Assembly (NCBI GenBank): GCA_002245135.1 | Contig: NGBS01000899.1 | Location: 1-64,000, forward strand | DNA: 64,000 nt | Source: Proteromonas lacertae | Lineage: Eukaryota | Direction of reading: 5' to 3' | In this document: one piece after another, positions 1-64,000 of the stretch | Numbering within the stretch: position 1 is the stretch's first letter | Layout: the number at the start of each line of letters is the position of its first letter | Notes under the pieces: model-generated | Database searches by the model: none | What the model saw: only the letters and a program-made list of their open reading frames with translations | Told to the model about the DNA's origin: nothing | Made by a program: the position numbers and the translations under genes

Positions 1-171
1 AAAAACTCAAAATTCTTTTCAATTCTAACCAATCAAATTAAAGTATTCTATTTCAAAAATATTTTCAAACCCCATAAACAATTTTAATATAGTATGAGAA
101 TATAATTCAGAATATTGAAAGATAAAAGTTAAATGTTCAATAAATGAACAAATAACTCGCAATTTGTAAAC

Positions 172-3100
172 TTATGAAGCGAAGTTTACTATCGCACCCA
201 TAGTTGAAGCAGCTACAGAGTTCAATAAAATCAAGGCTGGTTGTTGAATACATACATCGATTGCCATTGAAATTGCAGAAGATATTATCCAACTGTTAGC
301 TTGTTGAGATGCAAATTTTACTCCATATAATAAGTTGATATACACCATAAACACGATGTAAATGAATACTACACTGTTTACACAGATTGTTATCGTTGTT
401 CTCATTCTTTTTTTGTCTTAACCATTCAACATATTCTTTCTTTCTTTGAATCTTATTCTTTGTTACTCGAATTCGGAATAAATTCAAGATTTTATTTCCA
501 GCTTCTTTTATCTCAGCATTTTCAAAATCAGTATTATCTTGATTATTTAATACTTTATTGAAATTGAAACAAATGTAAGACATTTCTAAAGACATCTTTT
601 CTAATAAACATAATATTCCGACAATAAAATAGATTATCCAAATGTAATTATATTTCTTAAATGCATCAGATAATTTTGAAGAACAACTTATTGGATCAAT
701 TCCTACAGCTAAATAATCATTATCAAAACAATTTCGAACATTATAATCATCTACACTTTTATAACCACAACATTCGAGATTATCTTCGATATAAATTATT
801 AATTCTTTTGTTCCTACTGATTTCGTCAAAGATTTCCATAAAGAATGAATACTTCCATTATTATCAAATGTTACTAATATACTGTAAATAAAACATACCA
901 GACATAATACAAATAGTATTAAGTCACAAACAAATAAGTAAATAAATGGAGTTTTCTTGAAAGAATTTACACTGATAAAAGTAAAGATTGATTCGATTAT
1001 TAATAAATCAATACAACAGTAAATATCAAGGATGGAGGTCCAAATGGCATTATACATAATACACAGATGTAGAATATTAAACTGAAGAAGAATAATACAA
1101 AACATCCACCTAATAAACCTATCTTCATTCGAGTTAAGGTTGGATTACTTACATTATTATGTAATATATAATCTAATCTCTTCTTCAAGAAACTCAAATT
1201 ATACCATTTGCCTTTACCTTTTATTGTCTTTGATGTACAACCATTCGCATATTTATATAACAAGGAATTATTAAAGTACAAGGTAACATACATAATGTAG
1301 AGATTATTGAAGTTGAAGATTAATTGAGCTACATTCTCAGCATCACTAGAGAAGAATAAGGCATTCACTGCGGTGGATGTCATTAATTGACATGTTAAAC
1401 ATAAGATTCGTTGACTTCGAGTTATTACTACTATTCCATTTACTGGCTTTAATGTTGGAGATAACCAACTATGTTCAGCTTTTAAATCTAACCAGAATCG
1501 AACTAAGAAATTTACTTTCTCTTCTTCAATATTCTTCTTCAATGTATTTTCAGCTACTTTCTCATCCAATACACCTACATTCAAGAATTGATCAGCTTTC
1601 CTTTCTTTTATTATAGATTTTTCTTTATTATCTCGATATTTGTATAACTCCAAGATAAAGCACATAACAATAATACACAACCTAAGATGATTGGAACAAT
1701 CATATTACTAGAATCATAATTTCCTAATAACTTCGCATCACTTATTGGATTTACTATATTCATTTTTGGAATGATTTTATTATTTCGAATTGTAAAATCA
1801 CTTAAATGAATTGCACCACAGGTTACAATTGTCACACTGGAAGTTCTTTCGATATTATATACATAAACACCTTTACTACTCAATTTCTTCGTTTCAGGAT
1901 CATAATAGGTACATTCCACATCTTTTAATGCAACATCATTCGATACTCGTTGAGTAAAGTATATTGGATCATTTAAATTTTCAACTTCTTCATTTTTACC
2001 ATCTTCTTTTATTATTGAAATTGTTTAAAGTTCCACTCGTTATATTTTCATTTTCCATTTCTTTTATTGCATTATCTTTCCATTCTACTATCTCGATTGA
2101 CGATTTATCTTCTATTTCGCCAGATAATAGTCGTTTATTTGTATTATAATACTCAAATCAACAGAACCACTTGAAGTATTTATCACACCATCTTTATTCT
2201 TATTGCATTTTAATAATTTTATATCAAATATATCATTCTCCATTTTAATCTCTTCCTCTTGCTCATTTCCTTTTACATTCTTGGAATAACTCTTGGAGAT
2301 TTCATCTACTAAATTCTTTGCTTCACTTGTCACACTTTTATCTTCATCAACTAAGATTCTTCTTTTATTAAACATTTCTTCTTTCTTTTCAAATCGAACC
2401 ATCGAGGATATACTCTTCAAATAGGATGATAAACTATCGATTCTTACTGATGATGATGATGATGATAAAGATTTTATTGATGAATTTACTAATTTTAATG
2501 ATTTCTTCACTATTTCTTCATCTAACATTGATTCATTTTCTAATAAACTTTCAATCACAAATGATTTTTGTTCGTGAGAATTTGAACTTTCACTTGCTGT
2601 TTCAGTATAATTCATAAATTGATTGTTTAATTTTATTACATTTTCACTATCTGTTTCATTACTAAATTCACAATTTGAACCATAATAACCAGATAGACAT
2701 TCACATTTTGTATAACAGTTCAAATCATATTCTTTACATTTAGTATCAGTCTTTTTACAGTCACCATGATCACTACATGCTTTACCATGTCGATTACCAT
2801 CATTGTCAAGATATTCACCTGGACATAATTTTGATGGAGGCTTCACAAGTTTTATAACAATCAACTATTTCAAACCATTCACCATCACATTTTTTACCAT
2901 TCTCACATTTTCTAGATCGAATCATTTTACCTTTAACTTCTAAACCATTGAAGTTTATACATTCAGCACTACATTCTGATTCTATCCATTTACTCCATTC
3001 ACCTTTTACATTTCCTTCATTTGAACATTCTTTTAATGTTTTGGTGTATGTTTGAGGATTATATTCACATTCTTTTCCTCCATATTGAGGCATTGTTTCA

Positions 3101-6100
3101 CATTTATTATAACTATGACATTCTACACTTCCACAATCTCCACTACATACTTCTACAGGTTTACAATTACTACAGTCAACTGGTTTGTGATTTTCACATC
3201 TCTCACCATAATAATCATCATTACATTTACATTGTCTATTACTATCACATGTTCCATGAATACAAGTTTCAACTTTACAATTTCGATTTAATTCTTTAGA
3301 TACTGAACCAATGTAGGTAAATACTTGGGAACTACTTTGCAAAGTATCTAATTTTTCTTTTGTATTTTGAACTAATTGTGCTTTATCATTAACATTAATT
3401 CTCTTAATGTTAATTTTAGCTTCATTTCCATCTTGTGTTTTATTTGTTGAACCCAATTTGACCATTACTTCCTTTGGCAAACACTGTTATTGTTACTTCA
3501 CCCATTGGTAATATACCTGTGTAATTAGCTTCACTTTTAAAACCATCTTGTAAATAATAATTATTACCATCAACTGTTGCCATAAATTCATATTCTATTT
3601 CTTCAGATGATTTTGATGAAGTCTTTTGTTTCCATCCAGCGGTTTTAATAGTTACAGAAGTACCAAAATCAACTGGATTAGTAGTAGGATTAACAAATTC
3701 AATATAACCCTTAAATGGAACATCACAATCTTCAGAATGAACAGTATGAGAGACTTCTTCACTATAATCTTTATTTAATGGAGATTTTACTTTCAAACTT
3801 AAATTCATAATCACCACTTGAAGAAAACATTCCTGGAGTTAATTCAATCTTTTTATCATTCTTTATATTGGCATTTGTTATTGCTTCAATTAATGTTGGA
3901 GTTTGTTTATCATCAGAACAAGACCATTCATATTTTAAGTCTCTTTTACCATCTCCTATTGATTTACTTCCATCTAATATTATATTATCATAACAGCCTA
4001 TTGAATTTCCACCTTCAATTATTGCTCTTGTTTCAATCACTACTCCATATTTTACATTTATACAACCTTTCACATGATTCTTTTCACTTTGTAATGAGCT
4101 TTCAATAAATTGTAAGGTATTATCATATACATCTCCTTCCACACACTCAGATGACTCACTTGGCAAAATTGTTGCATCATTAGATAAGGTAATCATCATC
4201 TTCTTACTATCATTTTCACTTAAGAAACATCTTGCATTTGAACCTAAATTAGTATTCTTTAATATTGAACTACATACATCTTCTTTGGTTGTTATACCTG
4301 ATTTGATTTCTTCTTCAAATTCTACTTCGATTGCAGAAGCAGATACAAATCTTGCAGTTTTTATTGACAAATCATTAAATACTTCTTGATGGAATTGATA
4401 TTCAAATTCTTTCTTATAATAATCAACATAATATGGATTAACACCTACTATTATCTTCACTAAAATTTCTTCACTTTGAATTGAACTAGGAATTGTTACT
4501 TTCGCAAAGAAATCACCTCTATCAGTATATACATAATTCAATTCACTAATTATTTCATTATTAACACTCACATTGTAATGAACTAAGGGATAAGATATTC
4601 CTCTTATTGGAATTAAACATTCTTCACCTACTTTACAATTTACTTCTTTGGGATAGATTGTGAATTTGTATGTTGGAACTTGTGCAGATGAATAAAATAA
4701 ATCATCACTTTTCATACTCAATGAAAAGGATTCTTCACTTATACTATCTCCACTTTTATCAAATGTAATAGCATAATCTTGTTTCATGTTGTATTGGTTA
4801 AATACTTTATTGTAATTGATATCACTTGTTGTAATTCTTGATGATAAGATTGGATTTATTGTTACATCTTTACTTGGTGTAACATTTAAACTTATATAAA
4901 CTTGAGCACTATTTACTGTATTATCTACTATTGAACCAATATCAAATGAGATATTCATTCCACTTCTCATTTCTGGGATTTTACTACTTCCATCTAATTC
5001 TATGTATTTACTGAATGAACTATTAGCTAATAAACCATCACTAGTAATAAGTGGCATATTTGGTTGAACAAATATTGGAATTCTTTCATTACCAACAATT
5101 TCAGATGATAAATAGAAATTATCTTTTAATATATTGTTTATTTTTTCAATATAATCACCATCAGCTTTATTAACATATGCATTTTTGTTAGTTTCAAAAA
5201 TTCCATTACCATATATAACAACACCATTTCCCATAGTCATTGTTACTCCACCACCAACAGCTTTCATTTGTTGACTTTCAACACCATCAACATATGCATA
5301 AGAATTATAAATTGAACCAGTACCTGATGAATACATAAAGTAGCCAAAATTACCTTGATTTGATACAGCAAAATTACCGCTTGTTAGTATAATCACTCCA
5401 CTTTTATCTAATTTAAATGAATTACTAGTACTTGCACCAGTTAATCCACCAAAATTAGTTCCTGATGGAAAAGCAGTTTTGATCTTCATTTGTACAAAAC
5501 AACTGGAAATGCTTGGAGCTTGCATATATCCTACAATACCTCCAAATTTTATATTGTTTATCATAGATAATTCAGTTCTTATGTTAAATAGATTATTCTC
5601 AATTGATGTAAATGAAGAACCATATGCATTGCTATTTTCAGTTAAACCTCGTGCAAATGAATCTACATTTCCATATAGTCCACCAACATAAATATTACTT
5701 GACTTAATGATTAAACTGTTCAAATCAACATAATTGTTGTATGTTTGTCCTTCATGTAAGCCAAATATATTACCAAAATAACTTTGAGAAGTACCATCTT
5801 CCACTATTACATTATCACCTGTAACGAATAAATTCTCTGATACAGATACAATATTGTTATTAGATTGAGGATCTAAATCATAGGTAGAATGATAATATCC
5901 ACTTATAAATCCAAAATATTTCCCAGAAATCATAGACACAGTTACTGTAACAGGACTACTTTCACCCTTTAATATAACACCAACACCACGTAATTTACTA
6001 CCAGCAGCTACTTCATTTGTTAATATACCAACATTATTATTGTTATTACAAGCTAGTTTTATGCTTGAAGCAATTTGTACTGTCACATCTACAAAATCAA

Positions 6101-6503
6101 CTTTAACACCTGGATCAATAATACCACATTGTGTGAAGATAATATCTTCAGGGTTTGTTAAAAGATGATCATCTACTTCTATGCGAAAAGCAACATTGTA
6201 TAACTTAAATCCTTCAACAATACCTCCATTAAATAGTCGTAAACCCAAAGAGTATGATTGAATTATAGTATCATCAACAGTGTATTTAAGTGTAATCAAA
6301 GTATTAGTACCATTACCAATAATACCAGTTATTCCATCAAGTGCAAACTGATTCGGATTAGTCATCTCAATCTGGATAGGTTTTAAAAGCCTAGCAATTC
6401 CATCTTTCACTTCAACTGAGTCAGTAAGACCATCAAGAGAAGCAGCTCCTGCGTTTGACAAGAGTAAGAGCAGAAAACAAGTAATGAATAAGATAGATTT
6501 CAT
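172..6503 (-). CDS. Polycystin-1-like/GPS surface receptor with tetraspanin insert, copy 1 (about 10 single-base frameshifts, probably sequence errors)
   Basis: ORF fragments 172-6551 are collinear with the intact 2115-aa ORF at 8067-14414. The ATG of signal peptide MKSILFITCFLLLLLSNAGA is at 6503. Indels versus copy 2 (near 410, 1005, 1260, 1316, 1642, 2025, 2150, 2839, 3452, 3796) are all +/-1 changes, nearly all in homopolymer runs. Confidence 0.85.
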
Positions 6504-6591
6504 TCTAGAATATTCTAAAAATGAATTATCGTTTTTTATATTTATTTGCATTATTGATTGAAAATATTGATATGTGTTTCTTTCAGATATA

Positions 6592-7586
6592 TATGTATAA
6601 TGCCATTTGGACCTCCATCCTTGATATTTACTGTTGTATTGATTTTATTAATAATCGAATCAATCTTTACTTTTATCAGTGTAAATTCTTTCAAGAAAAC
6701 TCCATTTATTTACTTATTTGTTTGTGACTTAATACTATTTGTATTATGTCTGGTATGTTTTATTTACAGTATATTAGTAACATTTGATAATAATGGAAGT
6801 ATTCATTCTTTATGGAAATCTTTGACGAAATCAGTAGGAACAAAAGAATTAATAATTTATATCGAAGATAATCTCGAATGTTGTGGTTATAAAAGTGTAG
6901 ATGATTATAATGTTCGAAATTGTTTTGATAATGATTATTTAGCTGTAGGAATTGATCCAATAAGTTGTTCTTCAAAATTATCTGATGCATTTAAGAAATA
7001 TAATTACATTTGGATAATCTATTTTATTGTCGGAATATTATGTTTATTAGAAAAGATGTCTTTAGAAATGTCTTACATTTGTTTCAATTTCAATAAAGTA
7101 TTAAATAATCAAGATAATACTGATTTTGAAAATGCTGAGATAAAAGAAGCTGGAAATAAAATCTTGAATTTATTCCGAATTCGAGTAACAAAGAATAAGA
7201 TTCAAAGAAAGAAAGAATATGTTGAATGGTTAAGACAAAGAAGAATGAGAACAACGATAACAATCTGTGTAAACAGTGTAGTATTCATTTACATCGTGTT
7301 TATGGTGTATATCAACTTATTATATGGAGTAAAATTTGCATCTCAACAAGCTAACAGTTGGATAATATCTTCTGCAATTTCAATGGCAATCGATGTATGT
7401 ATTCAACAACCAGCCTTGATTTTATTGAACTCTGTAGCTGCTTCAACTATGGGTGCGATAGTAAACTTCGCTTCATAAGTTTACAAATTGCGAGTTATTT
7501 GTTCATTTATTGAACATTTAACTTTTATCTTTCAATATTCTGAATTATATTCTCATACTATATTAAAATTGTTTGTTTTAAGGGTT
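6592..7586 (+). repeat. Inverted duplication of the receptor 3' end and 3' UTR; carries ORF 6600-7478 (292 aa from an in-frame ATG)
   Basis: Reverse complement of 7959-8953, with one mismatch seen near the end. Also matches ~76-1056 of copy 1. The protein is identical to the receptor C-terminus from MPFGPPS to VNFAS. Confidence 0.92.
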
Positions 7587-8066
7587 AGTTTTATTTTTAA
7601 CATTTCTATGTTATGAATCAAAATACACACTACTTTTAATCATACTTAATTATCAAAATTTATTTCAACTAGTTAAACAAGAAATACTAGTTGTACTATC
7701 AGACTTAGGTAAAATGTACTTTCAAAAAATATCTTAATTTTATACAATTAATTATCAATTGTCATAAATTTCTCTTTATAATCATTATAAATATTTTGAA
7801 TTATATCAAGCAATATTTTGATGAATAGCTCTTGTTTAAAAGATACTGAAAAACTTAGGTGTAAAAATTATAACAACTGAATCTTATAATTAAATAAGTA
7901 AGATCAACTGTACTAAGTATTATGACATGAATTTATATTGCTTAACTGTTGTTAAATAAACCCTTAAAAAAAACAATTTTAATATAGTATGAGAATATAA
8001 TTCAGAATATTGAAAGATAAAAGTTAAATGTTCAATAAATGAACAAATAACTCGCAATTTGTAAAC

Positions 8067-11000
8067 TTATGAAGCGAAGTTTACTATCGCACCCATAGTT
8101 GAAGCAGCTACAGAGTTCAATAAAATCAAGGCTGGTTGTTGAATACATACATCGATTGCCATTGAAATTGCAGAAGATATTATCCAACTGTTAGCTTGTT
8201 GAGATGCAAATTTTACTCCATATAATAAGTTGATATACACCATAAACACGATGTAAATGAATACTACACTGTTTACACAGATTGTTATCGTTGTTCTCAT
8301 TCTTCTTTGTCTTAACCATTCAACATATTCTTTCTTTCTTTGAATCTTATTCTTTGTTACTCGAATTCGGAATAAATTCAAGATTTTATTTCCAGCTTCT
8401 TTTATCTCAGCATTTTCAAAATCAGTATTATCTTGATTATTTAATACTTTATTGAAATTGAAACAAATGTAAGACATTTCTAAAGACATCTTTTCTAATA
8501 AACATAATATTCCGACAATAAAATAGATTATCCAAATGTAATTATATTTCTTAAATGCATCAGATAATTTTGAAGAACAACTTATTGGATCAATTCCTAC
8601 AGCTAAATAATCATTATCAAAACAATTTCGAACATTATAATCATCTACACTTTTATAACCACAACATTCGAGATTATCTTCGATATAAATTATTAATTCT
8701 TTTGTTCCTACTGATTTCGTCAAAGATTTCCATAAAGAATGAATACTTCCATTATTATCAAATGTTACTAATATACTGTAAATAAAACATACCAGACATA
8801 ATACAAATAGTATTAAGTCACAAACAAATAAGTAAATAAATGGAGTTTTCTTGAAAGAATTTACACTGATAAAAGTAAAGATTGATTCGATTATTAATAA
8901 AATCAATACAACAGTAAATATCAAGGATGGAGGTCCAAATGGCATTATACATAATACACAGATGTAGAATATTAAACTGAAGAAGAATAATACAAAACAT
9001 CCACCTAATAAACCTATCTTCATTCGAGTTAAGGTTGGATTACTTACATTATTATGTAATATATAATCTAATCTCTTCTTCAAGAAACTCAAATTATACC
9101 ATTTGCCTTTACCTTTTATTGTCTTTGATGTACAACCATTCGCATATTTATATAACCAAGGAATTATTAAAGTACAAGGTAACATACATAATGTAGAGAT
9201 TATTGAAGTTGAGATTAATTGAGCTACATTCTCAGCATCACTAGAGAAGAATAAGGCATTCACTGCGGTGGATGTCATTAATTGACATGTTAAACATAAG
9301 ATTCGTTGACTTCGAGTTATTACTACTATTCCATTTACTGGCTTTAATGTTGGAGATAACCAACTATGTTCAGCTTTTAAATCTAACCAGAATCGAACTA
9401 AGAAATTTACTTTCTCTTCTTCAATATTCTTCTTCAATGTATTTTCAGCTACTTTCTCATCCAATACACCTACATTCAAGAATTGATCAGCTTTCCTTTC
9501 TTTTATTATAGATTTTTCTTTATTATCTCGATATTTGGTATAACTCCAAGATAAAGCACATAACAATAATACACAACCTAAGATGATTGGAACAATCATA
9601 TTACTAGAATCATAATTTCCTAATAACTTCGCATCACTTATTGGATTTACTATATTCATTTTTGGAATGATTTTATTATTTCGAATTGTAAAATCACTTA
9701 AATGAATTGCACCACAGGTTACAATTGTCACACTGGAAGTTCTTTCGATATTATATACATAAACACCTTTACTACTCAATTTCTTCGTTTCAGGATCATA
9801 ATAGGTACATTCCACATCTTTTAATGCAACATCATTCGATACTCGTTGAGTAAAGTATATTGGATCATTTAAATTTTCAACTTCTTCATTTTTACCATCT
9901 TCTTTTATTATTGAAATTGTTAAAGTTCCACTCGTTATATTTTCATTTTCCATTTCTTTTATTGCATTATCTTTCCATTCTACTATCTCGATTGACGATT
10001 TATCTTCTATTTCGCCAGATAATAGTCGTTTATTTGTATTATAATTACTCAAATCAACAGAACCACTTGAAGTATTTATCACACCATCTTTATTCTTATT
10101 GCATTTTAATAATTTTATATCAAATATATCATTCTCCATTTTAATTTCTTCCTCTTGCTCATTTCCTTTTACATTCTTGGAATAACTCTTGGAGATTTCA
10201 TCTACTAAATTCTTTGCTTCACTTGTCACACTTTTATCTTCATCAACTAAGATTCTTCTTTTATTAAACATTTCTTCTTTCTTTTCAAATCGAACCATCG
10301 AGGATATACTCTTCAAATAGGATGATAAACTATCGATTCTTACTGATGATGATGATGATGATAAAGATTTTATTGATGAATTTACTAATTTTAATGATTT
10401 CTTCACTATTTCTTCATCTAACATTGATTCATTTTCTAATAAACTTTCAATCACAAATGATTTTTGTTCGTGAGAATTTGAACTTTCACTTGCTGTTTCA
10501 GTATAATTCATAAATTGATTGTTTAATTTTATTACATTTTCACTATCTGTTTCATTACTAAATTCACAATTTGAACCATAATAACCAGATAGACATTCAC
10601 ATTTTGTATAACAGTTCAAATCATATTCTTTACATTTAGTATCAGTCTTTTTACAGTCACCATGATCACTACATGCTTTACCATGTCGATTACCATCATT
10701 GTCAAGATATTCACCTGGACATAATTTTGATGGAGCTTCACAAGTTTTATAACAATCAACTATTTCAAACCATTCACCATCACATTTTTTACCATTCTCA
10801 CATTTTCTAGATCGAATCATTTTACCTTTAACTTCTAAACCATTGAAGTTTATACATTCAGCACTACATTCTGATTCTATCCATTTACTCCATTCACCTT
10901 TTACATTTCCTTCATTTGAACATTCTTTTAATGTTTTGGTGTATGTTTGAGGATTATATTCACATTCTTTTCCTCCATATTGAGGCATTGTTTCACATTT

Positions 11001-14000
11001 ATTATAACTATGACATTCTACACTTCCACAATCTCCACTACATACTTCTACAGGTTTACAATTACTACAGTCAACTGGTTTGTGATTTTCACATCTCTCA
11101 CCATAATAATCATCATTACATTTACATTGTCTATTACTATCACATGTTCCATGAATACAAGTTTCAACTTTACAATTTCGATTTAATTCTTTAGATACTG
11201 AACCAATGTAGGTAAATACTTGGGAACTACTTTGCAAAGTATCTAATTTTTCTTTTGTATTTTGAACTAATTGTGCTTTATCATTAACATTAATTCTCTT
11301 AATGTTAATTTTAGCTTCATTTCCATCTTGTGTTTTATTTGTTGAACCAATTTGACCATTACTTCCTTTGGCAAACACTGTTATTGTTACTTCACCCATT
11401 GGTAATATACCTGTGTAATTAGCTTCACTTTTAAAACCATCTTGTAAATAATAATTATTACCATCAACTGTTGCCATAAATTCATATTCTATTTCTTCAG
11501 ATGATTTTGATGAAGTCTTTTGTTTCCATCCAGCGGTTTTAATAGTTACAGAAGTACCAAAATCAACTGGATTAGTAGTAGGATTAACAAATTCAATATA
11601 ACCCTTAAATGGAACATCACAATCTTCAGAATGAACAGTATGAGAGACTTCTTCACTATAATCTTTATTTAATGGAGATTTTACTTTCAACTTAAATTCA
11701 TAATCACCACTTGAAGAAAACATTCCTGGAGTTAATTCAATCTTTTTATCATTCTTTATATTGGCATTTGTTATTGCTTCAATTAATGTTGGAGTTTGTT
11801 TATCATCAGAACAAGACCATTCATATTTTAAGTCTCTTTTACCATCTCCTATTGATTTACTTCCATCTAATATTATATTATCATAACAGCCTATTGAATT
11901 TCCACCTTCAATTATTGCTCTTGTTTCAATCACTACTCCATATTTTACATTTATACAACCTTTCACATGATTCTTTTCACTTTGTAATGAGCTTTCAATA
12001 AATTGTAAGGTATTATCATATACATCTCCTTCCACACACTCAGATGACTCACTTGGCAAAATTGTTGCATCATTAGATAAGGTAATCATCATCTTCTTAC
12101 TATCATTTTCACTTAAGAAACATCTTGCATTTGAACCTAAATTAGTATTCTTTAATATTGAACTACATACATCTTCTTTGGTTGTTATACCTGATTTGAT
12201 TTCTTCTTCAAATTCTACTTCGATTGCAGAAGCAGATACAAATCTTGCAGTTTTTATTGACAAATCATTAAATACTTCTTGATGGAATTGATATTCAAAT
12301 TCTTTCTTATAATAATCAACATAATATGGATTAACACCTACTATTATCTTCACTAAAATTTCTTCACTTTGAATTGAACTAGGAATTGTTACTTTCGCAA
12401 AGAAATCACCTCTATCAGTATATACATAATTCAATTCACTAATTATTTCATTATTAACACTCACATTGTAATGAACTAAGGGATAAGATATTCCTCTTAT
12501 TGGAATTAAACATTCTTCACCTACTTTACAATTTACTTCTTTGGGATAGATTGTGAATTTGTATGTTGGAACTTGTGCAGATGAATAAAATAAATCATCA
12601 CTTTTCATACTCAATGAAAAGGATTCTTCATTTATACTATCTCCACTTTTATCAAATGTAATAGCATAATCTTGTTTCATGTTGTATTGGTTAAATACTT
12701 TATTGTAATTGATATCACTTGTTGTAATTCTTGATGATAAGATTGGATTTATTGTTACATCTTTACTTGGTGTAACATTTAAACTTATATAAACTTGAGC
12801 ACTATTTACTGTATTATCTACTATTGAACCAATATCAAATGAGATATTCATTCCACTTCTCATTTCTGGGATTTTACTACTTCCATCTAATTCTATGTAT
12901 TTACTGAATGAACTATTAGCTAATAAACCATCACTAGTAATAAGTGGTATATTTGGTTGAACAAATATTGGAATTCTTTCATTACCAACAATTTCAGATG
13001 ATAAATAGAAATTATCTTTTAATGTATCAGTGATGCTTTGAATATCAGTTTTATCCTTATGTGTAAATTTATCATTTGTATCAATTCCGTTACCATAAGT
13101 AACAACATTACTATTAGCTTGTACAGATATTCCACTACCAACAGCTTTCATTTGTTGACTTTCAACACCATCAACATATGCATAAGAATCATAATAATAG
13201 CCAATACCTGATGTTGCTGTATGAAAATAAGCAACATTACCATTTGATGGTAAAGCAAAACTACCACTTGTTAGTATAATCACTGAAACGAAATGTAATT
13301 TAATCATACCAGAAGCACTACCCATCAATCCACCAAAATTAGTTCCTGATGGAAAAGCAGTTTTAATCTTCATTTGTATAAAACATTTGTAGAAAACAGC
13401 ACCATTAAATAATCCTGCAATACCTCCAAATTTTTCATCTGTTCCTTCAATTTTCAACTCATTTCTTAAATTGAATAAACTATTCTCAACATTTATTATA
13501 GAAGAAGTAACATCATCATTATAATTAGATAAACCAGAGGCTACAGCATCCACATTTCCATATAGTCCACCAACATAAGCACCACTAGTTTTGATGTAAA
13601 AATTGTCTAAATCAACATAATTATTATATGTCTTTCCTTTATGTAAACCAAATATATTACCAAAATAACTTTGAGAAGTACCATCTTCCACTATTACTTT
13701 ATCACCTGTAACGAATAAATTCTCTGATAAATCTGGATTAGTACAAATACCTTGTTGAATATTACAATCATATATACCACTTATAAATCCAAAATAATTT
13801 GTTAAACTCATTGAAACAGTTACTGTAACAGGACCATTGTCACCCCTGATAATTACACCAACACCACGTAATTTACTACCAGCAGCTAAGTAATTGGTTA
13901 ATAAACCAACACGACTATCACTGTGACTACATGTTAACTTTATGCTTGAAGAAATTTGCACTGTAACATCTACAAAATCAACTTTAACACCTGTATCAAC

Positions 14001-14381
14001 AATACCACATTCTGTAAAAACTATTGCAGTATTTTTAGTACTACGCTGATCATCTACTTCTACACGAAAAGCAACGTTGTATAACTTAAAACCATCAGGA
14101 ATAGCATTGAAAAGAGTCAAACTAAGATCATTAGGTGTTGGATCACCATCCTTCACTGTATACTTAAGAGTAATCAGAGTATTAGTACCATTACCAATAA
14201 TAGCACTGTATGAAGCAAGTTCGATCGGACTTTGAGTGGTCATCTCAATCTGGATAGGTTTTAAAAGCCTAGCAATTCCATCTTTCACTTCAACTGAGTC
14301 AGCAAGATCGGCAAGTGAAGCAGCTCCTGCGTTTGACAAGAGTAAGAGCAGAAAACAAGTAATGAATAAGATAGATTTCAT
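8067..14381 (-). CDS. Polycystin-1-like/GPS surface receptor with tetraspanin insert, copy 2 (intact, intronless, ~2104 aa)
   Basis: Signal peptide; GLUG-like GGLxG repeats; REJ-like ILDGSKSIGDG..LKYEWSC; EGF (CIHGTCD..CKCNDDYYGERC); TSP1 (WSKW..CSAEC..RSRKC); GPS (CTYYD..CGAIHLSDF); PKD1-type HSWLS..TRSQRILCL..NALFF and LYGVKF..WIISSAIS..IQQP; tetraspanin LECCGY. Confidence 0.85.
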   Translation of the reverse strand: MKSILFITCFLLLLLSNAGAASLADLADSVEVKDGIARLLKPIQIEMTTQSPIELASYSAIIGNGTNTLITLKYTVKDGDPTPNDLSLTLFNAIPDGFKLYNVAFRVEVDDQRSTKNTAIVFTECGIVDTGVKVDFVDVTVQISSSIKLTCSHSDSRVGLLTNYLAAGSKLRGVGVIIRGDNGPVTVTVSMSLTNYFGFISGIYDCNIQQGICTNPDLSENLFVTGDKVIVEDGTSQSYFGNIFGLHKGKTYNNYVDLDNFYIKTSGAYVGGLYGNVDAVASGLSNYNDDVTSSIINVENSLFNLRNELKIEGTDEKFGGIAGLFNGAVFYKCFIQMKIKTAFPSGTNFGGLMGSASGMIKLHFVSVIILTSGSFALPSNGNVAYFHTATSGIGYYYDSYAYVDGVESQQMKAVGSGISVQANSNVVTYGNGIDTNDKFTHKDKTDIQSITDTLKDNFYLSSEIVGNERIPIFVQPNIPLITSDGLLANSSFSKYIELDGSSKIPEMRSGMNISFDIGSIVDNTVNSAQVYISLNVTPSKDVTINPILSSRITTSDINYNKVFNQYNMKQDYAITFDKSGDSINEESFSLSMKSDDLFYSSAQVPTYKFTIYPKEVNCKVGEECLIPIRGISYPLVHYNVSVNNEIISELNYVYTDRGDFFAKVTIPSSIQSEEILVKIIVGVNPYYVDYYKKEFEYQFHQEVFNDLSIKTARFVSASAIEVEFEEEIKSGITTKEDVCSSILKNTNLGSNARCFLSENDSKKMMITLSNDATILPSESSECVEGDVYDNTLQFIESSLQSEKNHVKGCINVKYGVVIETRAIIEGGNSIGCYDNIILDGSKSIGDGKRDLKYEWSCSDDKQTPTLIEAITNANIKNDKKIELTPGMFSSSGDYEFKLKVKSPLNKDYSEEVSHTVHSEDCDVPFKGYIEFVNPTTNPVDFGTSVTIKTAGWKQKTSSKSSEEIEYEFMATVDGNNYYLQDGFKSEANYTGILPMGEVTITVFAKGSNGQIGSTNKTQDGNEAKINIKRINVNDKAQLVQNTKEKLDTLQSSSQVFTYIGSVSKELNRNCKVETCIHGTCDSNRQCKCNDDYYGERCENHKPVDCSNCKPVEVCSGDCGSVECHSYNKCETMPQYGGKECEYNPQTYTKTLKECSNEGNVKGEWSKWIESECSAECINFNGLEVKGKMIRSRKCENGKKCDGEWFEIVDCYKTCEAPSKLCPGEYLDNDGNRHGKACSDHGDCKKTDTKCKEYDLNCYTKCECLSGYYGSNCEFSNETDSENVIKLNNQFMNYTETASESSNSHEQKSFVIESLLENESMLDEEIVKKSLKLVNSSIKSLSSSSSSVRIDSLSSYLKSISSMVRFEKKEEMFNKRRILVDEDKSVTSEAKNLVDEISKSYSKNVKGNEQEEEIKMENDIFDIKLLKCNKNKDGVINTSSGSVDLSNYNTNKRLLSGEIEDKSSIEIVEWKDNAIKEMENENITSGTLTISIIKEDGKNEEVENLNDPIYFTQRVSNDVALKDVECTYYDPETKKLSSKGVYVYNIERTSSVTIVTCGAIHLSDFTIRNNKIIPKMNIVNPISDAKLLGNYDSSNMIVPIILGCVLLLCALSWSYTKYRDNKEKSIIKERKADQFLNVGVLDEKVAENTLKKNIEEEKVNFLVRFWLDLKAEHSWLSPTLKPVNGIVVITRSQRILCLTCQLMTSTAVNALFFSSDAENVAQLISTSIISTLCMLPCTLIIPWLYKYANGCTSKTIKGKGKWYNLSFLKKRLDYILHNNVSNPTLTRMKIGLLGGCFVLFFFSLIFYICVLCIMPFGPPSLIFTVVLILLIIESIFTFISVNSFKKTPFIYLFVCDLILFVLCLVCFIYSILVTFDNNGSIHSLWKSLTKSVGTKELIIYIEDNLECCGYKSVDDYNVRNCFDNDYLAVGIDPISCSSKLSDAFKKYNYIWIIYFIVGILCLLEKMSLEMSYICFNFNKVLNNQDNTDFENAEIKEAGNKILNLFRIRVTKNKIQRKKEYVEWLRQRRMRTTITICVNSVVFIYIVFMVYINLLYGVKFASQQANSWIISSAISMAIDVCIQQPALILLNSVAASTMGAIVNFAS

Positions 14382-14565
14382 TCTAGAATATTCGTTATTT
14401 TCGGTTATTCTCATCTCAATTTTTAATTAACCTTTTCATTAGAATAACGAGTGCATTAATTATAATTATGATGAAAGAATTATTTCTAGTAAGAATTATT
14501 TCCGAAGAACAGTATGTTTATAATGATTTATTTTCTATTTCATATAACTAAAATATCAATATATA

Positions 14566-17449
14566 TTAAATTATTGGTGATCTTCTTAATATTGAGTGAT
14601 TTAAACAACATTTCACTTTCATTGTATCAAGAAGTATTATATCATGATCAATTGGGAATAAATCATCGATATTTATTCCAAATATATCACATCGATAATT
14701 ATTTGATTGATCTCCAGCTTCTACTGCTCTTATCTTCTCAATTGTGTTTATACTATTCTGAATAAACCTCAATAATATTGGTTTGCATAAGGATTTCAAT
14801 GAAGGAGGAAGAGGAGGTAATATATATTTGGGTGAATCAAAAAATATTCCTTTTACTTTATCACATACTTTGGTATAGAATGGCGGATTAGATAAAACAT
14901 CTGCATTTAAGGAACAATAACTATCAATCCATTTATCTCCACAATTATCTAATGAATAATAAAACATAATATATATATATTATTATTATTATACCATATG
15001 CTTTTGATAATATTTGTTTATCATAATTCAATCTGTTATTATAATCAGTTGTATGAACTAATATTGCATTCTGATAATCTTCATCACTTTCTAATAACAG
15101 ATTCTCTTCTTCAACTATTTCAGTTAATATTTCTATCTCTGATTCAACCATGGCATATTTTAATATTGTTTGAAATATATTATGTAATAATCTATTCAAA
15201 AAAAATGAATTATATATATATATATACTGTTCACATCCTTGTGTATATAAAGGATACCATGCTGGTTGTTTTAAAAAGGTTGGAATGCATGTATATTTCT
15301 CAATTAATGTAAGTAAAGAAGGAAATTTAAAATCTACACTTGAAGACTATTTCATAATAATAATTAATATTATATATATATACAGTCGTAAGTGATAATA
15401 AAACGAAAGCATTTTTTTATATCTATCTTTTATAACTCCTTTTTTCAATATATTATTCTCCAATGCTATTTTCATATATTATATATAAAAATATAATAAT
15501 AATACCTTCAACAATTGTATGATATAATGATACTTTATAATTAATTGATAAACTACACAACCCAATTAATCCTCCAATACCAAATGAATTTAAATCATAA
15601 ATCAACTGTGGTTTGGCTTTATAACAATCTAAAAATCCTTTTAATGTAAGTTCATTATGAATATTATTCAGTCTTTCGGATTGTAAGAAAGAAGCAAATT
15701 GTTCTTCATTCTCAAATCTTAAAGACATTGGAGTATGTAAATAAGACTGTATTTTATTCATATCTAAATAGGAGAGTGTTTGATGATTTGAAGAAAATGT
15801 GTTAAATATGTTTGTTATTAACATCTCTTTTTCTTCACTATAATATATATTTTATGTATAAATATATATATATACTCTGATGATTGGTTTATATTTAGAT
15901 ACAATTGTGATTGTTCAATAATATCACTAAATGATTGAGTAATTCCACAATCAATATTTACATCACATAATAAATGGTTTAATGAACAACCAAATGACTT
16001 TGTATAACCATCAATTATATCATGATCAGAATAACTATATATAATAATATAGAGTATTAATATACAGAGATATTCTTAAAACTCTATCTGAATTCAATAC
16101 AACTAAAGATATTTTAATATGATGATAAACATTGTGGGTAATATATTGAATAAATTGATCTGTTAGAATACATTCTAAATCATCCATCATTTGAGTAATT
16201 GTTTCATCTAATTATAGATAATAATAATAATTATAAATAATAATAATATAAACTAATATATATATATATACTAGAAATTGTATGTTTTAATATTAATTCT
16301 ATAGATGTATGAAACAATGCTGATTTTGGTCCAATATTATAAGCAGATACTGGTCTTTCTTGTATATCCATTGCTTCAGGATCTGGAGTATTCTTGCACG
16401 ACTGAAAATGGAATTTAATCTTTGGTACACTCACTCTACCAAATGTAACATTACCTTTAAACGACTATATATTGTTATATATAAACAAAAAATACATGAA
16501 TTTTGGGATTTGGTTGGACTTCCACTACATTATGGCCAGCTCTTTTAATTACATTCTTCTTAAAAGATTTCATTTTATTAATACCACATTTTATATAATC
16601 TCTTAATTTATACCAAAACGGTAATACTAAAACAAATTATATAAATGTAATTATTACTATATATACCTGAATATTCAGATGCATTTGTTTCATTAATTCC
16701 AGTCTCATCATATTTCACTTCTTTCATAACAGTCTTATTAATGAATTCATAATTTTCTTTATAATCATTTTCTATTCTCATTTCACATTCTATTGTTTCT
16801 AATGTTATTAATATTTCACCTTCTGCTTTTACTAGACTTGGAACATCTCTTAACGCTGATAAATCATCACCTTGTCTTTCTAATAATGAATACCTCAGTC
16901 TGTTTGAGAGACACCAATCTATACAGTCTGTTAAAGGAATAACTTGAGGATGATCGAAGAATGTTAAAGCTTCATGATATATATCTAAAATATCTTCAAA
17001 AGATGGACATTCTATGTTTTTCATTATTGAATATCCTCTCACTGCTGATGCTAATATGATACGCAATGCATCAGAAGTTATTTCGTAGTTTGATGTGCAA
17101 TTAAATATTTTGTAAATGAATCTGATCTTTTCTTCTGGAGAACAATCTGATACAAATATAACTCCACAAAATAAATCAAATGATGCTATTTTTCCTTTTT
17201 CTAAGAAATGATAACAACAGTGATTATACTTTTTATATCAAAGGTATTAAATACTCTTTTTGCTTGATAAGATTTGATAGAAAAAGCGTTTTGTATATTA
17301 GTCGCATCAATATCCCATTTTAAATTTGGCCTTCCTTCAAGATACCGTCTCCAAGCTCTTTTTACATTAAAAAGAGGTAAATATGATATAACTTTGAGAT
17401 CAGGTTGTACTGCATTTATTAATGCCTCTCTAGAATAAGCTTCACCCAT
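14566..17449 (-). CDS. Multi-exon protein with N-terminal myristoylation motif and recoverin/calcineurin-B-like EF hands; the 3' end is uncertain
   Basis: Starts MGEAYS (MGxxxS). Spliced reading VFNTFDIK/KKGKIASFDLFCGV..SPEEKIRFIYKIFN resembles the NCS/CNB EF-hand pattern. Exons are linked by short GT-AG introns. Confidence 0.6.
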
Positions 17450-17514
17450 TAAAAAATGAAAAACAAAAATTGAAACGAACAAACCTCAGGCTTGATTTAT
17501 TTTAATAATTTCAA

Positions 17515-18966
17515 ATGTTTTCCTTCATTTCCAAGTTAGTAGGAACAATAGTTGGTTCTACTCCATCAACAGTATGTATTCTGTAATAAATTTGGAATAG
17601 GAAGATGTTCTGAATGCTCCATATGGATTTCAAGTTTTGGATGTCGTAGAAAAGTCTCCTGCTGCTGTAGCTGGATTAGTTTGCTTTTTTGACTACATTA
17701 TTGGTGCAAATGGCAGTAATGATGTATTAATTATAAAGTCTATTTTTTAGATTATTGTAAGCAATACACTAAAAGAAGTAATAGAAGAAAATGTAAATAA
17801 AAAAGTTGTTTTAAGTGTTTATAATGCAAAAAATAGAAAAACAAGAGGTATTAAATAAAATCATAAATATAATATATATATAGATGTAGAAGTAATTCCT
17901 AGAAATGATTGGGGTGGTGATTCACTATTAGGAACTCACATCAGATATGATAAACATCGATGTTCTGATGAATGTATGATAAATGTCTTAGTATATTTTT
18001 TCTTTATTTGTCTTATATATATGTATATAGAGTGTTGCTGCAGATAGTCCAGCTGCTCAAGCCGAACTTCAACAATATAATGATTACATATTAGGAACTC
18101 CTGAAGAAGAATTTGAATCACCAGATTACTTCCAAACATTACTTGCTGATAATATAGGAAAACAAATACCATTGTATGTTTATAATATACATACAGATCA
18201 AGTAAGAAAAGTATAATAATGATTATTATTATTATAGATATTATTAACACCATCATATACATGGGGTGGTAAAGGCTGTGCAGGATTACAAATAGGCAGT
18301 GGATATTTACATCAAATACCTGAGAAATATAGAGAAACAACTGGTAGTAATTCATATGCTAATCCATATTTACATCTTTTATCATCTAATATGCCACAAT
18401 ATTCATTATTGAAGAAAACTAAATCTTTAAATGTGAGTGGAAGAACAACTCCTCAATCTAATATAGAAGATAAACCAAAACAACAACAACAACAACAAAA
18501 GATAGAACAACAAGATATACATCCACAGGAGCAACAAGAAGAAGTAAAGACAGAAGAGCTACCACCTGAAATAGAACCAGAAACACAACAACAACCATCA
18601 GAAGAAGAAGAAGTAATAGAACAACAACAACAACAAATTCAAACACTTCCTCAAGAAGATGAACAACAACAACAACAACAAATAGAAATAGAAATAGAAC
18701 AGACACAACCAGAGACACAACCTGAAATACAACCTGAAATACAACAGCAAGATGAAAATAATCAATCACAACCAATCAATACAGATTCAATCCCAAACTT
18801 GCATATAGAAGAAGAATCTATGAATAAAGAAGGAAAAGATGATGAGAATCCGAAAGAGAATGAAAATCAGGATAAGAAAGAAGATGATCCAATTCTTGTT
18901 GAAGAAGAAGGTTGGGGTGATGAAACTCCGTTAGATATAGAAGATAATATTCATGCTAGCGAATAA
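17515..18966 (+). CDS. GORASP: Golgi reassembly stacking protein (GRASP55/65, Grh1) with an acidic Q/E/P-rich tail
   Basis: Spliced translation gives YGFQVLDVVEKSPAAVAGLVCFFDYII, PRNDWGGDSLLG, DSPAAQAELQQYNDYILG and WGGKGCAGLQIGSGYLHQIP, which are GRASP tandem PDZ signatures. Confidence 0.9.
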
Positions 18967-19076
18967 TTTACTTAATTTTGTGTTTTATTTTGAATTTTTA
19001 AAATTGAGTATGAAAGGTCTAAAAAAAGTGTCAGTTACAATTACAGTTTCGTTTTTTCTAGAAATATCGTTATATA

Positions 19077-19947
19077 ATGTCAAATAGCCGTAATAGCTTA
19101 AGTTCCCCCTCTAAAGGTAAAAGATGTACTAGATCAGCATCTGCTTCAATCACTCCAATAAGATTAGACGTATATTTTTTGAATTTAATAAATAATTAGC
19201 GACCACAAAGTGTGGATTATATGCCAATAAAAGAAAGAAGTCCTGGTCCTATGATGGTACCATTTTCTTCAGTAAATAGACAAGTTTATTCAAAATACAA
19301 TAACCCTTATGTTGCCTCATTTGATATTGCTGAAAGATGTATGCTAACTGATGAAACAAACAGTCCTGGACCAGGAAATTACAATGTAAAGAAGCCAGTG
19401 GGTATATTTGTAGAATCACAAAGACCAAACAGTCCATCGTATAGTATTTCCGGTCGTGAAGTTTTTGGAACATTTTTGAATGATATAGATGCTGCTCATC
19501 GACCAGGACCAGGTGAATACAGTCAAGATCCAGTAAATAAACCCTCCTCTCCACAGTATACTATGCAACACAAACCACATCCAATGAGAGATGCATCAAG
19601 AAGACCAGGACCAGGCCAATATAAGATTCCATCCACATTGGATAAACATGGAGCAATATTTGATCAACAAACAAGACCAACTATATTTGATGCACATGCC
19701 AATGTGATTGGTCCAGGTGAATATAAAACAGAAGAGTCTATAGGTGTTCAAAAAGCTTCTGTTAGACCAACTGAACCAATTCTATTCAATTCCAAGAGCT
19801 CCAAGAAGTACATTTAGAGGAATGCAAGATCCTTATTATAAGACAAAGATTCAATCAGCTTTAGGAAAGCAGGTATTATCCAAATATAAAACTGGGCCAA
19901 AATATTCATTAAGTGGTAGATTTGCTTTTGGATCGATATATCAGTAA
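19077..19947 (+). CDS. SHIPPO/ODF3-like PGP-repeat protein (one apparent frameshift near 19778)
   Basis: Repeats SPGPGNY, RPGPGEY, RPGPGQY, IGPGEY with P.YS/T spacers; one intron at 19170-19199. Confidence 0.8.
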
Positions 19948-20075
19948 TATATGTAGTATGCATTTTTTAATTTAACCAGGATTTTAATTTTTTTAACTTT
20001 TCCTCTTAAATGATGCTTCATTTTATTAAATAGATACCCGAAAATAGTACAATATAAAAAAGAGTAATACTAATA

Positions 20076-20348
20076 TTAATATTTTTTATTTGTTGGGGTG
20101 TAATAATAGTAGTTCTGTTCATCAGGAGGGTAATAAGGTGTAATTGCTGTATCATAAGATGGATCTTTATGTTTTTTGAATGGATTCTTGAAGTGATGTT
20201 CTTTATGTTCTTTTGGCGGTTTAGGTCTCTATAATAGAATAAATAATTATACTTTTGGTTGATTCATCTTTTTCCATATTGCCATACTAGCTACATTAAT
20301 TCCAATTGCTGTAGCCACCCACACAAACCAATCAGCTATATCAGACAT
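20076..20348 (-). CDS. Small hypothetical protein (~82 aa) with an N-terminal hydrophobic anchor; absent from the ORF track
   Basis: MSDIADWFVWVATAIGINVASMAIWKK, then a 24-nt GT-AG intron (20229-20252), then RPKPPKEHKEHH..TPTNKKY*. Confidence 0.65.
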
Positions 20349-20450
20349 TGAATTTCAATAATATTGTATTGAAGGACTAAAAATCGTGTCAAGCTTGAAA
20401 AAGTGATCTGAAACTATTTTTCTTAAAATTGCGTTTAGTAGAAATAGTTG

Positions 20451-23419
20451 ATGAGCTGGTAAGTCTGGATCTTCACCATCCGTCCAGGTTGTGTGTAGAG
20501 TCCGACCTGAGAATACAAAAGAGAAGCATTTAGGAACAAGATGTGTTAGTGTCTATTCAAATACCATTACAGTTGATGCAAATTGTGTTATTACTAAATT
20601 TAATTTTGATTATATATTTGGTCCAGATCAAAATGGAACACAACAAGATATCTTCAAACGTGTTGGTGAACCAGTTATAAAATCCATTTTATCAGGTTAT
20701 AATGGAACAATATTAGCATATGGACAAACATCATCAGGTAAAACACACACTATGCAAGTATATTCTATATTCTATAGTAATTATTGTTATAAATAGGGTC
20801 CAAATATTTCAGATCCGAAAGAAATGGGTATTATACCAAGAGTATTCTTTAATTTATTCGATGAACTCTCCAAGCCAGATTATGAGAATATCGAATTCAC
20901 AGCCCAAATATCCTATGTTGAAATATATATGGAAAGAATCAGAGATTTATTAAACCCATCCAGTTCAGATTTACATGTCAGAGAATCTCCAGAAAAAGGA
21001 ATTTACATAGATGGAGTTAAACTATGTTACGTGAGTAATCCAAATGAACTGTTAAACTTAATGGAAGAAGGTAGTCACAATCGTGCCGTAGCAGCAACAG
21101 GAATGAATGAAGGAAGTAGTAGAAGCCATAGTATATTATTCCTAACAATTACTCAAGCAAATACTAATACAAGTTCATTGAAAAGAAGTAAATTATGTTT
21201 AGTAGATTTAGCAGGTAGTGAAATGGTAAGAAAAACAAATTCAGAAGGTCAAACATTAGAAGAAGCTAAGATGATTAACAAATCATTATCAACCTTAGGC
21301 TTGGTAATAAACAGTCTAACAGATGGTAAATCAACTCATATACCATATAGAGATAGTAAATTAACGAGAGTATTACAAGAATCATTAGGTGGAAATTCAT
21401 TAACAACATTAATCATATGTTGTTCACCAAGTTCATATAATGCTGCAGAAACGATAAGTACGTTGAGGTTTGGTCAACGAGCCAAAAGAATAAAGAATAA
21501 GCCAATGGTGAATGAGCAGAAGAGTGTTCATGAATTAGAGTTATTATTACAACAAAGAGATGATGCTTTATTATTACAAGAAAAGAGAATATCAGTCCTT
21601 AGAGACAGTAATAGCTAGACAGAAGATTTATATATGTTATTTAACATTAAATATTAAATTATCTTTATTAAAGATGAATGGTTTAACGGATGATAATTTG
21701 GAGAATGAAATTAAAGAGATTGAAGAGAAGAATAATTTTGTATTAGGTGATAATGATAATGATAGTGATGAGAATATGGATATTACATTACCACCATCAC
21801 TTAATATATATAATGATATAAACATTAATAATGATGAAGTAGAAGCAGTTCCTATACCTCCACCACCTCATTTATCAATAGATATATATGATAATAATAA
21901 AGAGGGAGTGAATATAGATGAATTGTGTGTTGATGAACTTAGTATTGAGAAAGAAACAATAATTGGAATGAAGGATAATGAAAGAATGGAAGTAATTAAT
22001 AATGAAGAAAAAGAAAAGCAAGATAATATAAAAGATAATAATGAGAATGGAATAGAAGAAAGTAAAGAAGAAAATGTGAATGAAGATAGAGTAGTAAAGA
22101 CTGAAGAATGTGAAGAAGTTATTGATATAGATAAAGAAGAAAATAAGGAAGATGTGAATGTAGGTGAAGATACACAACCAAGTGTAGAAGTTAATCAAGA
22201 AATTGATGATAAAGAAATAGAAGAAAAAGAAGAAAAAGAAAAAGAAGTAGAGAATAAAAAAGAATATACTGAAATAAAAGAAGAAGAAGAAATGAAAGAG
22301 AATAAAGATAAAGTTGAAAGTATAGAAAATAATACAAATGTGGTTGATAAAGAAGAAGAAGGAGAAACAGTGAAAGAAGAAATCAATGATAATAATAATG
22401 ATGCAATAAAACAATCATATGAAGAACAACAATTAACAAATGAACTAAAATCACAATTAGAAAAACAAATAATATTCAATAATCAATCTAAACTACCTCC
22501 TCCATCAAAACCACCAGTAAACTTGATGATGATAAATAATAATCATTTTGACTCAATATCTTCTATTAACAGTTTACCATTTACACCTCCGTTACTTATA
22601 TCACCAGTCAATTCACCGATAGATTTTAATAATACTGATAATACAATTAGAAGAAAGAAAGCTAATTCATTATTAGATATAAGTCAATTAAATGGTAATA
22701 ATAAGAGCGATATAGTATTGAATAAATCGTTAAGTAGTTTACATTCGGATTCTAAGAAATCTTCACCAGGATTGAGAATAAGGAGATTTAGTTTGAATTC
22801 AATTGATAATGTATTGAAAGTAGAAAATGAAGTATTTTATTATTATATTATATTAATAGAAAGAATCATTTGATAAGAATATTAATCTATCACTAATGGT
22901 AGCTGATTATTCGAAGAAGAATAAATTATTAGAAGATGAAATAGATACATTGAGAAAAGAATATGATGATTGCATATTATTAATAAAAGAAAAGGAAAAA
23001 ATCATTAAACAATTAGAGTATATAAAATATAATAATAATAATTATTATATAATGATTTAGAGAAAGCCAAAAATCAGGAAGTAGTGAAAAATTGAAATAT
23101 ATAATAGAAGAATTAAATGAAATAACATTATTATTAAAAATGGATTTAAAGTTTGATATTGAAACAGATTTAAATGTAATATCATTTGTAATGGATAAAT
23201 TAAAGTATAATATTGTACAACTATGTGATCCTGGTACAATAATACGAAGTGTACAAAATTCACCAACAAAAGAAATGTCATTTTTTACATCTGCTGATGA
23301 TTCGTTAATTAATGGAGAATCATTGAGATTATTATCACTTACAACAGCAGAAGAAGAAGGAGAAGAAGGAGAAGATAAGACTAAAAAGAATGAAGAATTA
23401 AGAGTATATATAAATATAA

Positions 23420-23458
<39 letters not shown>

Positions 23459-24095
23459 GAAGTTTAAACAGGAAAATGAAGAGTTACTAAATATGAACAA
23501 AACTCTGACACAAGAATTATATAAACAAAGAAGTTTGTCAATTGATGTAACAGAATTAAACAATGAAAAAGAGAAATTGTTACAGAAGAATATATCTCTA
23601 GAAGAAGAATTAAAGAAAACACGAACATTGGAAATAGATATATCTAATATAACTCAAGAAAAGAAAGATGTTACAATTCAATTAGAAGAATTGAAGAAGA
23701 AACACAATAGTTTTATTCATGATTATAATAAAAGGATGAAGAAATTAGAAGATCAATACTGGAAATGCTTAACTGATAATAATACACTTCAAACAGAGAT
23801 AAATACGTTGAGATTAGCAAAGATGAACACAAAGAGTATGTTTTTAGTATTTTATGTATTTCTACTAGGAGAATTACAAGTTGATAATGTAGCTAAGATT
23901 ATAAAAGGAGGAAGGCCTGTTATTAATCAAACAAATGTTACTGTAAGAAATAGCAATGAATCTAGCACATCAAATCTATCAACAAATAATACAACATATA
24001 TTACTAAAGGTACTTTAACAAAGTGTAAGCCTTTTACTTTCTTAATCTCTCCAAAATCACATATATTTGATGAACATGAAATGATATCATCGTAA
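20451..24095 (+). CDS. Kinesin heavy chain (kinesin-1-like motor with acidic and coiled-coil tail)
   Basis: VCRVRP, P-loop GQTSSGKT, switch I SSRSH, switch II DLAGSE, HIPYRDSKLTR. Several introns; apparent 1-nt errors near 20454 and 21597. Confidence 0.92.
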
Positions 24096-24174
24096 AAGTG
24101 ATAAATATAATTTATATACCTTTATCTATATTTTGCTGGGGATAGAAAAAAAAGATAAATAAGAAATGAATATT

Positions 24175-24247
24175 CGCCCAAGAGGGGACTTGAACCCCCA
24201 ATCTCCCGCTCCGGAGGCGGACGCCTTATCCATTAGGCCACATGAGC
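24175..24247 (-). tRNA. tRNA-Arg (anticodon CCG)
   Basis: Reverse complement GCTCATGTGGCCTAATGGATAAGGCGTCCGCCT-CCG-GAGCGGGAGATTGGGGGTTCAAGTCCCCTCTTGGGCG folds as a cloverleaf with A and B boxes. Confidence 0.95.
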
Positions 24248-24306
24248 AACGCTAATTTTATTCAAAAAAGTATAGATAAATTAATCTCTTTACCGTTTCT
24301 TTAAAA

Positions 24307-25257
24307 ATGGCTCATTTCGAGATAGCAGGTTGTTCAGATGATTTAGAATATGCTAAAGTAATAATTGTTATATTTTATCGTAGATTGAAAGAATTGGAGA
24401 CATACTACAATACTCTTTGCCATGTTGTACAATAAAAAAGTATTTAATACACCGTGCTGATTGGAAACATTTTATTGATGAGACATGTAGAATTTATGGG
24501 TATTGAATTCTTAATATATATTATAGTTTTCTTCATGACAAAGACAAAGCATTAGTTTGGACTCAAAATGGCGAATATATTGGCGATTGTGATGCTTTTG
24601 CAAGGTATGTGAAAAGAATTTATGGAATTGACTGTGATCTTTCTTCAGATGATCTACAGAATCTAACGAATGAAAATGAGGACCAAGCAGAATGGTTGAA
24701 GAATCAACGAGAAGTGAAGCAAGTAAAAGAGAAAAGAGCATTAGTTATTTGTGGAATTCAAAATCAATTTTGTCCAACAGGACCAAGAGAAATCAAAGGT
24801 GTAAATCCATTTTTATTGGATAGAATTAATTGGGCAAGAAGACATATTCATTGGGATTTAGTTATTATAATATTATATGTTCATCCTCTTCCTGATGATG
24901 AACCGATAGAAGATGATGTAAATCAAAAATTATATGCTCATTTATATAAAGAAGATACTGACTTAATATTTCAATTAAAAGAAGGAGAATTCAATTGTCT
25001 ACCAATAATAAATGAAATTAGAAAAAATGAAATTACAAAAGTGTATATATCAGGTCATAGTATTGACAAAGAACTAAGAACAATTAGTACTACATTGCAT
25101 GCTGCTTTCTTTGATGTTACAGTATTAAAGAATGCTTCAACTTACACTGATCCTGATTGTAAAGAAAGTGCTGTATTAGAGTTAGAATCGGAAAGGAATT
25201 CAATTTATTTCTACATCAAGTTTACCCCACGATGATGCTATTATAAAGTTAGGTTAA
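24307..25257 (+). CDS. MDH1B-N/glutaredoxin-like domain fused to a degenerate isochorismatase/nicotinamidase domain
   Basis: N-terminal MAHFEIAGCSDDLEYAK..LVWTQNGEYIGDCDAF..YG; then RALVICGIQNQFCPTG..KVYISGHSID..FDVTVLKNAS. Two introns; a probable 1-nt error near 25190. Confidence 0.65.
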
Positions 25258-25291
25258 ATTAAATATATATTATTAATAGCAAATAATTATT

Positions 25292-27397
25292 TTATTCTGC
25301 ATTTTCTTCATTTATTAGAATTTTGACATAATCACTCCTATTATAGTTTTCATAGAAATAATCATTATATTCTCGTGTAATACATTTCACTGGTAAAACA
25401 GCTCTTTTGCAAAATGTTGATTGATATTCTATTTCTATTAATGAACATTTATCACTAACATTATATTTTCGAACTACGGGATATTCATAATTGAAGATAT
25501 TATCTAGTTTCTTTTCAACTTTTGAATAGAATTTCAACAAAATAGCTGGATTTATATGAAAGATATAATCATATACTAAATAATCATCAATAACACAAGA
25601 ACATATACCATTCACACACAACTCATTGGTTACATTTATTATGTGATAATTTGGTATGGCAAACATTGGAGGAAAGTTTACAAATGTTGAGTTTATTCCA
25701 ATTATTGTATAACATTTTGTTTTTCTATTGATTATACATTCTGAACACATACAATTGACATTATTCTTTCTTGAAACTGGATGATTGGCAAATGAGATTA
25801 TAATATCACTCTTTCTACTACATAAATATAACAATTCTTTATATCTGTCAACAAATGAATCATATTCATTTTCAATGATATATTGGTAAGCACTAAATAT
25901 GGGAATAATTATATGATAATATGATTTAATCTCTATATAGCTTGATTTAAATAGCTTTCGGAAATAATAATAGATATAAGTTAATGTCAAGTTTCTAACA
26001 TATGCATATTTTCTTAATATCCATAACCACTGAGTAGCATATGAATCACCTATCACTAAAATTGATCTCTTTGGATTATAATTACTTGGATATGTTTGGC
26101 AACAATCACACACAATATCTCCAAAGTAATTAAATAAAACTTCTGGATTATTAATGTTTATTTTTGAATAATCAATAGGTTTATCAAAAGTGTGTAAATA
26201 TAATGGAATTACTCTATCAATATAACCATCTGGTTTAGATATTATTGTCGATATATATTCAGACATATTATTATCAGAAGAATCTAAAAATGTTGGATTA
26301 TAATTCAATAATTTATCATGATAATAGTCATAATTTATGTAACATATATAACTATTAAGAAACGGAATTAATACCAACAACATATTCATGAAAAGCATTT
26401 GGTATTCTGACATTCTCAGCTTTTGAATTCTTTTGTCATATATTTCATAAAACAAAATACTTAAAGTAAATATTATAATAATCTTTATATATTTATTATT
26501 TGTTGGCAATAATTCTATTAAAGGATAATGAATTAGATATATTAAATAAGAACATTTTCCTATATATTTAATTATTCTATTACTCAGTAATATATTCTTC
26601 ATTTCTTTATGACTAATAATCAACAAACAGATAATAATCATAAACAACAACATAATTTGATCTGTGATTACTTTATTAAACGTTAAGAAACTATTAACAA
26701 AATGGAAAAGAAATGGTGAAATAATAAATAGTATACACAACACTATTTCATTAAATGAGTTTTTAAACTTTGTTAATTTTAATAATCCACCACTATTTAA
26801 TTCAAACATACGATAAAACAAAGAATAATATACACTTATGTCATTATAAATAAACATAATTCTTAAACCATAAGCAAATGATATTATTATCATCACAATC
26901 ATCAAATATATTGACATTTTATTAACTATATACAATAAAAATGGATATATTAAGTAATATTGAAACTCTACTGATAGAGACCAATAATTCATTATTGAGC
27001 TTGGATGTAAATCACTAAAATAATCTTGTTTTATACTTATAAAATACTGATTTGATAAGAATAAAGAACTATAATAAATATCATAGAATATAACTGGATT
27101 TGTATTATTCTGGTGCATTTTATATATCAAATAAACATACAATACAACACAAGAACACGGCATTATCCGTTTCAATCGCTTGTTAATAAATCTAAAATAT
27201 GTTGCACTAAAGGATTCTTCTTTGCTCATTTCTAAAGATTGTGTAATAAAATATCCAGATATTAGAAAGAAAATATCAACTCCCATATAGCCATAATCAA
27301 AATATTTGAAATGAAGATGAAACATTAAGACTAATATTACAGCATATCCTCTTAATCCATCAATATGATCAACATAGTCGGTAGTTTTATTTTTCAT
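25292..27397 (-). CDS. OafA-like acyltransferase-3 plus SGNH domain O-acetyltransferase (intronless)
   Basis: IDGLRGYAV..FH, GYMGVDIFFLISGY, RLKRIMP, WSLSVEFQYY, GKCSYLIYLIHYP; C-terminal GDSYA and DYIFH (approximate DxxH). Confidence 0.9.
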   Translation of the reverse strand: MKNKTTDYVDHIDGLRGYAVILVLMFHLHFKYFDYGYMGVDIFFLISGYFITQSLEMSKEESFSATYFRFINKRLKRIMPCSCVVLYVYLIYKMHQNNTNPVIFYDIYYSSLFLSNQYFISIKQDYFSDLHPSSIMNYWSLSVEFQYYLIYPFLLYIVNKMSIYLMIVMIIISFAYGLRIMFIYNDISVYYSLFYRMFELNSGGLLKLTKFKNSFNEIVLCILFIISPFLFHFVNSFLTFNKVITDQIMLLFMIIICLLIISHKEMKNILLSNRIIKYIGKCSYLIYLIHYPLIELLPTNNKYIKIIIIFTLSILFYEIYDKRIQKLRMSEYQMLFMNMLLVLIPFLNSYICYINYDYYHDKLLNYNPTFLDSSDNNMSEYISTIISKPDGYIDRVIPLYLHTFDKPIDYSKININNPEVLFNYFGDIVCDCCQTYPSNYNPKRSILVIGDSYATQWLWILRKYAYVRNLTLTYIYYYFRKLFKSSYIEIKSYYHIIIPIFSAYQYIIENEYDSFVDRYKELLYLCSRKSDIIISFANHPVSRKNNVNCMCSECIINRKTKCYTIIGINSTFVNFPPMFAIPNYHIINVTNELCVNGICSCVIDDYLVYDYIFHINPAILLKFYSKVEKKLDNIFNYEYPVVRKYNVSDKCSLIEIEYQSTFCKRAVLPVKCITREYNDYFYENYNRSDYVKILINEENAE

Positions 27398-27531
27398 GAT
27401 GCATAGATGCTTCAAAAAACAAGAAATAAAAATTATGAAACGAATATAATTTTTGTACTAATTTCTTTTCTTTTAACCACAAATAACAATCACATTTATT
27501 AACTTTATTTAAATGAGATAAATATATACTA

Positions 27532-28799
27532 TTAACTATTATTATATACAAATTTTTCTTTTGAGCGTAAATTGAATTTATCTTCATAACATTCTAGAGA
27601 AATAACAGATGATTTAATGACTAACAAATCTTTTTCATTGGTGGAACATATTGAAGTATCATTTTCTTTCACTTCTTCTGGAACTAATGGAGATTGTAGA
27701 AACACTTTTATCAATTAAATAAACATAATTAAATATTGAAAAATGATATATTTTCTCTATATCCATCTTCTTCATACACTGATTCAAAGTCATTTATATT
27801 AAAAATATGCAAAAAAGTGCGAAATACATATTTATTATCTTCATAAACAATGAATCTAGGTAATATAATTGTTCTATTCAATATCTTTCCCATATAAGCT
27901 AAAAATGTAATTGCATCTACTGGATTCACTTCCTTTACATTTAGTGAATATTTATATCTTATATATTTTCGTGTTTTGGATGAATAATATTCATTATCAT
28001 CAATTTTCCATAATCCCAATTCTTTAAATCGATATTTTTTAGCTATTCCTCCTTCTATACAATTATTGTGAAATCCGATTGTTTTACAATTTGTTACATC
28101 ATCCACAAAGTGTTTAAAATATCGAAAATAAAAAAATCCAATAGCAAATGTCAATAGACTAAATACTCCATATTTTAAATTATTTATTCTTTTCGCTGAG
28201 ATAATTAAATTAGTTATTCCTTGATCCATAAAATCAAAATCTCTTTGCCCGATTTTAGTTATCTCTAAAACTCTCTCAAACAGCCTTATTGATGCTTTTG
28301 TTGGTTTTATATACATTAATCCACAATTTAATTCTGTATGATTTCCTTCTATAAAATCAGTAGCATATGTAATATCATTCTTTGGATCTATATGATTTAA
28401 TAAATTTAAAGGATTTTCAAAGAAATATAAATCAGAATCAAAACATAGTATAGTTAAATTTTGCCTTAGATATTCCAGTAATATTTTGAATCTGTCATTT
28501 ATCTTTTTAGTATATTGCTCTGTGTATTGAAACGTTGATGCTACATTGTCATTCATCTCAATAGGAGAGTATTCTACAGGAATTCCATATTTTTCATACA
28601 CCGCATATGAAGATGGATTCCAAACTACCATTTTAAAATTTGGAACATTATATTTCAGTATTACTTCCTTATAAAAGTTTCTAACAAAATCTATTACATT
28701 GTAATCACCTACAATCACTATTTTATCAGGAATTGGTACATTATAGCAATTAACATTTATCCTGATAAAAAATATAATAATAAAGATATGATAAGACAT
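27532..28799 (-). CDS. Nucleotide-diphospho-sugar transferase (GT77-like) with signal anchor; one non-canonical intron at 27706-27749
   Basis: FDSD (DxD)..NP, LNCGLMYIKPT, MDQ..N, HNNC..KKYRFKELGLW; last exon VFLQSPLVP..NNS*. Confidence 0.8.
27706..27749 (-). other. Putative U12-type intron, 44 nt, AT-AA termini
   Basis: ATATCATTTT...TATTTAATTGATAAAA. Removal joins YREN to VFLQSPLVP in frame, and no local GT-AG pair restores the frame. Confidence 0.65.
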
Positions 28800-28910
28800 G
28801 ATAATTTAAATTTTAAAGAAATGGGTTTGAAAATTTGGCAAAATAATAATTTAAAAGTGAATTTTAGGTTCATATACATCATTATAGCGATAAATTCATA
28901 TCATAATAGA

Positions 28911-29875
28911 ATGAAATATATTGTGTTGTATTTAATTATGTTATTATTTATAAAGTTATCACTTTGCAATCATACTTTATATGTAATACATTAATTATAT
29001 CAAAAACAAATACCATGTGCTGATGTACTATATGAAAATTTAATTGCTTCTTCACATGATTGGAATAGTAATTCTGAATTATTGAAAAGATGTAGAATAG
29101 TCTGCATAAATAGTATATTGAATTATGAACAGGTAATAAATTTAAGATCTAATCCTCAAAATGTAGTTTGGAGTTTATTTTTGTTTGGAATACATAGTAA
29201 AGACTTTTATTGTGGTCCATTTCCAGTACCATCAAGTTAGATAAAGTTTCCCGTTGCTAGTTATGAAATGGATTGGTATAAACATATGCAAGAAATAAGT
29301 GGTTATGTTGTTCAAACAAAAAGAATAAGAAATCATATAGTTAAAAGATCTAATACATATTCAATGTTGAATAAATATTTAGTTGGTTCCAAATTGTATG
29401 AAGTACAAACCAGTAGTGAATAGTACAGTTAATAGTTGGGATAATAGGTTATACGATTTTATATTGTATTTGAAATATGAAGATTTTAACAAAACAGATG
29501 AAGGAAATGTTCTTTATAATGAATTATCAAAAGTTTATATAGTTAAAGTAATTGTTTATGGTAGTTATAAAGTAGAAGATTTATTTGAATATGGAAATAA
29601 ATCAAAATTTGTTTTATATTTTTCATTTTATGTATATCTTCATCTTTAATCGAATGCAGAGTATGGAGTTTTGTAATAGCATTTCAACAAGAATGATAGA
29701 TAAGAATAATGTATTTTTCTTCCAGAGTTAGAGAATAATATTACAGGATCAATTATTAACATAAGAAAAATAGCAATACAGAAACATGATAGTGTATATT
29801 TAGCAAATTATAATAGAAAAAAACATGATTGTATCAATTCATTCAAAACATTTTTAGATCAAGTAAAAAAGTAAA
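28911..29875 (+). pseudogene. Decayed secreted protein gene, possibly glycosyltransferase-like
   Basis: Signal peptide MKYIVLYLIMLLF. The frame stays coding-like through in-frame TAA (28992) and TAG (29238) with no removable intron, and there are further frameshifts near 29385 and after 29640. Confidence 0.55.
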
Positions 29876-29944
29876 TTTAATAATATATTAAGATTATATT
29901 TATTTTTAATTATTGTTTTGGTTAAATGATACATTAAGGAAAAG

Positions 29945-31271
29945 TTACATTATAATACAAGGTCCTTTCTTTTGTTCTTGTTCTGCATTAACTACATTTC
30001 TATAAGCCACTTCAGCATTTCTTTTACCATCTTCTGTTACTTCTTCAACTTTTTCTATTTACACAATTAAATAAATAAATATATAATGTATAACATACTA
30101 ACCATTTCACCTTGTTCTTTTACCATTTGACCAAGTTCTTTGAAAGTTGCATTTACATCAACTACATCTTGATGAAGATTCTGTAATGCTTTTGCTCTAT
30201 CATTAATCAATTCATGATTTAATTCAACTTCTGTTCGATGTGTTTTTATCAGATTCTTTGCTATTTCTGTTTCATTTTCTTCATATTCTAATGGTTTAGG
30301 CGGTGGAGGTGTTTTTTTCATTAATATTTGATAATTCTTAAATATATTTTCATATGTTTCAATTTCTTTATCCAAATCTCTTTGTAATTTACTTGCTGCT
30401 TTCTTTTGTAATGACCCACATGATTGTAATTCCATAACAGCTTGTTGAGTCTATTAACAATAATAAGCATTAACAACAATACTTCAGTTTTGAGTTTTTT
30501 ATATTCATTAATTGCATTGGTTAAACCAATTCTATATTGATATGTATCATCTGAACTACCAAGTGTTGTTCAATGATGTTTCAACGATTTGACGTAGTTT
30601 CATTAACGATTGAAGATTCTTTGTTATCTATTTATATATAATATTAATTAACTATACTTTTGGTTGTAATTCATCAGGTAATCTTCTCTTTGATTCTTGT
30701 TCAGCACTATATATATTAATATATATTAATATAATATGATAATAATACTATTCTTCTGATAATGGTGCACGAGTTCTGACCCAACGTCTTCTACGAATAC
30801 ATTTGTTCCAATTAGGATCTTTATCTTTTCTAATATCATTATGTGAATTTAAATTATTTGTAGTTTCACTATATTTTTAAAATATTTTCTATATATACGC
30901 ATATTCAAATCCTTCTTCATCTGAAAAACGTGTTTTAGTAACTTTCCATTCATTGATCCAAATCCATCCTTCTGGTAATGATTGTTCGATGATACTCATT
31001 TCTCTATTTTAATAAATGTCATATTATATATACTTTTCTACACCTTTCATTGGTTCTGCTGGGTTATAATCTTCTTTAGTGGTTTGTTCACACCATTTAC
31101 CTGTTTTATAAACCCACAACTGATTTTGGTAAATCTGAAATATATAATATTAATAATATACTTCTTCTGCCACTCCTAGATTAGTCTGAACATTTTCTGC
31201 TGATATTTTTGGCTGTTCAACTATGAAATCTATAAAAACAAACACAATATACCAATTTGTCCTTGGAACAT
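29945..31271 (-). CDS. DysF-domain Qa-SNARE (syntaxin 7/12-like) ending in a CaaX box
   Basis: IYQNQLW..W, LPEGWIWINEW, DEEGFEYA, IRRRRWVRTR (DysF); LGSSDDT..R (Habc); RAKALQNLHQDVVDVNATFKELGQMVKEQGEMV (SNARE); C-terminus KKGPCIIM*. Confidence 0.8.
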
Positions 31272-31408
31272 CTAACTGTGCTTTCTTAAAAGTCATCTGT
31301 GGTAAGATATTAGTTTATAGATCACTACAAATAGATATATTGCCAGATAAAACACAAAGAACTCAAACCTTTGCTTGATTGAAATAGTTTTTTTTTTAAA
31401 TTTGAATC

Positions 31409-31947
31409 ATGTCTGCAGAAGAAATAGCTAGTGTATCATAAATGATATTTACATTGTCGTATAGCAATATAAAATGAAAAAGGAGAGTATTGATAGAGTT
31501 TATCAAAAAATATCTGAATTAGAAATGGAAGCAGAAGAACATGGGTATATTCATTCAAGTAATTGTAATTAATAGTCTGGTGCTTAAATCACTGGAAGTT
31601 TTACCAGCAGAGAAGAAAGCTTATAGAATGGTAGGAGGTGTGTTAGTTCAGAAGACAGTTGGTGAAGTAGTTCCAGAAATCAAAGAAAACCGCGAGTCTG
31701 TATTTTTTGTTGTATTATATTTAGTTATTGGGAATTATCGGTAAATTAAATGAGCAAGTAAAAGGTTTACAAAAAGATCTTACTGAATTTGAGGTATATA
31801 AATGTTTTATTGTGTTATTTTAATAGAAAGTACATAATATCAAATTCAATCCAAAAGATAATACAATTTCAATTGACAGTATTCATATTTATTTATATAA
31901 TTTTAATAGCCAATTCTGCATCTCAATCGACAGGAGTTTTAGCATAA
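31409..31947 (+). CDS. PFDN2: Prefoldin subunit 2
   Basis: Spliced KISELEMEAEEH..KAYRMVGGVLVQKTVGEVVP and C-terminal GVLA*; five short introns. Confidence 0.92.
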
Positions 31948-32111
31948 TTTTGTTTTTATTAAGTATGTGTCATTTGGGAATTATTTCATAATTCATATTT
32001 TATACTAAAAATTAAGATATATAAAAATCAAATCACATCACCGTAATACATACGCTGCTATATATTGTCATTTTATGCAGAGCATAACTGTCGTTTATTA
32101 TATCTTTAGTT

Positions 32112-33304
32112 ATGTCAGATACAGTCTTAATACCTTTAAATTCAGCATCAGAAGAAGCGTTAGAAATAAAAGAACCATGGTACAATAAACTAAAAGCTGA
32201 TTATGTTGTATCTCACATGAAACAAGTTTATAATATGTACTTTGTGGTTAGTTTAGGGATTACTTGTGATAAGTGATGTATCTTCAACCATATTTTACAA
32301 GAAAACATTAAACTTGTTAATCGATTATCAAGGATTAGTAGCAATAACAACAATTATTATTTCATTATTCTATTCATTGCTAGTTGTATTACACAGAGAT
32401 ATATTTTACTCATATAGATATTATGTTTTCATCAATTCACATTTATTCGAATAAAAGAAAAGAAGTTTTGGTATCTTATAGTGTCAATTGCATTGACAGA
32501 AAGTATTACAAATGTATTACAGATAGTTGGTTCTGATATGATGGGTAAAGACAGTGGAGCATTGATGACAACAATTAGTCAAGGAAAGATACTGTTTCTA
32601 TTTCTATTTTCTATTATTTTCCTTCATACAAAGTATAAAATCACTTATATTTATTATTAGATACAATAATCTATCATTTTTAGGATTTCTGTTGGTGTTA
32701 TTAGGTATTTTATTTACAGTTATTCCAATGGTTTATAATATCATTGATTTCAACATTGGTACTCTGTTATTCTTTTGTGCTAATATTCCAATAGCTATTA
32801 ACACATTATTAAAACAACAAATTCTATCTAAATATACAATATCTGTGTTTGAATTGTTGTTATTGAAAAGAATATTTGAAATTCCTTTTACTGTTTTAAT
32901 TTATCCTTTATACAACAATTTTTCACTTCATAATATATTTCCCAATTTGAAAGAAGGAATTATATATTTATTCAACTCTCCAAAACATTGGGGTTTAGTT
33001 ATTCTGTTTAATACAATCAGTTTTATTTGGGTATATTATAATATGATGATTTATTATGCAATAGATGATCTTATGTTTTATCTTCATTAGAATCTTTGAT
33101 GGAATGCTTCAAATATTAGGTAATCTAGTAGCAGTGCCATTATCAACATTGTCATTTTCAATACCAATAATTATGGGAATTGATGTTAGTAAAATACCAT
33201 TATTTCAAGTATGTTTATTTAGTTTATAATGAAAATAGATAATTGCAACCGTGTTTCTTACACTTGGATCAACATTATATGCAAGAGCTTTATTATCTCA
33301 TTAA
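32112..33304 (+). CDS. Multi-pass DMT-superfamily transporter, CRT-like
   Basis: About 10 hydrophobic segments after splicing; motifs FSIIFLHTK/Y..GFLLVLLG, KQQIL, VAVPLSTLSFSIPIIMG. Confidence 0.55.
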
Positions 33305-33600
33305 AAACTATGTTTTTTAAATTAGATATAATATTATTTGCCTTTTTCATCACAAAATACTACATATTAAATTATTTTTGAAAATTTTCAAATTCTTCAC
33401 ACAGTTCTAATTTTATTAATTTTATAAATTATATTTTCAATGATATTGAATACCTCACTAATATCTATTTACAATAAGCTCAGTATTTAGAGATCAGCTC
33501 AAAAAACTGTTGACCCGAAAACAGAAGCACCGAAACATCTCTTCTCGTTTTAAAATTTAAACCAAGAAAGACTAGTGTTTCTTTTTTTCTAACTCACTAA

Positions 33601-35305
33601 ATGGATCAAACATATTTAATTCGTGCAGTTGGAGAAGGTAATCCCCAACGTCAAGTATAATCCCTTTTCTTAACCTTTAGATATTCTTTCGTTTTGGTAA
33701 CTGGTGCTATCAAGGTCCAATTAACTTGGGCTTTACTCATGCACTTACTCTAAGCGATTTACGTTTGATGATGCCAATATTACAAAGACAGCAAGGATCA
33801 TTAAAGCCAGTTTGCGAGTATAATTGCAAAATTATCCATCCTATTATAGATTTGGATCATGTAAAAGAGACAGTAAGCCCATTGCAGCAATTGATACATT
33901 GAATGAGATTTGCTCCGATTTAGAAAAGACTATCATGTCTCTTGACGAGAAGGTAGAAAAAATAATTGCCCAATCAGGAGCTAACGATGACGAAGTTACA
34001 ACATTCTTCCGTCTTGACTTAACTGATTCATTCCCATTTGATCAATTTAATGATTATGAAATTGTAATTTCTAAGACATATTGTAAGCATATTGTTATGC
34101 ATACAATATTAATGGATAAACTATTATATGTAGCATTAAGCGATGGAACAGGTCAACAACAGTTATTGAATACTCAATTCCCTAACCTTAAATCAGTGCA
34201 TGAAGTGTATGAAGTGGAGACATTTGGAGGAGGTTCTATGTTTAAGAAAATATCGTTATGTTTCGGTGGAAATACAGAGAATGAAGAAGCTAAGGAAGAA
34301 ATAAGTGTTGGATTTAATGATGAAAGAGATGAAAATTGTATGTTTTATATATATTTATATTTTATTATGTTTTATATATAGTGAAGGCTGATTTTCAGAA
34401 GGAAGGATATAACCAGACATATTTCATATTGAATCCACCACCAACTTCAGTAATTACTGTAATTAGAGAGGTATTTTTCAGATTTGGTAATTGGTGTTAT
34501 CATGGTGCAATTAATGTAGGTTTCCCACAATTAAAAGAAAGTACAATTCCTGGATTATTACCATTATTACATAAACAACAAAGTAATTTACATTCTACAT
34601 GTCAATATGACAAATTACCACCAGAATCAAAATTCAAGCCATTATTACATACATTTGAGAAAGCTGCTAGATTTATTGAAGTAGCCTTAGAAACAGCTGA
34701 TGAGAAGTTATTGAAAGTAGCTGGTGACGATAAATGGGTAGATGACGATTGGGAAGATGCCTTCTTTCAGTTTGAAACTACTGAGCATCATTACCCAGGT
34801 GTAGACTGTGTAATTAATAAATCATACTCTAAAGGAATATTGTTACATATTTTATATATTCAAAATAGTTATTTTGCTGTATTAACTCAAGCTGCTGATA
34901 ATATCCATTGTTAGATACTTTATTCCCTGATATTTCAAAGAGATTACAATGTCAACATAATTATATTGTATGTTTATTGGTATTTTATATTTTATTTAGC
35001 TTGAGACATTTGCACCAGAAACAGGATTTAAAAACTTCCAATTATGGATAGGAGGACAAAAGAAAGAAGCTCCATCTTCAGCTAAAGAAGTAGCCACATC
35101 TAAACCAACTGTAGTTACAAAGAGTGAATCAAAATCGGAAGGAAAAGAAGAATCAAAAGATGGAGGTTATAATAAAGCTGTAAGTCCAACTAGACCATGG
35201 GTAAAAACACCAATGCGTATTGAGCCTTTAGAAGGAGCACCAAAACCATCTGGTGCAGCTGCTGGAGAAGAAAACATATTTAGAAAAAAGAATATTTTCA
35301 AGTAA
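33601..35305 (+). CDS. Hypothetical protein with an internally duplicated domain
   Basis: QTYLI..IFFRFGNWCYQGPINLGF near the N-terminus recurs as QTYFI..VFFRFGNWCYHGAINVGF; exons joined by short introns. Confidence 0.7.
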
Positions 35306-35455
35306 ATTGCATTATTAAATATTTACCTATTTCTCTTTACAGTAATATGTTGTTTTTTAAGAGTTATAATTATGATTATTTCAAAATATTAACAAAATAC
35401 AAAGTATCCCAATAAAACAATGAGTTAGCTTTAAAGCATCAATTAATATAACCTC

Positions 35456-35680
35456 TTAATTATACTATAATACAGATAATATAAAATTATTATACTTTGA
35501 AGAAACCAATACTGTTGGCATTCTCACGGAAACATCTTCTACATAAATTGAGTCCGTATTTTCTGATTAAACCACAGTTGTTACCACACATACGGCTAGA
35601 AATTATTAGAAGTTATAAAAATACCAGGTTCTTGAACCTTTACCATAATGGTTTGGATGAGTGTTCATAAGGTTTGGCAT
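35456..35680 (-). CDS. RPS29: 40S ribosomal protein S29 (uS14); absent from the ORF track
   Basis: Spliced [54 protein letters not shown]; two introns. Confidence 0.96.
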
Positions 35681-35907
35681 TTTCTAGAATGAAATTCTAT
35701 ACAATAAGATTATGAATATTGGAAAATAAAGAGTATAGTATATTTATATGAAGAGAAAAAACTATAATTATACAATTAATGCAGAAAGCTAATTTGACAT
35801 GATTATACATCAAGTAAATTACCAACTAAACAAACAAAACTTTGCATTAGGTCAAGCAGAAGTGACTCTGAGCCACTTTTCTACCACTTTATTTTTTTGA
35901 TTTTTCT

Positions 35908-37675
35908 ATGGGAAAGAGGGGTAGAAGTCCAGATAGCGATGATGAAAAAAATCATAAACGACACCGTTCACACAGAGACTCATCTAGAAGAAGTCGTTCA
36001 AGATCACATTCTCATTCTCGAAGACACAGAAGTCGTTCACATTCCCATTCACATAATAGACGTAGTAGTAAATTGAATACACCTAAATCTGAAGCATCAG
36101 CTCCAGTTACACCAAGAAATGATTCTGTAAACTTAGTATTAGAGTCAAAAAGTGGTAAAAAGACTTACTTACCAGCACCATTAGTTTTAGATGATGAAGG
36201 TAATGAAGTCGATGTAAATGGGAATATAATCAAAAATAAGACTTTTAAATCAGTAGCAACATTAAAAATCAATCAAAAATCTGTAACGAAAATGACCAAT
36301 CCATATACACAGCCAATAAAAGATAAAGAAATAGCTCCAGCTGTAATTGACAAAAGAATCCATACAAAATCAAGAATTAGTCGTAAAGACAGAGCTCTTA
36401 AGTTCAGAGAAGAGGGAAGTTTCGTTAAAAAAGCAGAATCTATAAGAGCAAGAGAAGAACGTATAAGAATAGCAGAATTACAGAAACAAGTGGAGATGGA
36501 ACATGATGCTGAATTAGCCAATAATAATGATGCAGTGGATATAATTAGAAGTAATGATGATGATATACCAAGTATATAATATATATAATAATAATAATAT
36601 TTTTGAATTTTTATCTCATTTTTTTCTTCAATATTTTTATCTGTATAGATATGGAATGGTGGGATGGTGACTTCTTACCTGATGGTAAACGTGAAGATTT
36701 CAAACATGCAAATACCTTCGATAAAGATTCATACGAATATTCACAACTGTTAGCATCAAATTGTACATCAATAGAATGGGTACAACATCCAGCACAAGTT
36801 CAACCAGCTTTACCAGAGTCAAAACCCAAGCCAATACCATTAATATACACAAAGAAAGAGAGAAAGAAACTGAGAAGAAAAGAAAGAATGGAAAAACACA
36901 AGGAAGAACAGGATTTGATAAGAGTAGGGATAGTAGAAGCTCCAGAACCAAAATTAACACGTTCTAATATGATGCAATTATATAAAGATGAAGCAGTAGC
37001 AAATCCAACAATAATAGAACAGAAAATGCAAGAGCAAGTCGCCAAAAGATTAGCCAATCATCAGAAGAGAAATGAGGATAGGAAATTAACACCACAACAA
37101 AAGAAGATTAAAAAATTAAAGAAATTGATAGGTGATAAAACAGAACAACAATATATAGCAGTATTTAAGGTAGAAGATTTATCTAATAAACGAATTAGGT
37201 TTAAAGTGGATGTAAATGCCCAGCAGAATTATTTAACCGGTCAAATAATGTTATGTCCAAGTATAAGATGTAATATGGTATTAGTTGAAGGAACAAAAAA
37301 ATCAATCGATCGATATACAAAGTTAATGATAAGAAGGATTAATTGGAATTTGGAAGAAGATGAAATAGAAAAGATTGAAAGAAAGATGATAATAAAGAGG
37401 ATAATAAAATGGAAGAAGAAGAAGAAGAAGATGGAAATGAAATTGAAAAGAAAGAGAAAAAAATAGAGGAAAAAAAGGTTGAAATAACTAAAGAAGAAAA
37501 GTTAGAGAATCATTGTTATTTGGTTTGGAGAGGTATTGCTGGTAAACAGTCAATAAAAGATTTTGTAATTGACACATGTTCTAGTTATGCTTCTGGTAGA
37601 GAGAAATTAGAAATGAAAGGATTAGCTCAATATTGGGATATGGTTAAGAATTATACAGATGATACAATTGCTTAG
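35908..37675 (+). CDS. PRPF3: U4/U6 snRNP protein Prp3
   Basis: MEWWD, VQHP, YTKKERKKLRR, RFKVDVNAQQNYLTG, CYLVWRG, YWD; RS-rich N-terminus; one intron and one apparent 1-nt error near 37380. Confidence 0.93.
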
Positions 37676-37773
37676 TGATTTATTTATTATTTTTTTTCCA
37701 GTTTTTACTGTTGAATTATGTTTTTAATTCCCACAAATTTCAAATAGTTTTGAATTAATAAATAATTAACATT

Positions 37774-38177
37774 CTATATATCTTTAGGACCTTCACCAGG
37801 TACAAGCTAGAAATAGTAAGTAATAAATAGCAATACCATGCAAACTTGACTTCCATTAAGCAGAATACTCTTTTGTCTAACAACTTGCTTTCCAGTAGGA
37901 GTGTAATTTCTAAATATTATATTTTCATTTCATACATCTCAGTAACATCATCAAGCACCATATTTTTATCAATTAAGGCAACAATAATATCATAAATACT
38001 GTTATTAATAAAAAAGGATATTGACATAATCATCAAAACCTCTTAAAGTTCCTGTAATTTCTTTATCACCTTTCATTATGATCCATATTTTAGAACCAAT
38101 GCATTTATCAATTAATTCTAGACAATAGAAATAAAAGAGAATATACCTAATGGTAAAATAGGGTTTGATTCAGACAT
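37774..38177 (-). CDS. LSM5: U6 snRNA-associated Sm-like protein LSm5; absent from the ORF track
   Basis: Spliced [57 protein letters not shown]; four introns, the second of U12 type. Confidence 0.95.
37964..38021 (-). other. U12-type (minor) intron, 58 nt, AT-AA termini
   Basis: 5' site ATATCCTTT, branch site TGCCTTAAT, 3' end TGATAAAA. Removal restores DDYV-N-MVL. Confidence 0.85.
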
Positions 38178-38417
38178 AATTTAGTAAAATTGAAATTAGA
38201 ATTATCAAACTTCAACTCAAGCTTTTTGAGAAAAACACACCATCAATTGCTATATTGATATTATTATTCGTTTAAATGCATTGCTATAAACAGAGAGAAG
38301 CGGATTTTAGTTTTATAGAATGATGAAGAGCAGTACATTTAACAAAAACTCTTGTAATCAACCCCTAAGCAATATAAAATAGTCGGACATAATAATAACT
38401 CAAAAATTCAAGTATAT

Positions 38418-38768
38418 TTACATCTGACCAGTCTGGACATTTCTTACAATTGAAATAATAGCTAATTAAATATATTAAAATAAAATCTATACCAGATCCA
38501 ATAACTGCAATCAAAAACACTGCTAAAACAATAGGGCCTACTTGTGAATCTTTTTCTTTCTAATATATTAGTATAAAAATAGTATACTTTGGATGATGTA
38601 CTGACATTTCCTCTTTTTGTGATATTCTCGTTATATTTTGCTGCTTCTCTTCTTTGTTTCATGGGGAGATTAGACTATTAAAATGGAGTATAGCATAGAG
38701 GATTAAAAATATTTATATTGCAAATATAAATGCAAATAAGCTGATATATATACTGTACGACGTTCCAT
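38418..38768 (-). CDS. SERP1: RAMP4/SERP1 stress-associated ER protein
   Basis: KYNENITKRGNV..VGPIVLAVFLIAVIGSAIISIVR; three introns. Confidence 0.88.
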
Positions 38769-38814
38769 TGCCTTACTAGTAGATATAAACAAAAAATTAA
38801 GAAATGAAAATTCT

Positions 38815-38828
38815 TGTCAAGCTTGACA
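38815..38828. promoter_or_regulatory. Palindromic promoter element TGTCAAGCTTGACA
   Basis: Perfect 14-bp palindrome between divergent SERP1 and Kish; variants occur at 17486, 20387, 35851, 38217 and 59674. Confidence 0.55.
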
Positions 38829-38877
38829 TATATTGACCAAGCTTTTTACTAATTACATTTTTTCTTTTTAATTGAAA

Positions 38878-39118
38878 ATGGTATATCTAGTATTTTATTC
38901 AATAGGCTGTATTATTCAATTTTGGAAGTTTGATAGAATGCTTGTTGCTATTCATTTGTGCATGTACTTATGCGAAATTTAGAGCTCCACAGTTATTAGA
39001 TAGACATAAAACTGGATTTTCAGGTATATTTTGGAAAGCTGCAAGAATAGGTGAAAGAAAGAGCGAATATGTTGCTGCAATGCTAGTTATTGTTACTATT
39101 TATAAACTGTTTTATTAA
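38878..39118 (+). CDS. TMEM167: Protein Kish (TMEM167)
   Basis: ATG, 25-nt intron, then AVLFNFGSL..LLLFICACTY..GIFWKAARIGERKSEYVA. Confidence 0.93.
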
Positions 39119-39207
39119 ATGTATTTATTTATGTAGTATTTATTATGATTTTCAAATATAAGCATAACAAAAACAAAATTTATCAGTACATAATAATAAA
39201 TTGTGTT

Positions 39208-42200
39208 TTATAATTCCGACATATTTTCTTCTTGTTGTTTCAACTCTATTAACATTTCAGGATCAAAGAATTTAACAGCACTAACATCTTCAGCCAATCC
39301 TTTACGACGTCTAGTCTTAATCATAAATTCACGACATAAGTGTTGTACAGGTGCAGGTTCCATTTGATGTAATATAATAGATGTATCTAATGGATCACCT
39401 TCCACTAATTGCCAATGATCAAATGTCTATATATATTAATATAATATTATTATAAATACATGTTGACAAAAAGCTAAACCTTGAGTATGAACTCTTAAAT
39501 CAACTTCAAAACCAAATGATTCAATCACAGGTATATATGCATACAATACAAAGAAAGGAGTACCAGGCTTAGGTCTTTCCTATATACAATATAATAATAA
39601 TAATAATAATAATAATATATATATATACAGATGAAACTAGACCTCTTCTTAAAGCCAACACCTCTTGAACAGGTTTAACTAAATCAGCTGGACAAATAAT
39701 CTCAATATAATTAACAGGTTCCATTAATCGAGGAGATGCTAATAATACTGAACTATAAACTACACGTCTTGCAGTTGGTATTATTTGACCAGCACCTCTT
39801 TGTATATTGTCTGTTGAAATTATTGCATCAGTTAATTTGAATTTAACACCTCTGATTGGTTCATCACAAAGTGGTCCTTCTTTACAAGCCCAACGGAATC
39901 CTTGTATAATGTGATCTTTCACTGTATATAGTATATTCTTATTCACTTCATCGGAGAGAGTATCATCTAATAGTATATTTGGTGAATTATCAGTTGGACC
40001 AAATGCCCATATCGATCTTGATGCTAATAAATCCCAATTATATTTATCCTTCATATAATCACTTAATTGTTTCTTTGGCATATTTAAACTAATTATTTTA
40101 TTCTCAATATCTAAATCTAACTTCTCATCAATTGGTTCAGCAATCATTGTTAATTTATTAGCTTTATTGGGAGTAGTTGCAAAACATTTTAATGTAGAAA
40201 TATCTATTACCGTTTCACAGAATGACACTACAGGATCAGCAACTTTAACTTCTAAATCACCAAATAATACTCGTAAATCATGTAGTACACAATCTAATTG
40301 TAATTCTCCAGTTCCAAATATAACATGTTCACCTGATTCTTCCACCTTTTGTTTGATTAATGGATAACATTTACATACACATCTTAAACCATTCTCCATC
40401 TTTGGTACTTCGGATGGTTTTAGTGCTTCTACTGATACTTTGATTGAAGATAATGTTGTGAATGATAAAGTATTGAAGATTTCAACATCTTTCGTTTTAA
40501 TATCACATATTGTAGCTGTTGAAAAAATAGTATCACTTACTCCTTCGATTAATATCCAATTACCTGCTGATAAATGATCTACATCTATCTTGTATCTACC
40601 TTCAGCTATTGCTATTGATGTTATTTCTTTAGTTGTCATATCTTCTGGATCATCTAATGAATAACTATTAATATAATAAAATATATTAATAAAAACTTAA
40701 AAAAAAAGAAAAAGTAATTTCAATAATATAACAGTAAAGAAATCAAAAAATAAAGTAAATAAATAAAATAACATATAATAATACTCTTCTCCTAGAATAT
40801 TGACTTTTTCTGCTTGATGTATAGTTCCACTCATTATTCTACCAAATGCTAAGAAATCTTTACTATCTGGAGTTGGGTATAACTTAGTAATATGTATCAT
40901 TAAAGGACCATTAGCATCACATTTCCTCATCGATTCTGCTATTTCTGTTGATTGATTTCCTTTATATATTCTCAGTATTTTATCTTCTGCTGCTTGTACT
41001 GGTGATTTTGTATGTTGTAATAATGAATCTACTATACACGTTAAACCATTCACAAAATATTTTCTCATTATAAATCTTAATAGTGGTTTAACGTTTTTAT
41101 GAAGTTCACTTTTTTTGAATTTTATTCCTAATGTTTTAAGTGTACTACCTAAAGATTTTGAATCTTCACCTACTGCTTGAGTATATATTTTATATCTATA
41201 TAATAATATATAAATATATACATTGGCTCTAGACAAAATTGTACAAACGATCTATATCCTTTATCTTTAATTTCTTTAGCAGTAAATTTCCTTGTAGTAT
41301 TATCATAATAATAATTACCCCAAAGATATTTCACAAATGAATCTACATTCAATTGATTATTATGATATATTTCGCTATATTGTTGAGCATATGATAATAA
41401 TGAAAAACACCATCTATGTTGTGATGATGCAAATAATACATTACCTAAAATTGGATTTAATTTTACATGTCTTTTACTATTATCTCCTGTTGGAAATTGT
41501 GTAACTGTTATATTTACTTCTTCAATAATTTGATGAAGTTTGTGGTAGACATCTGCTGGTGGTAATTTTAATTCTAATATTAATCGATCCATTTTATTTA
41601 TTACTAATATTAATGATAAACCTTCACGTAATGCTTCATTTATATACTATATAATAATAATTATTATTATTTATATAATACTCTATTTGTAGTCATATTT
41701 ACACCTTCTACAGCATCTACCACTATAAATGCACAATCTGCTAGTCTAATAGCAGCTGTAATTTCACCTGAAAAATCAACATGACCTGGTGTATCAATGA
41801 TATTCAATAAATAACTTTTACCTCTGCTACTTTGTAATATTATGGAGACAGGAGTGCTACCAATACTAATGCCACGTTCTTGTTCATCTTTACGAGTATC
41901 AGTGTAACGAGTCTATTTTTGGAATATAAAATAATTTGATTCTATACATCAACATCATCACTCCATTGAACAACATGTGTACTTTCAATTAACATATCTA
42001 AAAATGTGGTTTTACCATGATGTATTGAACCCAATACTACTACATTACGCATTAGATCAGGTTTATCCATTAGTGATGTCAAAAATTCATTTGTATACTA
42101 TACATTATTATATAATTAAATGTAATTCATACTACAGTAGTTGGTATTTCCTTTTCAAGAACTGAAAACACTTTAGCCTTGATTGGATTAATTATTGGTA

Positions 42201-42551
42201 CAGTAATATCTTGCTCATCTTCTGGATTTACTTCAATTTCCACACCAGGATAAATCTATGCAAATAATGCATTAATTATACATCTTCAGCATCTGGATAA
42301 TATTGTTTATCTTCATGGAGCACAATTGCGGTTTGTTGATTTGAAACTACTTCCTGTTCATCCTCTTCTACAACATATTAATTTAAAAAATACCTTCCAT
42401 TTCATTGCCATTATTTTCTTCCTCTTCTTCTTCGCTTTCCTTCTATTACAAAAAATAAGTGTTTATAGGTTAATACTTCTGAATCATCTGAAGAACTCTC
42501 TAAGTTACCTCCAATGTAATTACCAAATTCATCATATTGATCCTCATCCAT
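39208..42551 (-). CDS. EFTUD2: U5 snRNP 116 kDa GTPase Snu114
   Basis: [72 protein letters not shown]. Confidence 0.96.
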
Positions 42552-42683
42552 CTTTAAAAATCAATATGAAAAATAAATTGATGAATGAATGGGATTTCTA
42601 ACTAAAAATATAGTCGTTTGGTAGAATTTATTTCTTAATCTATTGTTTTTGAAAAATCTGCCAATTGTTTGGGATTAATAACA

Positions 42684-45600
42684 ATGTCATCTGAAGACAA
42701 CAATTCGAGTAATTCTGAAAATGTATGAATTATGTTTTTTATTATTCATTCTCACTTATTTCTTCTGTTTGGCATTACTTCTCTAATCCTAAATCATTAT
42801 ATTTATTGTAACATATGAAATATTTTTTCAAAAACTATTATTTTATATAAATAGGAAACAGAAACAAAAACACCAAATGAACCTCCACCACCAATTAATT
42901 CAAGTAGCAAAATGGGTGGACCTCGTGATAATGATGATCTTAATGACAAAATCATAGAAGAAAGGTATGAAAGAGCAAGTTCCGAATTTGAAGAAATTAA
43001 AGCCATGTCTCAGCAATCATCTGATAAAATTCTTAAAGATATAGAATATAATAAAATGAAACATGATTTAGAGAATTTCAATATAATATTGGCCAATAAA
43101 ACAAATGCATTAAATAGTCTTCAAGAAGATTATGATCATATTAAATCCAACAATGTCAAACTAGAAAATGATTATAATGACGCAATTAAACAAAATGAAA
43201 AGTTAACTGCCAATCTGAAAGATATAAAAAAAGAATTTGATGAGTTGAAAAATCAGAATAATCAATTAAAACAACAAATACAAAATAATACAGTTACAAT
43301 CACTAAAAACAACGAAGAAATACAGAAATTAGAGAATAAACTATCACAGAAGGATGATATAATAGAAGATATACAAAAGACTTTAGAAATATATGAAAAA
43401 CAAATAAAGAGTGATATTAATCAAATAAACATACTTAAAACATTTATAAAAGAAACAATAACCAATAAGAAGGAAGAAGAAGAAGGAGAAGAAGAAGATA
43501 AAGATAACAATATGATTGATTTAAATATCAAAGAAATATTAGAAAATGAAATTGTATTTCAATCCAAAATAATACCATCAACAGATGTTAATAGTACAAG
43601 CCCAACTCAAACTAAGAAAGATAAAGTGGAAAGAATAGGTCAAGATATTGATAAAATACAAAATGATATTTCTTTAAAATCAGAAATAATTACAAACATA
43701 GAACAATCACTAGAAACATCCTCAGAAATCGATAAAGTAAGAAAACAGCAAGAATTGGAGATAGAAAGAAATAATTATAATTTATTACAGCAGAAACTAA
43801 TAGATAGACAGAACCAATTAGAGAAATTATCAAAGGATATGGAAGAAAAGAATAAATCATCTAGAGAACAACAACAACAACAACAGCAACAGAAACAGCA
43901 ACAAAGTGAATATGAAGATGATGAAGATAATGATAATGTAATGGAAATGGTTGAACAATATAATGATTTATCAAAATATTCTAATGATATTGTTACTGTA
44001 TTAACGGAATGTAATAAAGTGATTGAATCATTAAAAGTGAAGAATGAAAATGACAAAAGAGAAGATGATAATGATGATGAAGAAGATGTAAAAGATAATA
44101 GTAATATTGAGTTGATTAAACAGTTAGAAAAATCATTAAAATATACAAATAATAAGATAAAAGTGATGAGTGTAAAAGTGCAAGAAAGTGAGAAGAGATT
44201 TAATGATATTCAGGAAGAGTTAAATAAGAAGAAAATAGGATATAAAGACATAGAGAATAAATACAATATAATGAAAGAAAAATATAATGAATATAAGAAT
44301 AAGATCAATGAATTAGAGAATGAAATAAAAGAAACAAATGATAAGTATGAAAATAGTAATAAAGAATTAAGTGATATTCAAACTAAATATAATATGTTGA
44401 AAATGGAACATTTGAAATTGGAAAATCAATTTAAAGAATTTTCTAAAGTTTCAGGTGATGCTTCTAGTGATATGAAGGATAAATACAATGAATTAGTTGA
44501 TGAATGCATTAAATTAAGAGTATTATTGATTATATAATATTTTAGAAACAATTATTCCCATCGTTAGAATCAATATCAATAGAAAATATACAAGAAAATC
44601 CATTGATTGTATTGAATGAAATAATAGAAAATGTATTTTTTTATACACTAATATTCTATATATAAATAGAGATCAAAGATAATGTTGAATGATTCTAGTT
44701 TAGAAGAATTAAATGACTTCAAATTAAGATGTAAGCAATATGAACAAAATGTACAACACTTACAAAATACTCAAGCAGAAACACAACAAATCCATCAACA
44801 AGAAATTGAACAAAAAGATAACAATATAATGGAATTGAACAAACAAGTTGTACAATATAAAGAATTTACTGATAAATTGAACATTACTATTGAAGAACTA
44901 AAATCAAAGAATCAAGAGTTATTAAACCAAATATCATCCTCAATTTCAGCTGCTAATTCTCCAACTAGTAGAACTCCAACTACAACAGCAAAAGAAGAAG
45001 AAGAAGATGAGGAAGAAGAAGGTGGTAATAATTATAGAGAAGAATCCAATACTGTTGAAGAAATAACACAATTAAAAGCATACTCAAAGTAACCTTACAC
45101 AAAAACTTGAACAACAGAATGAAGAAATTATATTATACAAAGATGAAATAGAATCACTAAAAAGATCAATTGATCAATACAAAATGATGAAAGAGAATCT
45201 TATTCAATCAACAATCTCCAAAGAAAACTCTTTAATAGAAACTTGTAATGATGTCAGTCATTATTTAATGATAATTGAAAAGAAATATACAAAGTGTATA
45301 TTAAATGAAAGTAATTCTTCTTCTACACCTCAATTATTATCATCTGATAATAAAAATGAATCATTTTCTTCAACAAATTCTAATAATGCAAATGATGATA
45401 ATTTTTCCTTGAATTCTAATAGTAATAGCGATTTATTGCTTTTAAAATCTCCAAATAGTAATGTAACTCAAATACCTTTAACTTCTCTAAGTTCTGTATT
45501 ATTGAATATCTGTAATAACGTTGAAAAGATCGTTAGTTTACCTCCTTTATATGATTCAGTTCAAATCGATAATTTGACTAAAGAAAATATAAATTTGAAG

Positions 45601-46829
45601 AAAAATTTGAAAGAAATACAAAGTGATAGAGATGATTATAAACAGCAAATAAACTCACTTAAAATTTGCGAAGAAACCTCCAATCAAACAATAATGGAAT
45701 TGAAACAAATAATAGATGATACAACTCATGAAATAGAAAAACTAAAGAAAGAAAAAGATTCACTAGAAAATGAAGTAAAGAAATATGTAAAAGAAATAAA
45801 AGAGAAAAAAGAACAAATTAGTGCAACAGAAAATCGAATTAAAAGTCTTCAAAAATCTCACAGTGATGGAATGAAAACAATAAAAGAAATTAATAACAAA
45901 TTACAAAATCGAATAGATGAACAAGATGAAAAGTTGAATGAAATGAAGAATGAGAATAAGATGTTAATAAACCAAATAGGTGATAGTAAACAAGAATTAT
46001 GTGATATTCAAGAAAGATATGATGATTTAGAAAGACAATATAATAAAGATATTGTATATCGTATTATTATTATTATTTAAATAGAATTCTAAACAAGAAC
46101 GAATATTAGAATATAAAAAACGAGAAGAAAGTCTATTACAACGAGTAAAATCCCTTCAAAAACAATTAGATGAAAGTGAACAACAATTAATCGATATTCA
46201 TAGTAATTCATCTAAAGAGGATGAAGAATTAAAACGTCAAGTAATTGCTTTGCAGAAAGAATTAGAGAATAGTCGTAGAAACATCAATAGTGCAACTTCA
46301 TCGTTGAATATAACTAAGCAAGAAGCTGCTCAATTAGTAATAACATTAGAAGATGATAAGAAAGTATTAAGTCAACAAGTTCAAATGTTAAAATTACAGT
46401 TAAATCAAGAGAGAGAAAGAGCAAATGAAATAGAAGAAAATACTCGTCAACAAATGAGTTTGATAATTGATGATAAAGAGAAGAAGATCGATAATATGAA
46501 ACAAGTATATATAAATATATAAATATACATAGTATGATAAAAGAATAATAAAAGAAGTTATAAAATCGAAGGAAAGTCAAATATGTCAATTGAGACAAAA
46601 ATTGGCTTTAGTATTAGCTCAAGTTGATGAAAGTAATGAAAGATGTCGAAGTTTATTATTAAAAATAGCTGAATTAGAAAAGCAGAAAACTGAATATTTT
46701 GAATTAGCTGAGAAATATAACCAACAATTACAACAAAAATCGAGTGAATGTAATGCTGGTAGAAAACAGATTGAAAAACTAAGTGCAATGATTAATCAAA
46801 AGAGTAAGAATAGTAAAAGTTGGTTTTAA
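42684..46829 (+). CDS. Long coiled-coil protein of unknown family, ending in SKSWF
   Basis: Heptad-rich E/K/Q/N exons joined by short GT-AG introns; poly-Q tract. Confidence 0.7.
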
Positions 46830-46972
46830 AATGTAGTTAATATATTTTATTTTGTATTTTGTATTATTCTGTATAGAATTGTGTGTTGTTCAGGAAATAT
46901 TTGAAAATTAAAATTTTGGGTTATTGAAAATATGTTTGAATAGAGTTTGAACATTTTTCATTAAAAACAAAA

Positions 46973-48420
46973 ATGAGAGTATTAAAAGAGAATAATGGGT
47001 GTGGGTATAATATTAATAATTTCTATGTAATAGGTTATATTCAAAAATGTTGAATGAAGGATTTAACGATATAGTTTTGCTGATTGAGAATGAAGAAATA
47101 CCTTCGATTTCTTCAATTCTATGTGTATCTAATCAGAGATTGAAGAGTATAATAAAAGATGAAAAAGCTGATACTCAAATACCACTTCCTGACCAAATCA
47201 CTAAGAAAGCATTTTTATTGTTATGTTCATATTATGGTTATGGAGTAATCGAAATGAATGAAGAAAATGTATGTGAGTTGGTGTTATGCTGTATTTGTTT
47301 AAATGAAGTCGAATTACTATCCAAATGTGAGAGATATATTCTAAATCATCAAAATGAGACAATTGTAATGAATGTAATAAATATGATAGATTGTATTCCA
47401 AAGAATTGTTTGAATGATATTAAAATAACTATAAATGATTATATCAGTTTGAATTGTATTTCAATATTAGATAATAATGAAATACTTAAATCATTGCATC
47501 TTGAGAGTTTACAATTTATAATAACTCTTGAGAATCTATTAATTCCAAATGAGAAATATTTATTAGAAAAGATCTTAAGACATTATAGTCTTCATAATGA
47601 AAGAATAGAAGATAAAGAAGAAAAATATAATGAAGTGATGAAACATTTAAACTGGAAAGAAATTGATATTCGCGAGATTGATGAAGATGATTTAGATGTG
47701 ATAGATATTAAAGCAATAATGAAGAAGAGTAAATCACAAAAGCCAATAAATAGAAAATATGGAAGAATACCAAACACAAGTTGTAAAATATTGAATGAGA
47801 TGATATTGAATGGTTTTAAAGAAATAGATTCAATAGATGAAGATAGTAAATATTTATTATCGATAGATAATATAAAAGAAGAAATCAGTGAATATCTGAA
47901 AGAGAGTAAATATTTAATCGAAATAATAACAATATTAAGAATAATGAAGAAACTGAATATGAAAGTAAATGAAATATTAGTTGATGATGAAGATGTTGAA
48001 AATGTAATTGCATTACTAATAGATATTTATAAAGATAATTCAGAAAACTTAGAAGAAAAATCGATTGTTGTAGAATGTTTATCATATTTCTTTGATAATA
48101 GTATATATAATATATAATGATAATATAATAAAATAGAAAATGAAGGAGATTTTATATATAAAATATTGAAAAGTTCACTAATGGTTGATATGCTTAACAA
48201 TGAAAATATAGAAGATAAATCAAAAATAATAGAATATATAAAGAATAATGTTGATGAGAAGAAAATACAGTTAATATTATCTAAAATTGAAAATGAAGAA
48301 ATTAAACAAAAAATATTAAATATAGAAGAAAAAGATGATTTGAAAGAGGATGATGAAGATGAAGAATATGATTACAGCCCTCTGCCATTAAATTATAAGC
48401 TATTCGGTAATGATTGGTAA
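46973..48420 (+). CDS. BTB/BACK-domain protein
   Basis: FNDIVLLIENEEI..IL..S..L, AF..L.SY.YG.I.M.EENVCEL, L..CERYI, LLIPNEKYL; two introns. Confidence 0.7.
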
Positions 48421-48595
48421 TAGTAGACAAACTATTAATGTTGATTTTATATATTTTTTAATATTGATAACTATTTTTAGGCAGAAAAATAAATCTATTT
48501 CTCTTTCTTGCTTTTAATAAATACTATCCGTTTTAAGTTTTAAAAAATATAGTTGTTAAGTTCAATTTTTAATTCAGTTTTTCTTATGATCCAAC

Positions 48596-51500
48596 ATGTC
48601 TAGCTCAAAATTATTAAGTGAATCATTATACAAGACATATAAAGCTATACCGAATACTCGTTATTTAGATGAAAAGGGTATAATTTAGTTACTTACTCAT
48701 AATTAGATCTTGATATTATATATGAGATGATTAAATGCTGTGAAAATAAATACAATAAATCTGATTTTCATTTGGACGAAATATTATTAGTTTATAGCGA
48801 GATACTAAAGAAGAACAATATCAACCCTGATAATGATATGATCTTTTATCGGACTCTAGTGAAAATGGATCAAAGATGTAAAAGTAAGAACTGGAATGAA
48901 AAGTTCGAAATTCTGAAAAGAGTATAATAATGAATAATAATGAACTAGCATACAATATCCAGATTATCATTTCTAAGTGGTGATAAACCATCAGTAATAC
49001 AATCCCCTTCTGTAAGATCGTTAAAAGTGAGTGATTTAAAATCTAAACCCAAATCTTCTAGAAGAATTTCATTTTCTCCAGATACTCACTTTACAACATC
49101 ATCCAGAAGATCTACATCCTTTTCATTTAATCCTGATGATAATTCAAATACATTTTCAAAATCTTATAATTATCATCTCCCAGATAAATCATTTAATAAC
49201 TCTACGTTTTATGACAATAATTATTCATTTTCAACTCCATTAAGATCACAATATGATATACAAGAAAGATTTGCTAATAATAATAACAACAATAATTCAT
49301 TTTTAGTATGTTCATCTAACAATAACATCAATAACAACAGTAAGTTATACTTAGATCCAGTTATTGTACCAGAATCAGAATCAGATAATGAAATGACATA
49401 TTTACAAAATCAGAAATGTTCAATTGCTGTATATTATAATGTTTTATATATATTGCAATATAGAATAATTATTATAGTGGAAGACTTAAACAGAAATACT
49501 TTTATGAATGGAAGAATTATTTAGATAATAATATAACATATCCATTAAATGGATCATATATATTTATTCTATTAAAATGGATAAAAACTACACTCAGATT
49601 AAAACCAAATATTAATCTTCCAAATCGTATATCTATATATATATAATTGCGATTAAATAGAGATATATAATGAATTACAATCTAAAAACATACCAAATTC
49701 GATTCTAAACAGAATATCAATATCATCTCAAAGATATGAGAAAGTAATCCAAGCCATAACAATAATGCAAAAATGGCAAAAACTACGAATATTTCATGGT
49801 TGGTTTAATATAAGTAACAGTGTAAGTGGAATAAGAAAGAAAGTATGAATATATATATTAAAATATCTATTTACTGTTTATAGTATATCACTTTAAAGGA
49901 TAGATACAATTATAAACAGATGAGAAAGATGTTTTATTCCTGGAACAAACTAATAAAAGACAAAAAGCATTATTCAATTATAAAAGCTGAGAAATTTTAC
50001 TCCTTGCTTTTATTTCGAAAATGGAAGAATTATCATATAAAAATGAAACATTTTAATGATTTAATAAAGCAATTTCAGAATAATAATAAGATATATACTT
50101 ATAAGATATATTATAAATATTGGCGAAATGCATATATTTCAAAATTATTTTATCCTCAGAGTATAAAGAAATACTCATTCAACAGTTGGAAGAATTATAT
50201 AATGTTATTAAAACGATTTAAGATGATGAGAGAATATTACACTAAACATTTAATAAAGACAATCTTGAAAGAGTGGAAATTAGTTCCTGAGTATTATAAA
50301 AGAGCAGAAAGAATAATAAAGAAACTGAATAAAAAGAAGTTGAAGAAAATATTCGAAATATGGAAGAAATATTGTTTATATCACAAGAAAATGAAGATGG
50401 TTTATGAAACATCGGAATGTTATTATTTTCATAGATTATCATGTAAACTGATAAGAAAATGGAATAAAAATAGTAAATTAGATAAAGAATTGAGAGAAAT
50501 GAAAAAGAAGAAAAGAGAAATATTATGTAATTTATATTATAAGAAGTGGAATAGAAGTTATAAAATGAAAATTGGTTTAATAAAACTAGTAAAAACAATG
50601 ATAAAAATTACATTGAAAAACTCATTGTATAAGTTAAAGAGAATAACTAGAATAATGAAATCAATGAATAATGTAATGAAAGTATATGATTATGAGAATA
50701 AGAAGAGTGTATTTTATAAATGGAAGTTATTTGCTGATTATAAGAAGAATCAAAACATAAAATTGATGAAATATGAGAATAAAGTGAAGAGTGGTATATT
50801 ATGTATGTATTTAGAAAAATGGTATAACTATAAAGAGAAAGAAAGAAAGAAGCTGGAAATGTATTGTATATGTGATATATTTCATAATCATTATGTAATG
50901 ACAAAATCAATAAAACATATCCATAAGATTACCTGTATGAAGAAAGCAATAAAGAAACTGAAGAAAGTTGAAAAATGGAGATACATGGTATTCTGGAAGA
51001 AATATATAACATTCATAAAAGATCGAAATGAAAGATTGAAAGTGGTGTTAAGACTTACAAATAAATTCAATTTATATGAAAGATTTTTGAAATGGAAAGA
51101 TTATTTGAATATAACCAAAAATCATGAAGAAAAGTTATCAGAGTTATACCTCAAGAAAGATTTATCCATTACTAGAAAGATATTTGTTTTATGGAAAGAT
51201 TATTATCATAAAAAGAAAGAAAAAGAAATGAAATATAAGAAGTTGGATGAATATTATAAAGATAATAGAATTCATTATTCAATAAAGAAACTGATGAAGT
51301 ATAGAAAGAAATCTCAAGAAAATAAACAATTAAATCATGAAATGGATAGTTACTATTTAACGAAACAAACCAAGAAGTCATTATTGAAATGGAAAGACTA
51401 TAAAAACACTAAAATTTCAATGAAATCCAATTATAAGAAAGGAGTGATATTCAATATGAAGAAATATGTAGAATTTTGGCATAAATACAGTCGAAAGAAT

Positions 51501-54500
51501 AACAATCTATACTATTCCCATATAACAGTTCAACAGAAACATATGAATAAATATATTCTAAAAATATTCAAATATTGGAGAAGATATGCAAGAAAATATA
51601 AAGAATACAAATTAAAGAATTATAATGCAAAAGTTTACTTCTATTCCAATTTAGCCAAGAAAGTGTTTGATGATTGGAGATTGATTAATATTTATGTATA
51701 TATATTACTCTTTTATATATATAATATAAATAGAGAAAATTGGAGATAAAAATGTTGATAATGATGTTTCAAAAATGGAAGAAATATCATATACATTTTA
51801 AGAAGTGTAAAAGCAGATTAGATAATTGTTTGTTTATCACCAAGAGAATAAAAGAGAAAGAATATTTTGAGAAGATAAAATGGTATGTTAAAGAGTTGAA
51901 GATGAATGATGATTGTAACAAATATCAATTGAAAAGATTAATGAAATATTGGAAAGAATATATGAGAATAAGTAGTTTTGAGAAAAAGATAAATCAACTG
52001 TTAGTTAGAAAACATCTATTGTTTTGGTATAAATATCGATTGTATAGAGAAAACAAATCATTAATCAATGAAAAAGTGAGAATATACTATGAAGCAAGAT
52101 GTGAAATCAGATTTCTGAATAAACTATATAATAAAACACAACAGACAAAATCAATCAATCATAAAATAGAAAAATATGAAATATGGTTAGAAAATACTCA
52201 ATTATTAAGAGGAATAAAGAAATTCAAAGAATTTAGAGAAAGAGAAATGAATATCCGAAATCTAACACTTATAGCAATGAATCATTACTTAAAGTATTCA
52301 ATGAAGAAATATCTACAGTTTTGGAGTTCAAATAGTAAAGAACAAATAATAGAAAAATGTAATGAAGCTCAATTAAATGAATATATTTCAATGTTTTACA
52401 TAATGAAGTTGAAACAGAAGATATTCAACTTATGGAATGAAAATGCTCAAATATTGAAGAGTTATAAGTTATCTGATGAATTCCATATGTTTTACCAAAA
52501 GAAACGAGGTATTATTGGATTATTAAAGAATAAACGAAAATATGAAAGAAAATATAAGAAGTTGTTAAAACGATGGTTGCTTGAAACAAAGAAGAGTATA
52601 TCTAAAGTGAATAGTATTTATTGTCACTTGTTGATAAAAAGATGGAAGAAATATGTGAAATACAGAAATCTGATGAGAATAAAGATATTGAAGATGTATA
52701 GAAGAATGGAGTTAATAAAATATAAGAATGTAATATTGAAATGGAAGAATTATATACAATATACCTATTATAGAGATGAAATATATAAGAGATATTGTAA
52801 TTTTACTGAACAACAGAATTACAATCTGTTATACAGAATATTCCAAAGATGGATAGTATATCATAATATAAAATATGTTGAAAGAATGAATGAAGAAAAG
52901 GCAGATACAATATACAATAGAAAATTAGAAAGATATTACCTAAGAAAATGGTATTATGCTTTAACAATGCATGATTCAAAACAAAGATATTTGATTCATT
53001 TAAAAGTATTTATATTTCCTTGTTATTATATTTTGTATATATATATAGTATAAATGTTTTTTGAAATGGAAACAATACCGAGCTCAATGTCAATTATATA
53101 ATATAAAGTTCATGTTAAGTATTCAACATTGGAAGACCAATATGAAGAGAAAATATTTCATTGTTTGGAAGAAGTATTATGAAGAAAAGAAAGAAGAAGA
53201 TATGAAAATTGCAGAATTTCACAATTGGAAAGAAGAGAATTGTTTAAAATCTGTATTGAATAACTTAAAGTTGAATATGATGTTACAGAAAGAGAAGAAG
53301 ATGAAAGTCGAAAGTGCAAAACTATTTTCCAATAGATTATCATTAAAACATATATTTGATAAATGGAAATCATTCCATAACGAAATAAAAGAAGAAAAGG
53401 AAGAGAAGAAGAAAGAGGAAGATAATAAATTAAGAGTAATATTAAAAGAATGGAAAAAGATAAGTAAATATCGAAAAGCCTATAAGCTACAGATGAAAGA
53501 TATAGAAACTAGATTCAATAAATCAAATCTTCAATCACTGTTTATAAAATGGAAGAATAAAGTGCATAAGATAAAGATGAATAAAAATGAAGTAGAGAAA
53601 AGAATAAAAGAATATGAAAATGACATTCCATTGAAGAGAATGATGTTTAATAATTGGAGAAAAGAAACAAAGATTGAGAAATTCAAAGCTAATCAAGCAA
53701 TGAAGAAATGTTTAAGTGAATGGAAATCAAAATTTCTAAAAAGGAAAGAGCATGATAGAGAAATATACAGTCAAGAAGGTGGTTCAATATTGTATTATTT
53801 CAGAAAATGGTTTGTATAAATATACTAATATATATATATATAAATATTTAATAGAAATATCTGAAAAAGAGAAGAAATATGAACAGATTAACATCAATAG
53901 CGAATAAACATAGAAATAACAAGTTAAAACACTTATTTTTAGATAATTGGAGAGAAAATATGTTAAATGAGAAAGTAGAAGATTATTTGGAAGAAAAACG
54001 AGATAATATTCTATCAAAATATTTCGATATGTGGAATAAAATGCATAGATTAAGACATAAACAATATGTATTTATTCAAACACTATTGCATGGTCCAATT
54101 GCAGCTGCGTTTTATAAGCTGAAAGATTATAATAGACATTATAAAAGACTAGAAAATGCTCCAAAATTGAACTTATTTAAGTATTCTTTTATTGTTATTA
54201 TACTTTTATTTTATAGAGTATTTAATGGATGGCGTAAATTTGCTCATAAGGAACATCATGAGAGAGAAAGCAAGAGAATATTTATAAACAGAATGAAATA
54301 TTCAAAATCTTTACTTCCTTATTGGAAATATTGGAAATCATTAACTCAGAAATTGAGAAATTTAGAAGAATTTGAAACAAAGAGAAAAACCAAAATAAAA
54401 TGTGAATTATTAAAAGAATGGAAGAAGAATGCTGATAGACAAAAAGAAGTAAAAGAAATACTAGAGAAATATGAATCTCATAAAGTAGAGGTAATAAAGA

Positions 54501-55862
54501 ATTATCATTTTAAAGAGTGGAAAGATTATGTAAAATCAAAGAAACATTATGAAAAAAGTTCATTGTCAAATACATTTAACCATTGGAAGAATCTAATCCA
54601 AAAGAAAAAGAAGATTATGAATTTACTGTCTAAAATCCAAAAAGTTCATGTTAATCAACTTACTAATGCATTTCAAAGTTGGCATGAAACAAGTATTCCA
54701 TACATAAAGAATTGTGAAGTAGCAGAGAATCATTTCTTTGATAGAAGTGTAAGAAAGTATTTATTATTATGGAGAGATGAAGTGGTAAATATAAAACAAT
54801 ATAGATATATAAAACAGATATCAATAATGAAAATGTGGAGAAAATTCCTAAAAATGCAAAAGAAATACAAAAAAGAGAAATTAAAAGGAATGAATTTTTA
54901 TAAATACCACACTTATACAAAATTCTTCACAATGTGGAAGAAATACAGATTACACAGAATAGAACATAATTACAATATAAAACAAGCAATTCAATTCCAC
55001 AAAAGACAATGTTTGTGGTGGTGGAGAAGATATGCTGATTTAATGGAAATAGAAAGAACAATTCATGATAATCATAATGTAATAATAGCACAAACTCATT
55101 TCGATGCTTGGAAGAGTTATTTCTTTTATAAGTTGATAGTTGGTAATAAATATATAAAGAATTGGTATTTTTGGACAAAGAAAAGTAAACTATTGAAAGA
55201 AGCTGAAGTTAGATGGTTGACATTAGAAAAGAGTATATGGTTTGGTCAATGGAGAGATAGTTTATTATTTTCCAGAAATGATGTTATTGCTTCAAGATTC
55301 TTCTTACATAAAATGATGTTGAAATGGAAAAGACATGTTCAAATTTATAAAGGAGAAAAACATTATGTTAAACATTTAGAAGGAACAATATATCCAGTAT
55401 AATAATTATTATATTTATTATATATATATATGCTATATATAGATGTTACAAAGATGGTTGGCTATGGCAAAGAGAAATAAAAAGATAAAAACAATAGTGT
55501 TGGAATATGAAGATAAAAATAACCAAAAGAAGCTAAAGAAAGTGATTAATCAATGGATGATGTATAAGAATAAATCAATAATTACAAGAGATTTCAATAA
55601 TACAATAAGAGTATGGGAATTGAAAAGAGGATTAAGGTTAATGAAAGAATATTTGTTGTTTAGAAGGAGAACTGCAAAATTAGCTAAGAAATATTATTCT
55701 ACAAAGCTATTAAAGAAAATATTTTACACATGGAAAGATAAATTCCCTAGTGTTTATATGATATCTACTCCTTCTCCTGTTAAAGGAAGAAAACAGTTCT
55801 CACCTTCAGTTCCAAAATTATCAACTCCTACCAGACTATTAAGAAAGAAATTCTCTCCTTAA
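48596..55862 (+). CDS. SFI1: Sfi1-like centrin-binding protein with many Trp repeats
   Basis: Dozens of K/R-x-F-x-x-W-K/R motifs in basic helical sequence. N-terminal VYSEILKKNNINPDND.IFYR.L.K..W.EKF resembles the Sfi1 N-terminal region. Confidence 0.75.
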
Positions 55863-56066
55863 AGTGTTCTTTTGAAGATAATTATTTAAATCATCTGTTT
55901 TGTTGATAATTTATTATATTCTTTACTTTATGTGTGTATTTCTGTAGATCTAAATAAAAATATTGAGTATTGTTTGGTTATATCTCAAGATATTCAACAT
56001 TGAATATTAATACAGTGTATTGAATTGTATTGCTTTGTATTAATTTCAATTGAATTTTTCTCATCA

Positions 56067-56986
56067 ATGACAAAGTATAATAGTTTTATATAACTGATGT
56101 TTAGATATTCAATGTTATCAAGAACAGTAATGTTTGCTTGTGGAGCAGGAGCAGCTACATTTCTATATACTACTTCAGAAAAGCAAATCTATCTAAGAGT
56201 ATTAATTTAATGATTTTATTTTTTGTAGAATAGTCATATAATACAATCAGTTCTTGACTTACAGAAGAAACACCCACAAGTATCAATCTATTTTTACTAT
56301 TATAGTATCATACATTATTTCCTGATGAAGATAGCACATCTGAAATATTCAGACTTTATTGGAACAGCTCAGTTTTATATATTCACGATTTAATAGCTGT
56401 ACACTTTCTTAGCAAGCCAACTCCATTACCAGAACGTTTAGTAGATGGTGTTATTCACAATGTAACAGAATTTGACAAAGAAGAAACACCAAAATTGATG
56501 AAAGAAAAAGTCAAGACAACCTATGGTGAAAGCAGAAACAAACTCCAAGATAAACTTAAGAACCAACAAGAGAAGGGAAGAGCAGAACTTGATACACTCA
56601 AATCGAAGATGACTGAAACTCAAAGCGGAATTAAACAAAGAATGAATTATATAAAAGATAAAACCATGCCAGTAAAACCACCAAAGATAATTGATGATGG
56701 AACTGTAGTTAAAGCTGAAACTGAAGAATATCAAAATGAAGTAAAGGAATTAACAACAACTGATGGTGTTCCATTTTCTGAAAAAGCTAAAGTAATCTTT
56801 TTAAGATCATATCATGCATCTAAGGAATATTTAACTTTCACATATCGTGAATTAGTAAAGAAAGGAAAAGAAGCTCAAGAAAAGAAGAAAGTTGCTGCTG
56901 AATTACAGAAACAACAACAACAACAACAACAACAATCAGAAAAGCCAGAAGAAATAAATGTTGAAACAACAGAAAAAAAGAATTAG
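56067..56986 (+). CDS. Hypothetical multi-exon protein with N-terminal TM segment and helical, poly-Q C-terminus
   Basis: Spliced MTKYSMLSRTVMFACGAGAATFLY; several short introns; last exon is ORF 56495-56986. Confidence 0.55.
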
Positions 56987-57070
56987 AATTTAAAAGATTA
57001 TATTATTATTATTGATAGTGATTGTTTCTATTATTATAATTATTATTTGTTAATTTTAATAATACTCATG

Positions 57071-57885
57071 CTATAGTGTCAACATTTGAATATCTTCAGG
57101 AAATGAGGTTAATCGAATTAATCCTTCAATTTTCTCACAAGACTCAACATAATCTATCCAATAAATCACAGCTCCACTTCCATACAAATCTATATAACCA
57201 ATAAACTGTTTATCATGATCTTTATAGTTATGTGGAGATCCAAATTGATTTTTACTATCTATCCAATGTATTAGTTCATATTCGTTCGTTTCAGGGTTTT
57301 TTATCATTATAGGTACTACAAATAGAATATCTGGTGTTTTGGTATAAGATAATACTCTTAATTGATCTTCTGTTAAAAATGGAATATTTCTTCTCATTAA
57401 TTTCTGTTCTAAAATGTATTCTCCTGATTTTCCTTCACTATTTGATAATATATCACGACATGCATTCTGTGGATCATTATTTAGACATTCAATCACTTGA
57501 TTTCTTATTTCTTCAGATTGAATTAAACTTGGATCTAATACCATATCTTTTACTTCATTTTTATTGTTGTATTTAGTTTTCAGATAAGCTATTGCTATTT
57601 CAAGTGGTGAATATTTCAAAGATTTAGCTATTTCATATATTGTAATACCTTCCTTAAACTCTGTTACTCTATCAACAACATAATGTCTATATTTCAAATC
57701 ATACATAAATTCATCCCTATTCTTTATTTATCAAATACATTAATATACCAATATACACGATAAAAGTCTTTAAAAGAATATCTATTTTGTGATTGTTCAA
57801 TAATTTTGTCTTCATCTGGTATTTTACAAGAATCTATATAAATTCTAGCAACGTTTACTAACTCTTTATAAATACTATCCTTCAT
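57071..57885 (-). CDS. CDIN1: CDAN1-interacting nuclease 1 (C15orf41, TPD domain)
   Basis: FLTEDQLR..YTKTPD, IHWIDSK.FG, QF.GY..LYGSGAVIYW. Confidence 0.88.
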
Positions 57886-57950
57886 AACAATTAAAAATTA
57901 AAAAATACGAAAATGACAGTAAATTACCAAAATTGACATTTTTGCATTAA

Positions 57951-58593
57951 ATGGATAAAATACAGCAATTGCTTGATATATATAATGGATATAATTACAA
58001 ATTATTACCATCAATAATACCTAAATATTTCAAAACATTTTATTCAAATACAATGACAAATACACAATTCCTCCAAAAATTACAATCACAAGCGCCTGAC
58101 GAATGTGATTGTTGTCATACTAATGGTGAATTACATCCATCCTTTAAATTTGAATATTCATTATTAGAGAAGAAAGCAATAATTAATTATGTCGAAGTAT
58201 ATATTTAAGTTTATTGTATTTAGTTTTTGTGTACTGATTGTTACAATAGTGTATCACTACCTCAAATATTGAATGTTATGTCAGGTGAAGAAGAAGCAGT
58301 TGAAGTCGATCAATTATGCAGACATTTTCTGATTTGTAATGAAATTAATCCAGATGAACATAATTCATATGATGCAGCACAACAATGCTATTGTGTAGCA
58401 TATTCTCTAAACATTTTGTTAAAGTATATGTCGTTTTCTTTAATTTTATAGTTCATTTCCTTTTATTTTTTTCCTTAAACAGTTTACTTTACCTCTATCA
58501 GATGATGTTCCAATAGATGAAGTAATAAAAGCAATTTTGAATAAAACTGAGAAATCGGTGAAACCAAAACCTAAAAAGCAGAGAAAACATTAA
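57951..58593 (+). CDS. Hypothetical protein with two CxxC motifs (HNH-like zinc knuckle) and a basic tail
   Basis: ECDCC..ELH and LCTDC; two introns; one apparent frameshift in a T run near 58465. Confidence 0.5.
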
Positions 58594-58837
58594 TTATTTT
58601 CATTTTTAATTTTGTTGATGTAATAGAATACTGTTTAATTTTTGTATTATTCTCAATCAAAAAATGAAACTCATAAAAATCAAGATATTTGTGGATATTT
58701 ATAAGAATCACCTTAACTTTTAGTAAAGTGAAGTCAACATGGCTATATTCGACATTTAAAAAATGTGGTGTACCGAAAACTATCATTATAAATTTTGGCT
58801 AACATTCATTTTGTTTGTTTGAGCATTTCTATTAAAA

Positions 58838-59485
58838 ATGGTATAAATCTTTATATATATTCCCTTGTGAGTTTTGTTATGATATTATATTTTTCGCATC
58901 TATTAATATAAATCTATACATCCATGTTTCATCTTTCTAATTCATTAGACAACCACAAAGAAACATACAAGACATTTAAGAGGTGCAGTAAGCATGGGTC
59001 ATGGTCGTATCGGTATGTCATTTGTTTTTTAATGGGTAACTAGGTAAACATCGATGTCATGCTAGTGGTAGAGGTAATGCAGGTGGTATGCATCAACACA
59101 GAATCTTATTCGATAAATTGTATCTCATAGAATCATATTTATCATTATAGCCATCCAGGTTACTTCGGTAAAGTAGGTATGAGATGGTATCATGAAAAGA
59201 GAAACACTGAATACTGCCCAACCATCAATCTTGATAAATTATTAACCTTAGTAGATGATAAATTCATTGCTGCTGCCAAAGCTGCTAAAGGAACAGGAAA
59301 AGCCCCAGTTATTGATTTAGTAAAAGCTGGATACTTTAAATTACTCGGAAACGGTAAATTCCCAGAAATTCCAGTTGTTGTAAAAGCCAGATACTTCTCA
59401 CGTGGTGTATATATATTATTTTTTTAATCAATAGGCTGAACAAAAAATTAAAGCTGCAGGTGGTGCTTGCGTATTAACTGCTTAA
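58838..59485 (+). CDS. RPL27A: 60S ribosomal protein L27a (uL15)
   Basis: [52 protein letters not shown]; four introns, the first directly after the ATG. Confidence 0.97.
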
Positions 59486-59764
59486 GAATGGAATATAAAA
59501 TACATAGAAATGCTTTCTTAATATGTGTTTTTAGTTAATAATGAAAAATCAATAATACTTATAATATTCTCAATCATAAAAGTAAAATAAGGATTGAAAT
59601 TATATTTACTGAAGTACAAGATTCATATTTTAGATAAGATTTGCTCCTAAAATTAAGAAAAAGAAATCGAATGAAGCTTGGCTTGAATATCTTAAAACAT
59701 ATTTCTTGATTTATTCTTAATCCAATAAGATTTGCATTATTAAAATATTTCTAAATATAAAACA

Positions 59765-61584
59765 ATGGCAGATGAAGAAAGTATTAAACTTATTTTCTAT
59801 TATAGTTAATCGACATGTTTTTGTTCACGGTCCTGAAGCTATAGAATTGGATGGTAGATCAGGATCAAGATATTGGATATATAAATACACTGAATTCTTT
59901 CCAAAGCAAAAGCCTTTAAATGATAGGTTATCAGGTTTTCCATTTGCGATATTCCCAGGAGCTGGTCGTCATCCATCAGAATGTCCAATTGTATTTCTAG
60001 TGCAAGTATTCTACATACGCTATTCTTTTCTAATTATTTTAGGGAATTGGTTCATCATACAAATGGAATTCTTTCCTAGTTCCAACATTAACAGATATGG
60101 GTATTACAGTATATATGTTTGATTTCCCTTTCACTGGAGAGAGAACATTAGTAGAATTAAGTACACATGTTCCACAGCCAGAACTATTTGAAACAACCTG
60201 TTCAATGTTAGGCAAAGGTTCAGATCTAGGTGATAATTTCGTAAGAACACTAGTACAAAGGATGTATGAAGATATATTCTTCATGAGATCTATTGGAATT
60301 CAATATTACGGTTTTACCTCTGATAAAATTGCATTCATAGGAACATCAACCGGTGTACTACTTAGTGGTTTATTATTTACACGATTTAAAATAGGAGAAA
60401 GACTATATGGAATAACAGGACATCTTGATTTACCCAAATTCTGTCAAACATATATGAATCTTTTATTTCCAGGTTTAGGAACAACACATATAAATCATGT
60501 AGAAGATTGGTTATTAATGGAACATAAAGAATGGCCTCATGATGGTGCATTGTCCTTATTGATATTACTAAGACAATTAATGGAACCTGCTTCTGAAATA
60601 TGTAGAGAAATAGATCCATTGACTTATATACCAATAGATGGATGTAGTGGAAAGAGAGTGAGATTGTTAGTTGGTAAAGATGATAATACTTGTGATTTAA
60701 ATGAATCAATAAAGTGTTCTAAGAGATTTGTAGATGGCGATTGTTATAGTGTACCTGGGTTATATGTATTATATTATATTTTATTTTAATTATGTAATAT
60801 AGTATCCTGGACCAAATGCAAAACCAAATGATCAGTTTATACACCATGTTAGATTCTTTATAGGAACACAATTAGGTGATTGGGCACTTGGATCAAATGC
60901 ATATTTAAGAGAATTAGTTGATCCATTTTCAAATGGATTGTATATTTATATTTTTTATTTATATAAAATAGAACTGAATTTTCTAAATCAAAAGAAAAGT
61001 GGTATACAGTCGGAGAATTACAGCAAATAGAAGATGAAGAAGCAAATAATAAGAAAAGAACAGATTCAGCAACATCAGCAGATACTGGAGCAGTTAGTTC
61101 ATCAGATGGTAATTCAGTCTTATCATCAGCTAGTAGTCCATCTTTAATGTCAAATCCAGACACATCCTATCTCTCACCAAGACCTTTAGAAGAAGATTCA
61201 AAAGGATCTTATTCTTCATTAAATACATCAAATGATGATAATGCGTCAACAATGTCAGGAAGAGGTAATTCTCCAGAACAAGCCAATGTAAATAGTCTAC
61301 CACAACCACAACCACAACCTCCATATCAACAACCTTCACAACAACTACCTCCACCTGTCATTCAAACAAATGCATATAATCCAATACCAACTAATGATTA
61401 TGCTGGTTATCAATATGGACCTCAGAATATGTATTCTTATCATCGTCCTCAACCTGTATTTAGTCCTTCCAAACCCAAACCTGATATTTCTCAACTGGCA
61501 AGAGTGATTGCTGTTTGTCATAAGTGTGGTAAGCCAATAGCCTGTCGTCAATGTTCTTCACCAAGTCCATATGGTTGTCATTAA
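59765..61584 (+). CDS. Alpha/beta-hydrolase-like protein with an S/P/Q-rich tail and terminal Cys cluster
   Basis: IAFIGTSTG (GxSxG), LLVGKDD; C-terminal CHKC..CRQC. Confidence 0.55.
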
Positions 61585-61768
61585 TAGGATTGTTAAAAAT
61601 CCTGTTTTATATATTATTTAATGCTGTTTAAGAATTGTTTATTCTTTAATTTAACCCAATCAAAAACAAATTATATTATTAAAATTAAAATAAAATCAAA
61701 AATACATGATGTAAGAACCTATGTTTCATACGTCTTGACGGTGAGAAGTAACAAGGAGGAAACTATTA

Positions 61769-63205
61769 TTAACTTAATAAATTTACTTTTTTTCCTGTTA
61801 TATCTCCAACAACTTGTAGAACTTCTATCAAATCTTTATTCCATATACCTCTTTGGAAGAGATAAGAACTAACATGACCACCAGGCATATATTTCAATGT
61901 ACATTTCCATTGCTTATAAGCAATATTCTCCATTCGCTGTCTAACGTATTGGTGTGGTATATATAAATCATCTTTTGCACATAACTATTACAAATAACAT
62001 ATAATATAATATTCATACTAAATGAACTGCTTCAGGTATTACTGGTTTGGGGAATATCTCTAAATCAGTCATGGCTAAGAATTTACTTAGTAATTCTTGC
62101 ATCGGTTCATCTTTACCATACTTTATTGGATATAAACAGTGTAATTTCTCTAACCATGGTAATATATTCCTTTTCTTAGCATCTTTTAATAAATCATTCC
62201 ATGAAACACATGTTCTTAATATTCCCTAATAAATACATTATATATATATATATATATATATAATATTATACTCTTGTGAATACTGGTACTGCTGATGGTG
62301 GTCCTAACCATGACGAACATCCAACTGGAAATGGACTTACTGCACTTACCATTGCTGAATGTAGTCCTCCCATACTATTACCAGCTAATGCTACTGGACC
62401 ATATCCATTATCATTCAACCATCGGATTAATGAACATGATTCTTCTATTGTAGCAAATCCGAGACATGGCAAATCACTAACATGACTTAAGCGGAAGTAA
62501 CTCTGTGTTTTTGGTCTTCTATATCCATAATATGGTCCTTCTAATAACTATTTTAATAATAATAATTATTGTTATGAATATATACGATTGTAGCTACACC
62601 TCTTGCAGCTAATGGATAGGAGACGAAATCTCTTCTTCTTTCAAATCCTTCTTCTGCTGTTCCTGGTAGTATTATTGCCACTGGCTTTGGACCTGTATAA
62701 TTATTATCTTCCCAACTTCTTGGTATAACGAATTGGATATAAGCTTTCTTTGATTCTTTGGGTAAATGTGATGCTATTAGTGGATTTGGTGTTTCAAATT
62801 GACCTGCTGCAATTGTTACTTCATCATCATCATAACGTTTTATCCACTCAATCTAACAATATATAATTACATTTTCATATATACATCTATTTTATTTGGC
62901 AACATAAATCTATCTCTATTTATAGCTTTTTCCTGAATTAATTCATAAAATAGCTTTGGAATTGAAACATCTCCCCTAAAAAAATGTAAAACCGAAAGTA
63001 TATACCAACCATATTTAAAGAATAAAGAATTTGGCACTCTAATATTGCAAACAGCATAATCCAATGCTTCGTGAAACTTCTTACCATATAAATAATCATC
63101 AAGCCTAAATATTATTTTGAATATCTGATACATGTTAAAAGCTGGCGTTGCTGATTCTAATATATTCCATGAACGGATGAACTTGACCGCTTTTGTTAAA
63201 TGCAT
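61769..63205 (-). CDS. ABHD18: ABHD18 (DUF2048) alpha/beta hydrolase
   Basis: GQFETP, LPGTAEEGFERRR..PL, LEGPYYGYRRP, GNSMGG, KDDLYIP, PGGHVS. Confidence 0.85.
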
Positions 63206-63705
63206 GTTTTATGTTGACCAGGAGTATAATTTGGATATATAATGTTACTCAAGAATGGTTTAGATGATAATCAGTACAAATTTAGTGAAGATTGAAGAAG
63301 TTTAAAAAGGATTTAAAAATTTCAAAAAGTTTGTCAGTTTGTGTTTTTTATTTTGTAAGTTCGTTTTATAACTACGTCATCTACTTAGGATGTGTGAATA
63401 GACGAGTAAAATGAGCATAATTCTACATGACTAATACATATACTAATTTTTATGGTATTATGCACACTTAGAAATTACACATATTTCATTTCATTTTGAA
63501 TTTAAGTAAATAATTATTTCAGTTATTAGATGATACATTTTATATTACATGATTTGATAGTTATTAATTCAATATAAACATCTTAATTTATTTCAAGAAA
63601 AGGTTTTGTGTTTGAATAAAATAAAGGAATAATAATATTCAATACAATGGCTTTGTATTATAGTAAATTGAAAAATCAAAAAAAAGTGAAAGATTTATTA
63701 ATTAA

Positions 63706-64000
63706 TCAAGATTGGTAGGGGGCTAGACCTTGAATCGATTCCATTGATTCAGTACCATCATCAAAAGTCACAAGAACATGTTTATCTTGAATTTGAGCAA
63801 CTATACCCTTTTTACCACTGTTATAACCACTAATTGCTATTACATTTGTAGTATTACCATCAATTGGTTCAGGATTGACATTAGAAATCAACAACTCAAC
63901 ATTTGAATTACCAATATTTACATTAACATGAGGATGATTCACAGAAGTAATATATCCTCTTTGTTTATCTTTCGTAATGACTTTAACACCAACAACTGCC
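63706..64000 (-). CDS. C-terminal end of a tandem-KOW protein (Spt5-like or KIN17-like); truncated by the window edge
   Basis: GVKVITKDKQRGYITSV and VIAISGYNSGKKGIV..VLVTFD (KOW pattern). Confidence 0.5.
   Translation of the reverse strand, partial: AVVGVKVITKDKQRGYITSVNHPHVNVNIGNSNVELLISNVNPEPIDGNTTNVIAISGYNSGKKGIVAQIQDKHVLVTFDDGTESMESIQGLAPYQS

What the first reader, a model, noticed from the sequence alone, without database searches (positions are those of the whole stretch)
5130..14381. Constant/variable paralogue pair: hypervariable mosaic N-terminal domain on a homogenised stalk
Seen: the copies differ by only a few substitutions over ~5 kb (for example 2250, 4738, 5056). They diverge abruptly at ~5130/~13023, and the first ~450 aa alternate between conserved blocks and unrelated patches with in-frame indels. 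Some blocks are nucleotide-identical, such as the signal peptide and SYAYVDGVESQQMKAVG. Inference: a beta-solenoid framework with diversified exposed faces, maintained by gene conversion or diversifying selection, as in variant-antigen, allorecognition or microbe-binding receptor families.
Basis: partly seen in the sequence, partly recalled or inferred. Interest (0 to 1): 0.8.

Follow-up and report, generated by a model that had tools for sequence, protein, structure and literature searches.

The report
Twin polycystin-like receptors with variable tips
An AT-rich eukaryote carries two neighbouring copies of a large predicted surface-receptor gene that are almost identical except for the outermost domain, a predicted beta-helix whose predicted loops differ, which likely means gene conversion keeps the bodies alike while selection keeps two different predicted binding tips, as in a sea-squirt self-recognition gene pair.

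Summary
Observation confirmed, with two omissions. Copies A (172-6503) and C (8067-14381), both on the minus strand, differ by 3 substitutions over about 5 kb of stalk. Their heads differ by 263 substitutions in 1,414 columns (62% amino-acid identity).

C is an intronless 2,104-aa polycystin-1/REJ-like protein: signal peptide, predicted GLUG/M26_N-type beta-helix head, PKD-like, EGF and TSP1 stalk, GPS motif, and 8-9 membrane helices containing an embedded tetraspanin-like unit. No paper on this layout turned up in my searches; two unnamed relatives share most of it.

The variable region is the beta-helix. Changes fall in predicted loops (90/175 against 40/176 in strands). Silent changes fade towards the middle of conserved blocks (p about 0.001), as expected from conversion opposed by selection.

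Against: dN/dS is 0.76; a run test is not significant; the model is low-confidence; six alleles of a relative show no variable head; there are no reads.

Closest parallel: Ciona s-Themis-B/B2. New variant of a known kind; ligand unknown.

The parts
8067..14381 (-). Gene C: intact, intronless, 2,104 aa (a further in-frame ATG at 14414); polycystin-1/REJ-like receptor
14322..14381 (-). Predicted signal peptide of C, nucleotide-identical in A
   Evidence: hydropathy; codon alignment
12963..14321 (-). Variable head of C (aa 21-473): predicted right-handed beta-helix of GLUG/Peptidase_M26_N type
11232..12962 (-). Beta-rich stalk with a PKD-like domain and the C-terminal part of a REJ region; about 300 aa present in relative P0001 are absent
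   Evidence: Pfam K319L-like_PKD E 6e-4, below cut-off; alignment to P0001, whose REJ hit is above cut-off
10557..11180 (-). Cysteine-rich EGF / TSP1 / EGF segment
   Evidence: weak Pfam EGF hits; TSP1 hits for P0001 and the family profile
9657..10544 (-). Predicted GAIN domain ending in a GPS motif (His at aa 1560, window 9704)
   Evidence: motif seen in C and P0001; Atlas GPS cluster 0.81, lead only; GAIN boundaries inferred
8082..9599 (-). Membrane block of 8-9 predicted helices; no PLAT or channel domain detected
   Evidence: hydropathy; Pfam
8472..9026 (-). Tetraspanin-like four-helix unit with CCG motif embedded in the membrane block
   Evidence: PF00335 E 7e-4, 19.7 bits, below the 32.1 cut-off; relative P0002 34 bits, above cut-off
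172..6503 (-). Copy A: same gene with a different head; stalk has 3 transitions and 10 single-base indels against C
5070..6443 (-). Variable head of A, open frame, 62% identical to the head of C
6592..7586 (+). Fragment B: inverted copy of C's last 995 nt (from aa 1810), 1 mismatch; ATG at 6600 opens a 292-aa frame holding most of the tetraspanin unit and the last two helices
6516..6591 (.). 76-nt unique linker between the 5' end of A and the start of B (head-to-head)
7587..7958 (.). 372-nt unique, non-palindromic spacer between the 3' ends of B and C

Best explanation
These are two neighbouring copies of a predicted polycystin-1-like surface receptor whose bodies are nearly identical, likely through ongoing gene conversion, while the predicted beta-helix tip is likely kept different by selection so that each copy would bind a different outside partner. 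Shown: identical bodies, divergent heads, unrelated flanks, domain order, the loop bias on a predicted model, and the silent-site gradient. Inferred: the receptor cleaves itself at the GPS motif and keeps the head on a long stalk. The loops on either side of the GLUG-like strand form the binding groove, most likely for surface glycans or proteins of other cells. Binding or pull on the head is passed to the membrane block, where the embedded tetraspanin would organise a membrane patch or recruit a separate channel partner, since the protein has no channel of its own. Conversion tracts spread through stalk and framework strands but are rejected where they would overwrite specificity loops. A's frameshifts are most likely sequencing errors near the window's left end. 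B is most likely a truncated third copy caught in the same homogenisation.
For: Stalk 3 substitutions in about 5,054 nt against head 263 in 1,414 columns. The break lies at the end of the predicted beta-helix. Differences: 90/175 non-strand against 40/176 strand positions, p 3e-8; polar 98/197, aliphatic/aromatic 38/137, Gly 8/45; 26 of 38 changed hydrophobic sites stay hydrophobic. Silent differences inside 18 conserved blocks: 16/72 at edges, 8/57, 4/64 in the middle, p about 0.001 under three gap settings. A divergence peak under conversion is a described signature of selection (PMC3924837, passages). Fold: Atlas GLUG/M26_N 0.92-0.93; best structural match PfbA Z 13.7, rmsd 4.9, 309 aligned, with mostly beta-helix proteins below it by entry title. 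Architecture shared with P0001 (34% over 1,216 aa; REJ above cut-off) and P0002 (tetraspanin above cut-off). A's indels: 10 indels against 3 substitutions, next to or within short runs, all in 76-3795 (p 0.004 if uniform), with 12,945 nt of single-copy ORF unbroken. Uncorrected indels also suggest A's stalk was not overwritten by polishing with C's reads (inference).
Against: Head dN 0.29, dS 0.38: ratio 0.76, not above 1. Sawyer-type run test p about 0.2, longest-run p about 0.38. Both models are low-confidence (mean pLDDT 35 and 44); Foldseek gave no hit at E 0.001 or better. Pfam Glug is only E 2.2, and the Atlas recognition value 2270 is just under its 2300 guide. The six alleles of P0001 vary at 10 of 472 head columns and 41 of 2,040 others, so a variable head is not general to the family (the cluster is capped at 90% identity). 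Only two heads are visible. A is broken as assembled. Kinship of the membrane block to PKD1 rests on recalled motifs; sequence searches of solved structures did not return PKD1. The ligand is untested.
Confidence: 0.58

Rival explanations
1. Head swapping: the genome holds a larger archive of heads, and segmental gene conversion moves whole heads or loop patches into expressed copies, as in antigenic-variation or cassette systems.
For: Both ends of the variable region are nucleotide-identical (21 codons at the start; stalk from the end of the helix), and identical blocks of 12-20 codons alternate with unrelated patches. The gene is intronless while neighbours have short introns.
Against: No extra head or cassette elsewhere in the 64 kb (tblastn; repeats). 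Silent differences persist within blocks (28 of 193 codons). P0001 alleles show no head variation.
Confidence: 0.15
2. One-off chimera and decay: a recent duplication gave identical stalks, A took its head from an older paralogue by a single recombination, and A and B are dead relics; no selection for different tips.
For: A is frameshifted as assembled and has only 76 nt of unique upstream DNA before B. B is truncated. dN/dS below 1.
Against: 10 indels to 3 substitutions, confined to one end, is unlike natural decay. The signal peptide and 12 nt upstream are identical to C, which one crossover does not explain. The silent-site gradient inside blocks needs repeated exchange or linked selection.
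Confidence: 0.15
3. Assembly artefact: A and C are haplotypes or a chimeric path through a shared block, and B is a fold-back remnant.
For: Error-like indels in A near the window's left end; an unusual inverted fragment.
Against: A, B and C have three different 3' flanks and A and C have different 5' flanks. The B-C spacer is 372 nt and not palindromic. A's stalk has its own three transitions. Read correction could hide a few percent divergence but not head-level divergence (inference). Even as alleles, the constant/variable contrast would be real.
Confidence: 0.12

Closest known systems
Ciona intestinalis s-Themis-B / s-Themis-B2 (PMC7018956; passages and section 6 read)
   Same: [quoted passage not shown]
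   Different: Themis has LH2 and, in the B type, a channel; it is multi-allelic and carries its ligand gene v-Themis nested within it. Here the gene is intronless, has a predicted beta-helix head and an embedded tetraspanin, no PLAT or channel, and no partner gene was seen. Allelic diversity is unknown.
Polycystin-1 / REJ family, including Ectocarpus Esi0130_0068 (PMC4700764, passages)
   Same: Long ectodomain with REJ-related region and GPS motif before several membrane helices. The brown-algal protein has 6-7 helices and positively selected ectodomain sites.
   Different: REJ is shortened by about 300 aa against P0001; EGF/TSP1 lies before the GAIN; tetraspanin insert; variation is confined to an N-terminal beta-helix, not REJ.
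GLUG / Peptidase_M26_N beta-helix domains and beta-helix adhesins (PfbA 3zpp, IgA1 protease 7uvk, Candida glabrata Awp3b 7o9p; PMC8746771 abstract)
   Same: Predicted right-handed beta-helix at the tip of a surface protein. Awp1/Awp3b are a eukaryotic paralogue family of such tips.
   Different: Sequence identity 7-10%; different anchors and no GPS or membrane block in those proteins. Awp1-A and Awp3b-A bound no carbohydrate in that study, so the fold does not fix the ligand.
Divergence peak under gene conversion, as in red/green opsins (PMC3924837, passages)
   Same: Paralogues homogenised except around selected sites.
   Different: Here the peak is a whole 450-aa domain with about 18 conserved blocks between variable patches; no outgroup is available to prove conversion.

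Membership tests
Polycystin-1 (PKD1) family | REJ domain | tested here: inconclusive
   No Pfam REJ hit in C. P0001 has REJ at E 5e-20 and C aligns to its C-terminal part, lacking about 300 aa.
Polycystin-1 (PKD1) family | GPS motif (H-L-S/T) just before the first helix | tested here: met
   Motif at aa 1560 in C and 1979 in P0001; consensus recalled. Pfam GPS not hit; Atlas GPS cluster 0.81. Cleavage itself untested.
Polycystin-1 (PKD1) family | PLAT/LH2 domain after the first helix | tested here: not met
   Only about 75 aa between helix 1 and the next segment; no Pfam PLAT hit.
Polycystin-1 (PKD1) family | C-terminal six-helix channel-like domain | tested here: not met
   The protein ends at aa 2104 right after the last helix; no PKD_channel hit.
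Polycystin-1 (PKD1) family | Homology of helices 2-5 to the PKD1 N-terminal membrane block | tested here: inconclusive
   Resemblance is recalled; PDB sequence searches did not return PKD1; this part was not folded.
Tetraspanin | Four helices with a CCG-bearing large loop | tested here: met
   CCG at aa 1906, hydropathy; PF00335 below cut-off in C, above cut-off in P0002.
Tetraspanin | Stand-alone small protein | tested here: not met
   Embedded in one 2,104-aa frame in C and in P0001 and P0002. B could encode a partial stand-alone form, untested.
GLUG / M26_N beta-helix | Right-handed beta-helix of repeated coils with a Gly-rich GLUG-like strand | tested here: inconclusive
   Atlas 0.92-0.93, Z up to 13.7, nine coils spaced 30-48 aa set by eye; but pLDDT 44 and Pfam Glug E 2.2.
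Themis-type allorecognition locus | Paralogues near-identical except the N-terminal region | tested here: met
Themis-type allorecognition locus | Polymorphic ligand gene nested in the first intron | tested here: not met
   C is one open frame with no intron.
Themis-type allorecognition locus | Many alleles in the population and a role in self/non-self choice | not testable with these tools
   One assembly window only.
Cassette antigenic-variation system | Archive of silent donor cassettes | tested here: inconclusive
   None in the window; the rest of the genome was not available.

The most novel reading that the evidence does not exclude
A microbial eukaryote has independently evolved a Themis-like recognition locus: self-cleaving polycystin-type receptors that carry their own tetraspanin and present exchangeable GLUG beta-helix tips, whose loops are diversified and reshuffled by micro-conversion to tell self from non-self cells or to sample microbes or host surfaces.
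Probability: 0.2. Interest if true: 0.82.

Novelty: new variant of a known kind. Interest (0 to 1): 0.55.

Why it matters
It would show the constant-body, variable-tip design of Ciona s-Themis-B/B2 recurring on a polycystin-like scaffold far from animals, with a different tip fold. It gives a natural two-state experiment: identical bodies with two heads, so swapping heads should swap specificity. The embedded tetraspanin is a layout I did not find described. It suggests how a channel-less polycystin-like protein could organise its own signalling patch, echoing the tetraspanin-adhesion GPCR association noted in PMC13197933 (passages).

Tried and rejected
No whole genome is held, so other copies could not be counted. 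No sequencing run was listed and no RNA holder was listed, so no reads were laid; this is no evidence either way.

Alternative genetic codes 4, 6 and 25 do not join A's pieces; the breaks are frameshifts.

Head homologue searches found nothing: 0 of 7,992 candidates and 0 at E 0.001 among 1.84 billion representatives. The heads of P0001 and P0002 match the A/C profile only at non-significant scores, so head homology to them is not shown. Shorter relatives of the membrane part: 0 of 7,993. Metagenome and viral contig scans: 140 and 72 pattern matches, none confirmed. Earlier scan findings: none.

The single-sequence fold (pLDDT 35) was not searched. PDB sequence hits for the membrane part at E above 1 were treated as chance.

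A recalled Blastocystis-type transcript-end motif was dropped: 10 matches in the window, and it is intact only in B. Retroposition: no poly(A) remnant at any of the three 3' junctions. Fold-back artefact for B: the spacer is not palindromic. Inversion between A's tail and B as a switch: flipping would leave the same upstream neighbours, so no switch is evident (reasoning). The lineage was not determined; a Blastocystis paper (PMC10690189, passages) was read as a lead only. PMC3482391 (one passage) added nothing specific. No complex was predicted and no supplements were read.
Full report
Setting. The window is 22-32% GC per 2 kb and eukaryotic: kinesin, Prp3, an EF-G-like spliceosomal GTPase, Sfi1-like and SHIPPO-repeat proteins, with AT-rich GT-AG introns of 38-41 nt at three of six junctions examined. 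SHIPPO suggests a flagellated cell (recalled). The lineage was not determined. No whole genome was available.

Observation. Self-BLAST shows a direct duplication, 76-6515 against 7971-14393, and an inverted copy, 6592-7586 against 8953-7959. C is one open frame of 2,104 aa from the ATG at 14381. A's stalk differs from C's by three transitions: 2250 (silent, read from the context), 4738 (Asn/Ser) and 5055 (Ile/Met). It also differs by 10 single-base indels and a C/T beside one of them. From 5131/13024 the copies differ by 263 substitutions and 72 gap columns in 1,414, 62% amino-acid identity over 461 columns. Identity resumes over the signal peptide and ends 12 nt above the ATG. The 3' identity of A, B and C ends about 90-105 nt after the stop, and all outer flanks are unrelated.

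A's frameshifts. Ten indels against three substitutions, mostly lengthening or shortening short runs, all within 76-3795 (p 0.004 if uniform over the copy), while 12,945 nt of single-copy ORFs and the 6.3-kb C frame are unbroken. This looks like low-depth long-read consensus rather than decay; it is an inference, and no reads could be laid. Uncorrected indels also argue that the stalk identity is not produced by polishing with C's reads.

What the protein is. Pfam gives only sub-threshold hits in C: K319L-like PKD, EGF, and tetraspanin at E 7e-4. A search with the membrane part found 2 proteins among 7,876 candidates. P0001 is 34% identical over 1,216 aa and has REJ and PKD hits above cut-off and weak TSP1 hits. 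P0002 has a tetraspanin hit above cut-off. C and P0001 carry a GPS-type H-L-S/T motif before the first helix; P0002 does not. Hydropathy gives 8-9 helices, with the CCG tetraspanin unit in the middle. No PLAT or channel domain is present. Kinship of the flanking helices to PKD1's N-terminal membrane block is recalled and was not confirmed. It works like a polycystin-1-type receptor but fails two family features, so I do not file it as a PKD1 member.

The head. No sequence relative was found. Atlas features match GLUG and Peptidase_M26_N clusters at 0.92-0.93, with 153-163 shared features and recognition 2270, so moderate evidence. A two-sequence AlphaFold model (pLDDT 44, pTM 0.53) matches PfbA at Z 13.7 (rmsd 4.9, 309 aligned), then mostly lyases, tailspikes, IgA1 protease and Awp3b. 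Foldseek hits are of the same kind but not significant. On this model 90/175 non-strand and 40/176 strand positions differ (residues 1-351 of 464 scored). In a hand-set nine-coil register, 88/158 loop and 41/168 strand positions differ, with loops before and after the GLUG-like strand at 41/79 and 47/79. In pectate-lyase-like helices two such loops flank the binding groove (recalled), which suggests a diversified groove.

How the pattern arose. Head dN is 0.29 and dS 0.38, against one silent change in the whole stalk. Inside 18 conserved blocks of four or more residues, silent differences are 16/72 at the edges, 8/57 at 3-4 codons in, and 4/64 deeper (p about 0.001). This fits conversion tracts that stop at selected loops, the divergence-peak signature reviewed in PMC3924837 (passages). 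A run test on the same sites is not significant (p about 0.2), and without an outgroup conversion is not proven. Six alleles of P0001 vary evenly, 10/472 head columns against 41/2,040 elsewhere, so a variable head is a property of this pair, not of the family as sampled.

Fragment B starts at aa 1810, within the first tetraspanin helix, 76 nt from A's 5' end. An ATG at 6600 gives a 292-aa frame. It may be a truncated third copy or a small head-to-head gene; unexplained.

Comparison. The closest parallel is Ciona s-Themis-B/B2, polycystin-1-like paralogues almost identical except for the N-terminal hypervariable region (PMC7018956, passages and section 6). The nested ligand gene, LH2 and channel are absent here. 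A brown-algal REJ-GPS protein shows positive selection in its ectodomain (PMC4700764, passages). Candida Awp adhesins show eukaryotic beta-helix tips (PMC8746771, abstract). Four literature searches for this architecture and one for GLUG in eukaryotes listed no description of it; I saw listings only for papers not cited above, and the library lacks most subscription journals.

Verdict. A real constant/variable pair with a plausible, partly known evolutionary mechanism, on a receptor layout I could not find described. Selection, ligand, expression and the integrity of A remain untested. Interest 0.55; new variant of a known kind.

Noticed in passing
window 25292-27415 (-) and 27729-28799 (-): An uninterrupted 707-aa acyltransferase-3 plus weak SGNH frame (OafA-like layout, recalled) lies next to a nucleotide-diphospho-sugar transferase: a possible surface-glycan modification pair, perhaps of bacterial origin.
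   Followed up: no
P0001, P0003-P0007: Among 26 informative sites of the six alleles, 75 of 325 pairs fail the four-gamete test, hinting at recombination between alleles in that unnamed eukaryote; chimeric short-read assembly is not excluded.
   Followed up: partly
P0002: Relative with the tetraspanin-bearing membrane block but no H-L-S/T motif and no REJ hit: a possibly uncleaved family member.
   Followed up: no
window 76, 7574-7586, 7959-7971: The three 3' copies stop matching at almost the same point, about 90-105 nt after the stop, and the 5' match ends 12 nt above the ATG: the homogenised unit is close to a transcript in extent, but no poly(A) remnant is present.
   Followed up: partly
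window 49884-55402 (+): A long intron-split gene with an Sfi1-like hit and W/Y/K-rich repeats, probably a centrin-binding centriolar protein.
   Followed up: no

Follow-up and report, generated by a model that had tools for sequence, protein, structure and literature searches.

A predicted AT-AA minor intron in a protist glycosyltransferase gene and the 3′ end it has in common with the LSM5 minor intron

How is a 44-nt segment removed from a conserved reading frame when it begins like a minor intron and ends in AA? This question is raised by a glycosyltransferase gene on the minus strand of the 64-kb stretch of DNA analysed here (the window), and it has a second part, namely whether AT-AA could be a regular class of minor intron in this lineage. 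The terminus itself is already catalogued. According to the accessible text of Larue and Roy (2023; PMC10639083), it is the commonest non-canonical minor terminus, with a share of 1.1% among animal and 3.0% among plant minor introns that are conserved, or of 4.5% and 10.4%, respectively, among those that start with AT. The accessible text of Sheth et al. (2006; PMC1557818) reports that AT-AN pairs splice productively, records AC/AA switches between human and mouse orthologues and gives RASGRP4 and MSH3 as examples of AT-AA U12 introns. These animal and plant introns resemble the one described here in their U12-motif AT donor, their short distance from branch site to acceptor and their AA end. 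They differ in their share of the minor introns, as AT-AA accounts for both of the minor introns detected in the window. No spacer motif common to animal and plant AT-AA introns is described in the accessible parts of these two sources.

A 44-nt interruption in a glycosyltransferase gene

The window is eukaryotic, with about 26% G+C and many short GT-AG introns. The interruption occupies positions 27706-27749 of the minus strand, opens with ATATCATTTT and closes with TTAATTGATAAAA, has only about 6% G+C and, if retained, truncates the protein at an in-frame TAA (27731-27729); position, ends and stop codon all agree with the preliminary description. The preceding exon 1 (27750-28799, minus strand) has 350 codons, begins with a hydrophobic N-terminus and matches the nucleotide-diphospho-sugar transferase family PF03407 (E 1.3e-17; 64.9 bits, above the gathering cut-off of 22). 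Exon 2 (27537-27705, minus strand), placed by HMM and homologue alignment, begins with the conserved motif FL-x-x-P-x-V-P. It is followed by a predicted ordinary GT-AG intron of 34 nt (27503-27536, minus strand), which at 256.8 bits scores above the other candidate (253.4 bits) and has putative boundaries, and then by a predicted exon 3 with the stop codon (27387-27502, minus strand), which gives a weak HMM match in this frame. The full protein, likely completed by this GT-AG intron, is predicted to have about 444 residues.

The excisions were scored with an HMM built from 146 distant homologues, 140 of which align at the intron site and 6 of which do not. The spliced protein reaches 255.2 bits against 226.6 bits for the unspliced one, a difference of 28.6 bits, and removal of exactly 27749-27706 ranks first among 1,716 in-frame excisions. 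FL stands two residues after a conserved E in 129/140 homologues, in the register that matches the removal of 44 nt, and 136/140 extend at least 60 residues past the site at which excision restores the motif. These results bear out the earlier reading that excision restores the frame. The 12 best excisions are all 44 nt long, and only the one at 27749-27706 has a U12 donor at its start; no GT-AG or GC-AG alternative is found among the top-ranked excisions listed. Because nine 44-nt slides score within 1.3 bits of each other, homology sets the length of the intron and hardly its register, and the register with its AT-AA ends therefore rests on the donor motif.

The gene had been called a lineage-type glycan gene at first, a label that is now weakened. 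The family is not lineage-restricted but widespread, with relatives under annelid names and with chlorophyte and annelid clusters. No confirmed relatives were found in the metagenome or viral contigs searched. Next to the glycosyltransferase lies an intronless acyltransferase-3 plus SGNH gene of the O-acyltransferase type (25292-27457, minus strand), the start of which is no more than a few dozen bases from the glycosyltransferase stop codon; the two possibly form a glycan-modifying pair.

Splice signals and competing explanations

The first bases of the segment (27740-27749, minus strand) form a U12-like 5′ splice site in which A replaces C at +6. This is the one deviation of ATATCATTT, which matches RTATCCTT at 7/8 positions; the U12 donor consensus is given as [G/A]TATCCTT in the accessible text of a Physarum preprint (bioRxiv 10.1101/2020.10.12.336362). 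The predicted branch-site core TTTAAT (27714-27719, minus strand) is a degenerate match to the U12 branch consensus TTCCTT[AG]AC, of which TATTTAAT retains only the TTAA core, the CC being gone; the LSM5 intron described below has GCCTTAAT against the same consensus. Candidate branch adenosines are placed by their presumed spacing at -11 and -10 in both introns (here 27716 and 27715, minus strand). The optimum from branch to acceptor is 11-13 nt (accessible text of PMC3584512), and the spacer is A-rich and without a polypyrimidine tract. At an equal distance from the end, TTAA[CT] occurs by chance in 3/63 major introns, a heuristic GT-AG sample with a median length of 32 nt that is biased by its selection for GTA...TAG and low G+C. 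With the donor, the short predicted distance from branch to acceptor, the first rank of the excision and its 28.6 bits taken together, 27706-27749 is most likely a U12-type AT-AA intron, in phase 0. Rfam searches of the window gave one tRNA gene (24175-24247, minus strand) as the sole match and no U11, U12, U4atac or U6atac gene.

The donor is also reflected in related proteins, namely four distinct Logan relatives with 31-62% identity to exon 1 (P0001, P0002, P0282/P0012 and P0088). They run for another 8-17 residues past the intron codon before they stop, and every one of their tails opens with ISF, the translation of ATATCNTTY and thus an AT-type U12 donor signature. In the simplest reading, the tails would be the translated start of a U12 intron that begins with AT and sits at this position. 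A search for the exon-2 frames of these relatives, whose first residues would tell AA from AC, gave no candidate. The SFN tail of P0282 would fit an in-frame reading of the 3′ motif discussed below, yet is indistinguishable from chance.

Among the alternatives to a U12-type AT-AA intron, an assembly artefact survives best, although we consider it quite improbable. The true end would then be AG, with GG collapsed to G, or AC, with a C dropped, and the intron an ordinary or an AT-AG minor intron. G directly follows the AA, and a GG-to-G collapse would convert AT-AG into the observed end; single-base homopolymer errors, including GG-to-G and CC-to-C losses, are present in the assembly. In one copy of a repeated gene (about 76-4300), comparison with the intact twin shows 10 single-base indels in homopolymers and 2 substitutions over about 4.2 kb; the indels and a diverged middle region of this copy most likely reflect assembly error in the repeat. 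The gene in question has more than 2,100 codons, is present in direct and inverted copies (76-6515, 6588-7586 and 7970-14426) and, from a weak PKD-like match, looks like a surface protein. In unique genes, five apparent one-base frameshifts were seen within the roughly 36 kb of genic sequence that were inspected, all at homopolymers (about 19785 in a SHIPPO-repeat gene, 21600 in a kinesin, 32255 in an unnamed gene, 37385 in Prp3 and 45077 in a coiled-coil gene), and these too are probably assembly errors. A systematic, context-specific error could still have acted at the intron end. The posterior that the AA end of the 44-nt intron is an error is nevertheless only 0.1-3%, as calculated from the terminus frequencies in Table S1 of PMC10639083 with GG loss at 0.25-1.4% per site and single-C loss at an assumed 0.01-0.1%. 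In addition, the LSM5 end is inexplicable by a run-length error, with no G or C beside its A-run, and the flanking open frames of 1.05 kb and 2.2 kb are intact. The preliminary description had cited two independent cases against sequencing error. Its verdict stands in view of the low posterior; the argument is not as clean as presented, given the homopolymer indels in the assembly.

An AG one base beyond the AA end would provide a competing acceptor, the use of which would result in a frameshift. It is conceivable, though very improbable, that a U12-derived intron is now cut by the major spliceosome, or mainly at this AG with a frameshifted and non-functional product. The donor and branch signals are degenerate, an AG is available, and U2-type AT-AC introns exist (accessible text of PMC1557818). 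However, none of the 63 heuristic major introns, selected as GTA...TAG, resembles the 44-nt intron, and copies that are 31% identical retain the ISF donor signature. With the AG in use, the protein would also stop after 7 further codons and exon 2 would be free of selection, whereas exon 2 is conserved.

Least probable of all is that there is no intron and the gene stops at the TAA (27729), perhaps with a Blastocystis-like 3′-end signal and with the downstream motif as a relic. TGTTTATT does lie 3 nt past the stop, one mismatch from the Blastocystis polyadenylation motif (accessible text of PMC5608401), and all four Logan relatives likewise end soon after the intron codon. Yet the window shows no excess of TGTTTGTT (10 found, 6.9 expected) or of TGTTTATT (15 found, 14.6 expected), and the downstream motif, which contributes its 28.6 bits, is preserved in another frame. 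Among the distant homologues, an end no more than 30 residues from the site is seen in only 2/140, and the tails of the relatives vary in length and sequence beyond ISF, as intron read-through would.

The LSM5 intron and the common 3′ end

Strict and relaxed scans of the window found no third minor intron of any terminus beside the glycosyltransferase intron and one other. The latter lies in a gene (37774-38177, minus strand) that we take, as the preliminary description does, to be LSM5 and that was identified by its likeness to 57 metagenome loci (L001-L057). The gene has three GT-AG introns of 26-30 nt and a predicted U12-type intron of 58 nt in phase 1 (37964-38021, minus strand), with AT-AA termini, a ATATCCTTT donor that matches RTATCCTT at 8/8 positions and a CCTTAAT branch core; a slide of its ends by two bases, to AT-AT, would leave the LSM5 mRNA unchanged. 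The equivalent exon junction has a U12-type donor in the 57 metagenome loci, and by these junction donors the predicted LSM5 intron is at an ancient U12 site. Resolved introns were obtained for 32/57 loci and represent 28 distinct introns, every one of them GT-AG and unlike the 13-base end described below (5 to 11 mismatches over 11 positions). The other 25 loci are without a resolved intron; they include five with AT donors, the 3′ ends of which were not reached (L010, L013, L015, L026 and L042), the donor being GT in most other loci. A at +6, as in the glycosyltransferase intron, occurs in 5/57 loci with a search pattern that permitted A. At three loci (L003, L009 and L056) the U12 site holds introns about 33 nt long that start from a GTATCATT donor and lack a clear U12 branch site; these are possibly degenerate or converted minor introns. 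Mouse Lsm5 is among the genes with altered splicing upon U11 loss (accessible text of PMC12956336). From this report and from the U12-type donors at the LSM5 junction, it is very likely that the organism has a minor spliceosome. LSM5 adjoins two further spliceosomal genes, Prp3 and Snu114 (35872-42560 for all three); the identity of Snu114 to each of the 34 homologues tested is 56-60%, and it sits on a long branch outside the animal-choanoflagellate group. Intron size and base composition prompt no more than a guess at an opalinatan stramenopile.

The suffix common to the two minor introns is exactly 13 nt long and consists of five bases of the branch core, the six-base spacer TGATAA and the terminal AA. 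The window contains two exact copies of this 13-mer and no more, one at 27706-27718 and one at 37964-37976, on the minus strand in either case. The paired pattern of donor and 13-mer put forward in the preliminary description is likewise found twice, and at least two occurrences are reached in 0/200 block-wise Markov shuffles; for the bare 13-mer the shuffle mean is 0.095 and 2/200 shuffles reach 2, both comparisons being post hoc. With one mismatch allowed the 13-mer is not enriched in the window (5 vs 3.14 expected), and one such match (38103-38115) is LSM5 coding sequence. Of 33 matches of the paired pattern in viral contigs, 27 fall within open reading frames of at least 100 codons and so represent background; the pattern alone is not diagnostic.

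How surprising is the shared end? Seven of its 13 bases are expected, five from the branch core and two from the terminus, which leaves the spacer. Its six-base match has a probability of 0.7% by composition. In pairs of major introns from the same biased sample, the six bases before TAG are identical in 29/1,953 and a common suffix of at least 13 nt occurs in 4/1,953, and a match of the spacer by chance is put at about 0.7-1.5%. From the published AT-AA shares and two AT donors, it follows that finding AT-AA in both introns is a 0.2-1% event. The coincidence of the 13-mer is real, but it was chosen post hoc from a very large scan. A lineage-wide 3′ consensus is suggested by these two introns. 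The earlier proposal of AT-AA as a regular class with an extended 3′ consensus would draw on two out of two minor introns in the window, a sample of two, with the same 13 nt, seven of which are expected anyway.

A common origin of both introns by copying was considered and rejected, as their middles are no closer to each other than shuffles (1,032/5,000 local and 1,602/5,000 global). Further sites that resemble a donor and have a branch-like motif were also set aside: 32100 is a gene start, 29932 comes after a stop and 15257 is coding. The remaining donor-like sites, judged from the list of open reading frames, fall on the non-coding strand, in coding frames or in a major intron.

Age of the intron and a possible shift of the acceptor

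The ISF break is common to copies that are 31-62% identical, and the intron is therefore old within the lineage and not a recent insertion; with the most distant of these copies only 31% identical, any gain must be old as well. An I/V-S-F break is found in 0/140 distant homologues, most of which may come from either mRNA or genomic frames. The five intron-bearing copies cluster (SH-aLRT 99) in a quick tree that took in 30/145 other homologues and came with long-branch and composition warnings. A gain of the glycosyltransferase minor intron in the stem of the lineage is thus possible; loss elsewhere, or homologue sequences derived from mRNA, would give the same pattern.

In the mechanism proposed for the glycosyltransferase intron, U11 and then U6atac would recognise the ATATCATTT donor, and U12 would pair with the eroded branch core TTTAAT. 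The position of the 3′ cut would follow from how near the branch adenosine lies (10-11 nt) and would need neither AC nor AG. The cut would fall within the A-run and skip the AG one base on, where a fixed spacer could act as a ruler, and exon 1 would be joined to the G that follows the A-run. As A at the first intron base tolerates any last base, strong AT mutation pressure likely eroded the ancestral AC to AA, along with other C residues of the splice signals. For the six-base spacer, a fixed motif that serves as a ruler and a coincidence of about 1% are both conceivable. A broader scenario, which we regard as possible rather than probable, is that the minor spliceosome of this lineage changed its standard acceptor from AC to AA, reads a fused TTAAT-TGATAA-AA motif of fixed length as a ruler and ignores the adjacent AG, with the glycosyltransferase intron gained in the stem.

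Fused signals of this kind are familiar from major introns. In Trichomonas and Giardia the branch point and the 3′ splice site form one motif, a conserved block of 12-13 nt that runs to the intron end, in U2-type GT-AG introns of intron-poor genomes. The block described here is similar, but it belongs to U12-like introns in an intron-rich genome. Physarum polycephalum offers a precedent within the minor class, with a lineage-specific branch motif 9-12 nt from the acceptor, +6 donor variants and U12 gain (accessible text of bioRxiv 10.1101/2020.10.12.336362). In that genome U12 introns number more than 20,000, the branch motif is TTTGA and the U12 snRNA has co-evolved, whereas the window has two minor introns among more than 60 and a TTAAT core. 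Blastocystis ST1 is similar in its very short minor introns (median 39 nt) and its major introns of about 30 nt; its minor introns are strongly AT-starting, many are in phase 0 and they were possibly gained recently (accessible text of PMC5608401 and PMC10639083). It differs in that 77% of its minor introns are AT-AC, and AT-AA as a term is absent from the main text of PMC5608401, the logos of its figure 1 aside. The window further departs from Blastocystis in its G+C content of about 26%, in a TGTTTGTT motif that is not enriched and in the presence of a SHIPPO-repeat gene. Ciliates are reported to be without U12 introns (accessible text of PMC13685798).

As it stands, the glycosyltransferase intron is most likely one further AT-AA minor intron of a known class and an indication that this protist has kept a minor spliceosome. 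If the broader scenario is true, this would be the first genome found with AT-AA as the dominant minor class within the literature searched; no genome dominated by AT-AA minor introns is described there, in a body of sources that most subscription papers lie outside. A genome-wide occurrence would provide a natural system for how the U12 spliceosome picks a 3′ splice site without AC or AG. It would also bear on the choice between distance and a spacer-binding factor as the determinant of the cut, and on the capacity of AT mutation pressure to reshape splice signals. At the level of annotation, gene finders would truncate the glycosyltransferase at the intron, as is the case for the four public relatives, which break off at that codon.

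Follow-up and report, generated by a model that had tools for sequence, protein, structure and literature searches.

A probable AT-AA minor intron at a conserved site in the LSM5 gene of Proteromonas lacertae

A short gene on the reverse strand of a 64,000-nucleotide stretch of Proteromonas lacertae DNA (GCA_002245135.1, contig NGBS01000899.1, positions 1 to 64,000; this whole stretch is referred to here as the window) appears to be interrupted by an intron that starts with AT and ends with AA. This raises the question of whether an intron with such ends can be real and, if so, which spliceosome would remove it. The gene (38177–37774, -) comprises five exons and four introns, and its translation after removal of the introns is an ORF of 86 aa (Table 1). 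Exon 2 matched the LSM domain of Pfam (9e-09), and all seven of its matches in the PDB were LSm5. These matches agree with the preliminary description, made from the letters alone, which had named the gene LSM5; as judged from exon 2, it is indeed LSM5, an Sm fold whose nearest relative is LSm5. Removal of positions 37964–38021 together with three GT-AG introns (29, 26 and 30 nt) opened the frame and yielded the conserved residues DDYVNMVL, and retention of those 58 bases stopped the translated frame after 54 codons. PRP3, LSM5 and SNU114 are three spliceosome genes located within 6.7 kb (35908–42551), an arrangement that is possibly due to chance.

Table 1. Coordinates of the LSM5 gene and of the signals of its second intron (positions of the window)
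Feature	Positions	Strand	Evidence or remark
LSM5 exon 1	38147..38177	-	ATG at 38177
LSM5 intron 1, 29 nt, GT-AG, major type	38118..38146	-	spliced ORF
LSM5 exon 2, last base is the first of the Asn codon in DDYVN	38022..38117	-	Pfam LSM, PDB LSm5
LSM5 intron 2, phase 1, 58 nt, with signals of the U12 type and, in the assembly, AT-AA ends	37964..38021	-	
U12-type 5' splice site ATATCCTTT of intron 2	38013..38021	-	sequence
U12-type branch-site motif GCCTTAAT of intron 2	37972..37979	-	sequence
Five-A run over the 3' junction of intron 2, four A intronic and one exonic	37963..37967	-	sequence
LSM5 exon 3, 28 nt	37936..37963	-	spliced ORF, comparison with metagenome LSM5
LSM5 intron 3, 26 nt, GT-AG	37910..37935	-	spliced ORF
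LSM5 exon 4	37837..37909	-	spliced ORF
LSM5 intron 4, 30 nt, GT-AG	37807..37836	-	spliced ORF
LSM5 exon 5, TAG stop	37774..37806	-	spliced ORF

The second intron (38021–37964, -) starts with ATATCCTTT, carries GCCTTAAT and ends with TGATAAAA. A U12-type intron is recognized by RTATCCTT at position +1 and by a CCTTRAY-type branch site near the 3' end, and both were found, the former as ATATCCTTT (38021–38013) and the latter as GCCTTAAT (37979–37972), as the preliminary description had claimed. The candidate branch A is located at 37974 or 37973, that is, 10 or 9 nt from the 3' end. The AA end with DDYVNMVL restored, also part of that description, was likewise confirmed in the assembly: when 38021 is taken as the 5' site, the frame-keeping 3' ends listed include no AC or AG such as the canonical subtypes (AT-AC, GT-AG) require, and the AC and AG dinucleotides nearest behind 38021 would give introns of 21, 23, 80 and 84 nt, every one of them out of frame. 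Furthermore, no GT-AG or GC-AG pair of the major type leaves an open frame across the intron 2 region, and only the removal of 58 nt restored DDYVNMVL. Two open AT..AC pairs (38058–38001 and 38005–37942) were rejected, since each would take out conserved residues and neither starts with a U12 5' site, and recursive or nested splicing via the inner AG/GTAT at 37999 was discarded because of the stop codon upstream.

The same mRNA can be obtained from six registers (starts at 38022–38017) and the same protein from seven, none of them canonical; since six registers yield a single mRNA, cDNA would reveal where the exons are joined without telling which bases end the intron. A real cut in another register (e.g. 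AT-AT, 38019–37962), or one made by the major spliceosome, would consequently be indistinguishable by cDNA, but we consider this alternative highly improbable. Only 38021 places the U12 5' site ATATCCTTT at +1, and the orthologous introns listed from metagenomes, described below, begin exactly there. Moreover, 104 of the 108 major introns modelled in the window start with GTAT, 103 end with TAG and all end with AG, although the gene model was trained on introns of this GTAT/AG type; the inner GTAT at 37999, in turn, sits past an in-frame stop. Base composition also points to the two U12 signals. They hold four of the five C residues of intron 2, in a background where the modelled major introns contain 4.4% C and two CC runs occur in 1 of the 108, and this concentration suggests that the signals are under selection.

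The motifs by themselves are no better than chance. RTATCCTTT was seen four times in the window (about 27% GC) against 3.17 expected, CCTTAA 16 times against 35 expected, and their joint occurrence, observed once, was equalled in 26 of 200 simulations. The evidence lies in their position at a conserved intron site. Elsewhere in the window, GTATCCTTT was rejected as the start of a minor intron at 15257, inside coding sequence and without a branch motif, and at 41254 and 43840, on the non-coding strand.

The conservation of the site was revealed by a scan of metagenome sequences for GFDxY/FV codons followed by RTATCC, a pattern that matched at least 119 loci; among the matches listed, at least 57 were LSM5, and the other 62, unrelated, were left out. 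The LSM5 loci are pre-selected for RTATCC and some duplicate others, the matches listed having 17 distinct peptides for exon 2, and because the pattern itself demanded U12 sites, the set shows conservation and not frequency. The LSM5 loci, at least 57, carry a U12-type 5' site at the same codon, 53 starting with GT and four with AT, and in the matches listed the intron starts exactly where that of the window does. Among these matches, 24 introns were complete, of which 22 were GT-AG and two AT-AG, none ending with AA, and all 24 were followed by a 28-nt exon and then GT, as in the window; lengths of the LSM5 introns listed ranged from 63 to 1828 nt. The gene, the codon, the phase and the 28-nt next exon are therefore shared with the intron of the window, which differs in being AT-AA. 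Judging from these loci, the LSM5 minor intron tolerates changes of its ends. The two AT-AG introns (loci L034 and L040; 508 and 537 nt) belong to an LSM5 of animal-like type, in which the following exon encodes NIVLEDV.

Protein relatives gave a compatible picture. Among the best 150 of 1130 relatives of LSM5, the residues directly past the intron site were NMV in 111, NIV in 11 and SIL in 12; SIL corresponds to read-through of GTATCC, and NIL, the product of reading through the intron of the window, was absent from these 150. Two reports (PMC12956336, PMC8850803) count mouse Lsm5, the same gene, among those with a minor intron, in passages that leave the position of the intron unstated. The literature searched yielded no LSM5 intron with an AA end; minor-intron databases and supplements may hold one. 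Its two defining signals, together with its orthologous position, thus class intron 2 as U12-type, and it is very probable that a U12-type intron is real at this conserved LSM5 site, most likely with AT-AA ends, and that the minor spliceosome removes it. GT-AG and AT-AG would then be joined by a third type of ends in this old minor intron of LSM5.

The preliminary description had presented AT-AA ends as a rarity; though uncommon, they are on record, and the surprise is not supported. According to the part of Larue and Roy (2023; PMC10639083) that was available, AT-AA is the commonest non-canonical class among animal and plant minor introns, with 823 AT-AA against 16,044 AT-AC introns in animals and 690 against 5,903 in plants, and it accounts for 1.1% of the conserved minor introns of animals and 3.0% of those of plants. 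Eight AT-AA introns had been tabulated earlier, along with switches of ends between human and mouse such as AT-AA/AT-AC in MSH3 (Sheth et al. 2006; PMC1557818, in excerpt). The introns of this subtype, as described in both sources, combine a U12 5' site, a branch site and an AA end, as in LSM5, whose intron would be one more beside over 1,500 catalogued; unlike them, it lies in this AT-rich lineage, ends inside an A run, has A at -3 and is read from an assembly. In the literature searched, nothing specific was found on AU-AA ends in relation to branch-site distance, or on minor splicing in Proteromonas. In practice, gene finders will break LSM5 at an AT-AA intron.

The length of 58 nt, which had been called very short for a minor intron, proved to be long for this genome: the modelled major introns of the window have a median of 32 nt (n = 108), and five of the 108 reach 58 nt. 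The minor introns of Blastocystis, with a median of 39 nt (PMC10639083, in part), are shorter than 58 nt as well. For Blastocystis ST1, 346 U12 introns are reported (Gentekaki et al. 2017; PMC5608401), and in supplement file 32 of that work 180 of the 336 ATATCC rows, counted by eye, comprised 118 introns ending with AC, 52 with AG, seven with AA and three with AT. In the rows covered, short ATATCC introns thus occur beside major introns of about 30 nt, a situation similar to that of the window. The seven AT-AA introns measure 38–43 nt and end 6–7 nt past the branch A, whereas the LSM5 intron measures 58 nt and ends 9–10 nt past it, a spacing that lies within the range of the ST1 ATATCC introns in those rows. 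Six of the seven end with CAA, having C at -3 where the LSM5 intron has A. The genomes also differ in composition, with 55% GC in ST1 and about 27% in the window; in the parts of Lind et al. available (PMC12129017, PMC10690189), Proteromonas lacertae has 27% GC, as in the window, and Blastocystis from tortoise 21–23%. The words 'minor' and 'U12' are absent from the text of PMC12129017 that was searched. Judged by architecture, a gut protist of the Blastocystis/Proteromonas type would be a guess, and a SHIPPO-repeat gene of the window hints at a flagellate. For the SNU114 of the window, relatives were found at 91% and 73% and named ones at no more than 60%, and in a quick tree of 36 rows the SNU114 of the window and the 91% and 73% relatives share one long branch that has no named sister.

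Because the ends are read from an assembly, the reality of the terminal A was considered separately. In one DNA run, with a share of 0.05, no read was placed on 37520–38560, which counts neither for nor against it. The intron could belong to the ordinary minor kind, AT-AC or AT-AG, its final base having been lost, or miscalled as A, in the A run by a long-read assembly, and an added base would bring the spacing from the branch site to 10–11 nt, closer to the known optimum. Errors of the kind do seem to occur in the window. A duplicated copy at 76–4800 differs from its intact twin by ten single-base indels, all in run length, and by three substitutions; at 408–411 an isolated base has merged into a run, which is the type of error that a miscall in LSM5 requires. 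We take these indels for long-read errors, decay of the duplicate being possible as well. In addition, 584 nt from the LSM5 site, the Prp3_C domain of PRP3 is spread over two frames with no intron, the frame change near 37380 (+) separating profile positions 1–68 from 67–138, most likely because the assembly is one base short in a run of A.

The rates at which such errors occur speak against this explanation, however. Beyond position 14,400, a simple gene model covering 38,726 coding bases called ten frameshifts, which by eye comprised three model artefacts, five apparently real frameshifts and two uncertain ones; the likely frameshifts amount to about 5–7 in those modelled coding bases, or 1–2 in 10,000 per base. 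Substitutions number three per 4.7 kb even in the worst region, and SNU114, 1.2–4.5 kb away, has ten GT-AG introns and no frameshift. By comparison, AA ends make up about 4–10% of minor introns starting with AT in animals, plants and Blastocystis, as far as the sources above extend, and by our own rough estimate a real A is favoured by at least 40 to 1. Even if the number of A in the run at the junction were wrong, furthermore, the end would still be AA. A lost or miscalled base is thus very unlikely as the origin of the terminal A. Single-base frame changes, probably assembly errors, were also noted at 19791, 21598 and 45081 (+) and at 30570 (-), in a SHIPPO-repeat gene, a kinesin, a coiled-coil gene and a syntaxin-like gene; calls at 15412 and 27697 (-) are doubtful.

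The AA end might instead be damaging, in a copy of LSM5 that is decaying or poorly spliced and for which a second copy elsewhere compensates. Non-canonical ends frequently splice worse (PMC3584512, in part), and further duplicated DNA is present in the window, but the five exons of LSM5 are open and conserved, the rest of its introns, three in number, have canonical ends, and the two U12 signals have been retained despite the C-poor background, so that decay appears most improbable. The duplicated DNA includes a gene for a 2119-aa PKD/EGF-like membrane protein, found across 76–6515, 6588–7586 and 7971–14393. One of its copies is intact, another is near-identical but frameshifted and has diverged towards its N-terminus, and between the two lies a partial copy of 1 kb in inverted orientation; the copies reflect either duplication or mis-assembly.

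An AT-AA intron at the LSM5 site would fit what is known of minor splicing. As stated in the portion of PMC3584512 available, a U12 intron owes its identity to the 5' site and the branch site, without a pyrimidine tract, and such introns take non-canonical ends, often with less efficient splicing; the choice of the 3' site depends on the distance from the branch site, with an optimum of 11–13 nt, and is made with errors. The 9–10 nt of the LSM5 intron lie slightly below that optimum. We propose that U11 and U12 would pair with ATATCCTTT and GCCTTAAT, and that the minor spliceosome likely removes the 58-base insert at its AT and AA ends, the second-step cut falling 9–10 nt past the branch A within the five-A run. 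The 3' end would then likely be set by the distance from the branch point, as the preliminary description had supposed, with no canonical AC or AG to mark it. The A end probably drifted from AC or AG in an AT-rich genome. The A run offers several adjacent AA ends, of which a single one preserves the frame, and this would imply either an exact ruler or the discarding of mis-spliced products, both being candidate readings; a slip of one base at this acceptor puts a core splicing gene out of frame.

A second candidate minor intron was detected on the forward strand at 34901, where the frame of a gene changes exactly at ATATCCATT, followed by a CCCTGA branch-like motif. Removal of 38 nt (34901–34938), with a CAA end 8 nt past the branch A, restores the frame, as do a 44-nt intron with an AT end and a 47-nt intron with an AC end 17 nt past the branch A (to 34947). 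Six of the seven C residues of the candidate lie at signal positions, and no homologue of the protein that carries it was found. The locus may be a second minor intron, possibly ending with AA; a one-base assembly error would also explain the frame change. If the intron is real, it speaks for a functional minor spliceosome; should its end be AA, such ends are perhaps common. Both minor-intron candidates of the window are compatible with a ruler of 8–9 nt, LSM5 ending with AA at 9 nt and the second candidate (34901–34938) with CAA at 8 nt. That minor introns of this AT-rich lineage have come to use AA as a main 3' end, chosen by a near-pure branch-point ruler of 8–9 nt exact to one base even within a run of A, is nevertheless a rather unlikely extension. 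Should AA ends be common in the lineage, the A-run acceptor would offer a natural test of the precision with which the branch-point distance is measured.

Two further features of the window were recorded. At 25292–28805 (-), an Acyltransferase-3/SGNH gene adjoins one for a nucleotide-diphospho-sugar transferase; both families are common in bacteria, and the genes are possible lateral transfers. A tRNA gene at 24175–24247 (-) is the sole Rfam match in the window.
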